64,000 nucleotides of DNA from Marispirochaeta sp. (GCA_963676835.2 CAXXFF010000001.1:800001-864000), one strand, 5' to 3'. Positions 1-64,000 are shown, counted from the first letter of the stretch. The notes: generated from the letters alone by a model not told the origin. A program made the numbers and translations.

Positions 1-1035
1 CTCTTTAGGGCCGATATCAAAGGTATAGGCTTCGTTTGACATGGGAATACGCAGTTTTTCAAGCTGAATAAGCAGGGCATCGTAGAGCCTTCCCAGAGGA
101 TCTGAAAGCTGAGTGTTGGCAAGCTGCTTATGCACAAACCAGAGCCGTTCGGAGAGAATCTGGGTAAGCCTGGAAATAAGCTGGGGCTGGTTGGATACCA
201 TGCGGGTGAAGTTCGCCTTGTTTACCGCCATAAGGACCGTATCCTCATGGGCAATGGCAGAGGCTGAACGGGGCTTATCCTCAAGGAGAGACATTTCGCC
301 GAACATATCACCCGCTTTAAGCAGGGCAAGCATAACCTCGTTGTCGTTCTGTATCTTGGTGATCTTTACACTGCCTTTCTGGATAATGTACATCTCTTTT
401 CCCGGCTGTGCTTCGGAGAAGATCATGGTGTTCTTGGGATAGGTCCGGGTAAACTCTTCTCCATTCAGATCCAGATAGACAGCCTTGGCATAGGGCTTTA
501 TTTTAGCCATACGCTCTTTTGCCACCCGCAGATTGGATCCGTTGGGAGAGTTCACTATATACTGATGATAGGCATAATAGGCAAGATTGAACTGATTCTG
601 CCGGGCGTAGTATTCGGCAACCCGGAACAGATGACCCAGATCTTCAGAATCGCCGCTTTTGAGGGTAAGCCGGGCAAGGGCTTCATCGAAATACCGCATT
701 TTCTTGGAGAACTGCTGGATTATCTTCATTGCCACAGGGGCGTTACGTTCGATAAGCAGTCCGTACTGTTCGCGGCGAACCGCGATAAGAGTGACATCTG
801 TCAGAGCCTGGGCGGTTTCAATATGACTGTGGGAGGACATGGTGGAGACTACTCCGAAGAAATCCCCTGGAGCAAGAAGATTGCCTCCTTCCTCCTCTAC
901 GACCTCAACTTCCTTACTGATGCTGACTTTTCCGGCGCGGATAATGTAGAAACAGTCGGCCTTCTGCTTCCCTTCTACAATTATATATGCGCCTTTTTTA
1001 AAGTTAACCAGCGACAGCTGTAAAGGATTATTCAT
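1..1035 (-). CDS. Cyclic nucleotide-binding (Crp/Fnr-like) protein with two cNMP domains; runs off the window edge
   Basis: Manual translation from ATG at 1035: MNNPLQLSLVNFKKGAYIIVEGKQKADCFYIIRAGKV...PGDFFG..., second domain IFSEAQPGKEMYIIQKGSVKI...GDMFGEMSLLEDKPRSASA. Absent from the ORF track because no stop lies in the window. Confidence 0.85.
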   Translation of the reverse strand, partial: MNNPLQLSLVNFKKGAYIIVEGKQKADCFYIIRAGKVSISKEVEVVEEEGGNLLAPGDFFGVVSTMSSHSHIETAQALTDVTLIAVRREQYGLLIERNAPVAMKIIQQFSKKMRYFDEALARLTLKSGDSEDLGHLFRVAEYYARQNQFNLAYYAYHQYIVNSPNGSNLRVAKERMAKIKPYAKAVYLDLNGEEFTRTYPKNTMIFSEAQPGKEMYIIQKGSVKITKIQNDNEVMLALLKAGDMFGEMSLLEDKPRSASAIAHEDTVLMAVNKANFTRMVSNQPQLISRLTQILSERLWFVHKQLANTQLSDPLGRLYDALLIQLEKLRIPMSNEAYTFDIGPKE

Positions 1036-1143
1036 ATCGCTCCCGGTTTACGATGCTCAAACTAAGTATATGGCCCGCGCAACGCCTTTGTCAACGCATA
1101 CCACTATCCCTATTCTCGGCGAAACCGCCCTTAAAATGAAGCA

Positions 1144-2799
1144 CTACCAGCGGTCGATAACCCTTAGGGGATACCACCGGCTCTCGTAATCTTCAATATT
1201 GCCCACCGCCTCTTCATGTATGGTCTGAAGACTGTAAACCCGGTCTTTTACCCTGACCATACTCTTGGGATCCGTGGGTTTTATCTCTACAATTCCCCGG
1301 GAAAAGAGAATGCGGCGGTTGTCAACACTGCCGAAATAGTACTCTTCCGGATCTTCCAGCTCTTCATCAACCTCGTGGCCGAGGTCGCCCATAAAGACAT
1401 CAACGGGAATCCAGCCGAAGCCGTGGAGATAATATTCGGCCCAGTAATGAAAGGTAGTGGATCCGTCATTGAAGATGTAGCTTCCGGCGATAACCCGGGC
1501 GGGAACATGTACAGCCCTGAGGAGAGCAGTATAGAGACGGTTGTAATCGAATGAATCACCCTGCCGGGATTCTATAAAGGCGGAAGCATCTGCATTACCC
1601 GTTCTGCGGGGGGCAAAATCCTTTATCATCATGCGGTACAGCGCCCGGGCCTTGTAATAGGGATTTTTCTCCCGCCCCACTGTCCGTTCGGCAAGCCTGA
1701 TAATCTCCGGATCCGCAGATGAGACAATTGAATCCGGAGAGGTGAAAACCTTATACAGCTTCCAGTCCCGGTCATAGTCGGAGGAAACCTTTGCAGGGGT
1801 TATACGGGTCTCCAGAGCAGTCCGGTCAAGCCAGTAGGTGATCGAAATGGTATAGCGACGCCAGGGTTCAACATCGGTGAGCCTGTACCGGGCCACACCG
1901 TTATAGTTTTCCCACAGGGGTGCAGGATCCCTAACGGCATCAAGGTTTGTCTGGGAACTGCCGCCGATGACATTGGGTATCCACAAATTAAGGGCATTAT
2001 CCGGAGAGGCGTTTACGTTTTCAACCTCTACGGTGTAGTTCACCTGATATCCCCGCTTGTTGGGCAGCAGTCTGTCTCCGATCATGTCGGAGACTTCAAA
2101 ATAGAGGGCGTTGCTTACTCCCCGGTCGGTTACCAGTCTGATACTGCCCGAAGTCGCTCCGTCGGGAACCCGGACGGAAACCTCCGTATCTACCCAGCTT
2201 TCATAATCAAAATCCGCGGAGGAACACTGGATTCCAACAGCAGCAGGTTCAGCATCATCAGCAGTCTGAGCCATGGTGGAGGCAAAATAGACCTTTCCCA
2301 CTCCCTGGTCGCTGCCGAAATTCAACCCCCGGATGGTCACCACCGAACCAATGGCGGTATTGGCTGGATCAAGGGATTCAATATAGGGCATTCCCGGTGC
2401 AGCCGGGCCGGAGAGAAGCTTGGGAATATCGTTGGTACTGGTGAAGAGTACCGTATTACTGGCTTCATTATCCCGCCGGACAACCAGCCGCCCGGAATTA
2501 ACATCCTCGGGAATCTGAACGCTTATACGGGTATCGGTCCACTCGACGTAAGACTGGGAGTTGGGCCTGGATCCTGCGAAAATCACCTCGCTGCCGTTAC
2601 GGGCATCGCCGAAATGCTCTCCGCTTATTACCAGCACCTTGCCGGGTTCTCCCACCTCGGGAGTGATGGATTCTATTCTGGGTGATTTTTCAATCAGCCG
2701 GGAGGAGAAGATATATAAAACAACCAGGGTTACGAGAAAAACTACAGGAAGAATCCGCTGATCCCGCAGCAGATTCCTCACCGAAACGGGTATTGCCAT
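1144..2799 (-). CDS. Membrane-anchored protein with two IPT/TIG domains and a C-terminal transglutaminase-like domain
   Basis: N-terminal TM; two PxIESxxP...G..VxIxGxxFG repeats; GDSFDYNRLYTALLRAVHVPARVIAG, HYWAEYYLHGFGWIPVD. Confidence 0.8.
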   Translation of the reverse strand: MAIPVSVRNLLRDQRILPVVFLVTLVVLYIFSSRLIEKSPRIESITPEVGEPGKVLVISGEHFGDARNGSEVIFAGSRPNSQSYVEWTDTRISVQIPEDVNSGRLVVRRDNEASNTVLFTSTNDIPKLLSGPAAPGMPYIESLDPANTAIGSVVTIRGLNFGSDQGVGKVYFASTMAQTADDAEPAAVGIQCSSADFDYESWVDTEVSVRVPDGATSGSIRLVTDRGVSNALYFEVSDMIGDRLLPNKRGYQVNYTVEVENVNASPDNALNLWIPNVIGGSSQTNLDAVRDPAPLWENYNGVARYRLTDVEPWRRYTISITYWLDRTALETRITPAKVSSDYDRDWKLYKVFTSPDSIVSSADPEIIRLAERTVGREKNPYYKARALYRMMIKDFAPRRTGNADASAFIESRQGDSFDYNRLYTALLRAVHVPARVIAGSYIFNDGSTTFHYWAEYYLHGFGWIPVDVFMGDLGHEVDEELEDPEEYYFGSVDNRRILFSRGIVEIKPTDPKSMVRVKDRVYSLQTIHEEAVGNIEDYESRWYPLRVIDRW

Positions 2800-2810
2800 A
2801 CTGTCACCAA

Positions 2811-3290
2811 TTAACTGTTGTCTGCCTGAAGCTGCGAAAGTTTATTTACGGTTATTTCAATTTCCAGAATGAAGGAACTCTCCCCATCTCCATGAGGATC
2901 AACCCCCATGGGAAAAAACAGGGCGCTCTCCCCCAGTTTCAGGGGAATACTGGTCATTCCCGAAAGATACTTTACATCTTCAGCACTGAATCGGTTGTAC
3001 CACACTTCGCCCTGCGCAACAAGGAGAACCCCTTCATCGTTATTCAGATAGGGGGTTAGACGGGAAATTGCCATTACATTGCTGCCTTCCAGACGGACAT
3101 CAACGGTACGGCCGGAAATGGTGTAGGCGTTGTTATCCATCTGCCAGGCAACATCTCCGGAGCTGTTGATCAGCCGGGCATGCAGTTTTAGAGAGAGTAC
3201 CTGATCAAGCAGATTTGCGGAGTCAGATGCATCCTGAGCAGGCAGACCGAATGAGGAAAAGCAGAGAAGTAAAGCAAGGATGAAGCGCAA
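2811..3290 (-). CDS. Exported hypothetical protein
   Basis: Signal-peptide-like N-terminus; 159 aa ORF in operon spacing. Confidence 0.6.
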   Translation of the reverse strand: MRFILALLLCFSSFGLPAQDASDSANLLDQVLSLKLHARLINSSGDVAWQMDNNAYTISGRTVDVRLEGSNVMAISRLTPYLNNDEGVLLVAQGEVWYNRFSAEDVKYLSGMTSIPLKLGESALFFPMGVDPHGDGESSFILEIEITVNKLSQLQADNS

Positions 3291-3298
3291 GTTGCCCC

Positions 3299-3838
3299 CT
3301 ATTCTCCCCCGCGGTATTCAGCGGTACGGAGAAACTGAGGTTCGCCCATTACCATAAAAACTGAATCCTCCGGCAGTTCGATGGTAATACTCACTCCCTG
3401 ATCATTTGCTTCCAGGTAACTGATTAACTGTTCCACCGATTCAAAGCCGTCAACCTGATCGATACTGGCAATGGCTGCATCGCCGGAGGGCACACCGTGA
3501 GTAGCATAGAACATGCCCAGAGCACCGAGACCGGCACAGAAAAGCCCGATCACCGCAAGGGCTGTCAGAGAGAGTCGGAGACGCCGAAAGGGAACCATGG
3601 AGTAGGCCCTGCGGTCTCTGGAACGCATTACACCCCGCCAGACCGTAATGGAAGCCGCTTCTTCCGCAGAGTGGAGCTGCTCGTCACCGGAATGGAGGAA
3701 GAACTGAACCTGCCGCAGGCGACGTTCGTTTTCCTTACAATCGGGACAGCCCGCGGTATGGCCGGCAACCTTGCCATGCCAGCCCTGTTCCAGTTCTCCG
3801 TCAATATAGGCGGAAAGTATTTCATTATCAGGACACAT
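3299..3838 (-). CDS. Zinc-finger (zf-HC2/ZAS) anti-sigma factor
   Basis: MCP...LSAYIDGEL...HTAGCPDC motif, one TM helix, overlaps the sigma factor stop. Confidence 0.85.
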   Translation of the reverse strand: MCPDNEILSAYIDGELEQGWHGKVAGHTAGCPDCKENERRLRQVQFFLHSGDEQLHSAEEAASITVWRGVMRSRDRRAYSMVPFRRLRLSLTALAVIGLFCAGLGALGMFYATHGVPSGDAAIASIDQVDGFESVEQLISYLEANDQGVSITIELPEDSVFMVMGEPQFLRTAEYRGGE

Positions 3839-4355
3839 GTATATCCTCCTGATTCAGATGCTGCTGCAGCCATGTCCGGGCCCGGAAAATACGGACCTTA
3901 ACATTACCTTCAGATATTCGCAGTATTTTACCGATTTCTTTGTAGTTCAGATCGCCATACTCCTTGAGAACAAGGGGAAGCCGCAGTTTTTCTGGAAGCT
4001 GCTGCAGGGCCTCGCGGATGAGTTGCGAAGTTTCTTCTTTAAGAAACTCTCCTTCGCCGTCGGGCATGGCAGGTTTCGGTTCGTTATACACCAGGGTATA
4101 GGCCTTCTGCTCCCGCCCTTTGCGTTTCTGAAGATTGTAGCTCAGGTTCTTCACTACCCGGATAAGCCAGTACTTGGCATCGTTCAGGGTCTTCAGCGGG
4201 GATGTGCGGTTGTAATAGCGTATAAACGCCTCCTGACACAGATCCTCTGCCGAAGCCTGATCACCGGTAATATGATAGGCCACACGAAACAGAACTGGGA
4301 ATATTTCATTATAAACCCGCTCAAAAGATTCGTCGCGGCCTGTCATATGGCTCAT
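3828..4355 (-). CDS. ECF sigma-70 family RNA polymerase sigma factor
   Basis: AEDLCQEAFI, WLIRVVKN, region 4 YKEIGKILRISEGNVKVRIFRAR. Confidence 0.92.
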   Translation of the reverse strand: MSHMTGRDESFERVYNEIFPVLFRVAYHITGDQASAEDLCQEAFIRYYNRTSPLKTLNDAKYWLIRVVKNLSYNLQKRKGREQKAYTLVYNEPKPAMPDGEGEFLKEETSQLIREALQQLPEKLRLPLVLKEYGDLNYKEIGKILRISEGNVKVRIFRARTWLQQHLNQEDIHVS

Positions 4356-4382
4356 TCTTAAAACAACACTCCCAAAAAGAGG

Positions 4383-5801
4383 TTACACCGAAGCGGGTAA
4401 AATCACCGTTCCCTGGGGTGTATCTTTAAGAATAAGGCCTTTTTCCTGAAAATAGTCCCGAATTTCATCGGCCCGGCCCCAGTTTTTATCCTTTCTGGCC
4501 TGAATACGCTCTTCCAGCATGGCCTTTTCTTCTTCCGAAGGCTGATACTCTTTGGCCGGCTCAATATCCTTGAGCTTTAGCCCCAGAACCGAGTCAAACT
4601 CATACAGAAGACCCAGTATTTCACCTGGGGTAAGATCGCCGTCCTTAAGGATGGTCCAGATTACCGCCAGCGCCCTGGGGGTATTCAGGTCTGCTTCCAG
4701 ATCGCCCCTGAAGGTTTCAGCATAGGAGCGTGCTTTCTCCGATCTGTTGCCCGCGGGCACCGGAGCCTCTCCGCTTTTCAGGAGTTCCCTGATCTTCTCT
4801 TCCAGGGAAAGCCGGGCGGAACGGGCCCCTTTCAGATTGTCAAAACTGAAATGGAGCTGGGTGCGGTAGTGGGCGCCGAGAAGAAAGTAGCGGTAATCCA
4901 GGGGATGATAGCCCTGATCGATTAATGACTGCAGGGTAAGAAAACCGCCCTTTGATTTTGACATTTTCCCCGAATCCATGAGGAGAAACTCATTATGCAG
5001 CCAGTAGTTTACCCACTTCTTTCCAGTGGCAGCTTCGGACTGGGCAATCTCGTTGGTATGGTGAACCGGGATATGGTCAATTCCGCCGCAGTGAATATCA
5101 AACTGATCGCCGAGATATTTCATACTCATGGCAGAGCACTCTATATGCCAGCCTGGATACCCTTTTCCCCAGGGAGAATCCCAGAGCATGATATGGTTTT
5201 CAAACTTGGACTGGGTAAACCAGAGAACAAAATCCCGTGGATGGCGCTTGTTTTTATCCACATCTACCCGGGCACCGGCTTTCTGCTCCTGACGCTCCAG
5301 GAGTGCGAGCTTGCCGTAATCCTTGAACTTGTCGGTATCGAAATAGACATTGCCTCCGGCCATATAGGTATAGCCGTTCTCTTCAATCCGCTTTATAAGA
5401 GCGATCATTTCATCGATATGCTGAGTGGCGGCACAGGAGACGGAAGGCCGGACGATATTAAGCCGGTCGGTATCCCGGAAAAAGGCCTCGGTATAGTACT
5501 CTGCAATATCCCACACGGTCTTTCCGCTTTCACGGGAAGTCTTGAGCATCTTATCCTCACCGTCATCATTATCGCCGGTAAGATGGCCCACGTCGGTGAT
5601 ATTCATAATATGCTGAACAGAATATCCCAGGTACTCAAGGGTCCTTCTCAGAACATCCTCAAATACATAGGCCCGGAGATTACCGATATGGGCGTAGTTG
5701 TAGACCGTGGGACCGCATGCATAAAAGGAGACGTTTCCCTCTTGTATAGGTTTGAACTCTTCAAGTGATCTGCTGAGTGAGTTGTAGAACTGAAGCGCCA
5801 T
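4383..5801 (-). CDS. cysS: Cysteine--tRNA ligase
   Basis: CGPTVYNYAHIGN (HIGH), PGWHIECSAMS, KMSKS; start reassigned to ATG at 5801 (MALQFYNSL). Confidence 0.97.
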   Translation of the reverse strand: MALQFYNSLSRSLEEFKPIQEGNVSFYACGPTVYNYAHIGNLRAYVFEDVLRRTLEYLGYSVQHIMNITDVGHLTGDNDDGEDKMLKTSRESGKTVWDIAEYYTEAFFRDTDRLNIVRPSVSCAATQHIDEMIALIKRIEENGYTYMAGGNVYFDTDKFKDYGKLALLERQEQKAGARVDVDKNKRHPRDFVLWFTQSKFENHIMLWDSPWGKGYPGWHIECSAMSMKYLGDQFDIHCGGIDHIPVHHTNEIAQSEAATGKKWVNYWLHNEFLLMDSGKMSKSKGGFLTLQSLIDQGYHPLDYRYFLLGAHYRTQLHFSFDNLKGARSARLSLEEKIRELLKSGEAPVPAGNRSEKARSYAETFRGDLEADLNTPRALAVIWTILKDGDLTPGEILGLLYEFDSVLGLKLKDIEPAKEYQPSEEEKAMLEERIQARKDKNWGRADEIRDYFQEKGLILKDTPQGTVILPASV

Positions 5802-5864
5802 GAGAATTACCTTCCTGCTTTTGAAAAACCCCGTATGGAACAAGCTGTTTAAACAGGGTAAAAT

Positions 5865-6785
5865 GTGCCGGTGAATAATGTACGTCATCCGAAGGAAAGA
5901 ATCAACATCGAAGAGTTTCTGGAAGAGAACCGCAGCCTCGCAGAACTTACAACCTTCAAGGTGGGGGGCCCTGCCCGCTACTTTCTGCAGGCGGAAAGCT
6001 GGGAGGCGGTGAGCAGTGCAAAACGCTGGGCACAGGAGCAAAATTTACCCTTTCTGCTTGTAGGCGGCGGTGCCAATCTACTGGTTGCAGACAGGGGTTT
6101 TCCGGGTCTTGCGGTCTGCACCACCCTCCTTAAGGAGATACGCGTTGAAGGAGAGACCCTTATAGCTGATGCCGGCGCGGAAGTGTCTGCCGCCTGTGAG
6201 GCAGCTCTGGAGAACCAGCTTTCCGGTCTGGAGTTCATCTACCGCATGCCCGGAACTATCGGCGGAGCGGTATGGATGAACGCCCGCTGTTACTCGGTCT
6301 CTGTGAGCGACCGGCTTGAAGGGGTCGATTTTATCGACTTTGAAGGAACCCTCAGACATTACACCCCGAGGGAGGGAGATTTCTCCTACAAGATTTCACC
6401 TTTTCAGGATAACGAGCGCATTATTACCCGGGCCTTTTTCAAGCTTACCCCGGGAGATAATGAGAGCATTTTTGCTGAAATGGAGAAAAACCGGAGAGAC
6501 CGGGAAGACAAGGGCCATTTTCTCTACCCCTGTGCGGGTTCTGTTTTTAAAAACAACCGTGACTTCGGCGCCCCCACGGGCCGGCTGATAGACGGCCTCG
6601 GTCTCAAAGGAACCCGTCACGGAGGGGCCCAGATTGCTCCATTTCATGGTAATATAATTATAAACAGGGACAGTGCCTCGGCACAGGATATCCTTGAATT
6701 GATTAAGCTCACAGAAAAAAAAGTAAAACAGGCCTACGGTTTTCAGCTTGAACGGGAAGTTCTGCTCGTAGGCGACTGGAATTGA
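5865..6785 (+). CDS. murB: UDP-N-acetylmuramate dehydrogenase
   Basis: TTFKVGGPA, GGGANLLV, PGTIGGAVWMNA, AGSVFKN, LEREV. Confidence 0.95.
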   Translation: MPVNNVRHPKERINIEEFLEENRSLAELTTFKVGGPARYFLQAESWEAVSSAKRWAQEQNLPFLLVGGGANLLVADRGFPGLAVCTTLLKEIRVEGETLIADAGAEVSAACEAALENQLSGLEFIYRMPGTIGGAVWMNARCYSVSVSDRLEGVDFIDFEGTLRHYTPREGDFSYKISPFQDNERIITRAFFKLTPGDNESIFAEMEKNRRDREDKGHFLYPCAGSVFKNNRDFGAPTGRLIDGLGLKGTRHGGAQIAPFHGNIIINRDSASAQDILELIKLTEKKVKQAYGFQLEREVLLVGDWN

Positions 6786-6806
6786 TTTCTTAAAAGGAGG
6801 ACGGGA

Positions 6807-8147
6807 ATGCGAAACTTGCTGGAAATACTCTCTGAAGAACCCCATTCTCCGGAACAGCTGAAGGAGCTTGTCCACGAGTTCCCTCTGACAGAACTGCTGG
6901 ACCAGTGGAGCTCCCTGGAAAGCGAACAGCGGATGCAGCTTTTTCATGCCATGGACAGGGACGAAAAGGGTGACCTTATTATCAGCCTGCCGGCGGTGGA
7001 TCAGCAGGAGCTGGTCGCCCTGGTAAGCGAAACCGATCTGAAGGATCTGCTCTCCAACATGGAACCGGACGACCTGGTGGACTTTATCCAGGCTGCCAGC
7101 GTTGAAATCCGCAAATCCCTCTGGCAGATGCTCAGTTCAGACCTGAAGCGGGAAATACTCTATCTTCTGCGTTTCGATGAGGATGATGCTGCCGGTCTGA
7201 TGACCCCCCGCTTTCTGGCGGTCCAGTCCCATATCAGCGTCAGCCAGGCCCTTCACTTTCTGCGCAAGAACGCCCGCAAAGTTGAAATGATGTACTATGT
7301 CTATGTGGTGGACAAGGAAAAAAGGCTTCAGGGAGTATGCTCTCTGAAGGACATTCTCAGTTCCAGCGACGACATGCTTATATCAGAAGTTATGACACAG
7401 GATGTTATATGCGTACGGGAAGACACCGACCAGGAAGAAGTAGCCAAGGTTCTGGAAACCTACGACCTGGTGGCCCTGCCGGTTGTAAACAATAACAACG
7501 CCCTGTTAGGGGTAATTACCTTCGATGATATAATCGACGTAATCCGGGAAGAACAGACCGAAGACGTGTACAAGATGGGAGCCATGGAAGGAGGCCTGGG
7601 GAGGTATCTGGACAGCTCAATCTGGGGACTGGTTAAAAAGCGGGTTCCCTGGCTGATTATTCTGCTTTTGGTCGGCACCATCTCGACCAATGTGGTTCAC
7701 CACTATCAGCCCCTGATAATAAGCGCGGCCTTTCTCTTTGTTTTCATGCCTGTCATTACCCAGACGGGAGGAAACTCGGGAAGCCAGTCCTCAACACTGA
7801 TGATCCGGGGTCTTGCCACCGGGGAGATCCATTTCCGGGATATCTGGGAGGTTATGCTCAAGGAGATTCTGGTCGGGGTGATTATGGGGCTGATCACCGG
7901 CGGGGTCATCATACTCCGGAGCTATATTCTGCCTCCGGGGCTGCCGATATACGATGCCGCGGTAATAGGGATAAGTCTGATTTTTGTGGTGCTCTTTTCC
8001 ACATTAATAGGAGCCCTGGCTCCGCTGCTTATTCACCGGATGGGTTTCGACCCCACAGTAATGTCCGCACCACTGATGGCCACGGTGATCGATGTATGCG
8101 GCCTGACCATCTATTTTGAGATAGCCAGGCTCTTTCTAGGACTGTAA
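6807..8147 (+). CDS. mgtE: Magnesium transporter MgtE
   Basis: CBS pair (AAGLMT, GVITFDD), GGNSGSQS, DPTVMSAPLMATVID. Confidence 0.95.
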   Translation: MRNLLEILSEEPHSPEQLKELVHEFPLTELLDQWSSLESEQRMQLFHAMDRDEKGDLIISLPAVDQQELVALVSETDLKDLLSNMEPDDLVDFIQAASVEIRKSLWQMLSSDLKREILYLLRFDEDDAAGLMTPRFLAVQSHISVSQALHFLRKNARKVEMMYYVYVVDKEKRLQGVCSLKDILSSSDDMLISEVMTQDVICVREDTDQEEVAKVLETYDLVALPVVNNNNALLGVITFDDIIDVIREEQTEDVYKMGAMEGGLGRYLDSSIWGLVKKRVPWLIILLLVGTISTNVVHHYQPLIISAAFLFVFMPVITQTGGNSGSQSSTLMIRGLATGEIHFRDIWEVMLKEILVGVIMGLITGGVIILRSYILPPGLPIYDAAVIGISLIFVVLFSTLIGALAPLLIHRMGFDPTVMSAPLMATVIDVCGLTIYFEIARLFLGL

Positions 8148-8186
8148 TTTCTTTGAATCCAGATTAGTAAATCAGAAATCCCCGGA

Positions 8187-9407
8187 TCAGACCGGGGCAA
8201 TAACCTTCATGTTGATAATATCAAAGGTGTCGATGGCAATCTGGAGCTCTTCGTTGGTGGGAAGAACACAGATTGCAGTCCGGCTGTAATCTGTTGAAAT
8301 TATACCGGTACTGCTGCCGTTCTCCTTGTTCTTGTCATAATCCATGACAATTCCAAGGCTTTCCAGGCGGTGACAGATACGTTCCCGCATTCTGGTTGAG
8401 TTCTCGCCGATTCCGCCGGTGAATACCAGAATATCGGTGCGGACCAGGTTGGCGGCAAAGGCACCGATGTATTTCCTGATACGGTGGGCGTATACATCCA
8501 GGGCTTCGGACGCCTGTTTATTCCCTTCGGATGCAGCGGCTTCGATATCGCGCATATCGCTGGAGATGCCGGAGAGACCGAGCATACCGCTCTCTTTATT
8601 GAGGATTCTGTTTATATCTTCGCTTGAGTAACCCCGGTCCATAAGATAGCAGATAATCTGGGGATCAAGGTCTCCGGAACGGGTTCCCATGACAACGCCT
8701 TCCAGGGGAGTGAATCCCATGGAGGTATCAACAGACTTGCCGTTGGCGATGGCGGTGATGGAAGCACCGTTTCCGAGGTGACAGGATATTACATTGGTGT
8801 TGGCCATATCCCGTTTCATGAGCTTGATAGCCTGGGCACTTACATAGCGGTGGCTGGTGCCGTGAAATCCGTAGCGGCGGATTCTGTATTTATCGTAAAA
8901 CTCCCGGGGGATTCCGTAAAGATAAGCAGCAGGAGAGAGGGTCTGATGAAAGGCGGTATCAAAAACCGCAACCTGGGGTGCTCCGGGAAGCAGATTCATG
9001 GCTTCCTGAATACCGATAAGGTTGGCCGGATTATGGAGCGGTGCAAGTTCCACATTCTTTTCAATGGCCCGGATAACCTGGTCATCAATGGCTACAGAAG
9101 AGGAGTACTCCTCTCCGCCGTGAACAACCCGGTGGCCTACCCCGGAAATCTCATCCATGGACTGAATAAGTCCCGCTTCGGGATCAATCAGCGCATTTTT
9201 AAGATACTCCATGGCCTCTTTGTGATCCGCCATAGGTGCGGAAATCGCATATTCCTGGCCGTCGGGTCTTTTCTGGGTAATATTCCCCACTTCAAGACCG
9301 ATACGCTCGATAAGACCCTTGCCGATACTCTCCCGTTCCGGCATCCGATATACCTCGTACTTTAACGACGAACTTCCGCAATTGATCACAAGTATGTTAT
9401 TCACCAT
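8187..9407 (-). CDS. ackA: Acetate/propionate kinase (paralogue 1)
   Basis: ILVINCGSSSLKY, GHRVVHGG, LAPLHNPAN, RRYGFHGTSH, HLGNGAS, FTGGIGEN. Confidence 0.93.
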   Translation of the reverse strand: MVNNILVINCGSSSLKYEVYRMPERESIGKGLIERIGLEVGNITQKRPDGQEYAISAPMADHKEAMEYLKNALIDPEAGLIQSMDEISGVGHRVVHGGEEYSSSVAIDDQVIRAIEKNVELAPLHNPANLIGIQEAMNLLPGAPQVAVFDTAFHQTLSPAAYLYGIPREFYDKYRIRRYGFHGTSHRYVSAQAIKLMKRDMANTNVISCHLGNGASITAIANGKSVDTSMGFTPLEGVVMGTRSGDLDPQIICYLMDRGYSSEDINRILNKESGMLGLSGISSDMRDIEAAASEGNKQASEALDVYAHRIRKYIGAFAANLVRTDILVFTGGIGENSTRMRERICHRLESLGIVMDYDKNKENGSSTGIISTDYSRTAICVLPTNEELQIAIDTFDIINMKVIAPV

Positions 9408-9471
9408 GGGCTCCTTCAATTTTGGTCATACCAATTATAGAGAGGTTTCCCCCCTTCGGCAATGTATATCC

Positions 9472-10881
9472 TCACAATTTACTAAGATTAATCTGACTAA
9501 TTTTAAACTTTTTTGCCCCGCTGATGGAAAAACTGCAAATTCCATCGATCCACTCAAGATCCATGTTAATACCGAAATCACTGTTATTCCACCCGGCACC
9601 TACCTGGAGGATAATCTCTCTTTGATCAGGGATTTCTCCGGTTTCCCGGTCACAGCTTTGCCCGGCATAGAGGGAACATTTCAGCTCCTTGACGTGAAGC
9701 TCAAGCCCTGCCCCGGCATCAACAAGACCGCTCCAGGCCTCGGGGGCAATAAGCCATGCCCCCTGTATAGAGATTTTCATTTTCAGTGACTGCACATGGA
9801 TAATTTCAGGAAAAGACATCTCTGCATAAAGAGTATCATCTCCCGCCCAGTATCCCTCCTCCATTTCCAGCTCTATGGTCCGGTAGATTTCACCCTTCCA
9901 TTGCCTGAAATCGAACAAACAGCCTCCGGTTCCGGAGAGAGACCGGTCGGCCTCCACCGGGAGTCCTGTTTCAGCATGTTCGAGCTCTCCACAAAGATCT
10001 AAAAACGGGCGGACCGAAAAAGCTGGAAAGAGCATTGCTTCATATGCTCCATTGTAATGGAATGAAGGCCATGAACGCCGCAAGGTGCGGTATTCGGGGC
10101 TTATCCAGGAGCCGCGCAGGCCGGTATCCAGGTACCTGCTGCTGCTTCTGACCAGAGCCCTGAGGTAATAGCCGGGAGGCAGAAGCCGGTGAAATGAGGC
10201 TGCGGAAAAAACGGAGAGCGTAAAGGGTTCTCCCCCGGCCTCCGCCCGCAAGCCTGTCTGCAGGATTTCTCCAGAAGGAGGAATCCCCCGGGGAAGGTAC
10301 CAGTCATCGTTATCTGCGGGAGTAATGGTACCGTATGCCGCCGCTGCGGAGAGAGACAGTCCCGGCAGCGGTTCTGCCGAAAATTCAGCCCCCGCCTCGG
10401 GAAGCCCCGTATCTCCGACAGTACACGAGAGCATCGCCCTCTCGGGTACAATAACAGCTGCACTTACGCGGCTGGAACTGTCCCAGCTCCGCAGCAGCGA
10501 GGCCCGGGGCAGAGTTGAAAAAACATCGCTCACAGGGGAAGCGCTGGAGGGAGAAAGCAGCTCCTGTAAAGGCCCTTTCAGGCTGAGAGTTCCAGCCTGT
10601 ACCCAGTGAGATGCCAGCCCCCCGCAAAATCGATATTCGTCGGAATTTTGATGTTCAACAAGAAATCCCCCATGCAGAGAAGACAAATCAAGAACAATCC
10701 CCAGATCCTCCTCTTCATCTGAAATATAGCGGGATTTTACCGTCAGGGATTCTTCGCCATACAGAAAACTACCTGCATAAAGAGAAAAAAGAAAAAAAAG
10801 AGGAGGAAACAGCAAAAATAACCAGGCCGTCTGCAGATGCTTCATACCAATAGAAACCGTGGTATTGTCCACCTGCTTCAC
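9472..10881 (-). CDS. Hypothetical exported protein, possibly beta-rich outer-membrane protein
   Basis: 469 aa ORF with hydrophobic N-terminus; no recognised family motif; start uncertain. Confidence 0.5.
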   Translation of the reverse strand: MKQVDNTTVSIGMKHLQTAWLFLLFPPLFFLFSLYAGSFLYGEESLTVKSRYISDEEEDLGIVLDLSSLHGGFLVEHQNSDEYRFCGGLASHWVQAGTLSLKGPLQELLSPSSASPVSDVFSTLPRASLLRSWDSSSRVSAAVIVPERAMLSCTVGDTGLPEAGAEFSAEPLPGLSLSAAAAYGTITPADNDDWYLPRGIPPSGEILQTGLRAEAGGEPFTLSVFSAASFHRLLPPGYYLRALVRSSSRYLDTGLRGSWISPEYRTLRRSWPSFHYNGAYEAMLFPAFSVRPFLDLCGELEHAETGLPVEADRSLSGTGGCLFDFRQWKGEIYRTIELEMEEGYWAGDDTLYAEMSFPEIIHVQSLKMKISIQGAWLIAPEAWSGLVDAGAGLELHVKELKCSLYAGQSCDRETGEIPDQREIILQVGAGWNNSDFGINMDLEWIDGICSFSISGAKKFKISQINLSKL

Positions 10882-10994
10882 CGATACACTTTAACCGCCT
10901 CTATCTTGAAAGGCGCACTCTCTTCGTTTACACTCATTGGACAGGTACAACCGGCTACACACCAGTACGGATTACACTATTTCGGAGGAAAATT

Positions 10995-12335
10995 TTGACA
11001 ATTCTAACCCTGAACTGCGGCTCCTCGTCGCTTAAATACCAGCTCTATGACTGGAGCAACAAGATGATCATGGCCTCGGGTATCGTTGAGCGAATTACCC
11101 AGGAAGGCTCCAAGATTGAACATAAGGTTACCGGCAAAGATGAATTAGAGAAGCAGCACGACTGCCCCACCCATAAAGAGGCCATTGAGCTGATTCTCGA
11201 TGTGCTTGTAGACCCCGAGTACGGCGCACTTAAATCGGTAGATGAGATTAAAGCTGTGGGCCACCGGGTAGTACACGGCGGTGAAAAGTTTGCCCGCTCC
11301 GTACTGGTGGATGAACAGGTTCTTGCATCCTTTACCGAGATTCAGGATCTTGCCCCCCTGCACAACCCGGCCAACATTCTGGGAATCACCTCCGCACAGG
11401 AAGTTATGCCCAATGTTCCCCAGTGTGCAATTATCGACACCGCCTGGCACCAGACCATGCCCGCCACCAGCTACATGTACGCCCTTCCCCGCAAGTGGTA
11501 TGAAGACTTTGCTGTTCGGCGCTACGGGTTCCACGGAACCAGCTTCCTTTACTGTGCAAAGCGGGCTGCGGTACTGCTTGGAAAAGACCCCTTTAAAACC
11601 AACGTAATTATTGCCCACATTGGAAACGGTTCGTCCATCAATGCAGTAAAAGACGGAGTATCTGTGGATACTTCCATGGGTCTTACTCCCCTGGAAGGAC
11701 TGATAATGGGAACCCGTTCCGGAGATATGGATCCTGCTATTCCCTTCTTTATGATGAAGAAACTCGGCGCAAGCCCCGATGAAATGGAAACCATTCTGAA
11801 CAAGAAGAGCGGTGTTCTTGGAATTACCGAGCAGTACACCGACCGACGGGACATTGAAATTGCCGCAGAAAAGGGCGACCCCAAGGCTCAGCTTTCCATC
11901 GATATGGAATCCTACCGGATAAAGAAATATATCGGAGCTTACTCTGCAGCCCTCGGCCGGGTGGATGCCCTGGTATTCACCGCAGGTGTTGGTGAAAGAG
12001 GCCCCATTATCCGGGAAAAAGTAACCGCCGAGCTTGAGAATATCGGAATCAAGGTGGACAAGGAGAAGAACATCGCCTCCATGACCCGTTATGCTGAAAC
12101 CGAAATTTCCACTCCCGATTCCAGGGTGAAGGTATTTGTTATTCCCACCGACGAAGAGCTGGTTATGACAGAAGACACCTACGCCCTTCTGGAAGGTACC
12201 TACAAGGATCACACCGACTACAAGTACTACTTCCAGAGCGCAGACTACGAGAACAAATCACGCCTTGAGTCTCTTCAGAAAGACCTGGCAAAACGCCCCG
12301 GTCTGGATAAGATTCTGGCAAAACCTGCTAAATAA
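10995..12335 (+). CDS. ackA: Acetate kinase (paralogue 2, C-terminally extended)
   Basis: GGAGG RBS + TTG; LNCGSSSLKY, GHRVVHGG, RRYGFHGTS, HIGNGSS, TDEEL. Confidence 0.94.
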   Translation: MTILTLNCGSSSLKYQLYDWSNKMIMASGIVERITQEGSKIEHKVTGKDELEKQHDCPTHKEAIELILDVLVDPEYGALKSVDEIKAVGHRVVHGGEKFARSVLVDEQVLASFTEIQDLAPLHNPANILGITSAQEVMPNVPQCAIIDTAWHQTMPATSYMYALPRKWYEDFAVRRYGFHGTSFLYCAKRAAVLLGKDPFKTNVIIAHIGNGSSINAVKDGVSVDTSMGLTPLEGLIMGTRSGDMDPAIPFFMMKKLGASPDEMETILNKKSGVLGITEQYTDRRDIEIAAEKGDPKAQLSIDMESYRIKKYIGAYSAALGRVDALVFTAGVGERGPIIREKVTAELENIGIKVDKEKNIASMTRYAETEISTPDSRVKVFVIPTDEELVMTEDTYALLEGTYKDHTDYKYYFQSADYENKSRLESLQKDLAKRPGLDKILAKPAK

Positions 12336-12630
12336 AAGCGGTTTCTGCTTCAGTATCAGCCGCCGGTATTTGCCGGCGGTTTTTTATTGTCTCTGATTCT
12401 GTATCAGTACGGGAAAAACATATCTTTGAGTTTTCCAATGCTTCGGCAACGGCTTTGGAGCCGACGGTAATCTTTTCTCCCGGTCCGAGAAAACGATCTC
12501 CGCTTCCCTTCCAGGTTAGCCAGAGACGCCCTTCCATACATTCAAGGCTGATGCCCCTGCCGATCCTGCTGCAGCTTCCCCTGCGCCAACTACCCTTCTC
12601 TCTGTTCTGATTTGCACCTGTTCTTTTCAT
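12328..12630 (-). CDS. DUF2917-like small protein
   Basis: LECMEGRLWLTWKGSGDRFLGPGE pattern; divergent from a MocR regulator; start at ATG 12630. Confidence 0.7.
   Translation of the reverse strand: MKRTGANQNREKGSWRRGSCSRIGRGISLECMEGRLWLTWKGSGDRFLGPGEKITVGSKAVAEALENSKICFSRTDTESETIKNRRQIPAADTEAETAFI
12359..12385 (+). terminator. Rho-independent terminator after ackA
   Basis: GCCGCCGG-tatttg-CCGGCGGT followed by a T run. Confidence 0.75.
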
Positions 12631-12792
12631 GCTGCCATGATAAGAAGGATAAAAGCAGAAAAACAGCATCAGTACCGCTGATTTTTTTCCTGACAGAGAA
12701 GAGATATTACCAACTGTGTGCTTTCCGGGAGGTAAAACTGTATCTGTAACCCCGTCTGCTTCTGTATTATACTCAGAAGCAGAAAAAGAGTG

Positions 12793-14226
12793 ATGATGGA
12801 AAAGCAGACAGCAAAATACCGGCAAATCCTCGATGTTGTTCAGAACATGATTGCAGAAGGTGTACTCAAACCCGGAGACAGGGTCCCGTCCTTAAGAAGC
12901 CTGAGCGCTGACCTCGGGGTAAGCGTCAATACCGTAAGGGAAGCCTACTGGGAGCTTGAAAGCAGCCAGATAATCGAGGCAATTCCCCAGTCCGGCTATT
13001 TTGTACGCCCGTCGCTTCCCGGGCAGGCTGAACAGACGGCCGAAGTGTTCTCCCCGGATCCCTGCGAAGTAAGTCTCTGCCAGGTCTACGCGAACTTTCA
13101 GGAACAGGGCATGCCAGCCGCGGGAATGAACCTTGGAATATCACATCTGGACGAAGACCTCCGTCCCCGGCAGAAGCTGAGCAGATACTTTCAGGAAGTC
13201 TTCAGGGAACAGAGTTCGGAATCCTTCAACTATTCCATGGCACCGGGACTGCAGGAGCTCAGAGAGCAGATTGCCCGCTATGCCCTCCAGGGCGGTGTGG
13301 ATGTTTCCCCCCGGGAAGTGGTTGTAACCAACGGCTGTAATGAGGCGGTATTCCTTGCCATGCGATCGATCTGTTCCCCGGGCGATATCATAGCCATAGA
13401 AAGCCCGGTCTATTTCAACTTTCTTCAGCTGCTGCAGGAGCTGGGCATAAAGATCATCGAGATCCCCTCCACCCCGGAAAAGGGAATGAGCATAGAGGCC
13501 CTGCGCTTTGCCTTTGAACGCTTCGATATCAAGGCGGTGTTCTCTATAACCACCTTCAACAACCCCCTGGGCTCCACCCTTTCGGATGCAGACAAGCAGG
13601 CCCTGGTGGAACTGATCAACGAGAAGGAGAGCTTTCTTATAGAAGATGATATCTATGCAGACCTTCATTCCGGCAGACACCGGCCCAGAAGCTGCAAATC
13701 CTGGGACACCGAAGGAAGGGTTCTCCTCTGCTCTTCCTTTTCCAAAACCGTTGAGCCCGGCGTAAGGCTGGGATGGGTACTGGGAGGAAGAATGCTCAAC
13801 CGGATTATCAGGCTGAAGACCCTGCTTAATATAGGTACATCAACACCGACCCAGAAGGCCTTCGCCCGCTTCCTCAAGGAGGGAGGCTACGACCGCCACC
13901 TGAGAAAAATCCGCGGCATAATCAGCGACTACCGGGAGCAGATGCGAAATGTGGTTCTGGAAACATTCCCCGAGGGAACAAGCGTCAGCAATCCCGACGG
14001 CGGACTGGTCATATGGGTTACCCTGCCGTCCCATATGGACTCCATGGAGCTCTACTATTCCGCCCTGGATAAGGGAATAATCATTGCCCCCGGATCGCTG
14101 TTTACCTGTTCGGACAAATACGGCAGCGCCTTCCGTCTGAACGCCGGCCACTGGAATACAGGCGTGGAGCAGACCATCCGTGTGCTTGGCAGGCTGGCCA
14201 GGGAACAGGCCAAAAACATAGCCTGA
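12793..14226 (+). CDS. MocR/GabR-family PLP-dependent GntR regulator
   Basis: GntR HTH (PSLRSLSADLGVSVNTVREAY), aminotransferase motifs IEDDIY and SSFSKTVEPGVRLGW. Confidence 0.93.
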   Translation: MMEKQTAKYRQILDVVQNMIAEGVLKPGDRVPSLRSLSADLGVSVNTVREAYWELESSQIIEAIPQSGYFVRPSLPGQAEQTAEVFSPDPCEVSLCQVYANFQEQGMPAAGMNLGISHLDEDLRPRQKLSRYFQEVFREQSSESFNYSMAPGLQELREQIARYALQGGVDVSPREVVVTNGCNEAVFLAMRSICSPGDIIAIESPVYFNFLQLLQELGIKIIEIPSTPEKGMSIEALRFAFERFDIKAVFSITTFNNPLGSTLSDADKQALVELINEKESFLIEDDIYADLHSGRHRPRSCKSWDTEGRVLLCSSFSKTVEPGVRLGWVLGGRMLNRIIRLKTLLNIGTSTPTQKAFARFLKEGGYDRHLRKIRGIISDYREQMRNVVLETFPEGTSVSNPDGGLVIWVTLPSHMDSMELYYSALDKGIIIAPGSLFTCSDKYGSAFRLNAGHWNTGVEQTIRVLGRLAREQAKNIA

Positions 14227-14240
14227 AAAATGCATCACGA

Positions 14241-16478
14241 TCAGAAATAGCCGCTGCTCCAGCGTTCAGCCCCGAAAATGAACATAGGCAGAATCAGCAC
14301 AATACAGAAGCCTATAAACAGCAGACCGTCGGAAAAACGGAGCGGCGGTACCTTGTGCAGATGCCTGGGCGTATTATCCAGCCCCCGGCCGTCCATGGCT
14401 ACCGCGATTCTTCCCGCCCGTCTGAAGGCTGCGACAAAAATGCCGAAGTAGACCCGGAACTCCTGTCTGAGCCTTGAGGAGATGCCTTTTGCCCCGTATT
14501 CCCGCAGCCTGATTGCCCGGCGGATAAGCTCTCCCTCCGCCTTCAATTCCGGCCCGATTCTGAATGCAATCATAAGGGCATATACCAGCTTCGGCGGCAG
14601 TTTGAGATAGTGCATAAGGGAGTGGCTGAAGAGCTCCGGATCGAGATCCTCAACAAAGAGCAGGGAGTAGATACCGAACACCAGAGACCTGCAGAAAAGG
14701 AGCAGGCCGTTTTCAAATCCAGCGCTGAATCCTCCGCTTCGGTGGAAGAGCAGGTTTGCCCAGAGGAACCCCGCACCGATGAGGGCAAAGGGGATGATCC
14801 GTTTAAGAAACCTGAAGGGTGTGAGACTGGTAAAAGCAAGGGCAGACAGGGTTCCTGCGGCCAGCCACCCGAGGGTAGCTTCCAGGGAGGAGACAAAACC
14901 CGCACCGATGATAATTAGAAGTGCACCCGCTGCACGGACAAGGGGGTTCCGCCTGCCGAGAATTGACCGGGGGGCGACATGGTTATTCTGCTCTGCCTGT
15001 GCTGAAGTGTTTCGGGGTACGGTATCCTCTCCGGTTTCCGCAATCCTTCCGTCCTGCAGACGCAGTATGCGGTCCGCCGCTGCTTCCGCAAAAGGACGGT
15101 CATGGGTGACCACCAGGAGGGACTGTCCGCCGTCCCGCAGCCGGGCATGTAGATGTAAAAGTTCCACCACCCCCGGCCCGTCAAGGCCGAAAGTCGGCTC
15201 ATCCATAAGAATAAGAGGCGCAGAGGAAAGAGAAGCAATTGCAAGGTTGAGCCGCCGCTTCTGTCCCGAGGAGAGAGTATAGGGATTCCGCTCCCCGTAT
15301 TCATTCAGACCGAATCCGTCCAGAGCCTGCAGGGCGGTACCGCTACATCCGCCTGAAGCATGAAGGAGCTCCTCCATTACGCTTGCAGCGATAAAGAGAT
15401 GCTCCGGATTCTGGGGAACAATGAATACCCCGGACGATGATTCGGGTAGAGTTGCTTCCGGGGCCCATGCAATATCTCCGGACAGACTGCCTTTTATTCT
15501 TCCTCTTTTTCTCCTGGACTTCACACTTCCACGGTCCGGCCCTCCCGCATCAGAGGCAAGAAGGTTGAGCAGCGTTGACTTTCCGCTGCCGTTCCGCCCT
15601 TCCAGAACGGTAATCTCCCCCCGGTAAAGGGTCAGATTGAGCCGGTCCAGTACAGGAGCAGGACATTCCCGGTATGAGAAGGTGAGATCTTTTACCTGAA
15701 GCAGCGGCACCGCCTGTTCTGGTTCTTCCCGGCGGGAATACCGGCCTATGGAGGGAAAATCACTGCCCCAGACTGGCGGAGGGTTCTTCAGGGAAGATAC
15801 CACGCCGTTTTCCACCGTCAGGATTGTATCAGCCTGAGGGAGCCCGTCGGTGCGGTGTTCCACCACCATTAGGGTCAGTTGCGGATGAATATTCTTAATT
15901 GTTTTCAGGAGACCGAGTACCCGAGTCCGGTTCTCTGCATCCAGGTAGGAACAGGGTTCATCAAGAATCAGAACATCCGGAACCAGTGCCGCAGCTGAAG
16001 CCAGGGCGACCATCTGCTTTTCACCGCCGCTTAAAGAGATAAGGTCCCTGCCCTTAAGATGGTCTATGGCGAAATCTGCAAGGATACGGCTGGTTATCCG
16101 CTCTATTTCCAGAGCAGAGATGCCGCGGTTTTCCAGAAGCAGGGATATTTCGCTCTCCACGGTAAGAGTACAAAGCTGGGATGACGGGTCCTGAAAGATG
16201 TAGGCGCAAGTCTCGACCCGCTGCCGGGGTTCCAGTTCCGCCGGGTCCTTTTCCATTACCCGGACAAGCCCACTGCGCTTGCCGGGAACGATCCCCGGAA
16301 GCATACCCGCCGCTGTAAGCCCCAGGGTGCTTTTGCCCGAACCGTTGGGGCCGAGAATCCAGCAGACGCCGCCGGAAGCAACGGAGAAGTCCGCTCCGCT
16401 GACGGCGGTAGATGCAGCCCGGGGATACTTAACTGTAAGCTGTTCTCCCCGGACAGCACATGAACTGCTATTCTTCAT
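14241..16478 (-). CDS. Fused ECF transporter double ATPase + T component (YkoD-YkoC fusion)
   Basis: Two Walker A motifs (GPNGSGKST, GRNGSGKST), LSGGEKQ/LSSGQKR, C-terminal CbiQ/EcfT domain with AIRLR and AMDGRG. Confidence 0.88.
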   Translation of the reverse strand: MKNSSSCAVRGEQLTVKYPRAASTAVSGADFSVASGGVCWILGPNGSGKSTLGLTAAGMLPGIVPGKRSGLVRVMEKDPAELEPRQRVETCAYIFQDPSSQLCTLTVESEISLLLENRGISALEIERITSRILADFAIDHLKGRDLISLSGGEKQMVALASAAALVPDVLILDEPCSYLDAENRTRVLGLLKTIKNIHPQLTLMVVEHRTDGLPQADTILTVENGVVSSLKNPPPVWGSDFPSIGRYSRREEPEQAVPLLQVKDLTFSYRECPAPVLDRLNLTLYRGEITVLEGRNGSGKSTLLNLLASDAGGPDRGSVKSRRKRGRIKGSLSGDIAWAPEATLPESSSGVFIVPQNPEHLFIAASVMEELLHASGGCSGTALQALDGFGLNEYGERNPYTLSSGQKRRLNLAIASLSSAPLILMDEPTFGLDGPGVVELLHLHARLRDGGQSLLVVTHDRPFAEAAADRILRLQDGRIAETGEDTVPRNTSAQAEQNNHVAPRSILGRRNPLVRAAGALLIIIGAGFVSSLEATLGWLAAGTLSALAFTSLTPFRFLKRIIPFALIGAGFLWANLLFHRSGGFSAGFENGLLLFCRSLVFGIYSLLFVEDLDPELFSHSLMHYLKLPPKLVYALMIAFRIGPELKAEGELIRRAIRLREYGAKGISSRLRQEFRVYFGIFVAAFRRAGRIAVAMDGRGLDNTPRHLHKVPPLRFSDGLLFIGFCIVLILPMFIFGAERWSSGYF

Positions 16479-16487
16479 CGTCCTCTA

Positions 16488-17066
16488 TTAATCATTATCT
16501 TCGATGGCAAGACCGTCAAAAACACCGGTCTTCCGCAGACCGTCGGCCAGGAATTTCGGCAGAAGGGCACCAAGGACCGCGCCGGAAGTACAGCGGATAA
16601 GGAACATGGCAATCAGCATACCCGGAGCCATACTGCCGTAATCAAAGCGGATCCAGTTATAGACAAAACTGAAAACCGCCGCAGAGACACCGGAAAGAAT
16701 CAGTACAGGAAGGCTGTACTTCCGCCAGCGGGTTGCCAGAAAGGGAACTTCAGATCCGAAGCCCTGCACCGCCCCGGTGAGAAGCATGATTGCGCCCGCG
16801 GCGTTCCCCGCAAGAATTTCCGCAACAACCGCCAGCATGGCAGTGGCAAAGGCAACCCAGGGCTTGCGCACGACATAGGCGGTAAAAACTGATCCCGCAA
16901 ACCAGAACCCGAAGACGATGTCCATCGCAAGGGGACCGATAATGCCCTGAGCTAACAGCCACACCTGAATCCAGGCGAGGTAGCAGACAGCAAATACAAC
17001 AGAGGATACCGCGACTACAACGGTATCACGGGTGGACCACATGAGAGATCTTTTAGACATTTCCAT
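16488..17066 (-). CDS. ykoE: ECF S component, YkoE (thiamine/HMP) family
   Basis: WSTRD, VRKPWVA, GAVQGFGSE, LADGLRKTGV; downstream of a TPP riboswitch. Confidence 0.85.
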   Translation of the reverse strand: MEMSKRSLMWSTRDTVVVAVSSVVFAVCYLAWIQVWLLAQGIIGPLAMDIVFGFWFAGSVFTAYVVRKPWVAFATAMLAVVAEILAGNAAGAIMLLTGAVQGFGSEVPFLATRWRKYSLPVLILSGVSAAVFSFVYNWIRFDYGSMAPGMLIAMFLIRCTSGAVLGALLPKFLADGLRKTGVFDGLAIEDND

Positions 17067-17701
17067 TAGAATGTTTCTCCTTTTTTCTTTCTTTCTGAAT
17101 TACTGGGACTATTGGCCGACACGGTGGCATGAATAACCACGTGGGAAACTTCAGTCGAGATAAAACTTTCATAGATTGACTGAAAAACCTTGTCTGCCGG
17201 GCCGTCCAGACGGGTGCAGAAATTTTTGGACCGGGTAAAGGTTCCCATTCGTTTTGCACCGTCTACAGCACCGTAGATACGGTCCATATAATCCACTGCG
17301 CCCAGGGGATAGAGCGAAAACTGGGCGGAGACTTCAACATCTGCACCCTCCCCCGCAGGGATTTCTGCAGGCGGTTCCGGTTCCTCCGCAGGACTTATAC
17401 CGGAGGCACAGCAGACGGCTTCCCCGGGACAGCCGCGGCTGAACAAAATGCTTCCGGCCACATGTTCTCCCGATACCGCAGCGGCACAGAAAGAATCACG
17501 GATGGCGGCAAATACCTTTTCCGCGTCTCCCCGCACCAGGGTACTGATATCGTCGGTTTCAACTTTGAGATTGTTTTCTCCCGCGGCTTTCAGCTTCTCC
17601 ACCGCAGGCAAGATTACCTCCACGAACCTTCCGGTCATGGGGTATAGCGAGTATTGAGTTCCACACTCCAAGGACAGGCCCCCTTTATAAACAGATTTCA
17701 A
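17066..17701 (-). CDS. ykoF: YkoF thiamine/HMP-binding protein (tandem domains)
   Basis: Two repeats QYSLYPM.../QFSLYPL...; VETDDIST, SRGCPGE, SANSPS. Confidence 0.85.
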   Translation of the reverse strand: MKSVYKGGLSLECGTQYSLYPMTGRFVEVILPAVEKLKAAGENNLKVETDDISTLVRGDAEKVFAAIRDSFCAAAVSGEHVAGSILFSRGCPGEAVCCASGISPAEEPEPPAEIPAGEGADVEVSAQFSLYPLGAVDYMDRIYGAVDGAKRMGTFTRSKNFCTRLDGPADKVFQSIYESFISTEVSHVVIHATVSANSPSNSERKKKGETF

Positions 17702-17823
17702 ACAGATGTTTCGGGGGAGTAAGAGAAATGCAAACGGCCGCTCTCCCTGTACAGATTTGTCAAGGATGCGGCCGCACTGAAAATTCGCCTCTTTACCGGT
17801 AGCCGATAAAAAGTATAGCGAAA

Positions 17824-17920
17824 ACCCGTCCCTTCGCCGGCATTACCCGGATCAGGTTCAAAGGGTCGAGAGCACCTTGAGCTCTCCTCTCAGTCCGGCA
17901 ATGTTCCGAACTCCCCGTAA
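17824..17920 (-). ncRNA. TPP (THI-box) riboswitch
   Basis: Minus strand reads GGGGAG...CTGAGAG...GACCCTTTGAACCTGATCCGGGTAATGCCGGCGAAGGGA, upstream of ykoF. Confidence 0.95.
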
Positions 17921-18040
17921 ATATGTTGAGGATCATAGTATCTGCAGACAGAAAAGGTCAATAGATAATTTTTTACTTTTTATCTGAATCAATCAAAAAC
18001 TACTTGTATCATCTGTGATATACCATTCATACTCCGGAAT

Positions 18041-19222
18041 ATGGATCAACGATATACATCACGGCCGATGCTGCTGGTCAGCATGCTGGTACTGGCGATC
18101 TTCTTCTCCATGGGTTCAAGGGTTCTGTTTTCTCCCCTTATGCCACTGCTGCAGGAGGAGCTGAACTTCAACCTGACCACCGCCGGAACCCTGTTCTTGC
18201 TGGTGAGCATCAGCTATGCAGTTTCAATGATGTTTGCCGGATTTCTTTCCGCAAAGGTAGGTCATGGGAACACCATTACCATAGCGCTTGCTGCAATGGG
18301 TACCGGCCTGCTTCTGGCTGCAGTTGCGATGAACGCCCTAATGCTGGCCCTTTCTCTGGTAATGATCGGTTGTGCCGCCGGCCTCTATCCCCCTTCCGGC
18401 CTTATGATGATAAATACCAAAATTGATCCCGCCCACCGGAGTAAAGCTCTTTCTCTTCATGAGCTCGGACCCAATACAGCCCTGCTGACTGCGCCGCTCA
18501 TTGTAATTGCCCTTGAGCCTTGGGTCGGCTGGCGTGGAGTTCTGGTTGTTATGGCGGTGATCGTTGCCGTTGCAACCACGGTATTCAAGAAATGGGGAGC
18601 ACCGGACAGCGGCGTTGGAACTGCACCGAATTTTTCAACAATTGGAACGATCCTGAAAAACCGCAGCACCATTTTAGGTATGATGCTTCTAACCTCAATA
18701 ATTGCCAGCCAGCAGGGAGTATACGCGATTCTCCCGGCCTATCTGGTTACCGAACACGGCATGGATAAGAGCTTTGTGAACCTTATGCTGTCTCTTTCGC
18801 GGATTACCGGGATCCTCTTGCTTTTAAAAGCGGGCTCGGTAATTCACAGGATTGGAAGACGGCGTACAATGACCATTACCCTTACCTTCTCTGCAGTCTT
18901 TACCGCACTATTGGGGCTGATTCACGGCCCCATGATTGCAGTGGTAATCATCCTGCAGCCGGCAATCCTTACCGTCTGTTTCCCCGCCCTGCTTTCGGCA
19001 ATGGCGGACATCGGTGAAGCCCGCTATCAGAATATTACCTACTCCCTGATTATCACCGCAGGATTCGGTACCGGATCCGGTGTGGTTCCGGCACTGTTAG
19101 GAGTATTCGGCGACATGGGCATAGGCTGGGCAGGATTTGTCCTGCTCGCAGCCTTCATGCTCATATCACTTACCTTTATGCTTGTGACGCCGGTTTTCGG
19201 GAAGGATGCGAAGCAGCGGTAA
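18041..19222 (+). CDS. MFS transporter
   Basis: About 12 TM segments; AGFLSAKVGHG and HRIGRRR loop motifs. Confidence 0.88.
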   Translation: MDQRYTSRPMLLVSMLVLAIFFSMGSRVLFSPLMPLLQEELNFNLTTAGTLFLLVSISYAVSMMFAGFLSAKVGHGNTITIALAAMGTGLLLAAVAMNALMLALSLVMIGCAAGLYPPSGLMMINTKIDPAHRSKALSLHELGPNTALLTAPLIVIALEPWVGWRGVLVVMAVIVAVATTVFKKWGAPDSGVGTAPNFSTIGTILKNRSTILGMMLLTSIIASQQGVYAILPAYLVTEHGMDKSFVNLMLSLSRITGILLLLKAGSVIHRIGRRRTMTITLTFSAVFTALLGLIHGPMIAVVIILQPAILTVCFPALLSAMADIGEARYQNITYSLIITAGFGTGSGVVPALLGVFGDMGIGWAGFVLLAAFMLISLTFMLVTPVFGKDAKQR

Positions 19223-19273
19223 AAGGGATTCTTCTGCCCTGGGGGTATGCTATTTTTTCCGGCTTATCAGTTC

Positions 19274-19531
19274 TCAGGCGATAATATGCGGCGCCTCAAC
19301 GATGCTTTGACTGTACAGAATTTCAGGATCAATATCCGCTCCATTAGGCCATTCAATGGAATCAAATTTCACAGACACCGCATTAAAGATTGATAAATCC
19401 CGCAACTCAGAAAAAATGCCGGTATTGAGATAAGTTGACATATCAAAATAACGTTTTTCATCATTTTCAAATGTGAGCAGTAATTTATAATCCGGTAAAG
19501 GCCTGACAGCTTTAACTCCTAAATACATCAA
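19274..19531 (-). CDS. DUF2442 antitoxin-like protein
   Basis: VRPLPDYKLLLTFEN...IEWPNGADIDPEILY. Confidence 0.88.
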   Translation of the reverse strand: MMYLGVKAVRPLPDYKLLLTFENDEKRYFDMSTYLNTGIFSELRDLSIFNAVSVKFDSIEWPNGADIDPEILYSQSIVEAPHIIA

Positions 19532-19538
19532 AGACTCC

Positions 19539-19805
19539 TTATCTTAGTGGATCAATCTTGAATGGTATTTCACCATTTTGAGCAAGCTTCCAATCAGCCA
19601 ATAGTTCATCTTTATGCAGTTCTGCCCATGCTTCTATTAGTTTTATCTGCTTTCCCGGGATATTTCCCTCAGTCATTTCACAGATATTGATATCAAAAAT
19701 TCCCTTAAAATCCTGATAATAAGCGTGAAAATGAGGGGGATTATGTTCTTTTTTCCCGAGATACATGCGAATGACAATTCCGAAAAACATCGACAACGTA
19801 GGCAT
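19539..19805 (-). CDS. DUF4160 toxin-like (HicA-fold) protein
   Basis: MPTLSMFFGIVIRMY...HNPPHFHAYY...WAELHKDELLADW. Confidence 0.9.
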   Translation of the reverse strand: MPTLSMFFGIVIRMYLGKKEHNPPHFHAYYQDFKGIFDINICEMTEGNIPGKQIKLIEAWAELHKDELLADWKLAQNGEIPFKIDPLR

Positions 19806-19970
19806 AGTTACAGTATATCAGCACAGTTACTCTAAGTCTATTTTGCAGTCCGTTTTGTAATTTTTTCCCATTAAAAGGTACGGTCGTCTTCATAGAAGAG
19901 CTTGTCGATGGAGAAGCATGCCAAGTTGTAGACGTAAGCTTCTATGTGCAGATTAGAGGAGTTTTTAAGT

Positions 19971-20184
19971 TAACAACGGATATATGGCGTAGCAATTCGC
20001 CGACAGGCGACATTGCAGCCCCAGGCTTTGCGAAGCAAAACGCAGGGGGTAAAGGTTTGGGACCACACAGATAATAGGGGTTTCGCAAAGGGGGTAAGGC
20101 ACGGATTTTTCTTCTTTAAAAATAAAAAATCCGTGAACGGCTTCTTCGCCCCTGCCCCATTTTATCCGCGGACATCCGTTGTTA
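19971..20184. repeat. 214-bp structured element bounded by an 11-bp terminal inverted repeat
   Basis: TAACAACGGAT (19971-19981) / ATCCGTTGTTA (20174-20184) with at least three internal hairpins. Confidence 0.55.
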
Positions 20185-20330
20185 CCCCAACTCCTTTAAT
20201 CCGTAGGCTGTCCAAGGTGCCGGTAGGCTATCTCATCAACTTTCGCAACACTAAGGTCGAGTGGCGCAGGTTCATTGTTACGGGGGAGTAATTCCCCCTT
20301 TTTAGTCGTCCTAAAAATGAAATAATGAAA

Positions 20331-20627
20331 CTAAGCCCCTTTGCTTAACTCTTCCAGCATTTCCTTTCTCAGCAGATTATTCATTAATGTCTGGTACCCT
20401 TTTCCATGACTTTTGAGCCATAACAGTACATCTGCATCAATCCTTGCGGTAATCTGTTTCTTCCTCGGCTTGTATTCATCAGAAAACAGTACAGCCTTTC
20501 TGAAGTCGTCCTCATTCCATTCGGGGATATCGCTGGTATCAATTTCAGAATCCGGTAGCTCTGAGAGTTTTTTGAGTCGTTCTTTCTGTTCATCCGTAAG
20601 AGGGCTAAACCCACGTACCTTCTTCAT
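20331..20627 (-). CDS. brnA: BrnA antitoxin
   Basis: IDTSDIPEW...KPRKKQITARIDADVLLWLKSHGKGYQTLMNNLLR. Confidence 0.9.
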   Translation of the reverse strand: MKKVRGFSPLTDEQKERLKKLSELPDSEIDTSDIPEWNEDDFRKAVLFSDEYKPRKKQITARIDADVLLWLKSHGKGYQTLMNNLLRKEMLEELSKGA

Positions 20628-20892
20628 AGCTTCTTCTCTCCTGCCGAGTCGCTTTTCTGGCCGATATTATTCGTATAACAGGCTCATCACCGTGCAATCG
20701 CAAGGTATAAACAGCCAGAATAATAAGCTCCTCACCTACATGGCCCAGTATTTGCCAGCGGTGCTCCAATTCGTGATAATCCTGTCGGGTAACCGCAAGC
20801 GGATCGGCAAATACATACCGTGCATCTTCAAATGAAATATGGTGCCGCTGTAAGTTTAACTTGTTTTTATTCTCATCCCATTCGAAGAACAT
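20605..20892 (-). CDS. brnT: BrnT ribonuclease toxin
   Basis: FEWDENKNKLNLQRHHISFEDA...RIISARKATRQERRSY. Confidence 0.92.
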   Translation of the reverse strand: MFFEWDENKNKLNLQRHHISFEDARYVFADPLAVTRQDYHELEHRWQILGHVGEELIILAVYTLRLHGDEPVIRIISARKATRQERRSYEEGTWV

Positions 20893-20898
20893 AGCATA

Positions 20899-20933
20899 AG
20901 TATACTATTGTAGTTACATTTTAGCAACTACAA
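20899..20933 (-). promoter_or_regulatory. brnTA promoter with overlapping operator
   Basis: TTGCTA-17 nt-TATACT-6 nt-ATG; inverted repeat TTGTAGTT-N10-AACTACAA (20908-20933). Confidence 0.65.
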
Positions 20934-21044
20934 CAATTATGCCCTTTCTAAATGACATTGTAATCAAGATTCTCACTTTTTTAGTTCACCGAATCATTCA
21001 ATTGGAGCAGACATCCCGGTTCCCCGGGATGCAGTTCAATTGAG

Positions 21045-21398
21045 TCATTCGGCGGGAGATGAATTTTTCCGACTTTTACAGATTCGTCGTACATTAAAAT
21101 AGTTAATAAGACTTAGAACAAACAAGCAGGAAAATACCCCGAAAATCAAACCAAGGCTTACTCGCAGCCATGCTGGTAAAAACAGAAAATTCGGATAGAA
21201 AATTTTAGCGCAGATATAGAATGTTAGAAATAAAAGTCCATAAACATATAAATAATATCTTAGTCTCTTTTTTTTCTTAAACAAATTCTCATAGTTCAGC
21301 AGCTTCATTTGTGCTGCTGCATTTTTACCTTTTATCTGGATGAGAATAACTAAAAACACCAGAAAAAGTGTATAGACTACTGTTATTGCTATATGCAT
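21045..21398 (-). CDS. Small AT-rich membrane protein (3 TM)
   Basis: MHIAITVVYTLFLVFLVILIQ...; three hydrophobic stretches. Confidence 0.55.
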   Translation of the reverse strand: MHIAITVVYTLFLVFLVILIQIKGKNAAAQMKLLNYENLFKKKKRLRYYLYVYGLLFLTFYICAKIFYPNFLFLPAWLRVSLGLIFGVFSCLFVLSLINYFNVRRICKSRKNSSPAE

Positions 21399-21461
21399 TT
21401 TATAACTCCAATGCCTGAAGCACTTGTGCGTGGATCCAGTAACTGCTTTAAAGACAACAGG

Positions 21462-21534
21462 GTTTTGCCTGGAAGTTGGAGTTTTCGCGGACACGGATAT
21501 GGGTGTTTAATTTGACGGTAGTTTCTTTGAAGAG
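21462..21534 (-). pseudogene. Degenerate remnant of the SH3b-encoding conserved block (copy D)
   Basis: gttttgcctggaagttggagttttcgcggacacggatatgggtgt...gtttctttgaagag aligns to 23722-23797 with substitutions and a short indel. Confidence 0.75.
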
Positions 21535-21537
21535 TAC

Positions 21538-21756
21538 TTAAATCTGGTCAGATTCCTGGAGCTTTAAAAGCTCTTTTGCCAGAGAATCTACAGATTCATC
21601 TTTTAAAAGATCATTCCTCTCTTTTGTATAATCACCGTAGCCGCGACTGTACTGATGTAAAAACTCTATAGTCACATCAGCACCAAGTTCTCTGGTCAGA
21701 ATTTCAAGACCAACCATTCTAATTTTTTCAGGACTCATTCCTTGTGTATTTATCAT
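21538..21756 (-). CDS. Putative antitoxin partner of the upstream PIN toxin
   Basis: MINTQGMSPEKIRMVGLEILTRELG...GDYTKER; start overlaps the PIN stop (ATGA). Confidence 0.7.
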   Translation of the reverse strand: MINTQGMSPEKIRMVGLEILTRELGADVTIEFLHQYSRGYGDYTKERNDLLKDESVDSLAKELLKLQESDQI

Positions 21757-22198
21757 GTAATCACCACCTGCAGCCATACAACAGGTTTTTCAACTCTTAT
21801 CTCAAGTATATTCTCATGCTTTCTGCCTTTATTTACAAGCTTAGCATCAACTGTTAAAAAAACATCAACCTTCAGTGTCTCCGCACAGGCAAGATGCAGG
21901 GCATCCATTGCACCGAAACCTAATGTTTCAAGTTCTTTTGCCCTGCTGATTTCCTTTTGTGTTGCGAAGATTTTCTCAGAAAGCCCTTCAAGAAAAGCAA
22001 GGACGCTATCTCTTTTTCTATATCCGGTGTCCTGTTTATTTCAAGATTCAAGACACTGCTCCCAACCCAGCAAACGTCACCTTGCCGTAAATGCTTCAAG
22101 TTAAACCGTATTGCTTCTGACTCAAGATGGATGCGTTCCTGCTCCTGATCATCAAAAGGTCTGTTTAAACAGCATACATCCAGATATACCCTTTTCAT
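21753..22198 (-). pseudogene. PIN-domain toxin, frameshifted
   Basis: MKRVYLDVCCLNRPFDDQ..., continues in another frame (...DALHLACAE...VFLTVD) after one missing base in the A5 run at 22013-22017. Confidence 0.8.
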
Positions 22199-22263
22199 CT
22201 CTACAATCATTTTACAGTTGAACTTTCCTATTCGTCTATCTTCTTAACAGTCACTACTCCGGC

Positions 22264-22287
22264 GGCCTGCGACTCCGCTCAGGCACC
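22264..22287. repeat. REP-like hairpin repeat, cluster 1
   Basis: ggcctgcgactccgctcaggcacc. Confidence 0.75.
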
Positions 22288-22312
22288 TCTGGTACGTCGC
22301 GGGGTGAGGGGT

Positions 22313-22595
22313 CCGACTCCTCATACACCGTAACCACCCCGTCGCCGTTATACCGCAGCTCTCCCTGCTCCTCGGCCAGGTCAAGGAAGGCACCGAAGCA
22401 CCAGCCGGAGAGGCCGTCGGATTCCCGGACTATGCGGTAGCTTTTTCCCGGTTCTCACCGGAGGTGTTCGCCCCAGGGGTCGATGGTCTCTTGGGGGCCG
22501 GAACGGTCAAGGACTTTTACCGTATCGCCCTATTCCAGGAAGCCCATGTGTTTTGCCTGGAGGTTGGGGTTTTCGCGGACACGGAAGTGGGTGTC
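22313..22595 (-). pseudogene. 3' remnant of the SH3b partner gene (copy C)
   Basis: Close match to 23504-23767, with an insertion near 22440-22462 and a mutated stop; 5' part absent. Confidence 0.85.
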
Positions 22596-22611
22596 TATGA
22601 ATTATAGAAAT

Positions 22612-23016
22612 TCAGGTATTTTCCAGAAGTGAAAGAAACTCGCTGTAATTTACGATTCGGATGTTTTCGAAGGGATCAAGTACAAGCAAATCTTCATCTC
22701 CGGAGACAATACAGTCAGCTTCAGCACTCAAAGCCATTTCCAGCAGATAGTTATCTTTTTTATCCCGACAGGCATCCGTATGCGCTGCAACTTTCACCCA
22801 CTCCGCCTTGCGGCTTAAATAATGCAGAAGGAACCTTTTCTTTTCCGGGGTAAAATATTTTTCCAATTTCGGACGTTCCAGTACTTCAAACAATTCTTCA
22901 AGTTGTTCATCACAGGTGAGTACCGTAACTGTGTTTTCGATTTTCCCAACAAGATTATCAAGACTTTTTCCAATCAGGAAGCTGATCCAGATATTAGTGT
23001 CGATAACGACCCGCAT
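22612..23016 (-). CDS. PIN-domain toxin (putative TA toxin)
   Basis: MRVVIDTNIWIS...CRDKKDNYLLEMA...IVSGDEDLL. Confidence 0.9.
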   Translation of the reverse strand: MRVVIDTNIWISFLIGKSLDNLVGKIENTVTVLTCDEQLEELFEVLERPKLEKYFTPEKKRFLLHYLSRKAEWVKVAAHTDACRDKKDNYLLEMALSAEADCIVSGDEDLLVLDPFENIRIVNYSEFLSLLENT

Positions 23017-23221
23017 AATACCTTTTTTCACGTACAGCTTCGACTTCAGTAGTTATTTCGTCCATCGACAGGGGAACATCTTCCATTTCATCGCGGAATT
23101 TCAGGAACTCCCCCTGCAAGGTCTGGCTATCCAGATAGCGGGCTAATTGCGCTTTTTCATCTGTTCCAAGTTGCTCCACAAGAGCTTTTACCTGGTTATA
23201 GGTCAGCTGTAACTGGGCCAT
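22994..23221 (-). CDS. Putative antitoxin of the PIN toxin
   Basis: 75 aa, overlaps the PIN start; SMDEITTEVEAVR motif. Confidence 0.72.
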   Translation of the reverse strand: MAQLQLTYNQVKALVEQLGTDEKAQLARYLDSQTLQGEFLKFRDEMEDVPLSMDEITTEVEAVREKRYYAGRYRH

Positions 23222-23316
23222 TTTCTACTACCTCACCGTTTCATTATACTTCAATTTACTGTTAACGTCATCTTTCAGGAGAGCTCTTAGAAGTTAAAGA
23301 GCTCTCATTAAGTCCG

Positions 23317-23476
23317 CTGCCTGCGACTCCGGCTGCCTTCGACTACGCTCAGGCACCACATCTACAGGGTGATTGCTGGAGGGACTGCCTTCGACTTCGC
23401 TGCCTTCGACTACGCTCAGGCACCGCGGCATAAAAGTGAATGCTGGCGGGACTGCCTTCGACTCCGCTCAGGCATC
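23317..23476. repeat. REP-like hairpin repeat, cluster 2 (3 full and 2 partial copies)
   Basis: CTGCCTTCGACT(A/C)CGCTCAGGCA at about 23333, 23400 and 23452. Confidence 0.85.
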
Positions 23477-23503
23477 GCTGGTATGACGCGGGGGTGAGGG
23501 CCC

Positions 23504-24787
23504 CTACTCCTCATACACCGTAACCATCCCATCCCCTTTATACCGCAGCTCACCCTGCTCCTCGGCCAGGTTTAGAAAGGCTCCGAAGCACCAGCCGGAG
23601 AGGCTGTCGGATTCCCGGACTATGCGGTACCAGGGGTGTTCGCCCCAGGGGTCGATGGTCTCTTTGGGGCCGGAGCGGTCAAGGACTTTTACCGTTTCGC
23701 CCTGTTCCAGGAAGCCCATGTGTTTTGCCTGGAGGTTAGGGTTTTCGCGGACACGGATGTGGGTGTCGGTTACTTTGGCGGTGGTTTCTTTGAAGAGGAG
23801 GTTGTGGGTCATTAGCCAGTCGCGGAGGGGGGTTGCGTCGACGAGGTAGGCTTTATTGTCTATGTCGCAGAGGCCCCATTTAAAGTTGGGAGAAAATCGT
23901 ATAGTTCTTGGTTTGCCCTGCACTGATATGTTCAGCTTCTTTGCTTGTTCCGGATGACCTATTGGCTGCATCCAGTAGTTTCCGTCAGGATATGATCCAC
24001 ATGGAACCAGTATATGTTCATTGCCAACAAACTGACCGCCGAAGTCTTCGTCTCCACTATCTCCATCTTCCGGATTTGGATGGCCATAACCGATTTCTTC
24101 TTTCTCATCCTCAATCCGGTAGAGAATAAAATCACGGTCCTCAAGCTTATAATCATCTGGTCGAGATGGTCTTTCATCAGTATCAATCAGCACGTATTCT
24201 TTGTCTGGGGATATTGCATGAATTATCCCATGAATAGGCAATCGACGGTTGGTCTCTGTGGCCAGGTTCAAACGGCTTATTGCACTGGGTCCGGAGTCAA
24301 GAGGCTTTAACTCATTCATCTGCAGGTAGCCCTCGTCGCTCTGGTAGTAGAAAAATGATCTCATCGGCCAGTACGTTAGATCCTGGTTCTCCTGTATGAA
24401 ACGATCAACAAAGGGATAGGCTTCAGATTCACTGGTTTTGAGATCATATACAACATTAGGCAAATTGCCTTCCTGTAGTGTAATAATTTTATTCTCCCAT
24501 GGCCCAAGAATCCTTGTGAAATGCACAAGTCCGAGCGAGCGGGAAGCCATAGATTCAAGGTCAATTATTCTGCAGTCAGTATCATTCATCCTTGGAGCGA
24601 ATCTAATAATTGCATATTTATTTGTTAATACCGAAGCATAAGTATCTGAACCGACTCTCTGATTCACCGATAATGATATTGCTTCCGGCTGCGCTACAGC
24701 AACTATCACAGGCATACAGAAAAAGGCTACAACCAGAAGTATCCGAATAGCAGTTCTTTTAACATTATCTTTACTAGAATTCCTCAT
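23504..24787 (-). CDS. Secreted protein with a variable N-terminal region and a C-terminal SH3b domain (cassette B partner, putative immunity protein)
   Basis: GGGGAGG RBS, signal peptide (ILLVVAFFCMPVIVAVA), C-terminus IRVRENPNLQAK...GETVKVL...WYRI...GWCFGAFL. Confidence 0.8.
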   Translation of the reverse strand: MRNSSKDNVKRTAIRILLVVAFFCMPVIVAVAQPEAISLSVNQRVGSDTYASVLTNKYAIIRFAPRMNDTDCRIIDLESMASRSLGLVHFTRILGPWENKIITLQEGNLPNVVYDLKTSESEAYPFVDRFIQENQDLTYWPMRSFFYYQSDEGYLQMNELKPLDSGPSAISRLNLATETNRRLPIHGIIHAISPDKEYVLIDTDERPSRPDDYKLEDRDFILYRIEDEKEEIGYGHPNPEDGDSGDEDFGGQFVGNEHILVPCGSYPDGNYWMQPIGHPEQAKKLNISVQGKPRTIRFSPNFKWGLCDIDNKAYLVDATPLRDWLMTHNLLFKETTAKVTDTHIRVRENPNLQAKHMGFLEQGETVKVLDRSGPKETIDPWGEHPWYRIVRESDSLSGWCFGAFLNLAEEQGELRYKGDGMVTVYEE

Positions 24788-24853
24788 AATTGTGCGGATC
24801 CTCCCCTCATCTCTTCCATAATACAACTTCGAATTTTCACCGACACGTTCTCC

Positions 24854-26556
24854 CTATTCCTCAAAGAAACGCTGAATATCCCAGCGGTCCTCTTTGAAAA
24901 TATCTGTAACAGTAATATCCTTCCCACTCAAAGGTATTTGTTCTTCAAGTTTATCATGAAAGTAGATCCAGCTATGCGCAGAAGGGTAACTATCGCTGAT
25001 TGGAAGCCATGGAGAACCGGGCGCTGATACATACGTATTAATCCATGCATCGCTTGTAACTATCTCCGGGTCACCATTAACTATTTCATAGTTATCCCTG
25101 ACAGTATCAAAACTTGCCCAATCACCAACAATTCTTGACCACCAGCCGTAGGTATTCCGGGTAATTACCGGTCCATCAGTTTCTTCATTATACTTCTGCA
25201 TAAAAAGAGATTCATCGAAGCAGGAGAGGGGATCTACTCTCTGCCATATAGTATTCCCATCGCCATCCAGGAACGTCTCGTATACCTCCAGATGAATATG
25301 GGCACCGGTAGAGACTACACCCACATTGCCGATATAACCAAGCCGGTCTCCTGCTTCAACCCGGATGAAGCTTGCATCCGTAATCTCAGAAGCCTCAATC
25401 CCACTTATCGGCTGCAGGGTATCGCCGGGAGTCCCAAGCATGGACCCGGTAGCTGCACCGTATTGCCCGGTATATGGAAAATTCGTTTGAGGTGCACCTT
25501 CATCTCTGTTTCCCAGATGACAAAAGAGATATACCCTGCCCTGCTTGGGATCATCCGGCCTGGTTACAAGCGCACCGATCCAGCCATAGGTATGAGAACT
25601 ATAGCCATAGAGTTCTCCGGTTTTGATACCTGAACCTGAGAAGACAGGTAAATTCTGTGGGGCATCCCATTCTATAGACCGCCACAAATAGAATATCCCA
25701 TCCTCCGGTGCCAGGAAAACGGCATTCTTCGTATCACCATCAATAGCAGAGTCCCCAGGCTCAGCTGCAGGATCATTCCAGTAGCTTAGAGCATCTCCCG
25801 CCCCTATTGCCGGTACAGAATCAAAAACTCCAACCCTGGAAAGGTCCACACCATAATGGTAGCGTAAAAGAATCCATTATTACTGGTATTTAAATTACGC
25901 CAACCCGTAAGCTGGGTGACCTTCGCATGATGCAGAGAAGGAAAGAGTGACTGAGGAGTTCTGTACGATAGGGAGGTTGAGGGCAGTTCCCGGTGGTAGT
26001 AATTTCCTTTATTTTCAATATCAGAAACAGATATTTCTCCACCAATAAGCTTGTCACGCATAAGGTCAACAGCTGTTTCAAGGTCACTTTCCTCACTATA
26101 GCCGGACGGGATCTCAACAACTTTCCGCGGAACCTCCGTCGCCGGCGGATAATAACTCCTCAACTTAACCTTATACTCATCCAGCAACTCCCACCCCGGC
26201 TTCTCCCCCGCCGCGCTCAGCTCCCCGGTCGCACTCTTCTTCAATAACCTTCGGGCATGGTATTTACCCGGTTCCAGGCTGAAGCCGCCGAAGCCCCCAG
26301 CGGGGTTGCCCCAGGTTGCAAGGCTTACCTGACGCAGGCTGCGGTTAACGGATATGAGGTAGATGCTGTTCATGTAGTCCTGTGAGGTGGCGCTGCTGTC
26401 GAGGCCGGCAAAGTTAGTGCGGACCACCACGCCGAGATGGGTTTCGCCGGTGTCGTTGGTACGCATAATGAGGTCCCCCGGGCGGATTTGGGAGAGGGAG
26501 GGGATTATGGTGGTTATGCGTTCGAGTTCCGGCGATACTGAGACTGTACTTTTCAT
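24854..26556 (-). pseudogene. M23 peptidase cassette B (about 567 aa once a 1-bp frameshift at 25866-25869 is repaired)
   Basis: ORFs 25804-26556 and 24854-25849 join to restore YHYGVD; YLFCHL, GDRLGYIGNVG..STGAHIHLEV, RVDPL; paralogue of 31676-33202. Confidence 0.82.
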
Positions 26557-26767
26557 GATGAGAAAATGGTATCATGCCTTTTCTATTACTTCCAGTATAA
26601 GCAGTTACAATCTTCCAAAACAGGTATGGCCATACAGTTTTAAAATAGCAATACGATCGACCTGTATGGGTAAAGCAACAATAAGCGGGAACTGCATGAT
26701 TCTACCGGGAATCTCTCAACGCATATCCGTCTTGCTCCCGCTTTCTATAGTGCAGTATACTAAAGGC

Positions 26768-27655
26768 ATGAATAGAAAACGTCCTTTAAACCCAATGGAT
26801 GACATCTTTGTCAAATATCTTCTGGGAACAGAAGAGAACAAAGATCTGCTTATAAGCTTTATCAACGCCGTATTGGACGAAAAAGGGTATGACCTCGTTT
26901 TGGATGTTGAGATTAAAAATCCCTTCAATCCGGCCAAGATTATTGAGTCCAAGTTTTCTGTTCTGGATATTAAGGCAAAAGACACCAAAGGCAGGATGAT
27001 CAACATAGAGGTACAGGTAAGCTCAGACCCCTATTTTGCATCGCGAAGTCTCTACTACTGGGCAAAGATTTACAGCGATCAACTGGAATCGGGGGATCAA
27101 TACAGGGAGCTGAATCAGACAATATGCATAAACCTTTTGTCGTTTAATCTCTTTGAAACCCAGGACAGTTTCCACAGCTGTTTTCAGATAACAGAAGTTG
27201 GAAAACCGGAAAATATACTTACAGAAGATCTTCAGATTCATTTTCTCGAAATAGAAAAACTGAAATCGCACCTGGAAAAACATGAGCCAAGGGATACCCT
27301 GGAAGGCTGGTGTTATTACTTCTTAAATGAAGGCCTGATCGAGGAGGACAAGATGCCCGTTTTACTGAAAAAGGACAAGATCTTTAACAAAGCCGGCTCA
27401 ATATACAGAAACTTTACCGCCGATGAAGAAAAAATGGAGCTTATTGAAGCCCGTGAAAAATGGCTTAAGGATTACAATTCCAAAATAGAGTCTGTACGTC
27501 AGGAAGGACGTCAGGAAGGTCGTCAGGAAGGTCAGCAAGAAGGACGTCAACAGGGCCATATGGAAGATGCCAGAAACCTGAAGCAGCTGGGGGTTGATCT
27601 GACTATTATTTCCAAGGCAACCGGGTTAGCCCTTGATGTTATTGAGAAATTGTAA
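26768..27655 (+). CDS. Rpn/YhgA-like PD-(D/E)XK nuclease (long form)
   Basis: NPMDDIFVKYLLG, LDIKAKD...INIEVQ, RSLYYWAKIYSDQL, EG-rich C-terminal repeats; start at ATG 26768. Confidence 0.92.
   Translation: MNRKRPLNPMDDIFVKYLLGTEENKDLLISFINAVLDEKGYDLVLDVEIKNPFNPAKIIESKFSVLDIKAKDTKGRMINIEVQVSSDPYFASRSLYYWAKIYSDQLESGDQYRELNQTICINLLSFNLFETQDSFHSCFQITEVGKPENILTEDLQIHFLEIEKLKSHLEKHEPRDTLEGWCYYFLNEGLIEEDKMPVLLKKDKIFNKAGSIYRNFTADEEKMELIEAREKWLKDYNSKIESVRQEGRQEGRQEGQQEGRQQGHMEDARNLKQLGVDLTIISKATGLALDVIEKL
27353..27655 (+). CDS. Putative in-frame nested short Rpn (RpnS-type antitoxin), 100 aa
   Basis: GAGGAGG at 27341-27347 followed 5 nt later by an in-frame ATG. Confidence 0.6.
   Translation: MPVLLKKDKIFNKAGSIYRNFTADEEKMELIEAREKWLKDYNSKIESVRQEGRQEGRQEGQQEGRQQGHMEDARNLKQLGVDLTIISKATGLALDVIEKL
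27497..27555 (+). repeat. 12-bp coding tandem repeat (RQEG x about 5)
   Basis: cgtcaggaagga cgtcaggaaggt cgtcaggaaggt cagcaagaagga cgtcaacaggg. Confidence 0.85.
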
Positions 27656-27672
27656 GGTTTAGTTGATTAGGA

Positions 27673-27745
27673 CTGCCTTCGACTCCGCTCAGGCACCGCG
27701 TCATAAAGGTGAATGCGGACCTGCCTTCGACTCCGCTCAGGCAGC
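27673..27745. repeat. REP-like hairpin repeat, cluster 3 (2 copies)
   Basis: CTGCCTTCGACTCCGCTCAGGCA at about 27674 and 27721. Confidence 0.85.
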
Positions 27746-28770
27746 GCTGGTATGACGCGGGGTGAGGGGCCCTACTCCTCATACACCGTAACCATCCCCT
27801 CCCCGTTATACCGCAGCTCACCCTGCTCCTCGGCCAGGTCAAGAAACGCTCCGAAGCACCAGCCGGAGAGGCCGTCGGATTCCCGGACTATGCGGTACCA
27901 GGGGTGTTCGCCCCAGGGGTCGATGGTCTCTTTGGGGCCGGAGCGGTCAAGGACTTTTACCGTTTCGCCCTGTTCCAGGAAGCCCATGTGTTTTGCCTGG
28001 AGGTTGGGGTTTTCGCGGACACGGATGTGGGTGTCGGTTACTTTGGCGGTGGTTTCTTTGAATAGGAGATTGTGGGTCATTAGCCAGTTGCGGAGGGGGG
28101 TTGAATCTACCAGATATGGAATATGGTCAACTTCGCACAGGGCCCGGGTAAAATCGGGGGAGAACCTGAAATTTGTCTGCTTGCCTTTAGCTGTAAGATT
28201 AAGCTTGACTGCATGTTCAGGATCACCGATATACTGCAAGAAATAATTTTTAGGATTGGTTTTTAAATAATCTTCCTTAGGAGTAAATGGTAGTAATACA
28301 TTCTCATTGCCGACAAAATGCCCTCCATAGTCAATATCACCAGGATCTCCACCACCCATGAAAGGCACACCATACCCTTGTACAATACTTCCTGTAGCAA
28401 TCTCATAAAGTATAAAATCTCTATCTTCAAGCTTATAAGATTCAAAGTTCTCACTTTGCTCGTCCTTATCAATCAGAAGATACTTCTTGTCTGGGGATAT
28501 AGCATGAATTACACCCGTAACAGGAAATGTAGATTCTTCGAAGGTAGAAAAATCCAAAACTCCAATTTTACTTGTGTACACCGGCCGAAAACGGACACCC
28601 ATTCCGGAGGAAAGCGGACAGTGATTCCGGGCAAAAACGGACACCTGTTCCGGCCGAAAACGGACAGTTTTTCCGGAGCGCCGGAATTGCTTTAACCTGA
28701 AATAAGAAATCCTCGATTAACACGAGCACTCTCGTCACAATAGCAAAACTACTATTTGACGGAGTACAGA

Positions 28771-30318
28771 ATGTCGAGAGCGAGGATTCATGTGAAACAC
28801 ATGCGTAAACTGCTTGCGCTCACGTACGAGAGCAAGCTGGGACTTCGGGATGTATCCCAACTGACCGGAGTATCTAAAACCACAGTCAGCGAATATCTGG
28901 TGCGATTCCGCCGCACCGGGATCAGCTATGCAGCAAGCCAAAAGCTTACCGATGAGCAGCTGCTTGGCCTGTTCGAAGAGAAAAAGCAGGAAGAAAGTGA
29001 GCAGTATACACAACTAACGACACTGTTCCCCGAGTACGCCAAACGGCTGAAACAGCGGGGGATGACGAAGCAGTTCCTATGGAAGGAATACCGTAGAAAG
29101 TATCCAAACGGATATAGATACAGTCAGTTCTGTCACCACTTTACGGTGTTTCTGGACTGCGGTGAGGTGACGATGCGTCAGCCCCACGAGCCTGGAGATA
29201 TGGCATATCTCGACTATGCCGGAGAAACGTTCCCTTACTATCCTGATGGAGATGAGCAGCGGGCACAAATATTCGTTGCGGTACTCGGAGCAAGTCAGCT
29301 GGCCTATGTTGAAGCAAGTGAGAGCCAGAAACAAGAGGCCTTTGTCCGCTCCACAGAACGGGCTCTGAGGTACTTCGGCGGGGTTCCGCGAGCTCTCGTC
29401 CCGGATAACCTGAAGGCGGCCGTGCTCAGTGCGAGTAAATATGAGCCGGAGCTTAATCCGTTGTTCGATGATTTTGCCGATTACTACCGGACGACGATAA
29501 TCCCCGCCAGGGCCTATAAACCGAAAGACAAATCCCTGGCGGAGAATGCCGTCAAGTTAACCTATCAGCGGATATTCGCCCCGCTGTACGGCAAGAGGTT
29601 CCATTCGTTGGCTGAGCTCAACCAGGCCATCGCAGAACTTCTTGAAGAACACAATACCCGGAAACTGACAAAGCTGCAAATCTCACGGCGTCAGTTGTTT
29701 GAAGAGATCGAACGGTCTGCGCTGAAGACGCTGCCGGGCGAACCGTATCCAATGAAATACTTCGAAACTCACAAGGTTGCACCGGACTATCACTTTATCC
29801 TGTCAAAAGATAAGCACTACTACTCTGTTCCCTGGCAGCTGAAGGGAGAACAGGTCAAAGTGATCTTTGATGAGCGAATTATAGCGGTATATCACAAGAA
29901 TGTACGCGTAGCCCAGCACCGCCGGAGCAGAAAGAAAGGACAATACTCCACACAGTCCGCACACATGCCCAGGCACCATCAGTTTGTTGAATCATGGTCG
30001 GCGGAGAAGTTTACCACCTGGGCTCAGTCGATTGGAGAAGAGACGTTCCTGGTGATTTCACATCTATTAAACAGCAAGCCACATGAGCAGCAGGCGTACA
30101 AATCCTGCCTTGGTGTGCTGAACCTGGCAAAGGATGCCGGATCACACCGGCTGAACTGGGCCTGCCGACGTGCGTTGAACTACTCGAGAATCAGTTATCG
30201 GGATGTTCGTGCATATCTGGATGAAATCATGCGACAAGAAAAGGATGAACAGCAGAACAAACAGGTGTTTCTCTTCGCCGATCACAAGAACCTGCGGGAT
30301 TCTGCAATCTACAAATGA
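28771..30318 (+). CDS. istA: IS21 transposase IstA
   Basis: N-terminal HTH; DYAG, VPDNLK, KPKDKSLAENAV; HYYSVP. Confidence 0.95.
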   Translation: MSRARIHVKHMRKLLALTYESKLGLRDVSQLTGVSKTTVSEYLVRFRRTGISYAASQKLTDEQLLGLFEEKKQEESEQYTQLTTLFPEYAKRLKQRGMTKQFLWKEYRRKYPNGYRYSQFCHHFTVFLDCGEVTMRQPHEPGDMAYLDYAGETFPYYPDGDEQRAQIFVAVLGASQLAYVEASESQKQEAFVRSTERALRYFGGVPRALVPDNLKAAVLSASKYEPELNPLFDDFADYYRTTIIPARAYKPKDKSLAENAVKLTYQRIFAPLYGKRFHSLAELNQAIAELLEEHNTRKLTKLQISRRQLFEEIERSALKTLPGEPYPMKYFETHKVAPDYHFILSKDKHYYSVPWQLKGEQVKVIFDERIIAVYHKNVRVAQHRRSRKKGQYSTQSAHMPRHHQFVESWSAEKFTTWAQSIGEETFLVISHLLNSKPHEQQAYKSCLGVLNLAKDAGSHRLNWACRRALNYSRISYRDVRAYLDEIMRQEKDEQQNKQVFLFADHKNLRDSAIYK

Positions 30319-30326
30319 GGTAACCG

Positions 30327-31067
30327 ATGAATAATAATCAGGCGACAATCAACAAGATGACCGAGATGCGTCTCCACGGAATGGTACAGGCCTTCCGTAC
30401 ACTGCAGGAGACCGGACGCCATATGGATCTTACAACCGATGAGGTTATCAGCTACCTTGTCGACTCAGAATGGGATGAGAAACACAATCGCCGACTGGCG
30501 CGCCTTGCCAATGCGGCCCGTTTCCGCTATAAGGCAGCGATTGAAGATATCGACTATACCTTCGACCGGAATCTGGACAAAAACCAGATCTTAAGACTTG
30601 CAGCCTGCTCCTGGATATCCCGGGGGCAGGACCTGCTCATCACGGGTCCGACCGGAGGAGGAAAAAGTTTTCTTGGATCGGCTTTCGGACATCAGGCATG
30701 TCAGTATGGGTATACCGTCGCTTACTTTTCCACAACGCGTTTATTCAATGAAATAGCGGCGGCAAGGGATGATGGAACCTACCTGAAGCACTTGTCACGC
30801 ATAATGAAAAACAAGCTGGTCATTATCGATGACTTCGGTCTGGAACCGCTGGAGCATACTGCACGGATGGCATTTCTTGAAATCCTTGAAGATCGACACC
30901 GGAGAAAATCTACGATAGTGATCGCCCAACAGCCGGTAGAAAACTGGCACAGCATTATCGGTGACCCCACGATTGCCGATGCCATAATGGACCGTCTTGC
31001 CTTTCATTCTCATAGAATTGTAATAACCGGGGACTCGGTAAGGAGGAAACTCTATGCTGTAGATTGA
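30327..31067 (+). CDS. istB: IS21 helper ATPase IstB
   Basis: GPTGGGKS, VIIDDFG, DPTIADAIMDRL, GDSVRR. Confidence 0.96.
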   Translation: MNNNQATINKMTEMRLHGMVQAFRTLQETGRHMDLTTDEVISYLVDSEWDEKHNRRLARLANAARFRYKAAIEDIDYTFDRNLDKNQILRLAACSWISRGQDLLITGPTGGGKSFLGSAFGHQACQYGYTVAYFSTTRLFNEIAAARDDGTYLKHLSRIMKNKLVIIDDFGLEPLEHTARMAFLEILEDRHRRKSTIVIAQQPVENWHSIIGDPTIADAIMDRLAFHSHRIVITGDSVRRKLYAVD

Positions 31068-31675
31068 CGCAAAACGGACACCTGATCATACTGAAGACGA
31101 GGATTTACTTCCTTCAGGCAGCTGTCCGTTTTCCGCCGGAATCACTGTCCGAAATCATCGGAATACACATACTAGGTAGAACATCTTCACTACTAATTAG
31201 AAACTGCTTTTGTATATAGCCGATATCATTCTGGTAATAGAATGTTCTGTGAATAACCTGCTTGATGGGACTATCGGAGGGCAAGGAGCTGATATCACGG
31301 GTTTCGGTGATTTCTCCTGTTTGGTAATCATAGGTAAGAAGTTTTTTCTTGTTATCTGATAGAATCAGATAAGTTTGCTCAAGAGGGCCAAGCCCCCATT
31401 TATAGCCAGTAAAAGGTATAATACTTAAGCTATTGTCTAAGAAATTTACTCTTGAGAAAGAACGTGGGGGATTCTGCCCACTTCCAAATGATCCAAAAAA
31501 ATCTTTTTGCGTATTCGAATATCTTAAAATATCAATATTCCCTGTATCTTTATACCCAGTAATTTTCTTTGACATCTGTGAGATTATAGAAAAATCAAAT
31601 TCCTGACTGAACAACGAAAAAGGGAAAAGCAACATTATTAAAGTTATAATTCCAATTGTATTTCGAAGTATTTTA

Positions 31676-33202
31676 TCATTCTGCATAATTTATCTCCCGC
31701 AGGCTATCCCATCTGTCGGATCTGAAAATATTGTCCATAGTTAAACTCTTATTATCCTCAATATTGACTTCATCAATACGCTGTTGAATGGCTTCCCTGA
31801 AGTATATCCAGGTGTGCTGCATACTGTATTGCTCAATCGGCTCAAGCCAGCCTCGTGTATAATCCGCACCTCCACCAAGGCTGTTTATCAGGATTCCAGC
31901 ATTGGATTCAGACTGAAAAAGCGACTTACACGCATACTCATCTTCATCATCCAATAAGCGTGCCCACCATCCGTATAATGGGTATGCATCAGACTGGCTC
32001 CCGGACTCAACCTCCCCCAAAAGATGGTCACTAAAACAGGACAGCGGATCCACTCTTAACCAGTCATTAGAATCACTGAAATACTCATACACCTCCAGAT
32101 GTGCATGAAATGGCACATCATCTCCCAAAACTCCGACATACGCCAGGGGGGTACCAGCAGTAACCATCTGAGGGTGAGTAGGATCAGGATATTCTGAGAA
32201 TGCAGAAAATTCCCCAAATACCGAATATTCACCATTGTAAGGAAGATTGGAAATATAACTGTTTCCCTTGTCTCCAAGGTGGGCAAAAAGATACACCCGT
32301 CCATCTGTAGGACTATCGGGTCGAGTAATCAGCACCCCAATTAAGCCATAGTATTTTCCACTATAGCTTCCAATAGAGTTATCTGAGTCTAATTCTCCCT
32401 GCATATCTCGAAGAAACAATTCAGAGGAAGTAGCCCATTCTTCTTCATCGTTTGATGGATTCCAGACATAAAATAGTCCATCCTCTGGTGCAAGAATCTT
32501 AACTTCCCGATTTTCACCATTCGTAGGAGCAATGGATGTAGACCAGCGAGATAAATCAACACCGGTATGGTAACTGAGAGAGTGGTTTGCAGCATTATCA
32601 GACCCTCTGTTTCTCCAGCCACTCAACTGCGTTACCAATGCAGGTATTTTCTGCAATGTATCCCCGGAGCCTGTACCGAGAAGAGCCTGATCAGCTCGAT
32701 AGCTGAACGAAGTAGCCGGCAATTCGCGATGGTAGTACTGATTTTTTTCTATTTCTGAACTTACTATAACCTTCCCAGAAACCAAATTCTCTACAATCTT
32801 CTTATTTTGATCAACTATAGTTACATCCGAGTTTTCATGCTCGACTTTTACAACACCCCGCGGCACCTCCGTCGCCGGCGGATAATAACTCCTCAATTTA
32901 ACCTTATACTCATCCAGCAACTCCCACCCCGGCTTCTCCCCCGCCGCGCTCAGCTCCCCGGTCGCACTCTTCTTCAAGAGCCGCCGGGCATGGTATTTAC
33001 CCGGTTCCAGGCTGAAGCCGCCGAAGCCCCCTGCGGGGTTGCCCCAGGTTGCAAGGCTCACCTGACGCAGGCTGCGGTTTACGGATATCAGGTAGATGCT
33101 GTTCATGTAGTCCTGGGTGGTGGCGCTGCTGTCGAGACAATTATTTTTTAAAGGTTTTTCGCTTCTCATTTTTTCATTGCTTTTTTTAATTAGATATCTC
33201 AA
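31676..33202 (-). CDS. M23 peptidase cassette A (homology to cassette B begins at 33136; 5' end non-homologous)
   Basis: YHTGVD (HxxxD), YLFAHL, AGTPLAYVG, HAHLEV (HxH), RVDPL. Confidence 0.8.
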   Translation of the reverse strand: MRYLIKKSNEKMRSEKPLKNNCLDSSATTQDYMNSIYLISVNRSLRQVSLATWGNPAGGFGGFSLEPGKYHARRLLKKSATGELSAAGEKPGWELLDEYKVKLRSYYPPATEVPRGVVKVEHENSDVTIVDQNKKIVENLVSGKVIVSSEIEKNQYYHRELPATSFSYRADQALLGTGSGDTLQKIPALVTQLSGWRNRGSDNAANHSLSYHTGVDLSRWSTSIAPTNGENREVKILAPEDGLFYVWNPSNDEEEWATSSELFLRDMQGELDSDNSIGSYSGKYYGLIGVLITRPDSPTDGRVYLFAHLGDKGNSYISNLPYNGEYSVFGEFSAFSEYPDPTHPQMVTAGTPLAYVGVLGDDVPFHAHLEVYEYFSDSNDWLRVDPLSCFSDHLLGEVESGSQSDAYPLYGWWARLLDDEDEYACKSLFQSESNAGILINSLGGGADYTRGWLEPIEQYSMQHTWIYFREAIQQRIDEVNIEDNKSLTMDNIFRSDRWDSLREINYAE

Positions 33203-33221
33203 GACAAAGTAAAAGTTTTTC

Positions 33222-33539
33222 TTATAAGAACAAGCTCAAGTAGGGAAACTGGCTCTCCTGATTATTATACCACCTGCTTTTTTCTGCAAAATTAACCACC
33301 TTTCCAGTGGCCAGATAATATAAATGCTCCGGTGCGATATCCAGTTCACCATCCCCCCAAACAAGAGTTCCAAACTCTACCCGGTAGGACAGGAAATACT
33401 CTTTATCTGCAAATCTTTCAAATACATTGTTCTGGTTTAAATACGAAGACAAATCTACAAAACCGGAATTACCATCATTGAAAGAAAGCTTCAGCCTGTA
33501 ATTATCTATATACTCTGCAGTCTTGATCTCAAAATACAT
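33222..33539 (-). CDS. DUF2442 antitoxin-like protein
   Basis: YIDNYRLKLSFNDG...GTLVWGDGELDIAPEHLY. Confidence 0.88.
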   Translation of the reverse strand: MYFEIKTAEYIDNYRLKLSFNDGNSGFVDLSSYLNQNNVFERFADKEYFLSYRVEFGTLVWGDGELDIAPEHLYYLATGKVVNFAEKSRWYNNQESQFPYLSLFL

Positions 33540-33548
33540 CTCTGTCTC

Positions 33549-33808
33549 CTATTGAAGCGGCTCTATTTTAAAAAGCTCTTGTTTCTACTCGACCCGGTTC
33601 CATTCCTCCAGAAGTTCATCTTTATGGATTACAGCCCATTCAACTACAAGAGCAAGCGCTTTGGGAGAAAGGGAACACTGAAGGACACGAAGATCATTAA
33701 TAGCGATAAGCGCTGATGCTCATTGTAATAAGCATGAAAACGCGGAGGATTATGTTCATCATAAAACATTCGTATAAATATTCCGTAGAAAACATTTATC
33801 GTCGGCAT
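33549..33808 (-). pseudogene. DUF4160 toxin pseudogene
   Basis: MPTINVFYGIFIRMFYDEHNPPRFHAYY; frameshift near 33713, in-frame TAG at 33585-33587; downstream frame gives VVEWAVIHKDELLEEW...KIEPLQ. Confidence 0.82.
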
Positions 33809-33863
33809 AATATGAATATATCATCTGAGACAGAATATGTCTCTTTATGTTTTCCTTCCATTT

Positions 33864-33944
33864 GCTGCTTTCGACTGCGGCTTCCTTCGACACCGCTCAG
33901 GCACCATTGGTGCGACGCGGGGTGCGGGTCCTTCGACTACGCTC
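33864..33944. repeat. REP-like hairpin repeat, cluster 4 (degenerate)
   Basis: ctgctttcgactgcgg, ccttcgacaccgctcaggcacc, ccttcgactacgctc. Confidence 0.75.
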
Positions 33945-33961
33945 TAACACATAAAAACTCT

Positions 33962-34651
33962 TCACCCCGAAACTCCAAGCAGGACTGGCAAAATATCCTG
34001 CGCCGGGCCCGTATAGGATTCATCAAAATACTGTTCATAATCATTATGATCCATGTTTATCATGATTCTGTAGGAATTCTCAAACTGTGCGGCCCGGAGG
34101 AATGTGGAAAGGGATGTAACTTTGCCGGAGGTTCCTATCACAAGAAACAGATCACAGCCCCGCATTGCACGCTTTGCCCGATACTCGCTGTCAAAATGGG
34201 GAGATTCATTGAACAGGGTAACCCCCGGCCGCAGGCCGCTGCCGCATTCGGGACATATTATTCCGGGATAATCTGCCTGACTAAAGGTACATTCTGTGCA
34301 AAGAACACTGTGGATATTGTCATGATACTCTATTACATTAGCGGAGCCCGCCTTCTGATGAAAGCCGTCAATATTCTGGGTAATTATGGTACCCCCCACT
34401 CTACTCAACAGATCATGAATGGAATTCGGCTTTGCTGCTTCAATTACAGTTTTTAACTTATTGATAATTTCCCAGGACTCTTCAGGGTACTTATTAAAGC
34501 TGTCTGCACTCATGTATTTCTGGACATCAACAGTATTCCAGTATCCGTCATCGCCGCGAAAGGTCGGAACACCGGAAGGAGCAGAAACACCTGCGCCGGT
34601 AAAAACCACAATATTGTTATATCTGTTTAAATCAAGCTTTTTAACCTGCAC
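33962..34651 (-). CDS. cobB: Sir2/CobB-family NAD-dependent deacylase
   Basis: TGAGVSAPSGVPTFRG, TQNIDGFHQKAG, CxxC/CxxC zinc site, LRPGVTLFNE, GTSGKV. Confidence 0.85.
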   Translation of the reverse strand: MQVKKLDLNRYNNIVVFTGAGVSAPSGVPTFRGDDGYWNTVDVQKYMSADSFNKYPEESWEIINKLKTVIEAAKPNSIHDLLSRVGGTIITQNIDGFHQKAGSANVIEYHDNIHSVLCTECTFSQADYPGIICPECGSGLRPGVTLFNESPHFDSEYRAKRAMRGCDLFLVIGTSGKVTSLSTFLRAAQFENSYRIMINMDHNDYEQYFDESYTGPAQDILPVLLGVSG

Positions 34652-34790
34652 GGCAACTCCAGACTGTTTTTACATAGAGGTTTTTTACCTTTCTATTATC
34701 GCAGAATACCCTGTTATCTTTTTTCTGTCATTTCTTTTCTTTTTTCAAAGAAACTGTGAAGCATTGTTAAGATTCTGCAGTTTCAATTAG

Positions 34791-37031
34791 ATGATGAAAC
34801 TATATGCGTATCGCAACTATATTTGTGCTCTTTCCATAATTCTCCCGGTGTGGCTTTCTGCCGCACCGTCCCTGGACCGTCTGACCTTCCGCAACCAGCC
34901 GGTCACCGACATTCTCATGGCCCTGGCAGACATAGGCAATATCTCCATAATCCCCGACGAAACCGTCGAAGGCAGCGCAACCTACCAGTTCAACACCCTG
35001 GATTTTACCACCGCACTGCAGGTATTCCTCACCACCTACAAACTCTACAGCGAAGAACGGAACGGTGTGCTTTATGTGTCACGTATTCACTCTGCATATG
35101 ACAGCGCTGCAGGACAGGTTTCCTTGCATGGGGAGGATGTGGAACTGCGCCTTCTGGTGCGTGCCCTCTCCCGGGCAATGGGCAAAACCATCCTCTTCGA
35201 TGCCCTGCCCAATGAACGAATCAGTGTGCATATCGATTCCCTTCCGCCGGAAAAGGCTCTGGAAGTGCTAACCGCCCGGCTTTCGAACCACCAGTTGGAA
35301 GCAAAGGATGACTTTTTCTACATCCGCCGGCAGGAGAGCCAGACGGGAAGCACTCCCAGAAGAGGCAGCCTGGTGCAGCAGAACGCTGACGGCAGCTATA
35401 CAGTGGATCTTGAGCGGGTCCGCTTCCGGGACATTCTTGCGGAGTTGTTTACCGCTCAGAACAAAGAGTACAGCCTGCTCATGCGGGGGGATTCGGTGCT
35501 GGAGGAGCTGCGCTTTGCGGACAAATCCTTTGACGAATTGCTTGGCCTTGTTCTGGAGCAGGCAAACGGCGACTATCAGATTGCGGGAAACATCTACTAT
35601 ATATTTGAAATCCAGCGGAGGGATGTGCTTAAACGACTGAAGGCTACCGTCACCATCCCCCTAAACCATATTCCTGCCCAGTCTGTTGCCGGGCTTCTGC
35701 CCTCCGATTTGAGCAGTGCCAACCTGATGAAGGTGGATGCCGAATCCAACACCATTATTTTACGGGGAAGTCCTGCGGAGACAGGTCCGTTGGAAGAGTT
35801 TATCCGCTCCCTGGACAAGCCCCTTGAAAACCTTGCCTACCGGCGCTACGACCTGGGCTATGTGGATGTTACCAGCGCCCTGAATCTGCTGCCTGCCCGG
35901 TTCAGCTCTCTGGGGCCCAAGGTTATCAACGATACCAACTCCTTTGTTGTTGCCGTAAGTCCGAATCAGGAAAAGGAGCTGACTGTTTTTCTCTCCACCC
36001 TGGATGTCCCCGCAGGGCAGTATCCGGTACACCTGAAGTTTATTACCTCCGAAACCCTGCTGAAATCCCTGCCCCCGGCGGCAGCAAAGGAGGAGATTGT
36101 CTCCACCGTGGACCCCACCCTGATCTTCTACACCGGCCCGGAAAACCGCAGGGAGCAGTTTTTAGAACAGCTTGCCCTTATAGACCAGCCGGTGCCCCAG
36201 ATTCGCTACGACCTTCTGGTAATTCAGTATCAGAACGGCGAGAGCCTCAACTGGAGTTCCAACTACGAAAACAAGGTATCAGAGGAGGGCCAGGAGACTA
36301 CTTTCCTGGGCTCCATCGGCTCCCTTTTAAGCCTTAATTTCGACATTGTCTCCAACTTCGGCTACCTCTTTGCGGTGGATCTTAGCCTGGACTTGAGTGA
36401 AACAAAGGCCACTATCATGGCGGACACCACCCTCAACGGACTTTCCGGGGAGGACCTCAAGTTTCAGAACACCAACACCTACCGCTACCGGGACTACGAA
36501 ATAGATGCGGATACCGGGGAAATACAGTCCACCGGGGTTACCCGGGAACTCACCTCGGGGCTCATAATAACCCTCAACGGCTGGGTCTCCGGGGACGGCA
36601 TGATTACCATGGACATTGCCGCCACCGTAAGCCGCCAGGGCTCCGAGTCATCCACCACCAATCCGCCTACCACCACGGAAAAGGTGGTCTCCACCCATGT
36701 GCGAACTCCTTCGGGAAAGCCGGTGGTCATCGGCGGGCTTATTCAGCAGGATGAGGATGTTTCCATAAGCAAAACTCCCTTTTTAGGCGACATTCCCCTT
36801 ATAGGGCGACTGTTTCAGAGCCGCACCGAAAGCACCGACACCACCGAGATGGTTATCTATGTGGTACCCCACGTAGAGCATCCGGAAAAAGAGAAGGTGA
36901 GCTCCATGGAGGAGGCCCGCCGCCTCTATGCCAAATATCTGCTTCCCGAAGAAGAGCAGAACAGAGACCAGAACAGAGAAAAGAATACAGAGACAGAAGA
37001 TAGAGCAGCAATAAAAGAGGCAGCGGAATGA
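34791..37031 (+). CDS. gspD: Secretin (GspD/PilQ family)
   Basis: N-domain repeats; C-terminal secretin signature VIGGLI...PFLGDIPLIGRLF. Confidence 0.88.
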   Translation: MMKLYAYRNYICALSIILPVWLSAAPSLDRLTFRNQPVTDILMALADIGNISIIPDETVEGSATYQFNTLDFTTALQVFLTTYKLYSEERNGVLYVSRIHSAYDSAAGQVSLHGEDVELRLLVRALSRAMGKTILFDALPNERISVHIDSLPPEKALEVLTARLSNHQLEAKDDFFYIRRQESQTGSTPRRGSLVQQNADGSYTVDLERVRFRDILAELFTAQNKEYSLLMRGDSVLEELRFADKSFDELLGLVLEQANGDYQIAGNIYYIFEIQRRDVLKRLKATVTIPLNHIPAQSVAGLLPSDLSSANLMKVDAESNTIILRGSPAETGPLEEFIRSLDKPLENLAYRRYDLGYVDVTSALNLLPARFSSLGPKVINDTNSFVVAVSPNQEKELTVFLSTLDVPAGQYPVHLKFITSETLLKSLPPAAAKEEIVSTVDPTLIFYTGPENRREQFLEQLALIDQPVPQIRYDLLVIQYQNGESLNWSSNYENKVSEEGQETTFLGSIGSLLSLNFDIVSNFGYLFAVDLSLDLSETKATIMADTTLNGLSGEDLKFQNTNTYRYRDYEIDADTGEIQSTGVTRELTSGLIITLNGWVSGDGMITMDIAATVSRQGSESSTTNPPTTTEKVVSTHVRTPSGKPVVIGGLIQQDEDVSISKTPFLGDIPLIGRLFQSRTESTDTTEMVIYVVPHVEHPEKEKVSSMEEARRLYAKYLLPEEEQNRDQNREKNTETEDRAAIKEAAE

Positions 37032-38422
37032 GAACTGCCGACTTACAGAGTTTCGCCCCCCTTCCCGAAGGGCCGGATCAGTATTCCACCTCTTTTATTC
37101 AGGCCAACAAGGTCCTCAAGCTGAAAGAGACAGCAGAACAGGTAACTGCCGGAGCCGTTGAACCTGCGGAAACTCTGACGAAGCTGCTGGAAGATTTTCA
37201 TGGAAAAAGAGTAGAGATTCTGCTCCTGGACTCCGCGGAGTTTTCCGCCTTCCTGGGACGACGCCTGGGAGGAGACTCTTCTGGCAGTGGCCCCACCGAT
37301 GCCTCCGGCCTGGATCTTGAAGCCCTTGCCTCGGATGCGCCGGTAATTAATCTGGTAAACAGTATCTGCATCGACGCCATTCGGGCGGGTGCTTCGGATA
37401 TTCACCTGGAGGCCTTTGCGGAGGAGACGGCAGTCCGCTTCCGCATCGACGGGGTGCTGCAGACCTCCCGGACTCTACCAGCAGAGCGTTTTCCCGCCCT
37501 GGCCTCCCGTATAAAGGTAATGGCCGGGCTGAACCTTATGGAACGGCGGCGCCCCCAGGACGGCCGCATAAGCGTAAACCTGGCCGGCCGCAGCATGGAT
37601 ATGCGGGTCTCCTGCGTGCCCACCTCTGCGGCACCGGGAGCAGAATCAATCGTTCTAAGACTCTTCAATAACGAAAACAGCACTTTTACCCTGGAGGACC
37701 TGGGCCTGCCGGAAGACTGCAGCACCGGCATAGAGGAGCTGCTTGCCTCCCCCCACGGTATGATTCTGGTTACCGGGCCAACGGGTTCGGGCAAAACAAC
37801 CACCCTCAATGCCATGGTGCGCCGCCTGGACCGCAGCCGGGACAAGATTATTACCCTGGAAGATCCGGTGGAGTACCGCATAAAGGGTATAACCCAGATA
37901 CAGACGGACGAAAAAATCGGCCTCAGCTTCAGCAGCCTCCTGCGCCGGATTCTGCGTCAGGACCCCAATGTGATTTTAGTAGGAGAAATACGGGACGCGG
38001 AAACCGCGGAACTGGCGGTGCGGGCGGCCCTGACGGGCCACCTGGTTCTCTCCAGTCTGCACACCAACGATGCAGTCTCTGCGGTAAGCCGCCTGGAAGA
38101 CCTGGGTGTTGAACCCTTTCTTATTGCCGCGGTACTTCGGGGGGTTATCGCGCAGCGCCTGACCCGCAGGCTGTGTTCCGCCTGCGCAGGAGAAGGCTGC
38201 GGGGAGTGCGGAAACATGGGCTATAAGGGCCGAATGGCTGCGGTGGAGTTTTTCTCCCTCGATGAGGAGCTTGCAAAAATGGTCAGCACCGGTGCCGATG
38301 AGACAGAACTTAAGGATTACCTAGCAGACCGGGGAATGATCAGCCTCAAGGAGCGGGGGCTGGATATTGCGGCTTCCGGGCTCTCGAGCTTTCAGGAGCT
38401 CAAACGGGCGGGAGTGCTCTGA
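37028..38422 (+). CDS. gspE: T2SS ATPase GspE/PulE
   Basis: ASDIHLE, PQDGR, GPTGSGKTTT, LRQDPNVILVGEIRD, AALTGHLV. Confidence 0.93.
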   Translation: MRTADLQSFAPLPEGPDQYSTSFIQANKVLKLKETAEQVTAGAVEPAETLTKLLEDFHGKRVEILLLDSAEFSAFLGRRLGGDSSGSGPTDASGLDLEALASDAPVINLVNSICIDAIRAGASDIHLEAFAEETAVRFRIDGVLQTSRTLPAERFPALASRIKVMAGLNLMERRRPQDGRISVNLAGRSMDMRVSCVPTSAAPGAESIVLRLFNNENSTFTLEDLGLPEDCSTGIEELLASPHGMILVTGPTGSGKTTTLNAMVRRLDRSRDKIITLEDPVEYRIKGITQIQTDEKIGLSFSSLLRRILRQDPNVILVGEIRDAETAELAVRAALTGHLVLSSLHTNDAVSAVSRLEDLGVEPFLIAAVLRGVIAQRLTRRLCSACAGEGCGECGNMGYKGRMAAVEFFSLDEELAKMVSTGADETELKDYLADRGMISLKERGLDIAASGLSSFQELKRAGVL

Positions 38423-38424
38423 TA

Positions 38425-39642
38425 ATGCCAGTCTACCAGACCCGCTCTGCCGACCCGCTGGGAAAGCGACTTACCCGCACCATAGCCGCGGAATCCCGAA
38501 CCGCAGCGGCAGCCCTTGCAACTGAGGACGGCTCTATGCTGATCTCTTTGAAAGAGATCGTCTCCGCAAGGGGCAAAAAGCCTTCAGCCGCCTTTGTGCT
38601 TGAACTTACCCAGACCCTGGCGCTGCTGTCACAGTCCGGGCTTGATATACGGGAAAGCCTGGAGATTGCGGGTACTCTTTTTCCAGAAGGACGCTCCGGA
38701 GGGAAAAGGAAAAGAGAAGGGAAAAAGCGAAACGGACGAACCGTTGCAGCCCTCGCATCCGCACTGGACCGGGGAGACTCATTCTCTACTGCGGCAGAAG
38801 CGGAAAACTTTCCCCCAATCTACTCGGGACTGATAAAAATCGGCGAACGCACAGGTTCTATGTCGGTAATTTTGCCCGCCATGGCCTCCTATCTGAAAAG
38901 CCGCAAAGAGATGAAGGATAAACTGCTCAATGCCATGCTCTACCCCTCTCTGGTATTAAGTGCGGTACTTATCGGTATTCTTGTTCTGATGATTGTTGTG
39001 GTGCCGAAGATGGGAGAGATTCTATCAGGCTTCGGCAGTTCACCTGAAATGACAGGGGCTATGGAACTGCGCATGCACGCGAGCATGCTCATCGGCGGCA
39101 TTGCCGCAGGCGGTCTCATTCTCTCCATGATACTGTTTATACTGCTTCGCCGTACATCACGGCAGTTCAGACTGAAAAGCGACGGAATACTGGTAACCCT
39201 GCCCCTCCTTGGACCGCTTATCACCCTGCAGGAGACGGTTAATATTGTCTTTGCTCTGGAAGTACTCACCGGTGCGGGGATCAGCCTGGAGGATGCCCTG
39301 GAACAGGCGTCACCGGTTACCAGGAACCTGTCACTCTCAAATGGACTGCTTGAGGCCCGGGAGAAAATCATCCAGGGGCACCGGCCTTCCGAAGCCTTCC
39401 GTGCCGCCGGGGTATTTCCCCTGCGGCTGGTACGCTGGCTGGCCCTGGGAGAGCGGACAGGCCGGGTGGAAGAGGTATTTTCCGGCCTGAAAACCTGGTA
39501 CCAGGGAGAGTTCGAAACCCTGCTTGTCCGCATTACCGGCCTTGCGGAACCTGCAATGATCATAATCACCGGCCTGCTGCTTTTGGCGGGCATAATCATC
39601 TTTGTCCTGCCCCTGCTTTCGGGGTTCGGAAATCTTTTTTGA
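38425..39642 (+). CDS. gspF: T2SS inner-membrane platform GspF
   Basis: GERTG twice, AMLYP, LAEP; three TM segments. Confidence 0.9.
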   Translation: MPVYQTRSADPLGKRLTRTIAAESRTAAAALATEDGSMLISLKEIVSARGKKPSAAFVLELTQTLALLSQSGLDIRESLEIAGTLFPEGRSGGKRKREGKKRNGRTVAALASALDRGDSFSTAAEAENFPPIYSGLIKIGERTGSMSVILPAMASYLKSRKEMKDKLLNAMLYPSLVLSAVLIGILVLMIVVVPKMGEILSGFGSSPEMTGAMELRMHASMLIGGIAAGGLILSMILFILLRRTSRQFRLKSDGILVTLPLLGPLITLQETVNIVFALEVLTGAGISLEDALEQASPVTRNLSLSNGLLEAREKIIQGHRPSEAFRAAGVFPLRLVRWLALGERTGRVEEVFSGLKTWYQGEFETLLVRITGLAEPAMIIITGLLLLAGIIIFVLPLLSGFGNLF

Positions 39643-39695
39643 GGAACAGAATGAAAAACCTGAAGAATCTGCATAATCTGTATAAAGAGAAGAAC

Positions 39696-40157
39696 ATGTC
39701 TGCAAAGGCAGTCAAAGTTGTAAAAGAACCGAAAAAAGGCGAAGAGGGCTGGACCTTTATAGAGACCATTATAGTCCTTGCCATAGTACTGACCCTCTCC
39801 ACCACCGTGGGATTTATGGGGTACCGCTACATCGGCAAGGCAAAAACCGCGGCAGCCCGCAACCAGATAGAAGCGGTCAATCTGGCCCTGAACGCCTATC
39901 TCTTTGACTGCGGCAGATATCCCACCGCCGACCAGGGGCTTGAGGCATTGTACGCAAAACCCTCATCGTCCCCTATCCCCGACGGCTGGGCCGGCCCCTA
40001 CATGGAAAAGAAGGTGGTTAATGATCCCTGGGGCTCTCCCTATATCTATATCGTTCCGGGCCCCGACGGCCTGCCCTACGGTATCAGCAGCTATGGTTCC
40101 GACGGCGCAGAGGGAGGAGACGGCGAAGACCGGGACATTAGCAGCTGGAGCAATTGA
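39696..40157 (+). CDS. gspG: Major pseudopilin GspG
   Basis: G|WTFIE prepilin site, GRYPTADQGLEAL, WAGPY, DPWGSPY, SYGSDG; start uncertain. Confidence 0.92.
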   Translation: MSAKAVKVVKEPKKGEEGWTFIETIIVLAIVLTLSTTVGFMGYRYIGKAKTAAARNQIEAVNLALNAYLFDCGRYPTADQGLEALYAKPSSSPIPDGWAGPYMEKKVVNDPWGSPYIYIVPGPDGLPYGISSYGSDGAEGGDGEDRDISSWSN

Positions 40158-40351
40158 TGCGCGGTGATGACGGCTATGCGCTTTTGGAAGTACTGATCGC
40201 GCTGCTCATGCTCACCCTGATTGCAGGATCCGCCGGAGGCCTTCTCAGCCGGAGCATGAAGGAGACCGCCGCAGGACCGGAACTCCTCAGAGGAGAAATT
40301 GAAACCCGCAATGAGATTTCCCGGGGAAGCTCCGGCAACCAGGACCTGTGA
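40154..40351 (+). CDS. Short minor pseudopilin
   Basis: DDG|YALLEVLIALLML prepilin motif. Confidence 0.7.
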   Translation: MMRGDDGYALLEVLIALLMLTLIAGSAGGLLSRSMKETAAGPELLRGEIETRNEISRGSSGNQDL

Positions 40352-40405
40352 GAATGATAAATGAGCAGGAAAGAAAAAATAAAAGTAAAAAACCGGAATG
40401 AGTGA

Positions 40406-41017
40406 GTGAAAACAAGGAAGATGATCGGATTTCAAATCATACAAAGTTTAAGAGCATTACTCAGATCTAAAACAACCAGGACCAATAAGGCAAAAGTAGA
40501 AAGCGAGGCAGGCTTCAGCTATATGGAAACCCTCATTGCCCTGCTGATACTCACCGTTCTTGCCTCCGGGTCCGCCTTCTTTGCGGCCGCCCTGTTCAGA
40601 GCCCCGGGAAGAATCCTCGAATCATCCCGGGAATCAGCAGCCCTTGCCCTTCTCGATACAGAGTTCCGCAGGGCATGCGGCGGAGTGGCCCTGCCCTGGT
40701 GGCAGACTGAAGTTACCGCCGAAATCCTGACCATCGCTCCCGAAGAGGTAAAGGTCCGGGCTCTCTCACCGGCAGAGAATGATGAAATCCAGCTGCAGAT
40801 GACCCTTTCCCGGACAGACAGGAGCAGGCAGCTTATTATTCAAACCGCCGGAGAAGAACGAACTTACCCCATTCCGGAAGCCTTTGTTCCCAGGTTTGCC
40901 CCCGGCGAATCCGGTACAGCTGAAGGAGTGGTATTGCTTCTGGAATCCCCGGATGAAAATGTCTCCATTACCGGCCGCTGGAGAAGCAGATCTATCTTCG
41001 GAGGCCATGATGGCTGA
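40406..41017 (+). CDS. Minor pseudopilin (GspJ-like)
   Basis: EAG|FSYMETLIALLIL prepilin motif. Confidence 0.72.
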   Translation: MKTRKMIGFQIIQSLRALLRSKTTRTNKAKVESEAGFSYMETLIALLILTVLASGSAFFAAALFRAPGRILESSRESAALALLDTEFRRACGGVALPWWQTEVTAEILTIAPEEVKVRALSPAENDEIQLQMTLSRTDRSRQLIIQTAGEERTYPIPEAFVPRFAPGESGTAEGVVLLLESPDENVSITGRWRSRSIFGGHDG

Positions 41018-42143
41018 ACCGACTGAATGCAGGAACCGGACGGGTAGCAAAAAAAATACAGCCTGTAAAAAAGAAGAAGGGGCCATAACTCTGACGGCGA
41101 TACTGGTTCTGGCCTTCGCCTGCTTTCTGACCATCTCTGCAGCAGCCATTGCCATGGCCCAGAAAAATCAGCTCCGCGCCTTTAAGCGTACAACCGCAAG
41201 GGTTCAGGAACTGACAGAAGCCGCTGACATGGTGCTTGCCCTTCTATCAGAAGAAGAACCGGATGCCCCGGACTGGCGGGGGAGCTCCTTTTTTTCAGCA
41301 ATTGCAGAAATCGAAAACGAAACAGGCTTTAGCATCGTGGTTGAGGACCTTTCCAGCAGGTTCAACCTCAATTCCCTGAACAAAAAGATGATCACTGAAA
41401 CACAGATACAGAACTCTATGCTGCCCGGAACCGGTGCCGATGCCTTTCAGCAGGACCGCTCAGACCGGGGATTCGGCCTGAGCCCCCTGCCCAGGTGGGA
41501 GGATTTTTTTACCCGGGAGTTTCTCGAAAACTATGCAGCCTGTACCGGCGGATGGAATATAAATACCGCCGATGAGTTTTCCCTGGAGGCGGTATTTGCA
41601 GAAGTTACCGGTGATGAAACTGCGGCAGAGCTGTTCCACGAAAAGATCAGGGAAAAACGCAAAAGCCTTGAGCTGATACCAGCTGAAAAGCTTGAAGAGT
41701 TTATCGGCATACAGTACTTCTCCGGGGTGTACCCGGTAATACACGCCTTTCCCGAATTCAATGTGCACTTCGCCCCGGAGTGGGTGTTAAAGCAGATACT
41801 TGCCTACCCGGCATACAAGGTGGCCGATCCCGCAGCAACTGCAGAAATGCTGATCTCATTAAGAGACAGCCGGGGGCTCAGCCGTGAGGAGATTATCAGC
41901 CTCATTCCCATACAGCCCGACCCCGATGAAACAACAGCAGAAAAACGGCCGAAAGAGGAGAATCGCCTTTTCGCCTGGCTGGGAAACACCACCCTATTCT
42001 GGCGCATCACCGTACAAAGCAAAGAGAATGAAAATAGTGAAAAGATAATGATACGGGAAATTGCCCTTATTCCGGACTCCCGGGGAATGTCCGGGGCACA
42101 CAACCGGGAATACCGGATCATAAACGAGGAGCTCCCATGGTAA
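41007..42143 (+). CDS. gspK: GspK-like minor pseudopilin
   Basis: EEG|AITLTAIL (no E5), EDLSSRFNLN, NINTAD. Confidence 0.75.
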   Translation: MMAEPTECRNRTGSKKNTACKKEEGAITLTAILVLAFACFLTISAAAIAMAQKNQLRAFKRTTARVQELTEAADMVLALLSEEEPDAPDWRGSSFFSAIAEIENETGFSIVVEDLSSRFNLNSLNKKMITETQIQNSMLPGTGADAFQQDRSDRGFGLSPLPRWEDFFTREFLENYAACTGGWNINTADEFSLEAVFAEVTGDETAAELFHEKIREKRKSLELIPAEKLEEFIGIQYFSGVYPVIHAFPEFNVHFAPEWVLKQILAYPAYKVADPAATAEMLISLRDSRGLSREEIISLIPIQPDPDETTAEKRPKEENRLFAWLGNTTLFWRITVQSKENENSEKIMIREIALIPDSRGMSGAHNREYRIINEELPW

Positions 42144-43171
42144 ATATAGCAATGCCTCCAGGCACTGCCCTCTTTCCCCGGGATAAGTGCCGCTTTTACC
42201 TGCTGAGTTTTCCCGGACTCAAAAAGAAGGAGGCAGCTGCAGCCCTTGAGTTCCGCCTCCCCTCGGTCTACCCCGGCTCCATGGACACTATCTATTGGGA
42301 TTTCCGTATTCTACATTCAGGCAAAAAGTGGACGAACCAGACGGATCTGCTGGTACTGGTGACAGAAAAGGCGGCTCTTGAAGAGTTCCGCATGGCTAAT
42401 CCCGGTAAAACAGCCTATGTGCCCCTCTTCCACCTGCTGGATATTGATCATCTTAATCCTGGAGAACACTTCAGCCTGATCAGCGGTTCCGGTATTCGCG
42501 ACACCCTGGAATGCACCTCCGACGGGCATTGGGAGTTCCGGAGAGAAAAAACCGGCACTTCCAGGGCTGTCCGGGAGTGGATTTTGAACCCGCTCCCTCA
42601 GGGAAAAGCAGTTCAACGGGGCTACCGTGGAGCATTCATTTCATTTTTTTCTGATGGCAAGAGGAAATCACCACCGGCCTGGCTGAAAGCAGGCTTTGTT
42701 TTTCTCATACTGCTTATGGCAGGAAGCATCTATGGTCACAGAGTTCTTGCATCCATGGAAAACCGGTCCCGGGAACTCTCCCGCGCAATCGGTCTTCAGG
42801 GTGAACGGATAAACCGGAGATCCATGCTGGTATCGGAAATTGAATCACTTGAAAACAAAATCACCTTTCTTCAGCGGAACCCGTCAACTGATCCCTGGCT
42901 TTTTCTCAACACCATAACACCCCTCCTTCCGGAACAGACCGGAATTATTGCTCTCTCCGCCACGGAGAATCTTTTCAGCCTCGAACTCGCCGGGCCCAAT
43001 GCCCTGAAGCTTGGAGAGGCTTTAAGCCGAAACCCCGATTTTGCAGAAACTGAACTTCAGGAAATACGGGTCTCCACCCCAGGCGAAAAGCCGCGGTACC
43101 GTATTATCTGCCGATTTATCCCCGGTAAGAATTCATCCGGATTCTCATTACCTGAAGGAGACACGGAATGA
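42137..43171 (+). CDS. GspL/PilN-like assembly protein
   Basis: Position in cluster; central TM followed by coiled-coil and ferredoxin-like periplasmic region. Confidence 0.55.
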   Translation: MVNIAMPPGTALFPRDKCRFYLLSFPGLKKKEAAAALEFRLPSVYPGSMDTIYWDFRILHSGKKWTNQTDLLVLVTEKAALEEFRMANPGKTAYVPLFHLLDIDHLNPGEHFSLISGSGIRDTLECTSDGHWEFRREKTGTSRAVREWILNPLPQGKAVQRGYRGAFISFFSDGKRKSPPAWLKAGFVFLILLMAGSIYGHRVLASMENRSRELSRAIGLQGERINRRSMLVSEIESLENKITFLQRNPSTDPWLFLNTITPLLPEQTGIIALSATENLFSLELAGPNALKLGEALSRNPDFAETELQEIRVSTPGEKPRYRIICRFIPGKNSSGFSLPEGDTE

Positions 43172-43767
43172 GAATCTCATCCATCAGATTATCCCCCAGG
43201 GAAATAAAACTCCTGACTGTTTTGCTGATCACCCTCCTGGGAGCAGCCTCTGTTCTTTCCGTTTCCAGATGGATTGAGAAGTATACCTCCCTGAACGGGG
43301 AAATAGAACAAAAAACGGCACTGCTTGAAAAAGCACCTTCTTTTACAGCTGCAAATAGAAATGCCAGCCCGGAGATTGAAGGCCTTGAAAGCCTTCAAAG
43401 AGAGGCAGATCTTTTGAGAGAACGGCTTGAGGGCTTTACGGTTGAGGAAAGCTCCGGCAGCTACGGCTTCGGAGAAGAGCTGCTCGAAATTACAGGCAGG
43501 CACTTCATCACCGTAAGACGTTACCGGCCCCTGTCCGACTCGGGCTTCACCTTTATCGGCAGCGGAACCCCGGAAAATGTAATCCGCCTTCTGGGCGATA
43601 TCTCACACGACCACCCTGCCTGGCAGTTTTCCGGTCTCCGCTTAACCGGCAGCAGCCGGCCCGGAGAACTTGATATGCAGTTTGACCTTGAAAATCTTTC
43701 TCTCATAGAAACCGAAGAAAAGAAGGTTGAGGTGAAGCAAAAGGTGGAGGTAAGAAAAGTCCAATGA
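43168..43767 (+). CDS. GspM/PilO-like protein
   Basis: LSPREIKLL + TM + coiled coil; position in cluster. Confidence 0.6.
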   Translation: MRISSIRLSPREIKLLTVLLITLLGAASVLSVSRWIEKYTSLNGEIEQKTALLEKAPSFTAANRNASPEIEGLESLQREADLLRERLEGFTVEESSGSYGFGEELLEITGRHFITVRRYRPLSDSGFTFIGSGTPENVIRLLGDISHDHPAWQFSGLRLTGSSRPGELDMQFDLENLSLIETEEKKVEVKQKVEVRKVQ

Positions 43768-44267
43768 AAAAAATATCCCTCTTCGCCACCATGCTTTTCA
43801 CCGCATTATTCCTGATCTCCGCAGCTGTTATTCCGCTGCCGAAAGCCGCAGAATCCCAGGGAGCCTTGCGGAATACACGGAATACTTTCACACCGGAAAA
43901 ACAATCTATCATTACGGTGTCGGAACACCCGGACCTTACAACCGCTTCATTGCCGGAAGTTGCCGGGCTGTTTGTGGTAAAAACAAAGCCCCAGTTCCCG
44001 GTCCCAGCGGTAATGCAGACTGAAGCCCCTCCGGAGGTTCCGGAATCTCTGCCGGAAGCGAAGCTTTCCTCTCTACCCGCGCTTCCCGCGGTCCGCTACC
44101 TGGGAGAAGCGGTAATAGGGGGGCAAACCATTGTTTTCTGCATGACCGGATCCCCGGAAAGGCTGCTGCGTCTGCCTGATACTGAGGAAGAGTTTATTCT
44201 GACAGAAAACAGCCCTAAGACATTAACCATCGAATATAACGGAAGGAGTATCCATGTTCCAAAATAG
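43764..44267 (+). CDS. Hypothetical exported Pro-rich protein of the gsp operon (possibly GspC/PilP-like)
   Basis: N-terminal TM or signal, Pro-rich linker, beta-rich C-terminus; translationally coupled. Confidence 0.5.
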   Translation: MKKISLFATMLFTALFLISAAVIPLPKAAESQGALRNTRNTFTPEKQSIITVSEHPDLTTASLPEVAGLFVVKTKPQFPVPAVMQTEAPPEVPESLPEAKLSSLPALPAVRYLGEAVIGGQTIVFCMTGSPERLLRLPDTEEEFILTENSPKTLTIEYNGRSIHVPK

Positions 44268-44787
44268 ATTTATCACATCTGCAGTCCTGCTGATAGCATT
44301 CGCCCTGCTTGCCGCCTCCTGTTCATCCGCGCCGGACACCCGGCCGTCGGGCAAAAATCCCCTTACCGGGATGGTCTACGACAATGAAGGCCGCCCCGTG
44401 CAGGGAGCCCGGGTAAGCATCGACGGTAAGGAGGCAGCCCTCACCGACCTGAACGGGCGTTTTGTTACCCCGCCCCTCGATCCGGGCCCGCACTCTCTTT
44501 CCCTGAACAAACCGGGCTACGAGCAAACGAATACTACAGTAGATTTCACCTCTGCCCTGGAGGTTCTTTACACCAGGATGGCTTCATTTGAGTCACTGAT
44601 GAAAGAAGCGGAAGAATTTCTGGATGCAGGTAAATCAGCGGAAGCCCTCAGCCTGCTGAAACGGGCAGAGGGAATCTATCCTGAAGATCCGGCGCTGACA
44701 GTGCTCTTTCTGGTCTGCTACAAAGACTTGGAGGATACGGAGATAGCTGCGGAGTACCGTATGAAAGTGGAAACACTGGGGCTGTAG
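44254..44787 (+). CDS. Lipoprotein with carboxypeptidase-regulatory-like domain and TPR
   Basis: Lipobox LAASC; GMVYDNEGRPVQGARV...TDLNGRF...KPGY; C-terminal TPR-like helices. Confidence 0.75.
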   Translation: MFQNRFITSAVLLIAFALLAASCSSAPDTRPSGKNPLTGMVYDNEGRPVQGARVSIDGKEAALTDLNGRFVTPPLDPGPHSLSLNKPGYEQTNTTVDFTSALEVLYTRMASFESLMKEAEEFLDAGKSAEALSLLKRAEGIYPEDPALTVLFLVCYKDLEDTEIAAEYRMKVETLGL

Positions 44788-44903
44788 CCTGTCAGACAAA
44801 AATATTAATTCTTGTTCCACACCAGCGAGTGATAGTAGGATTCCTCTCTATTTCTTTTTTAAAGACTTTTTAGTATTATCATTTATAAGTAGAAGGAGGC
44901 TGA

Positions 44904-45101
44904 ATGGACATTCAAACTCTAAATCCCCGGTATATAACAGATAAAACAGGTAAGAAAACTGAAATCATCCTTACAATCGAAGTGTTTAATCAATTAATTG
45001 AAGATATCGAAGATCTTTCAACAATTGCAGAGCGGAAAGATGAAACCAGGATTTCCCATGAAGAATTTAAAAAACAATTAACAACAGATGGCCTTATATA
45101 A
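44904..45101 (+). CDS. Antitoxin of a RelE/ParE-type TA pair
   Basis: 65 aa; YITDKTGKKTEIIL...IEDIEDL; overlaps the relE start. Confidence 0.72.
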   Translation: MDIQTLNPRYITDKTGKKTEIILTIEVFNQLIEDIEDLSTIAERKDETRISHEEFKKQLTTDGLI

Positions 45102-45501
45102 TATACAGGCACTTCTAAAAACGTAGTATTTTTGCCATAGCCTAGGAGGATAGATTTTATAGCGCCCGCAAACTCTTGTGGTAACAAGAGTTGAGGACCG
45201 CGGGAAATCTTGACGACGCAGGATATGGAGAAAAGAGTAGTTTTTAGAGGTGGCCATACAGTGGAAAAACTCAGCACAATAAGAAGTTCGTAAACTTGAG
45301 AAAAAAGACCGGACTGCGATTATCCATGCAGTTGAAGAACTGGCAGAAGATCCACGCAGGAACGGTGTGATTAAACTAACCGGTTCAATATCTGCCTATC
45401 GATACCGGGTCGGCAATTATCGTGTTATTTTTGAAATTTTTGATAATATTCTGTCAATAGAAATTGTACGAGTCAAACACAGAAGGGATGCTTACAGGTA
45501 A
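45088..45501 (+). pseudogene. relE: RelE/StbE toxin disrupted by a MITE and a TAA
   Basis: MALYNIQ|WKNSAQ*EVRKL...KLTGSISAYRYRVGNYRVIFEI...VKHRRDAYR. Confidence 0.85.
45108..45255. mobile_element. 148-bp MITE (non-autonomous IS derivative)
   Basis: Imperfect TIR GGCACTTCTAAAAAC / GTTTTTAGAGGTGGCC; flanking duplication ATACA (45103-45107, 45256-45260). Confidence 0.82.
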
Positions 45502-45622
45502 ATGTTACACAGCTCTTATCTGTCCATAAACAAGCTAGTGCATAACCTGCACGTTGAACATCACCCCGATTTTCTCTAATATCTACACAACTAACTACGG
45601 CTTACCCCGAAGAACCATACAC

Positions 45623-46987
45623 ATGCAGATAACGAGACCCATGGCAGACAGAAAAACCCTTATCCTCAGCGGACATATACCAACAAGCCTCATCCGCATA
45701 ACCATTCCTTCCATAATTGGAATGTTCGGTATGATGATCTTCAACATTGTAGATACCTACTTTGTGGGAAAACTCGGTGCCATTGAGCTTGCGGCAATAT
45801 CTTTCACCTTTCCGGTGGTCATGGTCATCAGCAGTCTGGTTTTCGGTATCGGCGTCGCCGCCATGGCACTCTTCTCCCGGGCCGCTGGTCAGCAGAACTT
45901 TCAGGAAGAGCAGATGCTTGCTACCTCTACCCTTACCCTGGGAATTTCAATCTCCGCCGTTATGGGTCTCATAGGATATTTCAGCATCGATCCCATTTTC
46001 CGCCTTCTCGGTGCAGATGATACTCTCATGCCCCACATTACCGCCTACATGCGGGTCTGGTTCATGGGAGCGGCGTTTATGGTTATCCCCATGCTGGGAG
46101 ATTCAATACTCCGGGGTCTCGGCGACACCTTTACCCCGGCCTTTGTAATGATGACCTCAGCCATGCTCAACGTCTTTATGGACCCCCTGCTGATTTTCGG
46201 TATCGGTCCTTTTCCAGCCTTAGGGGTACAGGGTGCTGCCATTGCCACGGTGGCGTCCCGGGCTGTGTCTGCCATTATCTCCATCCTTATTCAGGCCTTC
46301 CGGGAACGGCTTTTGACCATTAACGGCATGTCCGTCCGTAAAGCCTGGATCTACTGGAAGCGGCTGCTTCATATAGGACTGCCCAATTCGGCAGTCCGGG
46401 CCATCAGCCCCCTGGGAACCGCGGTCTTTACTTCAATACTGGCCCGGTATGGACATGAAGTAGTTGCCGGCTATGGTGTTGCAGCCAAGCTTGAAAGTGT
46501 TTTTCTGGCCATCATCAACGCCTTTTCCATTACCGCCACCGTATTTGTGGGGCAGAATCTGGGAGCGGGGAACGGCAAAAGAGTACGCACAGGCATACGC
46601 TTTATGAACCTTATTCTTATGGGCCTCGGTCTGGCCGTGGCTGCTGCCTTTTTCTTTGCCGGTAATTCTCTGGCGGGCCTGTTTAATGAGGACCCCACTG
46701 TCCGACAGACTACCGCCCTCTATCTGCGCATAGTCCCCGTGGGTTACGGATTTCTGGCATTCACCCAGATAGGAGCTTCCATCCTCAATGTGTATCATCG
46801 CCCGTTCCTTGCAGGCGGACTCTCCCTGGTGCAGATAGCCGGTATAGGAGTACCTTCGGCATATCTCTTCTCATTCCTCATGGGTGTACACGGTGTCTTT
46901 ATTGCCATCCTTGCAAGCTTTGTTCTTACCGGAATAATCACCCTGCTGGTACAGCGGCAGCAGACAGCAATCCATGTGCCTGTCTAA
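45623..46987 (+). CDS. MATE family efflux transporter
   Basis: NIVDTYFVGKLG, LRGLGDT, DPLLIFG, GVQGAAIAT, GQNLGAG. Confidence 0.93.
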   Translation: MQITRPMADRKTLILSGHIPTSLIRITIPSIIGMFGMMIFNIVDTYFVGKLGAIELAAISFTFPVVMVISSLVFGIGVAAMALFSRAAGQQNFQEEQMLATSTLTLGISISAVMGLIGYFSIDPIFRLLGADDTLMPHITAYMRVWFMGAAFMVIPMLGDSILRGLGDTFTPAFVMMTSAMLNVFMDPLLIFGIGPFPALGVQGAAIATVASRAVSAIISILIQAFRERLLTINGMSVRKAWIYWKRLLHIGLPNSAVRAISPLGTAVFTSILARYGHEVVAGYGVAAKLESVFLAIINAFSITATVFVGQNLGAGNGKRVRTGIRFMNLILMGLGLAVAAAFFFAGNSLAGLFNEDPTVRQTTALYLRIVPVGYGFLAFTQIGASILNVYHRPFLAGGLSLVQIAGIGVPSAYLFSFLMGVHGVFIAILASFVLTGIITLLVQRQQTAIHVPV

Positions 46988-47232
46988 GCAGACTGTTGTA
47001 AACTGAACGCGAACCCCTTCCCTAAAAATCAGGTATTCTGCCATCTGCCCTTCCGCGGGAAGCCCCGCAATTTTTGATTACAGGCTATATATCCATGAGT
47101 AGTATACTGCGGGTGAAACATCCTCTGTTTCTGCCCTTATACAGGAAAATATTCCTTCCCACCCTGGTTGCTGTCCCGTAACTGATTCTCTATGTTAAAA
47201 AACAGTTAAACTACACTATTCTACTTTACTAT

Positions 47233-47250
47233 TATTATACATGTAGAATA
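47233..47250. promoter_or_regulatory. Putative PadR operator
   Basis: 18-bp palindrome TATTATACATGTAGAATA (one mismatch) just upstream of the padR RBS. Confidence 0.5.
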
Positions 47251-47275
47251 TACTGCATTCAAACAGGAGGAGCAT

Positions 47276-47833
47276 ATGTCCTTAAAGCACGGACTACTGG
47301 GAATTCTTCATCACGGCCCCATGGCCGGGTACGATCTTAACCAGATATTCAACCAGTCCCTCAATTTTTTCTGGGCCGCCGAAACCAGCCAGATATACCG
47401 TGAGCTGAACAGTATGGAAAAGCAGGGCTGGCTCAGCTCTGAAATAGTGCTCCAGACAGAGAAGCCAAACCGGAAGGTCTACTCCCTTACCGACAGCGGA
47501 AGGGAAGAGTTTATCCGCTGGCTGTCCACGGATGATCTGGAAAGCAGCATGAAAGTACGCCACAGCTTTATCATGCGTATCTTTTTCTCCGGCAGACGGC
47601 CCATGGAAGCTACCATCGACAGCCTTAAAGCATATCAGGCTCATCTCGAAGCAGCTGCAAAAGCAATGGAATCGGTAGAAAGCAGTATAAGCAGATATGA
47701 GCAGGGTCCCGCGGGCAGCCGGGAGTCCCTTTTCTGGCGACTTACCGCCGACTACGGCCGGCGCAGCAACCGAATGGCCCGGGAATGGGCGGAGAATGCA
47801 ATCAACTTACTGAAAGGAGAAAACCATGAGTAA
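47276..47833 (+). CDS. PadR-family regulator
   Basis: MSLKHGLLG...GYDL...SQIYREL...KVYSLTDSGR. Confidence 0.92.
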   Translation: MSLKHGLLGILHHGPMAGYDLNQIFNQSLNFFWAAETSQIYRELNSMEKQGWLSSEIVLQTEKPNRKVYSLTDSGREEFIRWLSTDDLESSMKVRHSFIMRIFFSGRRPMEATIDSLKAYQAHLEAAAKAMESVESSISRYEQGPAGSRESLFWRLTADYGRRSNRMAREWAENAINLLKGENHE

Positions 47834-49460
47834 ACAGATTCTTGTGTTAAACGGAAGCCCCCGGGGAGAAAACAGCAGTACCATGCAGATCACCCGCCGC
47901 TTTCTCGACGGCTATGTTAAAGAACAGGATGCGGTAATAGATACGGTGAATATTACCAGAAGCCGAATAGAACATTGTACCGGCTGTTTTACCTGCTGGA
48001 CAAAAACCCCGGGGAAATGCATTTTCCGGGATGATATGGATGAACTCCTGGAAAAATACAGGGCAGCCGATCTCATTGTCTGGAGTTTTCCCCTCTACTA
48101 TTTCGGCATGCCGTCTAAAATAAAGGCCTTTATGGACCGGATGCTTCCCATGAACCTGCCCTTTCTTAACGATGGAGAGGGGGAACATCGCATACATCCG
48201 CCCCGCTACGATGTCTCCCACCTGAAATTTGTACTTATTTCCACCTGCGGATACCACTCCCGGGAACATAACTATGATGCTCTTATAAAGCAGTTTGATA
48301 TTCTCTACCATGGGAGACTGGAATCAATTATCTGTCCCGAAGGGGGCATCCTGAACGTTCCCCAGATGCAGAGCGCAGTCGAACCCTACCTTGCCGCAGC
48401 GGAAAAGGCAGGCAGAGAGCATGCTCAAACCGGCAGTTTTGCTGATACCACCCGGGAACAGTTGAACAGCCTGATTGTACCCCCCGAGGTTTATACCGAG
48501 CTGGCCAACGAAAGCTGGGAAATCAGCGGCGAAGAGTCCAGTTCCGTCCCGGGGGCTTTCTCCGACCCCAGTGCCCGCCTTATGAAACAGATGCGGGCCG
48601 TCTGCCGTCCCGGGGAAGCAGGAGAGACTCCTGTAGTACTTGAGATCGACTTCACCGATATAGGAAAAACCTGGCAGTTCAGTATCGGTGAAGGAAGCTG
48701 CGAATTGGCGGAAGGCAGCGGCAAGCCCTTTACCACCCGAATTGAGACTCCCTTCAGTCTCTGGCAGGAAATTTCCAACGGGAAGGCAGATGGTACAGAA
48801 GCCATGATGCAGGGAAAATACCGGGTGCAGTGAGACTTCTCCTTTATGATGAAAATGGAAAAGGTTTTCGACGGCTCTTCAGCGAAACCGGAAAACACAG
48901 AGAAGCCGGCGGAGGCTAAGAAATCGAGTATGCTGGTTCTACTGGCTCCATGGCTTGCTCAGTGGATCCTTTTTCCCATGAAACCGACGGTGGGTGCCGG
49001 GATTTCAGTGCTGCTTGCAACGGCGGTATTCCTTCTTGCCGGCAGGTTCCGCATAACCCGGGATGAACGGACAGGATCATTCGCAGCAAGTATCATCGGT
49101 CTGCTTGTGCTCTACGGCCTGATCAGCCCCACCCGGGCAATCACCCTTTCCTATGTCTCATTCGGACTTCTCTGGCTCCAGTCCCTGCGCCATAAAGTTC
49201 CCCTTACCGCATGGTATTCATCTGCGGAATACGGAGGTGACAAGGCTTTTTCCAATGCTCTGTTTCTGGCTACAAACCGCATCCTTACCGCAGCCTGGGG
49301 TATCCTGTACTTGTGTATGGCAGGAGGTGCAATCCTGCTTATGCAGAGTCCTACAGCTTCATTCACCGGCCTGATCACCACCCTGGGGCCAGCCTGTATG
49401 GGAATATTCACCGCCTGGTTCTCCCGCTGGTATCCCGCAAGAATTGCGTCGGGAAAGTAA
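47826..49460 (+). pseudogene. Flavodoxin-like FMN reductase + SCP2 + membrane domain, split by an in-frame TGA at 48831-48833
   Basis: NGSPR, CTGCFTCW, PLYY; ORFs 47826-48833 and 48846-49460 are in the same frame across GKYRVQ*DFSFMMK. Confidence 0.75.
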
Positions 49461-49628
49461 CAGACAGAGGAAGGGGCAGACCTCTGGTCAGACCAAACAT
49501 TACGGGTATATACTGCCCCCTATGAAACTCCGCGGCGGATAACAGTTCTCAACCTCACTCCCTGCCCGGACCGTTCGGTCCGGTACTGTATATTCAGCAG
49601 CAACACCTGCATCAATTGAGAGAACACC

Positions 49629-51269
49629 ATGAAAAGCCGTGAATTTATCCCTAAATCAATACAAGTCCTTAAAGAAGGATTAACCCGGAAAGATCTGCTC
49701 CGGGAACTCTCCTCAGGAATTATCGTTGGAATTGTCGCCCTGCCCCTGGCTGTAGCCTTTGCAATAGCGTCGGGAGTTTCCCCGGAGAAAGGTATTATCA
49801 CCGCAGTCATTGCGGGATTCATTATTTCCGCCTTCGGAGGCAGCCGGGTTCAGATCGGCGGCCCTACCGGAGCCTTTATTGTAATTGTTGCCGGCATCAT
49901 TAGCCGCTACGGAATTGACGGGCTTTTGACGGCAACCCTCATGGCGGGAGTTATGCTCATCCTGATGGGACTTTTCCGTCTGGGCACCCTTATCCGCTAT
50001 ATTCCCCAGACTCTTATTACCGGCTTCACCTCCGGTATCGCAGTCATTATATTCTCCACCCAGATCCGGGACTTTTTCGGTCTTACCATGTCTGAGGTCC
50101 CGGATAAATTCCTCGCTAAATGGCAGGCCTATTTTCTCCACTTCTCCAGTATTAATGTCTGGGCCCTTGCCATTGGACTACTGAGTATCGCCATAATATT
50201 AATTGTTCCACGCTGTACCCACAGAGTCCCCGGTGCGTTTGTCGCCATAGTTATTACAACCCTGCTTGCACAGACTGCCGGTCTGCCGGTTGAAACCATC
50301 AGCAGCCGCTTCGGGTCAATTTCCGGCTCGATTCCCGCACCCGTTCTGCCTGATCTTTCGCTGGGGAGCATACATGCCATGCTGCTGCCGGCCTTCTCCA
50401 TAGCCCTTCTGGGAGCCCTTGAATCCCTCCTCTCCGCACTGGTCGCCGATGGTGTAATCGGAGGCAGACACCGTTCCAATATAGAACTCATAGCCCAGGG
50501 GCTGGCTAACACCCTCTCCCCGCTTTTCGGTGGAATACCCGCAACGGGAGCAATCGCCCGGACCATGACCAATATAAAACTGGGGGGCCGCACTCCTTTT
50601 GCAGGAATATTTCATGCTCTAACTCTGGCGCTTATCTTTTTTGTCGCAATGCCGCTGGTCTCCATGGTCCCCCTTGCCGCCCTGGCGGGGATTCTTATAG
50701 TTGTTGCCTGGAATATGAGCGAGTACAAGAACTTTATCCTTTCTCTCAGAATCAACATATACGAGACAGCAGTACTGCTTACTACCTTTCTGCTCACCCT
50801 CTTTACTGATCTGACCATTGCAATTCCCATAGGCTTCGGTCTTGCCCTGCTTCTTTTCATGAAGCGTATGGCCGATGCGGTGGATATCAACCCTCTGGTG
50901 CGGACCAAAGAGTCGGAACTTCTTCTATCCGGAGAAATTCCAGAGGATATTCAGATCTTCGAGATAAACGGGCCTCTCTTTTTCGGTTCCGCCGGAGCCT
51001 TTGCTACGGTACACAGCTTTATTGCAGATCATCACCGGGTTATTATATTCAGGCTCCGCTACGTACCCATCATAGATACCTCCGGCCTCAAACGTTTTGA
51101 AGAGATTGTACACAGCCTGGAAAGATCCGGAACAAGGGTCCTCGTTTCCGGAGCAAACGAAAAAATAGCTGCAAAGCTGATAAAAACATTAATATGTTCC
51201 AGTGAGTCACTTTTTGAAAATTTTGATGACGCTTTAGCAAATGCAAAAAGTTATGTAATATCTGGGTAG
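49629..51269 (+). CDS. SulP/SLC26 anion transporter with STAS domain
   Basis: ALPLAVAFAIASG, GGPTGAF, ATGAIART, GPLFFG, IDTSG. Confidence 0.93.
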   Translation: MKSREFIPKSIQVLKEGLTRKDLLRELSSGIIVGIVALPLAVAFAIASGVSPEKGIITAVIAGFIISAFGGSRVQIGGPTGAFIVIVAGIISRYGIDGLLTATLMAGVMLILMGLFRLGTLIRYIPQTLITGFTSGIAVIIFSTQIRDFFGLTMSEVPDKFLAKWQAYFLHFSSINVWALAIGLLSIAIILIVPRCTHRVPGAFVAIVITTLLAQTAGLPVETISSRFGSISGSIPAPVLPDLSLGSIHAMLLPAFSIALLGALESLLSALVADGVIGGRHRSNIELIAQGLANTLSPLFGGIPATGAIARTMTNIKLGGRTPFAGIFHALTLALIFFVAMPLVSMVPLAALAGILIVVAWNMSEYKNFILSLRINIYETAVLLTTFLLTLFTDLTIAIPIGFGLALLLFMKRMADAVDINPLVRTKESELLLSGEIPEDIQIFEINGPLFFGSAGAFATVHSFIADHHRVIIFRLRYVPIIDTSGLKRFEEIVHSLERSGTRVLVSGANEKIAAKLIKTLICSSESLFENFDDALANAKSYVISG

Positions 51270-51371
51270 AAACGCGCCCGAGAGGGTGTATTTATTAGAC
51301 CATTCCTGCTATACTGCTCCGGCGGTACAGGTACGTCCGAAACACAGATAGAAAATGAGGAGTAATTTCCG

Positions 51372-52823
51372 ATGTCAATCAAACTTGATCTCAGCAATCT
51401 CGATACTGTTTTTCCTGAAAACTTCACCGAAGAACAGAAGGCAAAAGCAAAAACACTTTTTCTGAAAACCCTCGCCAAAGAGGTTCACGGCTTCTACGGC
51501 GGTAAAATGCAGACCGTTCCCCGCTGCGGCCTTTACGGCTTCAACTGGTTCAACGTCTGGTACACTCCGGGTGTTTCCCAGGTCTCTGTATCCATCAGAG
51601 AAGACAACAATGCATCTTTTTCACTCTCCAGCAGGGGCAACACCGTAGCAGTTGTCTCAGACTCAACCCGTGTTCTCGGCGATGGAGACTGTACTCCTCC
51701 CGGCGGCCTGGGAGTAATGGAAGGAAAAGCCCTGCTGATGAAATATCTGGCGGGAGTAGACGGTACCGCCCTCTGCATAGATTCCAAAAATAAAGAGGGA
51801 AAAAACGATCCCGATAAGATCATCGATTTTGTAAAGATGGTTCAGCACTCCTTCGGTGCCATCAACCTGGAAGATATCAGCCAGCCCAACTGTTTTAAAG
51901 TACTGGATGAACTGCGGGAAAGCTGCGATATCCCCGTATGGCACGATGATGCCCAGGGAACCGCCTGTGTTACCCTGGCAGGGCTTCTCAACGGCCTTAA
52001 GCTTGCAGGCAAAAAGCTGAGCGATGCAAAGATTGTTCTCCTCGGTGCCGGCGCGTCCAACACCACCATTGCCCGGCTGATCCTTGCCGACGGCGGAAAC
52101 CCCGACAAGATGTATGTATTCGATTCCAAAGGCGGACTTCATGCCGACCGGGAAGATATAAAGAATGATCCCCGGCACTACCGCAAATGGGAGATCTGTT
52201 CAAAGACCAACCCCGAAAAGGTAAAAACAATTGAGGAAGCCATGAAGGGTGCAGACGTTCTGGTTGCCCTCTCCACCCCCGGCCCGGATACGGTAAAACG
52301 GGAGTGGATCCGCGCCATGGCAGACAAGTCTGTGGTATTTGCCTGTGCCAACCCTGTTCCGGAAATCTGGCCCTATGCGGCAAAAGAAGAAGGTGCATTC
52401 ATTGTTGCCACTGGACGGGGCGACTTCCCCAACCAGGTTAACAACTCCATCTGTTTCCCCGGAATCCTCAAAGGCGCCCTGCTTGTACGGGCAAAGAAGA
52501 TTACCGACGGTATGGCAATCCGGGCATCTCACTCCATTGCGGACTTCGCCGAAGCCCGGGGAATCGATGAGAACAACATTATTGCCAAGATGGATGAAAC
52601 CGATGTTTTTGCCCAGCAGGCTGCTGACGTTGCCATGCAGGCAATCAAAGAGGGCGTTGCCCGGGTTGAACTGACCTGGGATGAAGTTTATCAGCAGACA
52701 AAAGCGGACATTGCCGCTTCCAGGGGACTCTACGACACCATGGCTGCAAACGGCCATATCGCAGAGCCTCCCCAGGAAATGCTGGACAAGGCTCTTGCTT
52801 CAGCCATCGATGCGGTAAAATAA
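51372..52823 (+). CDS. NAD(P)-dependent malic enzyme
   Basis: YTPGV, VMEGKA, INLEDI, HDDAQGT, ACANPVPEI, ATGRGDFPNQVNN. Confidence 0.93.
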   Translation: MSIKLDLSNLDTVFPENFTEEQKAKAKTLFLKTLAKEVHGFYGGKMQTVPRCGLYGFNWFNVWYTPGVSQVSVSIREDNNASFSLSSRGNTVAVVSDSTRVLGDGDCTPPGGLGVMEGKALLMKYLAGVDGTALCIDSKNKEGKNDPDKIIDFVKMVQHSFGAINLEDISQPNCFKVLDELRESCDIPVWHDDAQGTACVTLAGLLNGLKLAGKKLSDAKIVLLGAGASNTTIARLILADGGNPDKMYVFDSKGGLHADREDIKNDPRHYRKWEICSKTNPEKVKTIEEAMKGADVLVALSTPGPDTVKREWIRAMADKSVVFACANPVPEIWPYAAKEEGAFIVATGRGDFPNQVNNSICFPGILKGALLVRAKKITDGMAIRASHSIADFAEARGIDENNIIAKMDETDVFAQQAADVAMQAIKEGVARVELTWDEVYQQTKADIAASRGLYDTMAANGHIAEPPQEMLDKALASAIDAVK

Positions 52824-52845
52824 GAACTTAAGAATTAATAATCAG

Positions 52846-52876
52846 AAGACCGGGTGAAATATCCCGGTCTTTTTTT
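52846..52876 (+). terminator. Rho-independent terminator
   Basis: AAGACCGGG-loop-CCCGGTCTT followed by a T run. Confidence 0.82.
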
Positions 52877-52885
52877 ATCTAACCG

Positions 52886-53668
52886 TCACGGCTCTACCGA
52901 GAGGTACGAACGGACACCCCACCACATGTAGCCCGCAAGAAGCAGATAAAACACAAGTCCCTTGCCGGCAAAATAGACGGGAATCCACATAATAATGCCC
53001 TCAATAACCATGGAGGGAACCATTGCAAAAAGTGCCACCGTTAACAGATCAAAGTATTCACCTCTGCGTCCTGTGATTTTGCAGAAGAAAAATGCAAGCC
53101 CCAGGGCTGCCAGCATCTGGACTATACGGAAAAGAAAAATTCCTGCCGTGGTAACTATAAACACAAGGGGATACAGCAGAGGAAGCATCCGGTCGATCCA
53201 GTTCTTCATGGAAAGAGGATCAAGCATCATATAATCTGTATCAGACAGATCAAAACGCCGGATCGAACTCCCCGGACCGCTGTCGAACATGGCGAAATGG
53301 TCTTTCCCCATGTAGGCCCAGGCGCCGGACTCCTCCAGGCTGTTCACCGTACCGGTGGTATCAAGGACAAACACCAGACGGTCGCCCATGGAAAGCCGAA
53401 ACGGCTGTGCCGCACTGGACTCAACCTTTCCATTGATAACCTCCATAACAGGCAGCTGATAAACCAGGGGGTCAACATAGTTTTTCTTGATGGACATAAC
53501 CGAGCTGACCATACTGATATACCCCGGAAGTGCCAGGACAGACGTTAACAGAGCCAGGAGAAAAAAGACCCGGCGGGGACGGATTGCACCGATCCGATAG
53601 GGTTCTGCTGCGTAAAAACTCCTGATACCGGCGGTAAAAAAATCTTTGATTGTGAAATTATCTATCAT
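52886..53668 (-). CDS. DUF1189-like membrane protein
   Basis: N-terminal TM, soluble middle region (LPVMEVINGKV, VLDTTG), three C-terminal TMs. Confidence 0.62.
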   Translation of the reverse strand: MIDNFTIKDFFTAGIRSFYAAEPYRIGAIRPRRVFFLLALLTSVLALPGYISMVSSVMSIKKNYVDPLVYQLPVMEVINGKVESSAAQPFRLSMGDRLVFVLDTTGTVNSLEESGAWAYMGKDHFAMFDSGPGSSIRRFDLSDTDYMMLDPLSMKNWIDRMLPLLYPLVFIVTTAGIFLFRIVQMLAALGLAFFFCKITGRRGEYFDLLTVALFAMVPSMVIEGIIMWIPVYFAGKGLVFYLLLAGYMWWGVRSYLSVEP

Positions 53669-53829
53669 TCGGATTCCAGTCTACTCTTTCTTGAAACAGA
53701 TCTTCAACTCCCGCAGAAGCAGCAAAGGCAGCATAACAAACAGGGGCCGCAAAAACTGCTGTTAAAGAGGAACAGGTGTGGTACTATCCAGAGATACAAA
53801 TTATTAACCTTAAAAACGGAGACAGTACA

Positions 53830-54924
53830 ATGCTGGCACTCATGAAAAGAATTTCTCTTGTTCTTATGCTTATCACTGTATTCGGGGGACTCATATCCGC
53901 CGAATCAGATGTGAACGACAAAGCTTACCGTGAAGAGTTTTCCATGCTGGTTCCCATCGGCTTTTACACCAGCGACACAGGAATCGCCGGCGGAGGCCTT
54001 TATCAGCGGCTTTTTCCCTGGGGCCTGGATGTGCAGGCAATCGGTTTCTATACCCAGAAAAACCAGGTGAACTGTTTCTACACCCTCGATTACACAGCAC
54101 CTTCCAGCTCATGGTGGCTGCGGAACGGAGGAGGCGTAACCTATTATCCTCAGTCATTCTACGGCGCAGGTCCGGAAACATCCCTGGATGACGAAGAAAA
54201 ATATACCTCCATCGGTTTCAACCAGAGCCTGAAGGCCTACTACCGCCTCCTTCCTGCATTCTATGCGGGACCCGCGGTAAAATACCGTCTCCGCAACATT
54301 GCCGATCCGGACAGCGGAGGCTTGATTGACCAGGATCTTGTAACCGGAAGCGAAGGATATCAGGTACTCCGCGCAGGTGCCGGGCTCGGAACCGGACGTG
54401 ACCCTTTGACTGTTGCTGAAGGAATGACTCTTGCCTACGAGGCGGAATTCTACTATCTCACCACAATTTCCGGTGACAGTGCCTCAGCAGCAGAAACAGT
54501 AAGTGATCTGCGCTGGTATTATGTTTTTCCCGGGGCGGTTCACAGCTGGGAATCGCATCAGCTGGCTGTTCAGCAGATCCTGACTGTCAGCTCCGGAGAG
54601 ATGCCTTTTGCTGAAATGCCCTCCATCGGCGGTGCAGATGAAATGCGCGGATACGCAGCCGACCGTTTCAGGGATAACTGTGCTGCCTTTATCCAGGCAG
54701 ACTACCGCTTCCCCATCTATAAACGCTTCCGTGGTGCAGTCTTCGGCGGCCTCGGAAATGTTGGTGAAGATATTACAGCTCTTGGAGAATCCGATCTGAA
54801 ACTTGCCTGGGGCGCCGGACTCCGCTACCAGGCAGGGCCAACCTCGGATACTTCATTCCGACTGGATTTTGCCTGGACCGGCGAAGGCAGCGGTCTCTAT
54901 TTCACCTTCGGCGAGGCTTTTTAA
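53830..54924 (+). CDS. Omp85/BamA-TamA-family barrel-only outer-membrane protein
   Basis: Signal peptide; GG..MRGY, GAGLRY, RLDFAW, C-terminal FGEAF. Confidence 0.82.
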   Translation: MLALMKRISLVLMLITVFGGLISAESDVNDKAYREEFSMLVPIGFYTSDTGIAGGGLYQRLFPWGLDVQAIGFYTQKNQVNCFYTLDYTAPSSSWWLRNGGGVTYYPQSFYGAGPETSLDDEEKYTSIGFNQSLKAYYRLLPAFYAGPAVKYRLRNIADPDSGGLIDQDLVTGSEGYQVLRAGAGLGTGRDPLTVAEGMTLAYEAEFYYLTTISGDSASAAETVSDLRWYYVFPGAVHSWESHQLAVQQILTVSSGEMPFAEMPSIGGADEMRGYAADRFRDNCAAFIQADYRFPIYKRFRGAVFGGLGNVGEDITALGESDLKLAWGAGLRYQAGPTSDTSFRLDFAWTGEGSGLYFTFGEAF

Positions 54925-54994
54925 AGCGAAGTAGTAACGAAAGGACACCTCTAAAAAAAGCATCCCGGATATAAAAATAGATGATACACAGGGA

Positions 54995-55891
54995 CTAAGC
55001 AGGAATAAGAGGGCTGTTTACCAGCTCTCTGGTATCGATATCCTCGGTAACATCAAACACAGGGCCCTTACTGTCCCGGAAAGAGACAGCCTGGTTCTCC
55101 AGCAGCTTTTCAAGATCTTTTCCGGAAAAGCCATCGGAGGCAAGCAGGCTGCCAAGGGGATCAGACTCGGGCTGGATATTGAGCCAGACAACCCGCTCCC
55201 GCAGACCTTCAACAGGCCCCGCTGAGGCATGGATGCCGTTCTTCCCCATCGAAGGGCTTACATCAAGTCCAAGCTCCTGCCACTTTTCCAGCAGAGTCCT
55301 GCGGAGTGACCCCTCAACTGCCTGAGCCGGATCAGTGGCCCCGATGAGGTTATGCCTGAAATCAAACCAGGAGAGAACATCCGGATCAAACTGTACATCG
55401 AACCACATAACCTCCAGTCCCGGAGCGGTAAAAAGCTCCTTCATGGCCGGGTAAAAGCCGTTGAGAATATAGAGTTCCGGGTTCTCAATGCGGCTCACAT
55501 AGAGACCGGATGCAAGTTTAGTATTCTGCCCGCTCCTCCACAGGCTGTTCAAGCGTGACACTGAATCCCCTTTCAGATGCTCAAGGGCCTCATGGGCGTT
55601 CACCAGCCGTCCGCTACCGCGGACATCACTGAGGGACACCCCGTATTCTGACTCAAAAGCCGCCTCTTCCTGAGGGGTAAACTGAAAATCCCTGCCGGCA
55701 ATGTCCACTGCAGAATGGGAGATTGCAAAATAGTGTCGGTCTATTATTTTGCGACGGTTCATCTCATCAGAGCCGAGAGTCCCGCTTGCTATTATCTCAA
55801 TACCCTTCTCCTCCAGGGTATCCCGGATCAGTTTGACCGCTTCAGTCCGCAGAGCCTGGGGTTTTATAAATATCAGCGCCTGATTCAGCAT
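54995..55891 (-). CDS. Extended nucleoside-diphosphate-kinase-like protein
   Basis: ALIFIKP, IGATDPAQA..GSLR, NGIHAS. Confidence 0.72.
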   Translation of the reverse strand: MLNQALIFIKPQALRTEAVKLIRDTLEEKGIEIIASGTLGSDEMNRRKIIDRHYFAISHSAVDIAGRDFQFTPQEEAAFESEYGVSLSDVRGSGRLVNAHEALEHLKGDSVSRLNSLWRSGQNTKLASGLYVSRIENPELYILNGFYPAMKELFTAPGLEVMWFDVQFDPDVLSWFDFRHNLIGATDPAQAVEGSLRRTLLEKWQELGLDVSPSMGKNGIHASAGPVEGLRERVVWLNIQPESDPLGSLLASDGFSGKDLEKLLENQAVSFRDSKGPVFDVTEDIDTRELVNSPLIPA

Positions 55892-56445
55892 ACAAGACCT
55901 CCCATAAAATACCGTTCAAAAGGTTCAAATCCTGCCCCCTCCGGCTGCTTCAGAAACAGGAGGTTCAGTTCGTTCAGTTTTCTCTTAATGGGTGTCATAA
56001 AGAGCAGCTCCTTCTCAGAGTAATCTCTTAAGACCTCCCCGGGAGTACGGTCCGGAAAGTTCATTTCACACCAGTCAACGGTTTTCTCAGACTCTTCGTC
56101 AGAAAGCCTCAGGCCATCGGCATTCCACTCTTCGGTAATCCACAGCTGGGGAAAACCGAAAGCCCTGCAGATGACCGGTCTTTCGTTATAAACCGAACAG
56201 GCATGATCTTTAAGAAAAGGACACTGCTTCAGTCCGGAAACATTCCCCGAAAACGAATAATGCAGCCCCAGGTCTTCGGCCATCACATAAATCTCCAACG
56301 GCAGCAGCGCAAGGTGAATACAGCATTTGGAACAGCCTTTCCGGCAGCTCATTCCGGAGGCATGGAGCGGAGCCAGCCTTTCAAGCTGATTCTCCAGTTC
56401 ATATCGCAGATTACGGTAAGAGCTGATAATTTCAGTCATATTCAT
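55885..56445 (-). CDS. YkgJ-family cysteine-cluster protein
   Basis: CRKGCSKCC, CPFL...CSVYNERPVICRAFG. Confidence 0.88.
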   Translation of the reverse strand: MNMTEIISSYRNLRYELENQLERLAPLHASGMSCRKGCSKCCIHLALLPLEIYVMAEDLGLHYSFSGNVSGLKQCPFLKDHACSVYNERPVICRAFGFPQLWITEEWNADGLRLSDEESEKTVDWCEMNFPDRTPGEVLRDYSEKELLFMTPIKRKLNELNLLFLKQPEGAGFEPFERYFMGGLVC

Positions 56446-56615
56446 CTTTTTTAGTCTACTTATCCAGGCTTAAGCTGGCAAGGGCAGCAAAATTATACGA
56501 AGCTTATGGCAGGACTTGACAGGAGAAGGCCTAATCGATATATTTTTATCGTTATTAATTTATCGATTTGTTTATGTGCTATACTTACGATAATATAAGC
56601 ACGGAGGTATACCAC

Positions 56616-57287
56616 ATGGATACATCGATTCAGTCCGTTCCATACCCGACAATTAAGCGCTACCCCGCTTATCTGCAGGTATTGAAAGAACTGAGAGCAG
56701 CAGGAATGAGCACCGTGTCCGCACGGGATATTGCCGAAAGGCTTGGGCTTAATCAGGTACAGGTTCGCAAGGACCTGGGTTACAGCGCCATAATCGGCCG
56801 GCCCAAGGTTGGCTACGACATTGAAGAGCTGACCGATGCACTGCACCTTCTGCTTGGCTGGCAGGATCCGAAAGAGGCCTTTCTGGTCGGCGCAGGGGCC
56901 CTTGGATCCGCATTGCTGGGATACCGGGGGTTTCAGGAATACGGTCTGGATATTGTTGCCGCTTTCGACAGTGAAGAGTCGAAGTTCGGTACAAAAATCC
57001 ATGGAAAGCAGGTCTTTCCTCTCTCCCGTCTTCCGGAACTGACCGAACGGATGCGGGTGATGATTGCTGTTCTGACAGTCCCTGAGCATGCTGCCCAGGA
57101 CTGCGCAGATCTACTGGTTAAATCCGGTATTCGGGGAATCTGGAACTTTTCCCCCTGTAAAATACAAGTTCCGGATAATGTTGTTCTTCAGCGGGAAGAA
57201 TTGTCCGCAGGGCTGGCCGTGCTGTCCGTCAAGCTCTCGGAGATGCTGAAGCACGAAAAGCAGGGACCGACGGGGAAACGCTCATAA
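56616..57287 (+). CDS. rex: Redox-sensing repressor Rex
   Basis: PTIKRYPAY, QVRKDL, GY, VGAGALGSAL, GIWNF. Confidence 0.93.
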   Translation: MDTSIQSVPYPTIKRYPAYLQVLKELRAAGMSTVSARDIAERLGLNQVQVRKDLGYSAIIGRPKVGYDIEELTDALHLLLGWQDPKEAFLVGAGALGSALLGYRGFQEYGLDIVAAFDSEESKFGTKIHGKQVFPLSRLPELTERMRVMIAVLTVPEHAAQDCADLLVKSGIRGIWNFSPCKIQVPDNVVLQREELSAGLAVLSVKLSEMLKHEKQGPTGKRS

Positions 57288-57338
57288 GGGCTGCCCCGCC
57301 GGTGCTGCACGGCAGATGCCGGCGGGAGGAGTCAGTAC

Positions 57339-57602
57339 ATGAAACCTGTTATTGAAATCTGCATGGGAAGCTCCTGCTTCTCCCGGGGCAATGCCCAGTC
57401 GCTGGACAGGGTTGAAAGCTTCCTGCGAAAACAGGGCATTACAGAAAAAGTTGAGTTAAAGGGCCGGCTCTGCACCGGCAACTGTGCGGAAGGCCCCTGC
57501 CTGACAATCAATGAGAATTTGTATACAGAGGTTCACCCCAACGCGGTGGAAGACCTCCTCCGGCATCACGTAGCTGCGTGGAAAGAGGAGGGGCTGCTAT
57601 GA
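57339..57602 (+). CDS. Thioredoxin-like [2Fe-2S] protein (HfsA-like)
   Basis: ICMGSSCF...CTGNCAEGP. Confidence 0.85.
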   Translation: MKPVIEICMGSSCFSRGNAQSLDRVESFLRKQGITEKVELKGRLCTGNCAEGPCLTINENLYTEVHPNAVEDLLRHHVAAWKEEGLL

Positions 57603-59299
57603 CTCCTGTTATCTTTACCGAGAAAACCCAGTGCCGCGACTGTTATAAATGCGTCCGCCACTGTCCGGTAAAAGCTATCCGGGTGGTTGAATCAAGTGCC
57701 ACAGTAGATCAGGATCTCTGTATCTTCTGCGGGCGCTGTGTTGATGTCTGCCCGGCGGGAGCAAAGAAAGTCCGTGATGATATTCCCCGGGCAAAACAGC
57801 TCCTTCAGATAAAAGAGCAGGTTTATGTCTCCCTGGCTCCGTCATACCCGGCGGTATTTCCCGATGAAGGAAAATCCTTTCTCGCAGGACTCAGTACAAA
57901 AGGAATAGCAGGAATCTCCGAAACAGCCCTGGGTGCGGAAGCAGTAACAAGGGAGCAGCGGAAGATTCTTGATGAAGGGTCCGGACTGCAGATATCTTCA
58001 GCCTGCCCGACGGTACGGCTCATGGCAAAACGCTATTTCCCCGAAGCGGAAAAAGCTGTCAGCACTGTCCCATCACCCATGGTTGCCCATGCAAGAATGC
58101 TTCGCCGCTGGTTCGGCAAAGAGATAGGAATAATCTTTATAGGCCCCTGTATCTCCAAGAAAACCGAAGCGGACACCTATCCGGAGCTGATCGATGTGGC
58201 CCTCACCTTCAGTGAAGCCGCAGACTGGCTGGGCGAAGAGATACTGTCCGGGGAGAGCACAGCATGTGAATTTGTACCTTTCCAGGCGGGGAAGGCCTCC
58301 CTTTTTCCGGTAGACGGAGGGATGATCCGGGCAATGGAAAAAAAACCCGAAGACCGCTACCGCAGTTTTCACCAGTCCGGTCCGGCACAGGTACTGGACA
58401 CTCTGAAACGTGCGGGAGAGATGAAGGAGAGCAACTTTTTTCTGGAACTTCTCTCCTGTGAAGGAGGCTGCATAAACGGTCCCGGAATCAGACGGAATCT
58501 CCCCTCTATCCAGAGACAGGCCATAGTGCTGAACACCTGGGAACAGCGCGAAGCATGCAGCGCACTTGAATATACCGCGGAGGATGTGGGAGACAAACCC
58601 TGGCAGGAAATTCTTCCCGCCCCGGCACCGCCTTCAGAGATGACCATAGAAGAGACGCTGAAACTTCTTGGAAAAAGAACACTGGAAGATTTCAAGGACT
58701 GCGGGGGCTGCGGCTACCCCACCTGCAGAGAGTTTGCCATCGGCTATATTCAGGGGAAGGCGGAAAAAGAGATGTGCGTTACAGAAATGCGCAAAATAGC
58801 CCAGAACAAGATTTCAGCCCTTCTCCATACCATACCCATGGGTGTTGTTATTGTAGATCACGATATGCGCATTGTTGAATGCAACCGCCATTTTCTGTCT
58901 CTTTTTGCTGATATTCCCTTCGATGCCGACCAGGGCACCCTGAAGCGGGCAGAGGGCACACGGATTGCCGCATTCCTGGAAGAGTATGACCTGTTCGGGA
59001 AACTCCTTACCCGTAAGGAGAGCCAGGAGCGGATAATTCAGAAAGAGGGAAAAGTAATGCGGGGCAACTTCTTCCAGATCCAGGAAGGCCGCTTTGTCGG
59101 AGCCGTATTCCAGGATATTACAGCCCCCTCGGTAAAACGGGAAATGGTGGTAAAAAAGGCAGAAGAGGTAATCCGCAAAAACCTGGAGAGTGTACAGCAG
59201 ATTGCAGGCCTGCTTGGAGAAAACGCCGCCGAGACCGAAATAATCCTCAACTCGCTTATCAATGCCTTTGAACCCGGAGAACTTCGTCGGAATGAATGA
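57599..59299 (+). CDS. PAS-containing sensory [FeFe]-hydrogenase (group C, HydS/HfsB-like)
   Basis: 2x[4Fe-4S]; ISSACP, GPCISKKTE, ELLSCEGGCINGPG; DCGGCGYPTC; C-terminal PAS. Confidence 0.88.
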   Translation: MTPVIFTEKTQCRDCYKCVRHCPVKAIRVVESSATVDQDLCIFCGRCVDVCPAGAKKVRDDIPRAKQLLQIKEQVYVSLAPSYPAVFPDEGKSFLAGLSTKGIAGISETALGAEAVTREQRKILDEGSGLQISSACPTVRLMAKRYFPEAEKAVSTVPSPMVAHARMLRRWFGKEIGIIFIGPCISKKTEADTYPELIDVALTFSEAADWLGEEILSGESTACEFVPFQAGKASLFPVDGGMIRAMEKKPEDRYRSFHQSGPAQVLDTLKRAGEMKESNFFLELLSCEGGCINGPGIRRNLPSIQRQAIVLNTWEQREACSALEYTAEDVGDKPWQEILPAPAPPSEMTIEETLKLLGKRTLEDFKDCGGCGYPTCREFAIGYIQGKAEKEMCVTEMRKIAQNKISALLHTIPMGVVIVDHDMRIVECNRHFLSLFADIPFDADQGTLKRAEGTRIAAFLEEYDLFGKLLTRKESQERIIQKEGKVMRGNFFQIQEGRFVGAVFQDITAPSVKREMVVKKAEEVIRKNLESVQQIAGLLGENAAETEIILNSLINAFEPGELRRNE

Positions 59300-60485
59300 T
59301 CCCAACGGCCGCTTCGTAGAAGCAGATTACTACCAGCTGTATAAACACAAGAACAAGATCGGCGGAGACGTGTTCCTCCTCTCAAAACGCGAAGAAGACG
59401 GAAGAATAATCTGCGTGCTTTCTGACGGTCTCGGTTCCGGGGTAAAGGCCAATGTTCTGGCAAACCTGACTGCCACCATGGCCCTGAAATACATAGGAGC
59501 GAAGCTGGATGTCCAGAGGGCCGCGGAAATTATTACCAGTACCCTGCCTGTCTGCAGGGAACGTAAAATAAGCTACGCCACTTTTTCTATAGTGGATATT
59601 CAGCCCGACGGCACAACCCAGATTATCGAGTATGATAATCCCTCTTTTCTCTGCTACCGCCGGGATAAAAAGATGGAAATCGAAAGAAGGACAATTCAAT
59701 TGCCCAAAAGATTTGAATACAAGGATGAATTCCTTCACTATTCTGAAATACATCTGCAGGTAGAGGACCGTCTGGTTTTCTTCTCAGACGGGGTAACCCA
59801 GAGCGGCATGGGCTCACGTTCACACCCGCTGGGACTCAGGGACAGCGGCGTAGATGCGGCTGCCCGGGAGTTTATCAGCGATGATGCATCTATCTCCGCC
59901 CGGGATCTGGCTCGAAAGATAACCGTATTCTGTCAGCAGCTTGACGGTTATGCCCCCAAGGATGACATCACCTGCGGTGTTGTCTATTTCCGCCAGCCCC
60001 GGGAAGCCATTGTAGCAACAGGGCCTCCAATGGATCCCGAAAAGGATAAGGATCTGGGCAACAGGGTAAGGAACTTTACCGGCAAGAAGATTATCTGCGG
60101 AGGTACAACCGCAAAGCTGCTCTCCCGGGAGCTTGGAAAGGATGTTACCGTAGACCTGAGCACCAGAGACCGGAAGATACCCCCGGCAGCCAGAATGGAA
60201 GGCATAGACCTGGTCACCGAGGGAATGCTCACCCTGACGGAAGCCGCAAGGATGCTGGAAACGTCTAGCGTCCCGGACCTGGCAGGCGGCAATGCGGCGG
60301 TACAGCTCTGCAGAAACCTGCTGGAAAGTGACAGGGTCTACTTTCTTGTGGGGACTAAGATCAATGAAGCACATCAGGATCCCGGTATGCCCGTGGAGAT
60401 AGGCATCCGCAGGACCCTGGTAAAACGTATATGTGAAATTCTTGAAAAACAGTATCTGAAATCAGCCCAAGTTGAGTTTATTTAG
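59292..60485 (+). CDS. SpoIIE/PP2C-type Ser/Thr phosphatase (HfsC-like)
   Basis: GGDVF, LSDGLGSGVKA, FSDGVTQ, KDDIT. Confidence 0.9.
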   Translation: MNDPNGRFVEADYYQLYKHKNKIGGDVFLLSKREEDGRIICVLSDGLGSGVKANVLANLTATMALKYIGAKLDVQRAAEIITSTLPVCRERKISYATFSIVDIQPDGTTQIIEYDNPSFLCYRRDKKMEIERRTIQLPKRFEYKDEFLHYSEIHLQVEDRLVFFSDGVTQSGMGSRSHPLGLRDSGVDAAAREFISDDASISARDLARKITVFCQQLDGYAPKDDITCGVVYFRQPREAIVATGPPMDPEKDKDLGNRVRNFTGKKIICGGTTAKLLSRELGKDVTVDLSTRDRKIPPAARMEGIDLVTEGMLTLTEAARMLETSSVPDLAGGNAAVQLCRNLLESDRVYFLVGTKINEAHQDPGMPVEIGIRRTLVKRICEILEKQYLKSAQVEFI

Positions 60486-60495
60486 GAGGAAGACC

Positions 60496-60756
60496 ATGAA
60501 GGATTCCCTGGTTGTAAAAATTTGTACTGGAACCGCTTGTTATGTACAGGGCGGATCATTTCTCCTGGATCTGGAAGACCAGCTTACCCCGGAAGAGCGG
60601 GCGCGGGTCGAGGTTCAGGGAGTAGGATGCCTCGGCTACTGCGGCGGCGTTGAAAATGCCCGCCCTCCATTCGCGGTAATAGGTGAAAAACTGATGGGTG
60701 GAATAGACCTGAATGCACTGACCCTGGCGGTCAGAAGCGAACTGAACAAGGACTGA
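60496..60756 (+). CDS. Second small [2Fe-2S] thioredoxin-like protein
   Basis: ICTGTACYVQGG...CLGYC...PPFA. Confidence 0.8.
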   Translation: MKDSLVVKICTGTACYVQGGSFLLDLEDQLTPEERARVEVQGVGCLGYCGGVENARPPFAVIGEKLMGGIDLNALTLAVRSELNKD

Positions 60757-60760
60757 CAAT

Positions 60761-62242
60761 ATGAACAATAATGCTGTATTTGTACGAATTCAGCTGGCTA
60801 AACGCTTTCTGCAGGAGGCTTTCGCCGGTACCCTGAAAAAAGCCATAGACAAAATTCCCGTGGAAATGGTTCCCAAAAGGAGTTCATCCTTCCGCTGCTG
60901 CGTGTATAAGGACAGGGCAATCCTGAGGTACCGGCTCATGGCCCTTCTGGGCGGATCTGTTGAAGCAGAAGAGGATGAAACCCGGCGGCTTGCAGAATAT
61001 GTCGATGACGCAGAAACCAGAGGAGGAGCCCCGGAAGGCCAGGTCCTGACCCTTATTGATACCGCCTGCCACTCCTGCCCTTCCGGCCGGCATACGGTTA
61101 CCAATCTCTGCCGGGGCTGTCTTGCCCAGAAATGTTTTGCCGTCTGCCCCAGGGATGCTGTCAGTTTTGTAGACGGAAAAGCAGTAATCGATAACGAGAA
61201 ATGCGTCAACTGCGGCAAGTGCAAGGAAGCATGCCCCTACAATGCAGTTGTCTACACCCCTGTTCCCTGCGAACAGGCGTGCCCTGTGGGAGCAATAAAG
61301 AAGACTCCCCAAGGCTATGCTGCAATCGATTATGACAAATGTATCTCCTGCGGACAGTGCAGCATGAGCTGTCCCTTCGGCGCGGTTATGGAGCGAAGTC
61401 ACCTATACAATATAGCCACCGAAATGAAACGACCGGATGAGGAAAAACCGGTAGCCCTGGTGGCACCCGCTGCGGCAGGACAGTTTCCCGGCAGTTTCCG
61501 CCAGCTTACCACTGCCCTGAAAAAAGCAGGCTTTGCCGCTGTGGTTGAAGTAGCCTACGGCGCGATCACTACTGTGGCAGAGGAGTCACAGGAGCTGAAG
61601 GAACACCTTGAAAAGGGAAAACCCCTGGCAACCTCCTGCTGCCCGGCATACACGGAAGCAGTGCGGATACATGTTCAGGAGTTCCAGCCCTTCGTCTCCA
61701 CCGCCCAGACCCCCATGGCAGCAACTGCGGCCTATGCGAAGAATGAGTGGCCTGACAGGAAAACCGTTTTCATCGGCCCCTGTATAGCAAAAAGGGTGGA
61801 GGCACGACGGGACAAATCCGCCGACTATGTTATGACCTTTGAGGAACTGGCATCCATGTTCCTGGCTCTGGATATCGATGTGGCGGAATGCGGAGAAACC
61901 GCTCCTGACAACCCGGTGGTAGAAGCTCCTGAACGATTCTTTGCCCGGTCCGGCGGCGTAACTGCAGCGGTACTGCGGACCTTCGCAGAAGAGAAAGGCA
62001 TTGATCCGGAGATTATGCAGGTTGATGGCCTGGACAAGAAGGCCATGACAAAGATGAAACTTGCGGCAACGGGAAAAATCAAGATGGATTTTGCGGAAGT
62101 AATGTGCTGCCCCGGCGGCTGTATCTGCGGCCCGGGCACTGTAGCGAATCCGAGAATCAGCGGTAAGCGGCTGGAGGAGTACGCCAACTCCGACTCAGTC
62201 AGGGAAGCTGAGGAAAAAGCGGAAGCGGAAAAAGCAGGCTAA
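60761..62242 (+). CDS. Monomeric [FeFe]-hydrogenase (group B, HfsD-like)
   Basis: RCCVYK, several ferredoxin motifs, [28 protein letters not shown]. Confidence 0.9.
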
Positions 62243-63120
62243 GCCCCTTCAATCTGCTCCTCCATATAGGCAATTATCTCGCCGGCCAGGTCCCGGCGGG
62301 ATACAGCCTCGATACCTTCAAGGCCTGGTGAAGAATTGACCTCAATTACCGCCGGGCCTTTGACTGTCCTCAGAAGGTCCACCCCGGCAACCCGGAGGCC
62401 CAGCGCCTGGACTGCTCTGATGGCAGCCTCTTCTTCTGCGCTCGAGATTTTTGTTTCAGAGGCGGTACCTCCCCGGTGAAGGTTTGAACGGAAATCTCCG
62501 GCTTCTCCTTTTCGTATCATACTGGCAGCCACCCTGTTCCCGATAACCAGACAGCGGATATCAGTACCGGAAGACTCCTCAATATACTCCTGAACAAGGA
62601 TATCAGCCTTAATACCGCGAAAGCCTTCGATAACACTTCTCGCAGCCGGCCTGGTCTCGGCAAGCACCACACCTATTCCCTGGGTTCCCTCAAGAATCTT
62701 TACTACAAGGGGTGTTCCCCCTACCATATCAATAAGGTCTTCCGTATAGCGGGTGGAATGGGCAAAGGCGGTTACCGGTATGCCGATCCCCTGTTTGGAG
62801 AGCAGCTGCAGACAGCGAAGTTTATCCCTGGACCGGGAAACCGGTTCTGATTCATTGAGACAGTAGACACCCATCATCTCGAACTGCCGCACCACGGCGG
62901 TGCCGTAAAAGGTGATGGAAGCACCTATTCTCGGAATCACCGCGTTGAAATAGTCGAGATTTTCCCCCCGGTAGTGTATCTCCGGCTCTCCGGAGGCAAT
63001 ACTCATATAGCATTCCAGGGGATTGATAATCCTTACCTGGTGGCCCCTCTCTTCAGCTTTTTCCTGAAGACGTTTTGTTGTGTAAAGATAGCTACGCTGA
63101 GAAAGCAGCAGGATGTTCAC
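62239..63120 (-). CDS. rimK: RimK alpha-L-glutamate ligase
   Basis: [48 protein letters not shown] start at 63120. Confidence 0.93.
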
Positions 63121-63267
63121 CGGTGTGCAGGCCTCCATACCTGGAAAGAGGCATCTCTGCACTGAGCTGCCCCTGTGAAACTGGATAGCCTATTCATAGC
63201 CGGAAAGTCAAGAGACAGGGAAAGCAAAGAGAAATGGAAAGGAGGAAATCTGCCGGTAAAGTGCCTG

Positions 63268-63999
63268 TCAGGTACGCGAAACTGCAGGGAGAAAAATCGA
63301 AAAGGATGATCCCCTGCCGGGCAGACTTTCCACAGTAACCCTGCCGCCATGGACCTGGATTATATGTTTAACAATGGCAAGCCCCAGTCCGGTACCGCCG
63401 GTCTCCCGGCTGCGGGCTTTATCTACCCGGTAGAAACGCTCAAAAATCCTGGGCAGATCCTCTTCGGGAATCCCCACACCGCTGTCGGAAACAGTAAGTT
63501 TCGCCTCCCCCTTTTCAGCCTCCAGAGAAGCGGAAAAACCTTTTCCCGGATCACTGTACTTGACCGCGTTATCCATCAGATTGAATACAGCCTGCTCCAG
63601 GAGGCCCGAATTACCCCGTACATAAACAGGACCGCTGCTGTTCAGCTTCAGTCCCATATTTTTATCTTCCGCCGCAGGGCGAACCTTCTCTGCAGCGGCC
63701 TGAACAATATCCCGGAGATCAACCATGGCCTGGACCATGGTAATTGACCGCTCATCCAGGCGGGAAAGCTGAAGCAGATCCTCAATGATGGCATGCATGG
63801 AATCTGCCTGCTTCTGGATGATACCCAGAAACCGGTTAAGCAGTTCGGGATCTTCGGAAGCTCCGTCCATCAGGGTTTCCACAAAGCCCTTGATGGAAGT
63901 AATGGGAGTTTTAAGCTCATGAGAGACATTGGAAACAAAATCCCTGCGTATTGCTTCACTCCGGCGGATTTCACTTATATCGGTAAAGACAAGAACCGC
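63268..63999 (-). CDS. Sensor histidine kinase (PhoR-like), 5' part outside the window
   Basis: DFVSNVSHELKTPITSIKGF, NLMDNAVKY, DSGVGI, FERFYRVDKARS, GTGLGLAI. Confidence 0.92.
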   Translation of the reverse strand, partial: AVLVFTDISEIRRSEAIRRDFVSNVSHELKTPITSIKGFVETLMDGASEDPELLNRFLGIIQKQADSMHAIIEDLLQLSRLDERSITMVQAMVDLRDIVQAAAEKVRPAAEDKNMGLKLNSSGPVYVRGNSGLLEQAVFNLMDNAVKYSDPGKGFSASLEAEKGEAKLTVSDSGVGIPEEDLPRIFERFYRVDKARSRETGGTGLGLAIVKHIIQVHGGRVTVESLPGRGSSFSIFLPAVSRT

Positions 64000-64000
64000 C

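Follow-up and report, generated by a model that had tools for sequence, protein, structure and literature searches.

Are the two repeated gene pairs of this locus, each coding for an M23-like peptidase and a partner protein between homology arms, cassettes of a polymorphic toxin system that are exchanged as whole units? We analysed a 64,000-nucleotide stretch of the Marispirochaeta sp. genome (the window), which contains the two cassettes, A and B (Table 1). This genome (G000) is 97% complete in 4 contigs, and that of a sister species (G002) is a single contig. Judged from sequence, the region is probably an array of orphan toxin-immunity cassettes that belongs to a new family of polymorphic toxins in spirochaetes, for which activity and immunity are predicted.

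Organization of the cassette locus

The original prediction described two tandem minus-strand gene pairs. Two pairs of an M23-like gene and a partner gene with shared arms are indeed present, but pair A is split by an IS21-family element and has lost its 5' end, and B is frameshifted. Nor are the pairs uninterrupted: an Rpn gene separates them. This gene, the 3'-arm remnants and two intact cassettes elsewhere in the genome had been overlooked. The IS21-family element, one of 9 copies genome-wide, has a 4-bp target duplication, and the peptidase gene of cassette A has a TTG start at 33202 in unrelated sequence. At the frameshift of cassette B, run X1 has a contig of 2,377 bases that is identical (0 differences), and contigs of runs X2 and X5 have one extra base. 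Both cassettes of the window are broken and decaying; the two intact cassettes of this genome lie 270 kb from the array, at C1:555-563 kb.

The function of the Rpn gene in the spacer is taken from an excerpt of PMC10400941. An exact 15-mer of the cassette-end repeat is confined to the two cassette loci (10/10 exact matches). The repeats folded no better than shuffled sequences (z +1.69), and no Rfam family was matched in 19000-35000. Promoter and terminator scans gave numbers near chance (27 versus 21.2 and 19 versus 12.8, respectively). The TGnTAnnAT site, which is absent from the promoter-scan output, stands at identical spacing to the ATG in all of the cassettes that retain an ATG (five of six).

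Table 1. Features of the cassette array and its flanks in the window.
Feature	Position	Strand	Remarks
Cassette A 5' arm	32858..33136	-	C-terminal half of catalytically dead NlpC/P60-like domain; lacks first 51 codons of other copies
Cassette A variable core	31676..32857	-	M23-like metallopeptidase tip that keeps the five active-site residues
Cassette A partner, N-terminal piece	31170..31686	-	signal-peptide-like start
IS21-family element	28573..31169	+	istA 28756-30318, istB 30327-31067; splits partner A
Cassette A partner, C-terminal piece	27772..28572	-	27772-28107 is the 3' arm (SH3b)
3' arm of A, post-stop part	27670..27771		two copies of short repeat
Rpn (PD-(D/E)XK) gene	26768..27655	+	spacer between A and B; 4-residue C-terminal repeats
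Arm-to-arm block, 2,048 bp	26125..28172		3' arm, repeats, Rpn, promoter-like site and 5' arm
Extended -10-like site TGnTAnnAT, cassette B	26566..26574	-	9 nt before ATG; read by eye
Cassette B 5' arm	26125..26556	-	own ATG
Cassette B variable core	24854..26124	-	M23-like tip; frameshift near 25868-25871 in this strain
Cassette B partner, intact	23504..24787	-	signal peptide, β-propeller, SH3b; 23504-23839 is the 3' arm; fold modelled on homologous partner of cassette D
Cluster of cassette-end short repeats	23317..23480		
PIN-domain toxin and small upstream ORF	22612..23220	-	type II TA-like module between arm remnants
Degenerate 3'-arm remnant	22265..22595	-	86-88% to full arms
Short 3'-arm remnant	21462..21534	-	87-88%
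gspD, E, F, G (type II secretion)	34791..40157	+	head-to-head with cassette array

M23-like tips

The hallmarks of M23 peptidases described in the excerpt of PMC9662197, namely the H(x)nD and HxH motifs and an upstream His, are present in the tips, including those of the window genes. The zinc-ligand motifs of the M23/LytM type were found in both peptidases at the kind of places predicted: HxGVD, YLFAH, HxHLE and RVDPL are located at 32569, 32293, 32107 and 32056 in A, and at 25858, 25531, 25300 and 25240 in B. The five residues H, D, H, H and H are invariant across all 12 aligned tips. The scores against Pfam M23 (PF01551) remained below the 28.7-bit cut-off throughout (14-27 bits; 18-20 for the intact cassette copies), and the Pfam scan of the A and B peptidases gave 0 families. 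A PDB profile search with the tips matched M23 enzymes (best E 3.6e-5), and the Atlas supported the M23 identity in 10 of 10. An AlphaFold model of the complete cassette protein reached a pLDDT of 37; M23 enzymes were its best Foldseek matches (E 0.003), on which we do not rely. The truncated cassette peptidases carry no signal peptide (KD9 1.4-1.5).

Partner proteins

The C-terminal SH3b domain claimed for the partners was recovered, as was a start that fits the claimed Sec signal. SH3_3 scored 43.4 and 39.7 bits in the two window partners, above the Pfam cut-off of 27, and each begins with a hydrophobic stretch (KD9 3.2 and 3.4, by a crude hydrophobicity rule rather than SignalP). A model of the homologous partner of cassette D gave a β-propeller followed by SH3b (pLDDT 75; Z 14.5 to a TolB propeller). 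A hydrophobic N-terminus was found in 32/32 partners of wall-hydrolase tips, with one mis-specified row left out of the count, and in 0/2 ORFs behind the REase-like tip of one locus only, L042. Among 3,372 candidates, the partner search recovered 5 copies only, all in G000 and G002. A profile comparison of the SH3b-type with the YARHG-type partners found no match (probability 0.3) and gives no support for their homology. Searching PDB sequences with profiles of the partner and of the constant domain, and with P0110, gave nothing useful.

The downstream location and signal-like starts of the partners fit an immunity role, and co-divergence with the peptidases is weak among close copies. Across the six close copies no co-divergence was seen (rho 0.22, p 0.24); over 11 pairs rho was 0.84, a value that linkage and kinship alone could give. 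The partners diverge faster than the tips (58% versus 88% for A/A2 and 68% versus 91% for D/D2), and they are mosaic, part of the D2 partner being nearer to B than to D. Complex prediction for tip D and partner D (score 0.00, mark 0.32) spoke neither for nor against pairing.

Arms and recombination

Near-identical GC-rich arms had been predicted, and the 5' arms (26126-26403 and 32859-33136) are 95.7% identical over 278 columns (GC 0.60/0.62). The 3' arms (23452-23835 and 27721-28103) are 96.6% identical over 384 columns (GC 0.60/0.61) and extend beyond the stop codon. The middle is AT-richer and strongly diverged, also as predicted, with a GC of 0.45 in B and 0.40 in A without the IS, against 0.505 for the window. 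The identity at fourfold sites among the four G000 copies was 0.86-0.95 in the 5' arm, 0.87-0.95 in the 3' arm and 0.21-0.43 in the cores. The arms are homogenised at synonymous sites while the cores are saturated, a pattern that rules out an ordinary duplication diverging uniformly. At informative sites the 5' arm clusters by genome (8/14) and the cores cluster by cassette type (87 and 39 sites).

The arm-to-arm block of the window is 95.5% identical to C1:558181-560216, and identity drops to 0.5-0.7 outside both arms; evidently a block of about 2 kb, bounded by both arms, has been copied between the two loci. The D-type cassette occupies different loci in G000 and G002. Sister-species cassettes are more alike than the genes neighbouring them: the fourfold-site identity of the cores was 0.79 for A/A2 and 0.86 for D/D2, against 0.37-0.65 for neighbouring orthologues (n=18, one wrong-frame row left out). 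These comparisons support the arms as recombination tracts, beyond mere protein conservation, and uphold the proposal of recombination through both. Elsewhere in the family a shared 3' end of the partner recurs, as YARHG (96-99% nt), as discoidin (18/23 fourfold sites) and, over 605 bp at 97%, as half of a propeller.

The third codon positions of the arms carry a recurring strand-asymmetric signature, C-rich and then G-rich, with which they take the first 4 and the first 3 places among 3,411 ORFs. A genome-wide C-to-G skew-switch scan in 130-nt windows did not place the arms within the top 40, whereas its codon-position version did rank them. A G-quadruplex explanation was dropped because G002 does not share the G-runs that the 5' arm has in G000. 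The X1 contigs have loose ends at 23530, 23722 and 23797, but these match known assembly copies and reveal no hidden parent junction.

Parent genes and genomic setting

A longer, full-length parent gene had been postulated. Sequence searches show that such parents exist in other spirochaetes; in G000 and G002, four parent and five giant queries found neither gene. Four longer relatives were present among 8,000 scored candidates, and two further searches gave 13 and 5 parent loci with one duplicate. The parents are secreted proteins of 1,100-1,900 aa in which a dead NlpC/P60-like domain, corresponding to the 5' arm, joins a constant body to a variable tip; the gene order is a 3,000-5,000-aa Ig-rich gene, the parent and a secreted β-propeller partner. 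The constant domain is held by 182 clusters at 50% identity. Among the 150 of these that were listed, 105 have tips of at least 120 aa: 61 of the NlpC/P60 type, 30 of the M23 type, 5 probably cut short and 9 others. The tips thus form at least 2 large classes and several small ones. Among the 9 others, the P0110 tip is TNT-like (Pfam E 0.008, under the cut-off), and those of P0018 and P0135 are REase-like by motifs read by eye. A signal-like start was found in 66 of the 75 long members by the hydrophobicity rule. The internal domain, whose likeness to NlpC/P60 comes from Atlas features (0.93, NlpC/P60/CHAP) and weak Pfam matches of active tips, lacks the Cys after G-V-D in 104/111.

Two parents of one genome (L065 and L066 of G408) are 100% identical to aa ~500, 91-96% to ~800 and 31-40% in the tip. 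In G505, the giant, parent and partner genes are followed by four truncated tips, three of them with their own partner behind; related tips pair with related partners and unrelated with unrelated. This layout of parent plus tip/partner cassettes occurs at two G505 loci and is seen at the family level only. The parent body matched no Pfam or NCBIfam model. In the parents scanned, Pfam gave no DUF1020 match, and no RHS/YD repeats were found by scans that do detect true Rhs neighbours.

In the arm, identity to the closest long relative is only 40-46%. Because this is too distant for recombination and no parent was found, there is no known gene to reload in this lineage. The cassettes are present in 2/6 genomes of the genus. 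The array is surrounded by TA modules, IS and Rhs remnants, and an Rhs toxin locus occupies the same chromosomal site in the sister species G001 and G003. The gspD, E, F, G cluster is the only such cluster found in G000. A T2SS cluster adjoins the cassette or parent locus in 6/12 genomes with at least 6 kb of flank seen, a count in which G000 and G002 are not independent; the L037 call is based on tblastn matches to two genes of the window, where Pfam gave no family. No T2SS is nearby at 10/16 loci with flanks.

Proposed mechanism and alternatives

Where a genome keeps the whole system, its sequence shows an operon of a giant secreted Ig/β-propeller protein (3,000-5,000 aa), a putative toxin and a propeller partner. 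The putative toxin consists of the constant body, ending in the dead NlpC/P60-like domain, and a swappable tip, which is mostly a predicted peptidoglycan hydrolase (active NlpC/P60 or M23) and rarely nuclease- or TNT-like. The candidate immunity partner is a secreted β-propeller ending in a wall- or glycan-binding domain (SH3b, YARHG or discoidin). The toxin may be exported by the adjoining type II secretion system and displayed on the giant protein; its tip would lyse neighbouring cells, and the propeller, held at the cell's own peptidoglycan, would inhibit the tip. A cassette is a tip-partner unit whose 5' arm is the end of the constant body and whose 3' arm is the constant anchor of the partner. 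As arms lie at both ends of the unit, crossovers could duplicate, delete, move or import whole units; the exchange is presumably RecA-type, recombination itself being seen as sequence footprints. Given the own ATG, the extended -10-like site and the failure to find a parent or giant, the array is most likely now an immunity bank against neighbours' M23 tips and an exchange stock passed between species. A fuller version is possible but doubtful: a T2SS-exported wall weapon mounted on a giant adhesin, with self-expressing two-arm pairs that circulate between species independently of parents and an arm codon signature that marks very frequent exchange.

The partner could instead be a co-secreted targeting subunit (propeller lectin plus wall anchor) of the same family with the same two-arm shuffling, which would widen the target range, in an arrangement likened to a split lysostaphin or an umbrella toxin. 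The fast and mosaic evolution of the partners would suit this, as would constant partner ends that bind peptidoglycan or glycan (SH3_3, YARHG, NADase-type discoidin) and the diversified lectins by which umbrella toxins find their targets (excerpt of PMC13274773). We consider it unlikely, however, because the tip precedes the partner with touching ends, the partner is kept behind most orphans, the ORFs behind the REase-like tip are non-secreted, tips and partners match in relatedness in G505, and the wall hydrolase Tse1 has a partial β-propeller as its immunity protein (excerpt of PMC3391265).

A further reading takes the truncated genes for a domesticated form that stands by itself, either a bacteriocin released by lysis or a housekeeping enzyme of wall remodelling together with its regulator, and that has multiplied by duplication through the arms; we hold it quite improbable. 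The shared start codon of the 5/5 ATG-bearing copies behind TGnTAnnAT, with ten codons not alignable to parents, the dN/dS of 0.25-0.28 with intact catalytic residues, and the failure to find a parent in two near-complete genomes speak for it, but purifying selection may date from the donors, and the peptidase lacks a signal peptide, the distribution and setting are those given above, and 2/4 copies are broken. An ordinary tandem duplication of an autolysin operon, its arms held by protein constraint alone, could appeal to the 3' arm, whose SH3b is a folded domain kept in distant relatives too. We give it hardly any credence: post-stop DNA is homogenised along with synonymous sites and has sharp edges, arm and core trees conflict, an arm-bounded block was copied 270 kb away, and parents with alternative tips exist.

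If it is a toxin-immunity family, as we favour, it offers a lineage-specific delivery module, ~90 divergent putative peptidoglycan hydrolase tips with possibly new specificities, and a class of propeller partners that may serve M23 and NlpC/P60 enzymes as inhibitors or as targeting subunits. With their two coding arms, the arrays let whole-pair exchange be tested in a natural setting. The codon-level footprint of the recombination tracts is so far unexplained; if true, it may point to a dedicated mechanism and reveal other swap junctions from sequence alone. Weapons of free-living and gut spirochaetes against other bacteria are little described, and our literature search, by title and abstract start, found no paper joining polymorphic toxin, spirochaet- and M23, or describing this operon.

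Comparison with known systems

Classical polymorphic toxins, in the excerpt of PMC3482391 (Zhang et al. 2012), likewise have a constant N-terminal body, a variable tip, an adjacent immunity candidate and standalone tip-immunity cassettes, and NlpC/P60 and REase tips are listed among them. The spirochaete body differs in having no Pfam or NCBIfam model, and that excerpt does not mention M23, the giant Ig/OmpL47/PQQ-propeller gene, the dead NlpC/P60 junction or the anchor-bearing propeller partners. Neisseria MafB/MafI (excerpt of PMC4287609) share the Sec signal peptide, a lineage-restricted constant domain, an upstream accessory gene and downstream CT cassettes with or without a start codon; the spirochaete family differs from them in its lack of DUF1020, its mostly wall-hydrolase tips, its linkage to a T2SS cluster and its 320-600-aa secreted propeller partner with a constant 3' anchor.

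The T6SS pairs, in the excerpts on the Acinetobacter Tpe M23 groups (PMC6833914) and Tse1/Tsi1 (PMC3391265), also set a wall hydrolase (M23 or papain-like) beside an immunity protein that has a signal peptide; Tsi1 is a partial β-propeller. The spirochaete loci read show no VgrG/T6SS context, and the family has a parent with a signal peptide and cassette arrays. Rhs orphan arrays, which in G001, G002 and G003 sit at this very chromosomal site, follow a similar orphan logic; the spirochaete parents scanned have no RHS repeats.

The architecture had been thought undescribed. For the second arm there is some precedent, since the T7SS arrays of esaG and tipC (excerpt of PMC9484751) have 3'-end homology blocks that drive expansion, deletion and mosaics, one of which spans the gene end and downstream DNA. 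Those blocks shuffle immunity genes only, whereas the spirochaete arms, of which the first lies in the toxin gene and the second in the partner gene, enclose the whole pair.

Structure of cassettes A and B

The window corresponds to G000:C1:800001-864000. The M23 motifs and SH3b domains that the original prediction described were found in both gene pairs of the window, as were its two homology arms, which are 95.7% identical over 278 columns (5' arm, within the tip gene) and 96.6% identical over 384 columns (3' arm, the partner end running past the stop), with a GC content of about 0.60 versus 0.40-0.45 in the diverged cores. The prediction described two tandem gene pairs, but both cassettes are broken. 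The first 51 codons of the other copies are missing from the cassette A peptidase. A recently active IS21-family element, with tandem repeats of 23 bp within its left end, interrupts the cassette A partner. The cassette B peptidase has a frameshift near 25870, with which the contig of sequencing run X1 agrees letter for letter. Runs X2 and X5 contain one extra base at this site, which indicates that the break is strain-specific.

An Rpn gene (PD-(D/E)XK) is located between cassettes A and B, and two 3'-arm remnants lie downstream of the cassettes, interleaved with PIN, BrnT/BrnA, and DUF4160/DUF2442 modules. Rpn proteins are described as toxin-antitoxin (TA) anti-phage modules in the available part of PMC10400941. 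Two stretches of the window are dense in TA and defence modules, including two DUF4160/DUF2442 pairs (one frameshifted), BrnT/BrnA, PIN, a frameshifted PIN-like pair, and a Sir2 gene. A short repeat was observed at cassette ends; all 10 genome matches to its exact 15-mer were at the two cassette loci in a single orientation, and one mismatch gave 28 matches genome-wide (reversed control, 0).

Coordinates of the features (window positions unless a genome, contig, or locus is named)
Feature	Location	Remarks
Arms with third-codon signature	23504-23839, 27772-28107, 26125-26556, 32858-33136	
Partner 3' ends with the signature elsewhere	L065, L039, L036	
Next-highest G3 windows	G000:C1:453684-455378, C3:670968-686710	
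IS21-family element splitting partner A	28573-31169	9 genome copies, 99.7-100% identity
Dense TA and defence modules	19274-22210, 33222-34651	
Short cassette-end repeat	23317-23480, 27670-27771, 22256-22310, 33864-33931	
Second cassette locus of G000	C1:555.5-563.6 kb; intact M23 tips C at C1:556942-558612 and D at C1:561109-562737	
Operon starts of G408	L067:8319-11287, L068:6282-9208, L069:7223-10149	
Tat/Rhs loci of G001 and G003	L071:6078-15102, L072:746-13664	
Armless orphan locus of G436	L088:1554-18560	
Genomes with T2SS-adjoining locus	G000, G002, G436, G408, G505, genome of L037	

Parent family and its tips

The longer parent that had been predicted occurs in other spirochaetes, with four relatives of 1,439-1,733 aa among 8,000 scored longer proteins. 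Parent loci were found in genomes (13) and metagenomes (5), one being a duplicate, and every named one was recorded as spirochaetal. The constant-domain profile had matches in 182 clusters at 50% identity; the tip census covers the 150 clusters listed, 129 of which extend to the arm end. Among these listed matches, 105 tips were at least 120 aa long: 61 were NlpC/P60-type (53 with a DC-type motif), 30 were M23-type, 5 were probably cut short, and 9 were others. The last group includes one TNT-like tip below the cut-off (Pfam E 0.008) and two REase-like tips classed by eye from motifs. Also among the matches listed, 66 of 75 long members have a signal-like start, and the internal domain lacks the catalytic Cys in 104 of 111. 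The Atlas location of this domain is near NlpC/P60 and CHAP, and the 5' arm of the cassettes corresponds to the second half of this apparently dead NlpC/P60-like domain.

A giant gene (3,000-5,000 aa) with matches to TIG, He_PIG, Big_13, OmpL47, and PQQ-propeller lies upstream of the parent. G408 contains three full operons; two of its parents do not differ in their first 500 residues, and their tips are 31-40% alike. Each of the three operons starts with its own lipoprotein N-acyltransferase gene, followed by a secreted protein of 440-460 aa and the giant. The predicted arrangement of truncated tip/partner cassettes downstream of a parent is present in G505, where one locus encodes the giant, parent, and partner and, after these, four truncated tips, of which three have a partner, and a second encodes parent, partner, orphan tip, and partner. 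The constant domain occurs in 14 of 401 genomes of the class-wide sample, and the M23 tip in 8 of 401; the phylum-wide sample gave 3 of 401 genomes.

Arms and exchange of the cassettes

Cassette matches were found in 4 of 41 genomes searched. Both cassettes of the second G000 locus, D and C, are intact, and an Rpn gene separates them as well. The congener G002, a single contig, has an A-like (A2) and a D-like (D2) cassette, both adjoining gspD, and no cassette at its secA site. Searches of G000 and G002 found no parent body and no giant gene; the nearest long relative shows 40-46% identity in the arm.

Fourfold-degenerate identity among the four G000 copies was 0.86-0.95 in the 5' arm, 0.87-0.95 in the 3' arm, and 0.21-0.43 in the cores. 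Eight of 14 informative sites of the 5' arm split the two G002 copies from the four G000 copies; in the cores, 87 sites pair A with A2 and 39 pair D with D2. The arms are recombination tracts. A 2,048-bp block reaching from one arm to the other is 95.5% identical between loci, and identity drops at both edges, which indicates that both arms have been used as crossover points. Fourfold identity of the cores was 0.79 (A/A2) and 0.86 (D/D2) versus 0.37-0.65 in 18 of 19 neighbouring orthologues (one wrong-frame row omitted), and dS was 0.19-0.30 versus 0.74 for gspD. These results indicate that, after the split of the two species, cassettes either moved across between them or were acquired from donors common to both. 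The dN/dS values (0.25-0.28) show selection on the predicted proteins, which may have acted in the donors.

Third codon positions of the arms are C-rich at first and G-rich at the end. Among 3,411 ORFs, the four 3' arms rank 1-4 by C3/(C3+T3), and three 5'-arm ends rank 1-3 by G3. In other lineages the C3 jump also occurs in arms with unrelated anchor domains, namely YARHG, discoidin, and SH3b, at 0.50-0.60 against values mostly of 0.03-0.15. One next-ranked G3 window lies in an ORF presumably resembling an HsdS-type repeat, and others were observed at the ends of Rhs cores, among them that of a 3,357-aa Rhs-like ORF. G000 holds other swap-junction systems.

Linkage to type II secretion

The array is head-to-head with gspDEFG, the only such cluster found in G000, and T2SS genes adjoin a locus in 6 of 12 genomes (6 of 16 loci) with at least 6 kb of flank read. 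This gene linkage suggests T2SS export of the family. At the array's chromosomal site, the congeners G001 and G003 have a locus head-to-head with gspD that encodes tatC, a small tat-like gene, a radical-SAM-like gene, a 2,030-aa Rhs protein (Tat-signal-like N-terminus, then a Cys-rich stretch), and orphan Rhs pieces. G436 carries an orphan M23 tip that has no arm, together with its SH3b partner, beside the T2SS cluster; next come a PKD protein and an Ig/Rhs protein of 3,349 aa.

Partners and the role of the array

In the structural model of partner D (pLDDT 75), a beta-propeller precedes SH3b. By a crude rule, an N-terminal hydrophobic stretch is present in 32 of 32 partners adjoining wall-hydrolase tips (one row with wrong coordinates omitted) and in 0 of 2 ORFs that follow the REase-like tip in L042. 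Common 3' partner ends carry YARHG in G408 (96-99% nt), discoidin in L039/L041 (18 of 23 fourfold sites in a pair saturated elsewhere), and SH3b in L036-L038; in G505 the common end is half a propeller (605 bp, 97%). The wall hydrolase Tse1 is inhibited by a partial propeller, according to the accessible part of PMC3391265. Against simple cognate immunity, partners diverge faster than tips and are mosaic, and the proposed check for co-divergence of peptidase and partner found none among the six cassettes that are closely related (rho 0.22, p 0.24).

Judged from sequence, the array probably consists of orphan toxin-immunity cassettes of a spirochaetal polymorphic toxin family. The five cassettes with the 5' end kept share a common ATG, with a TGnTAnnAT site read by eye 9 nt before it, and their peptidases lack a signal peptide. 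A cassette transcript would supply the secreted partner, and the short peptidase would remain in the cytoplasm. The simplest reading of the array in G000 is an immunity bank plus exchange stock, and the TA modules in the spacers may oppose loss through arm-to-arm deletion.

Comparison with known systems

By the criteria in the available portions of PMC3482391 and PMC4287609, the family, at family level only, qualifies in sequence features as a polymorphic toxin system. Homology blocks at the 3' end have been described for esaG and tipC (PMC9484751), and M23 effectors for T6SS (PMC6833914). The combination of features in the spirochaete array was not met in the available portions of the literature searched. 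The working logic of the array is like that of MafB and Rhs orphan arrays, yet it is neither MafB nor Rhs.
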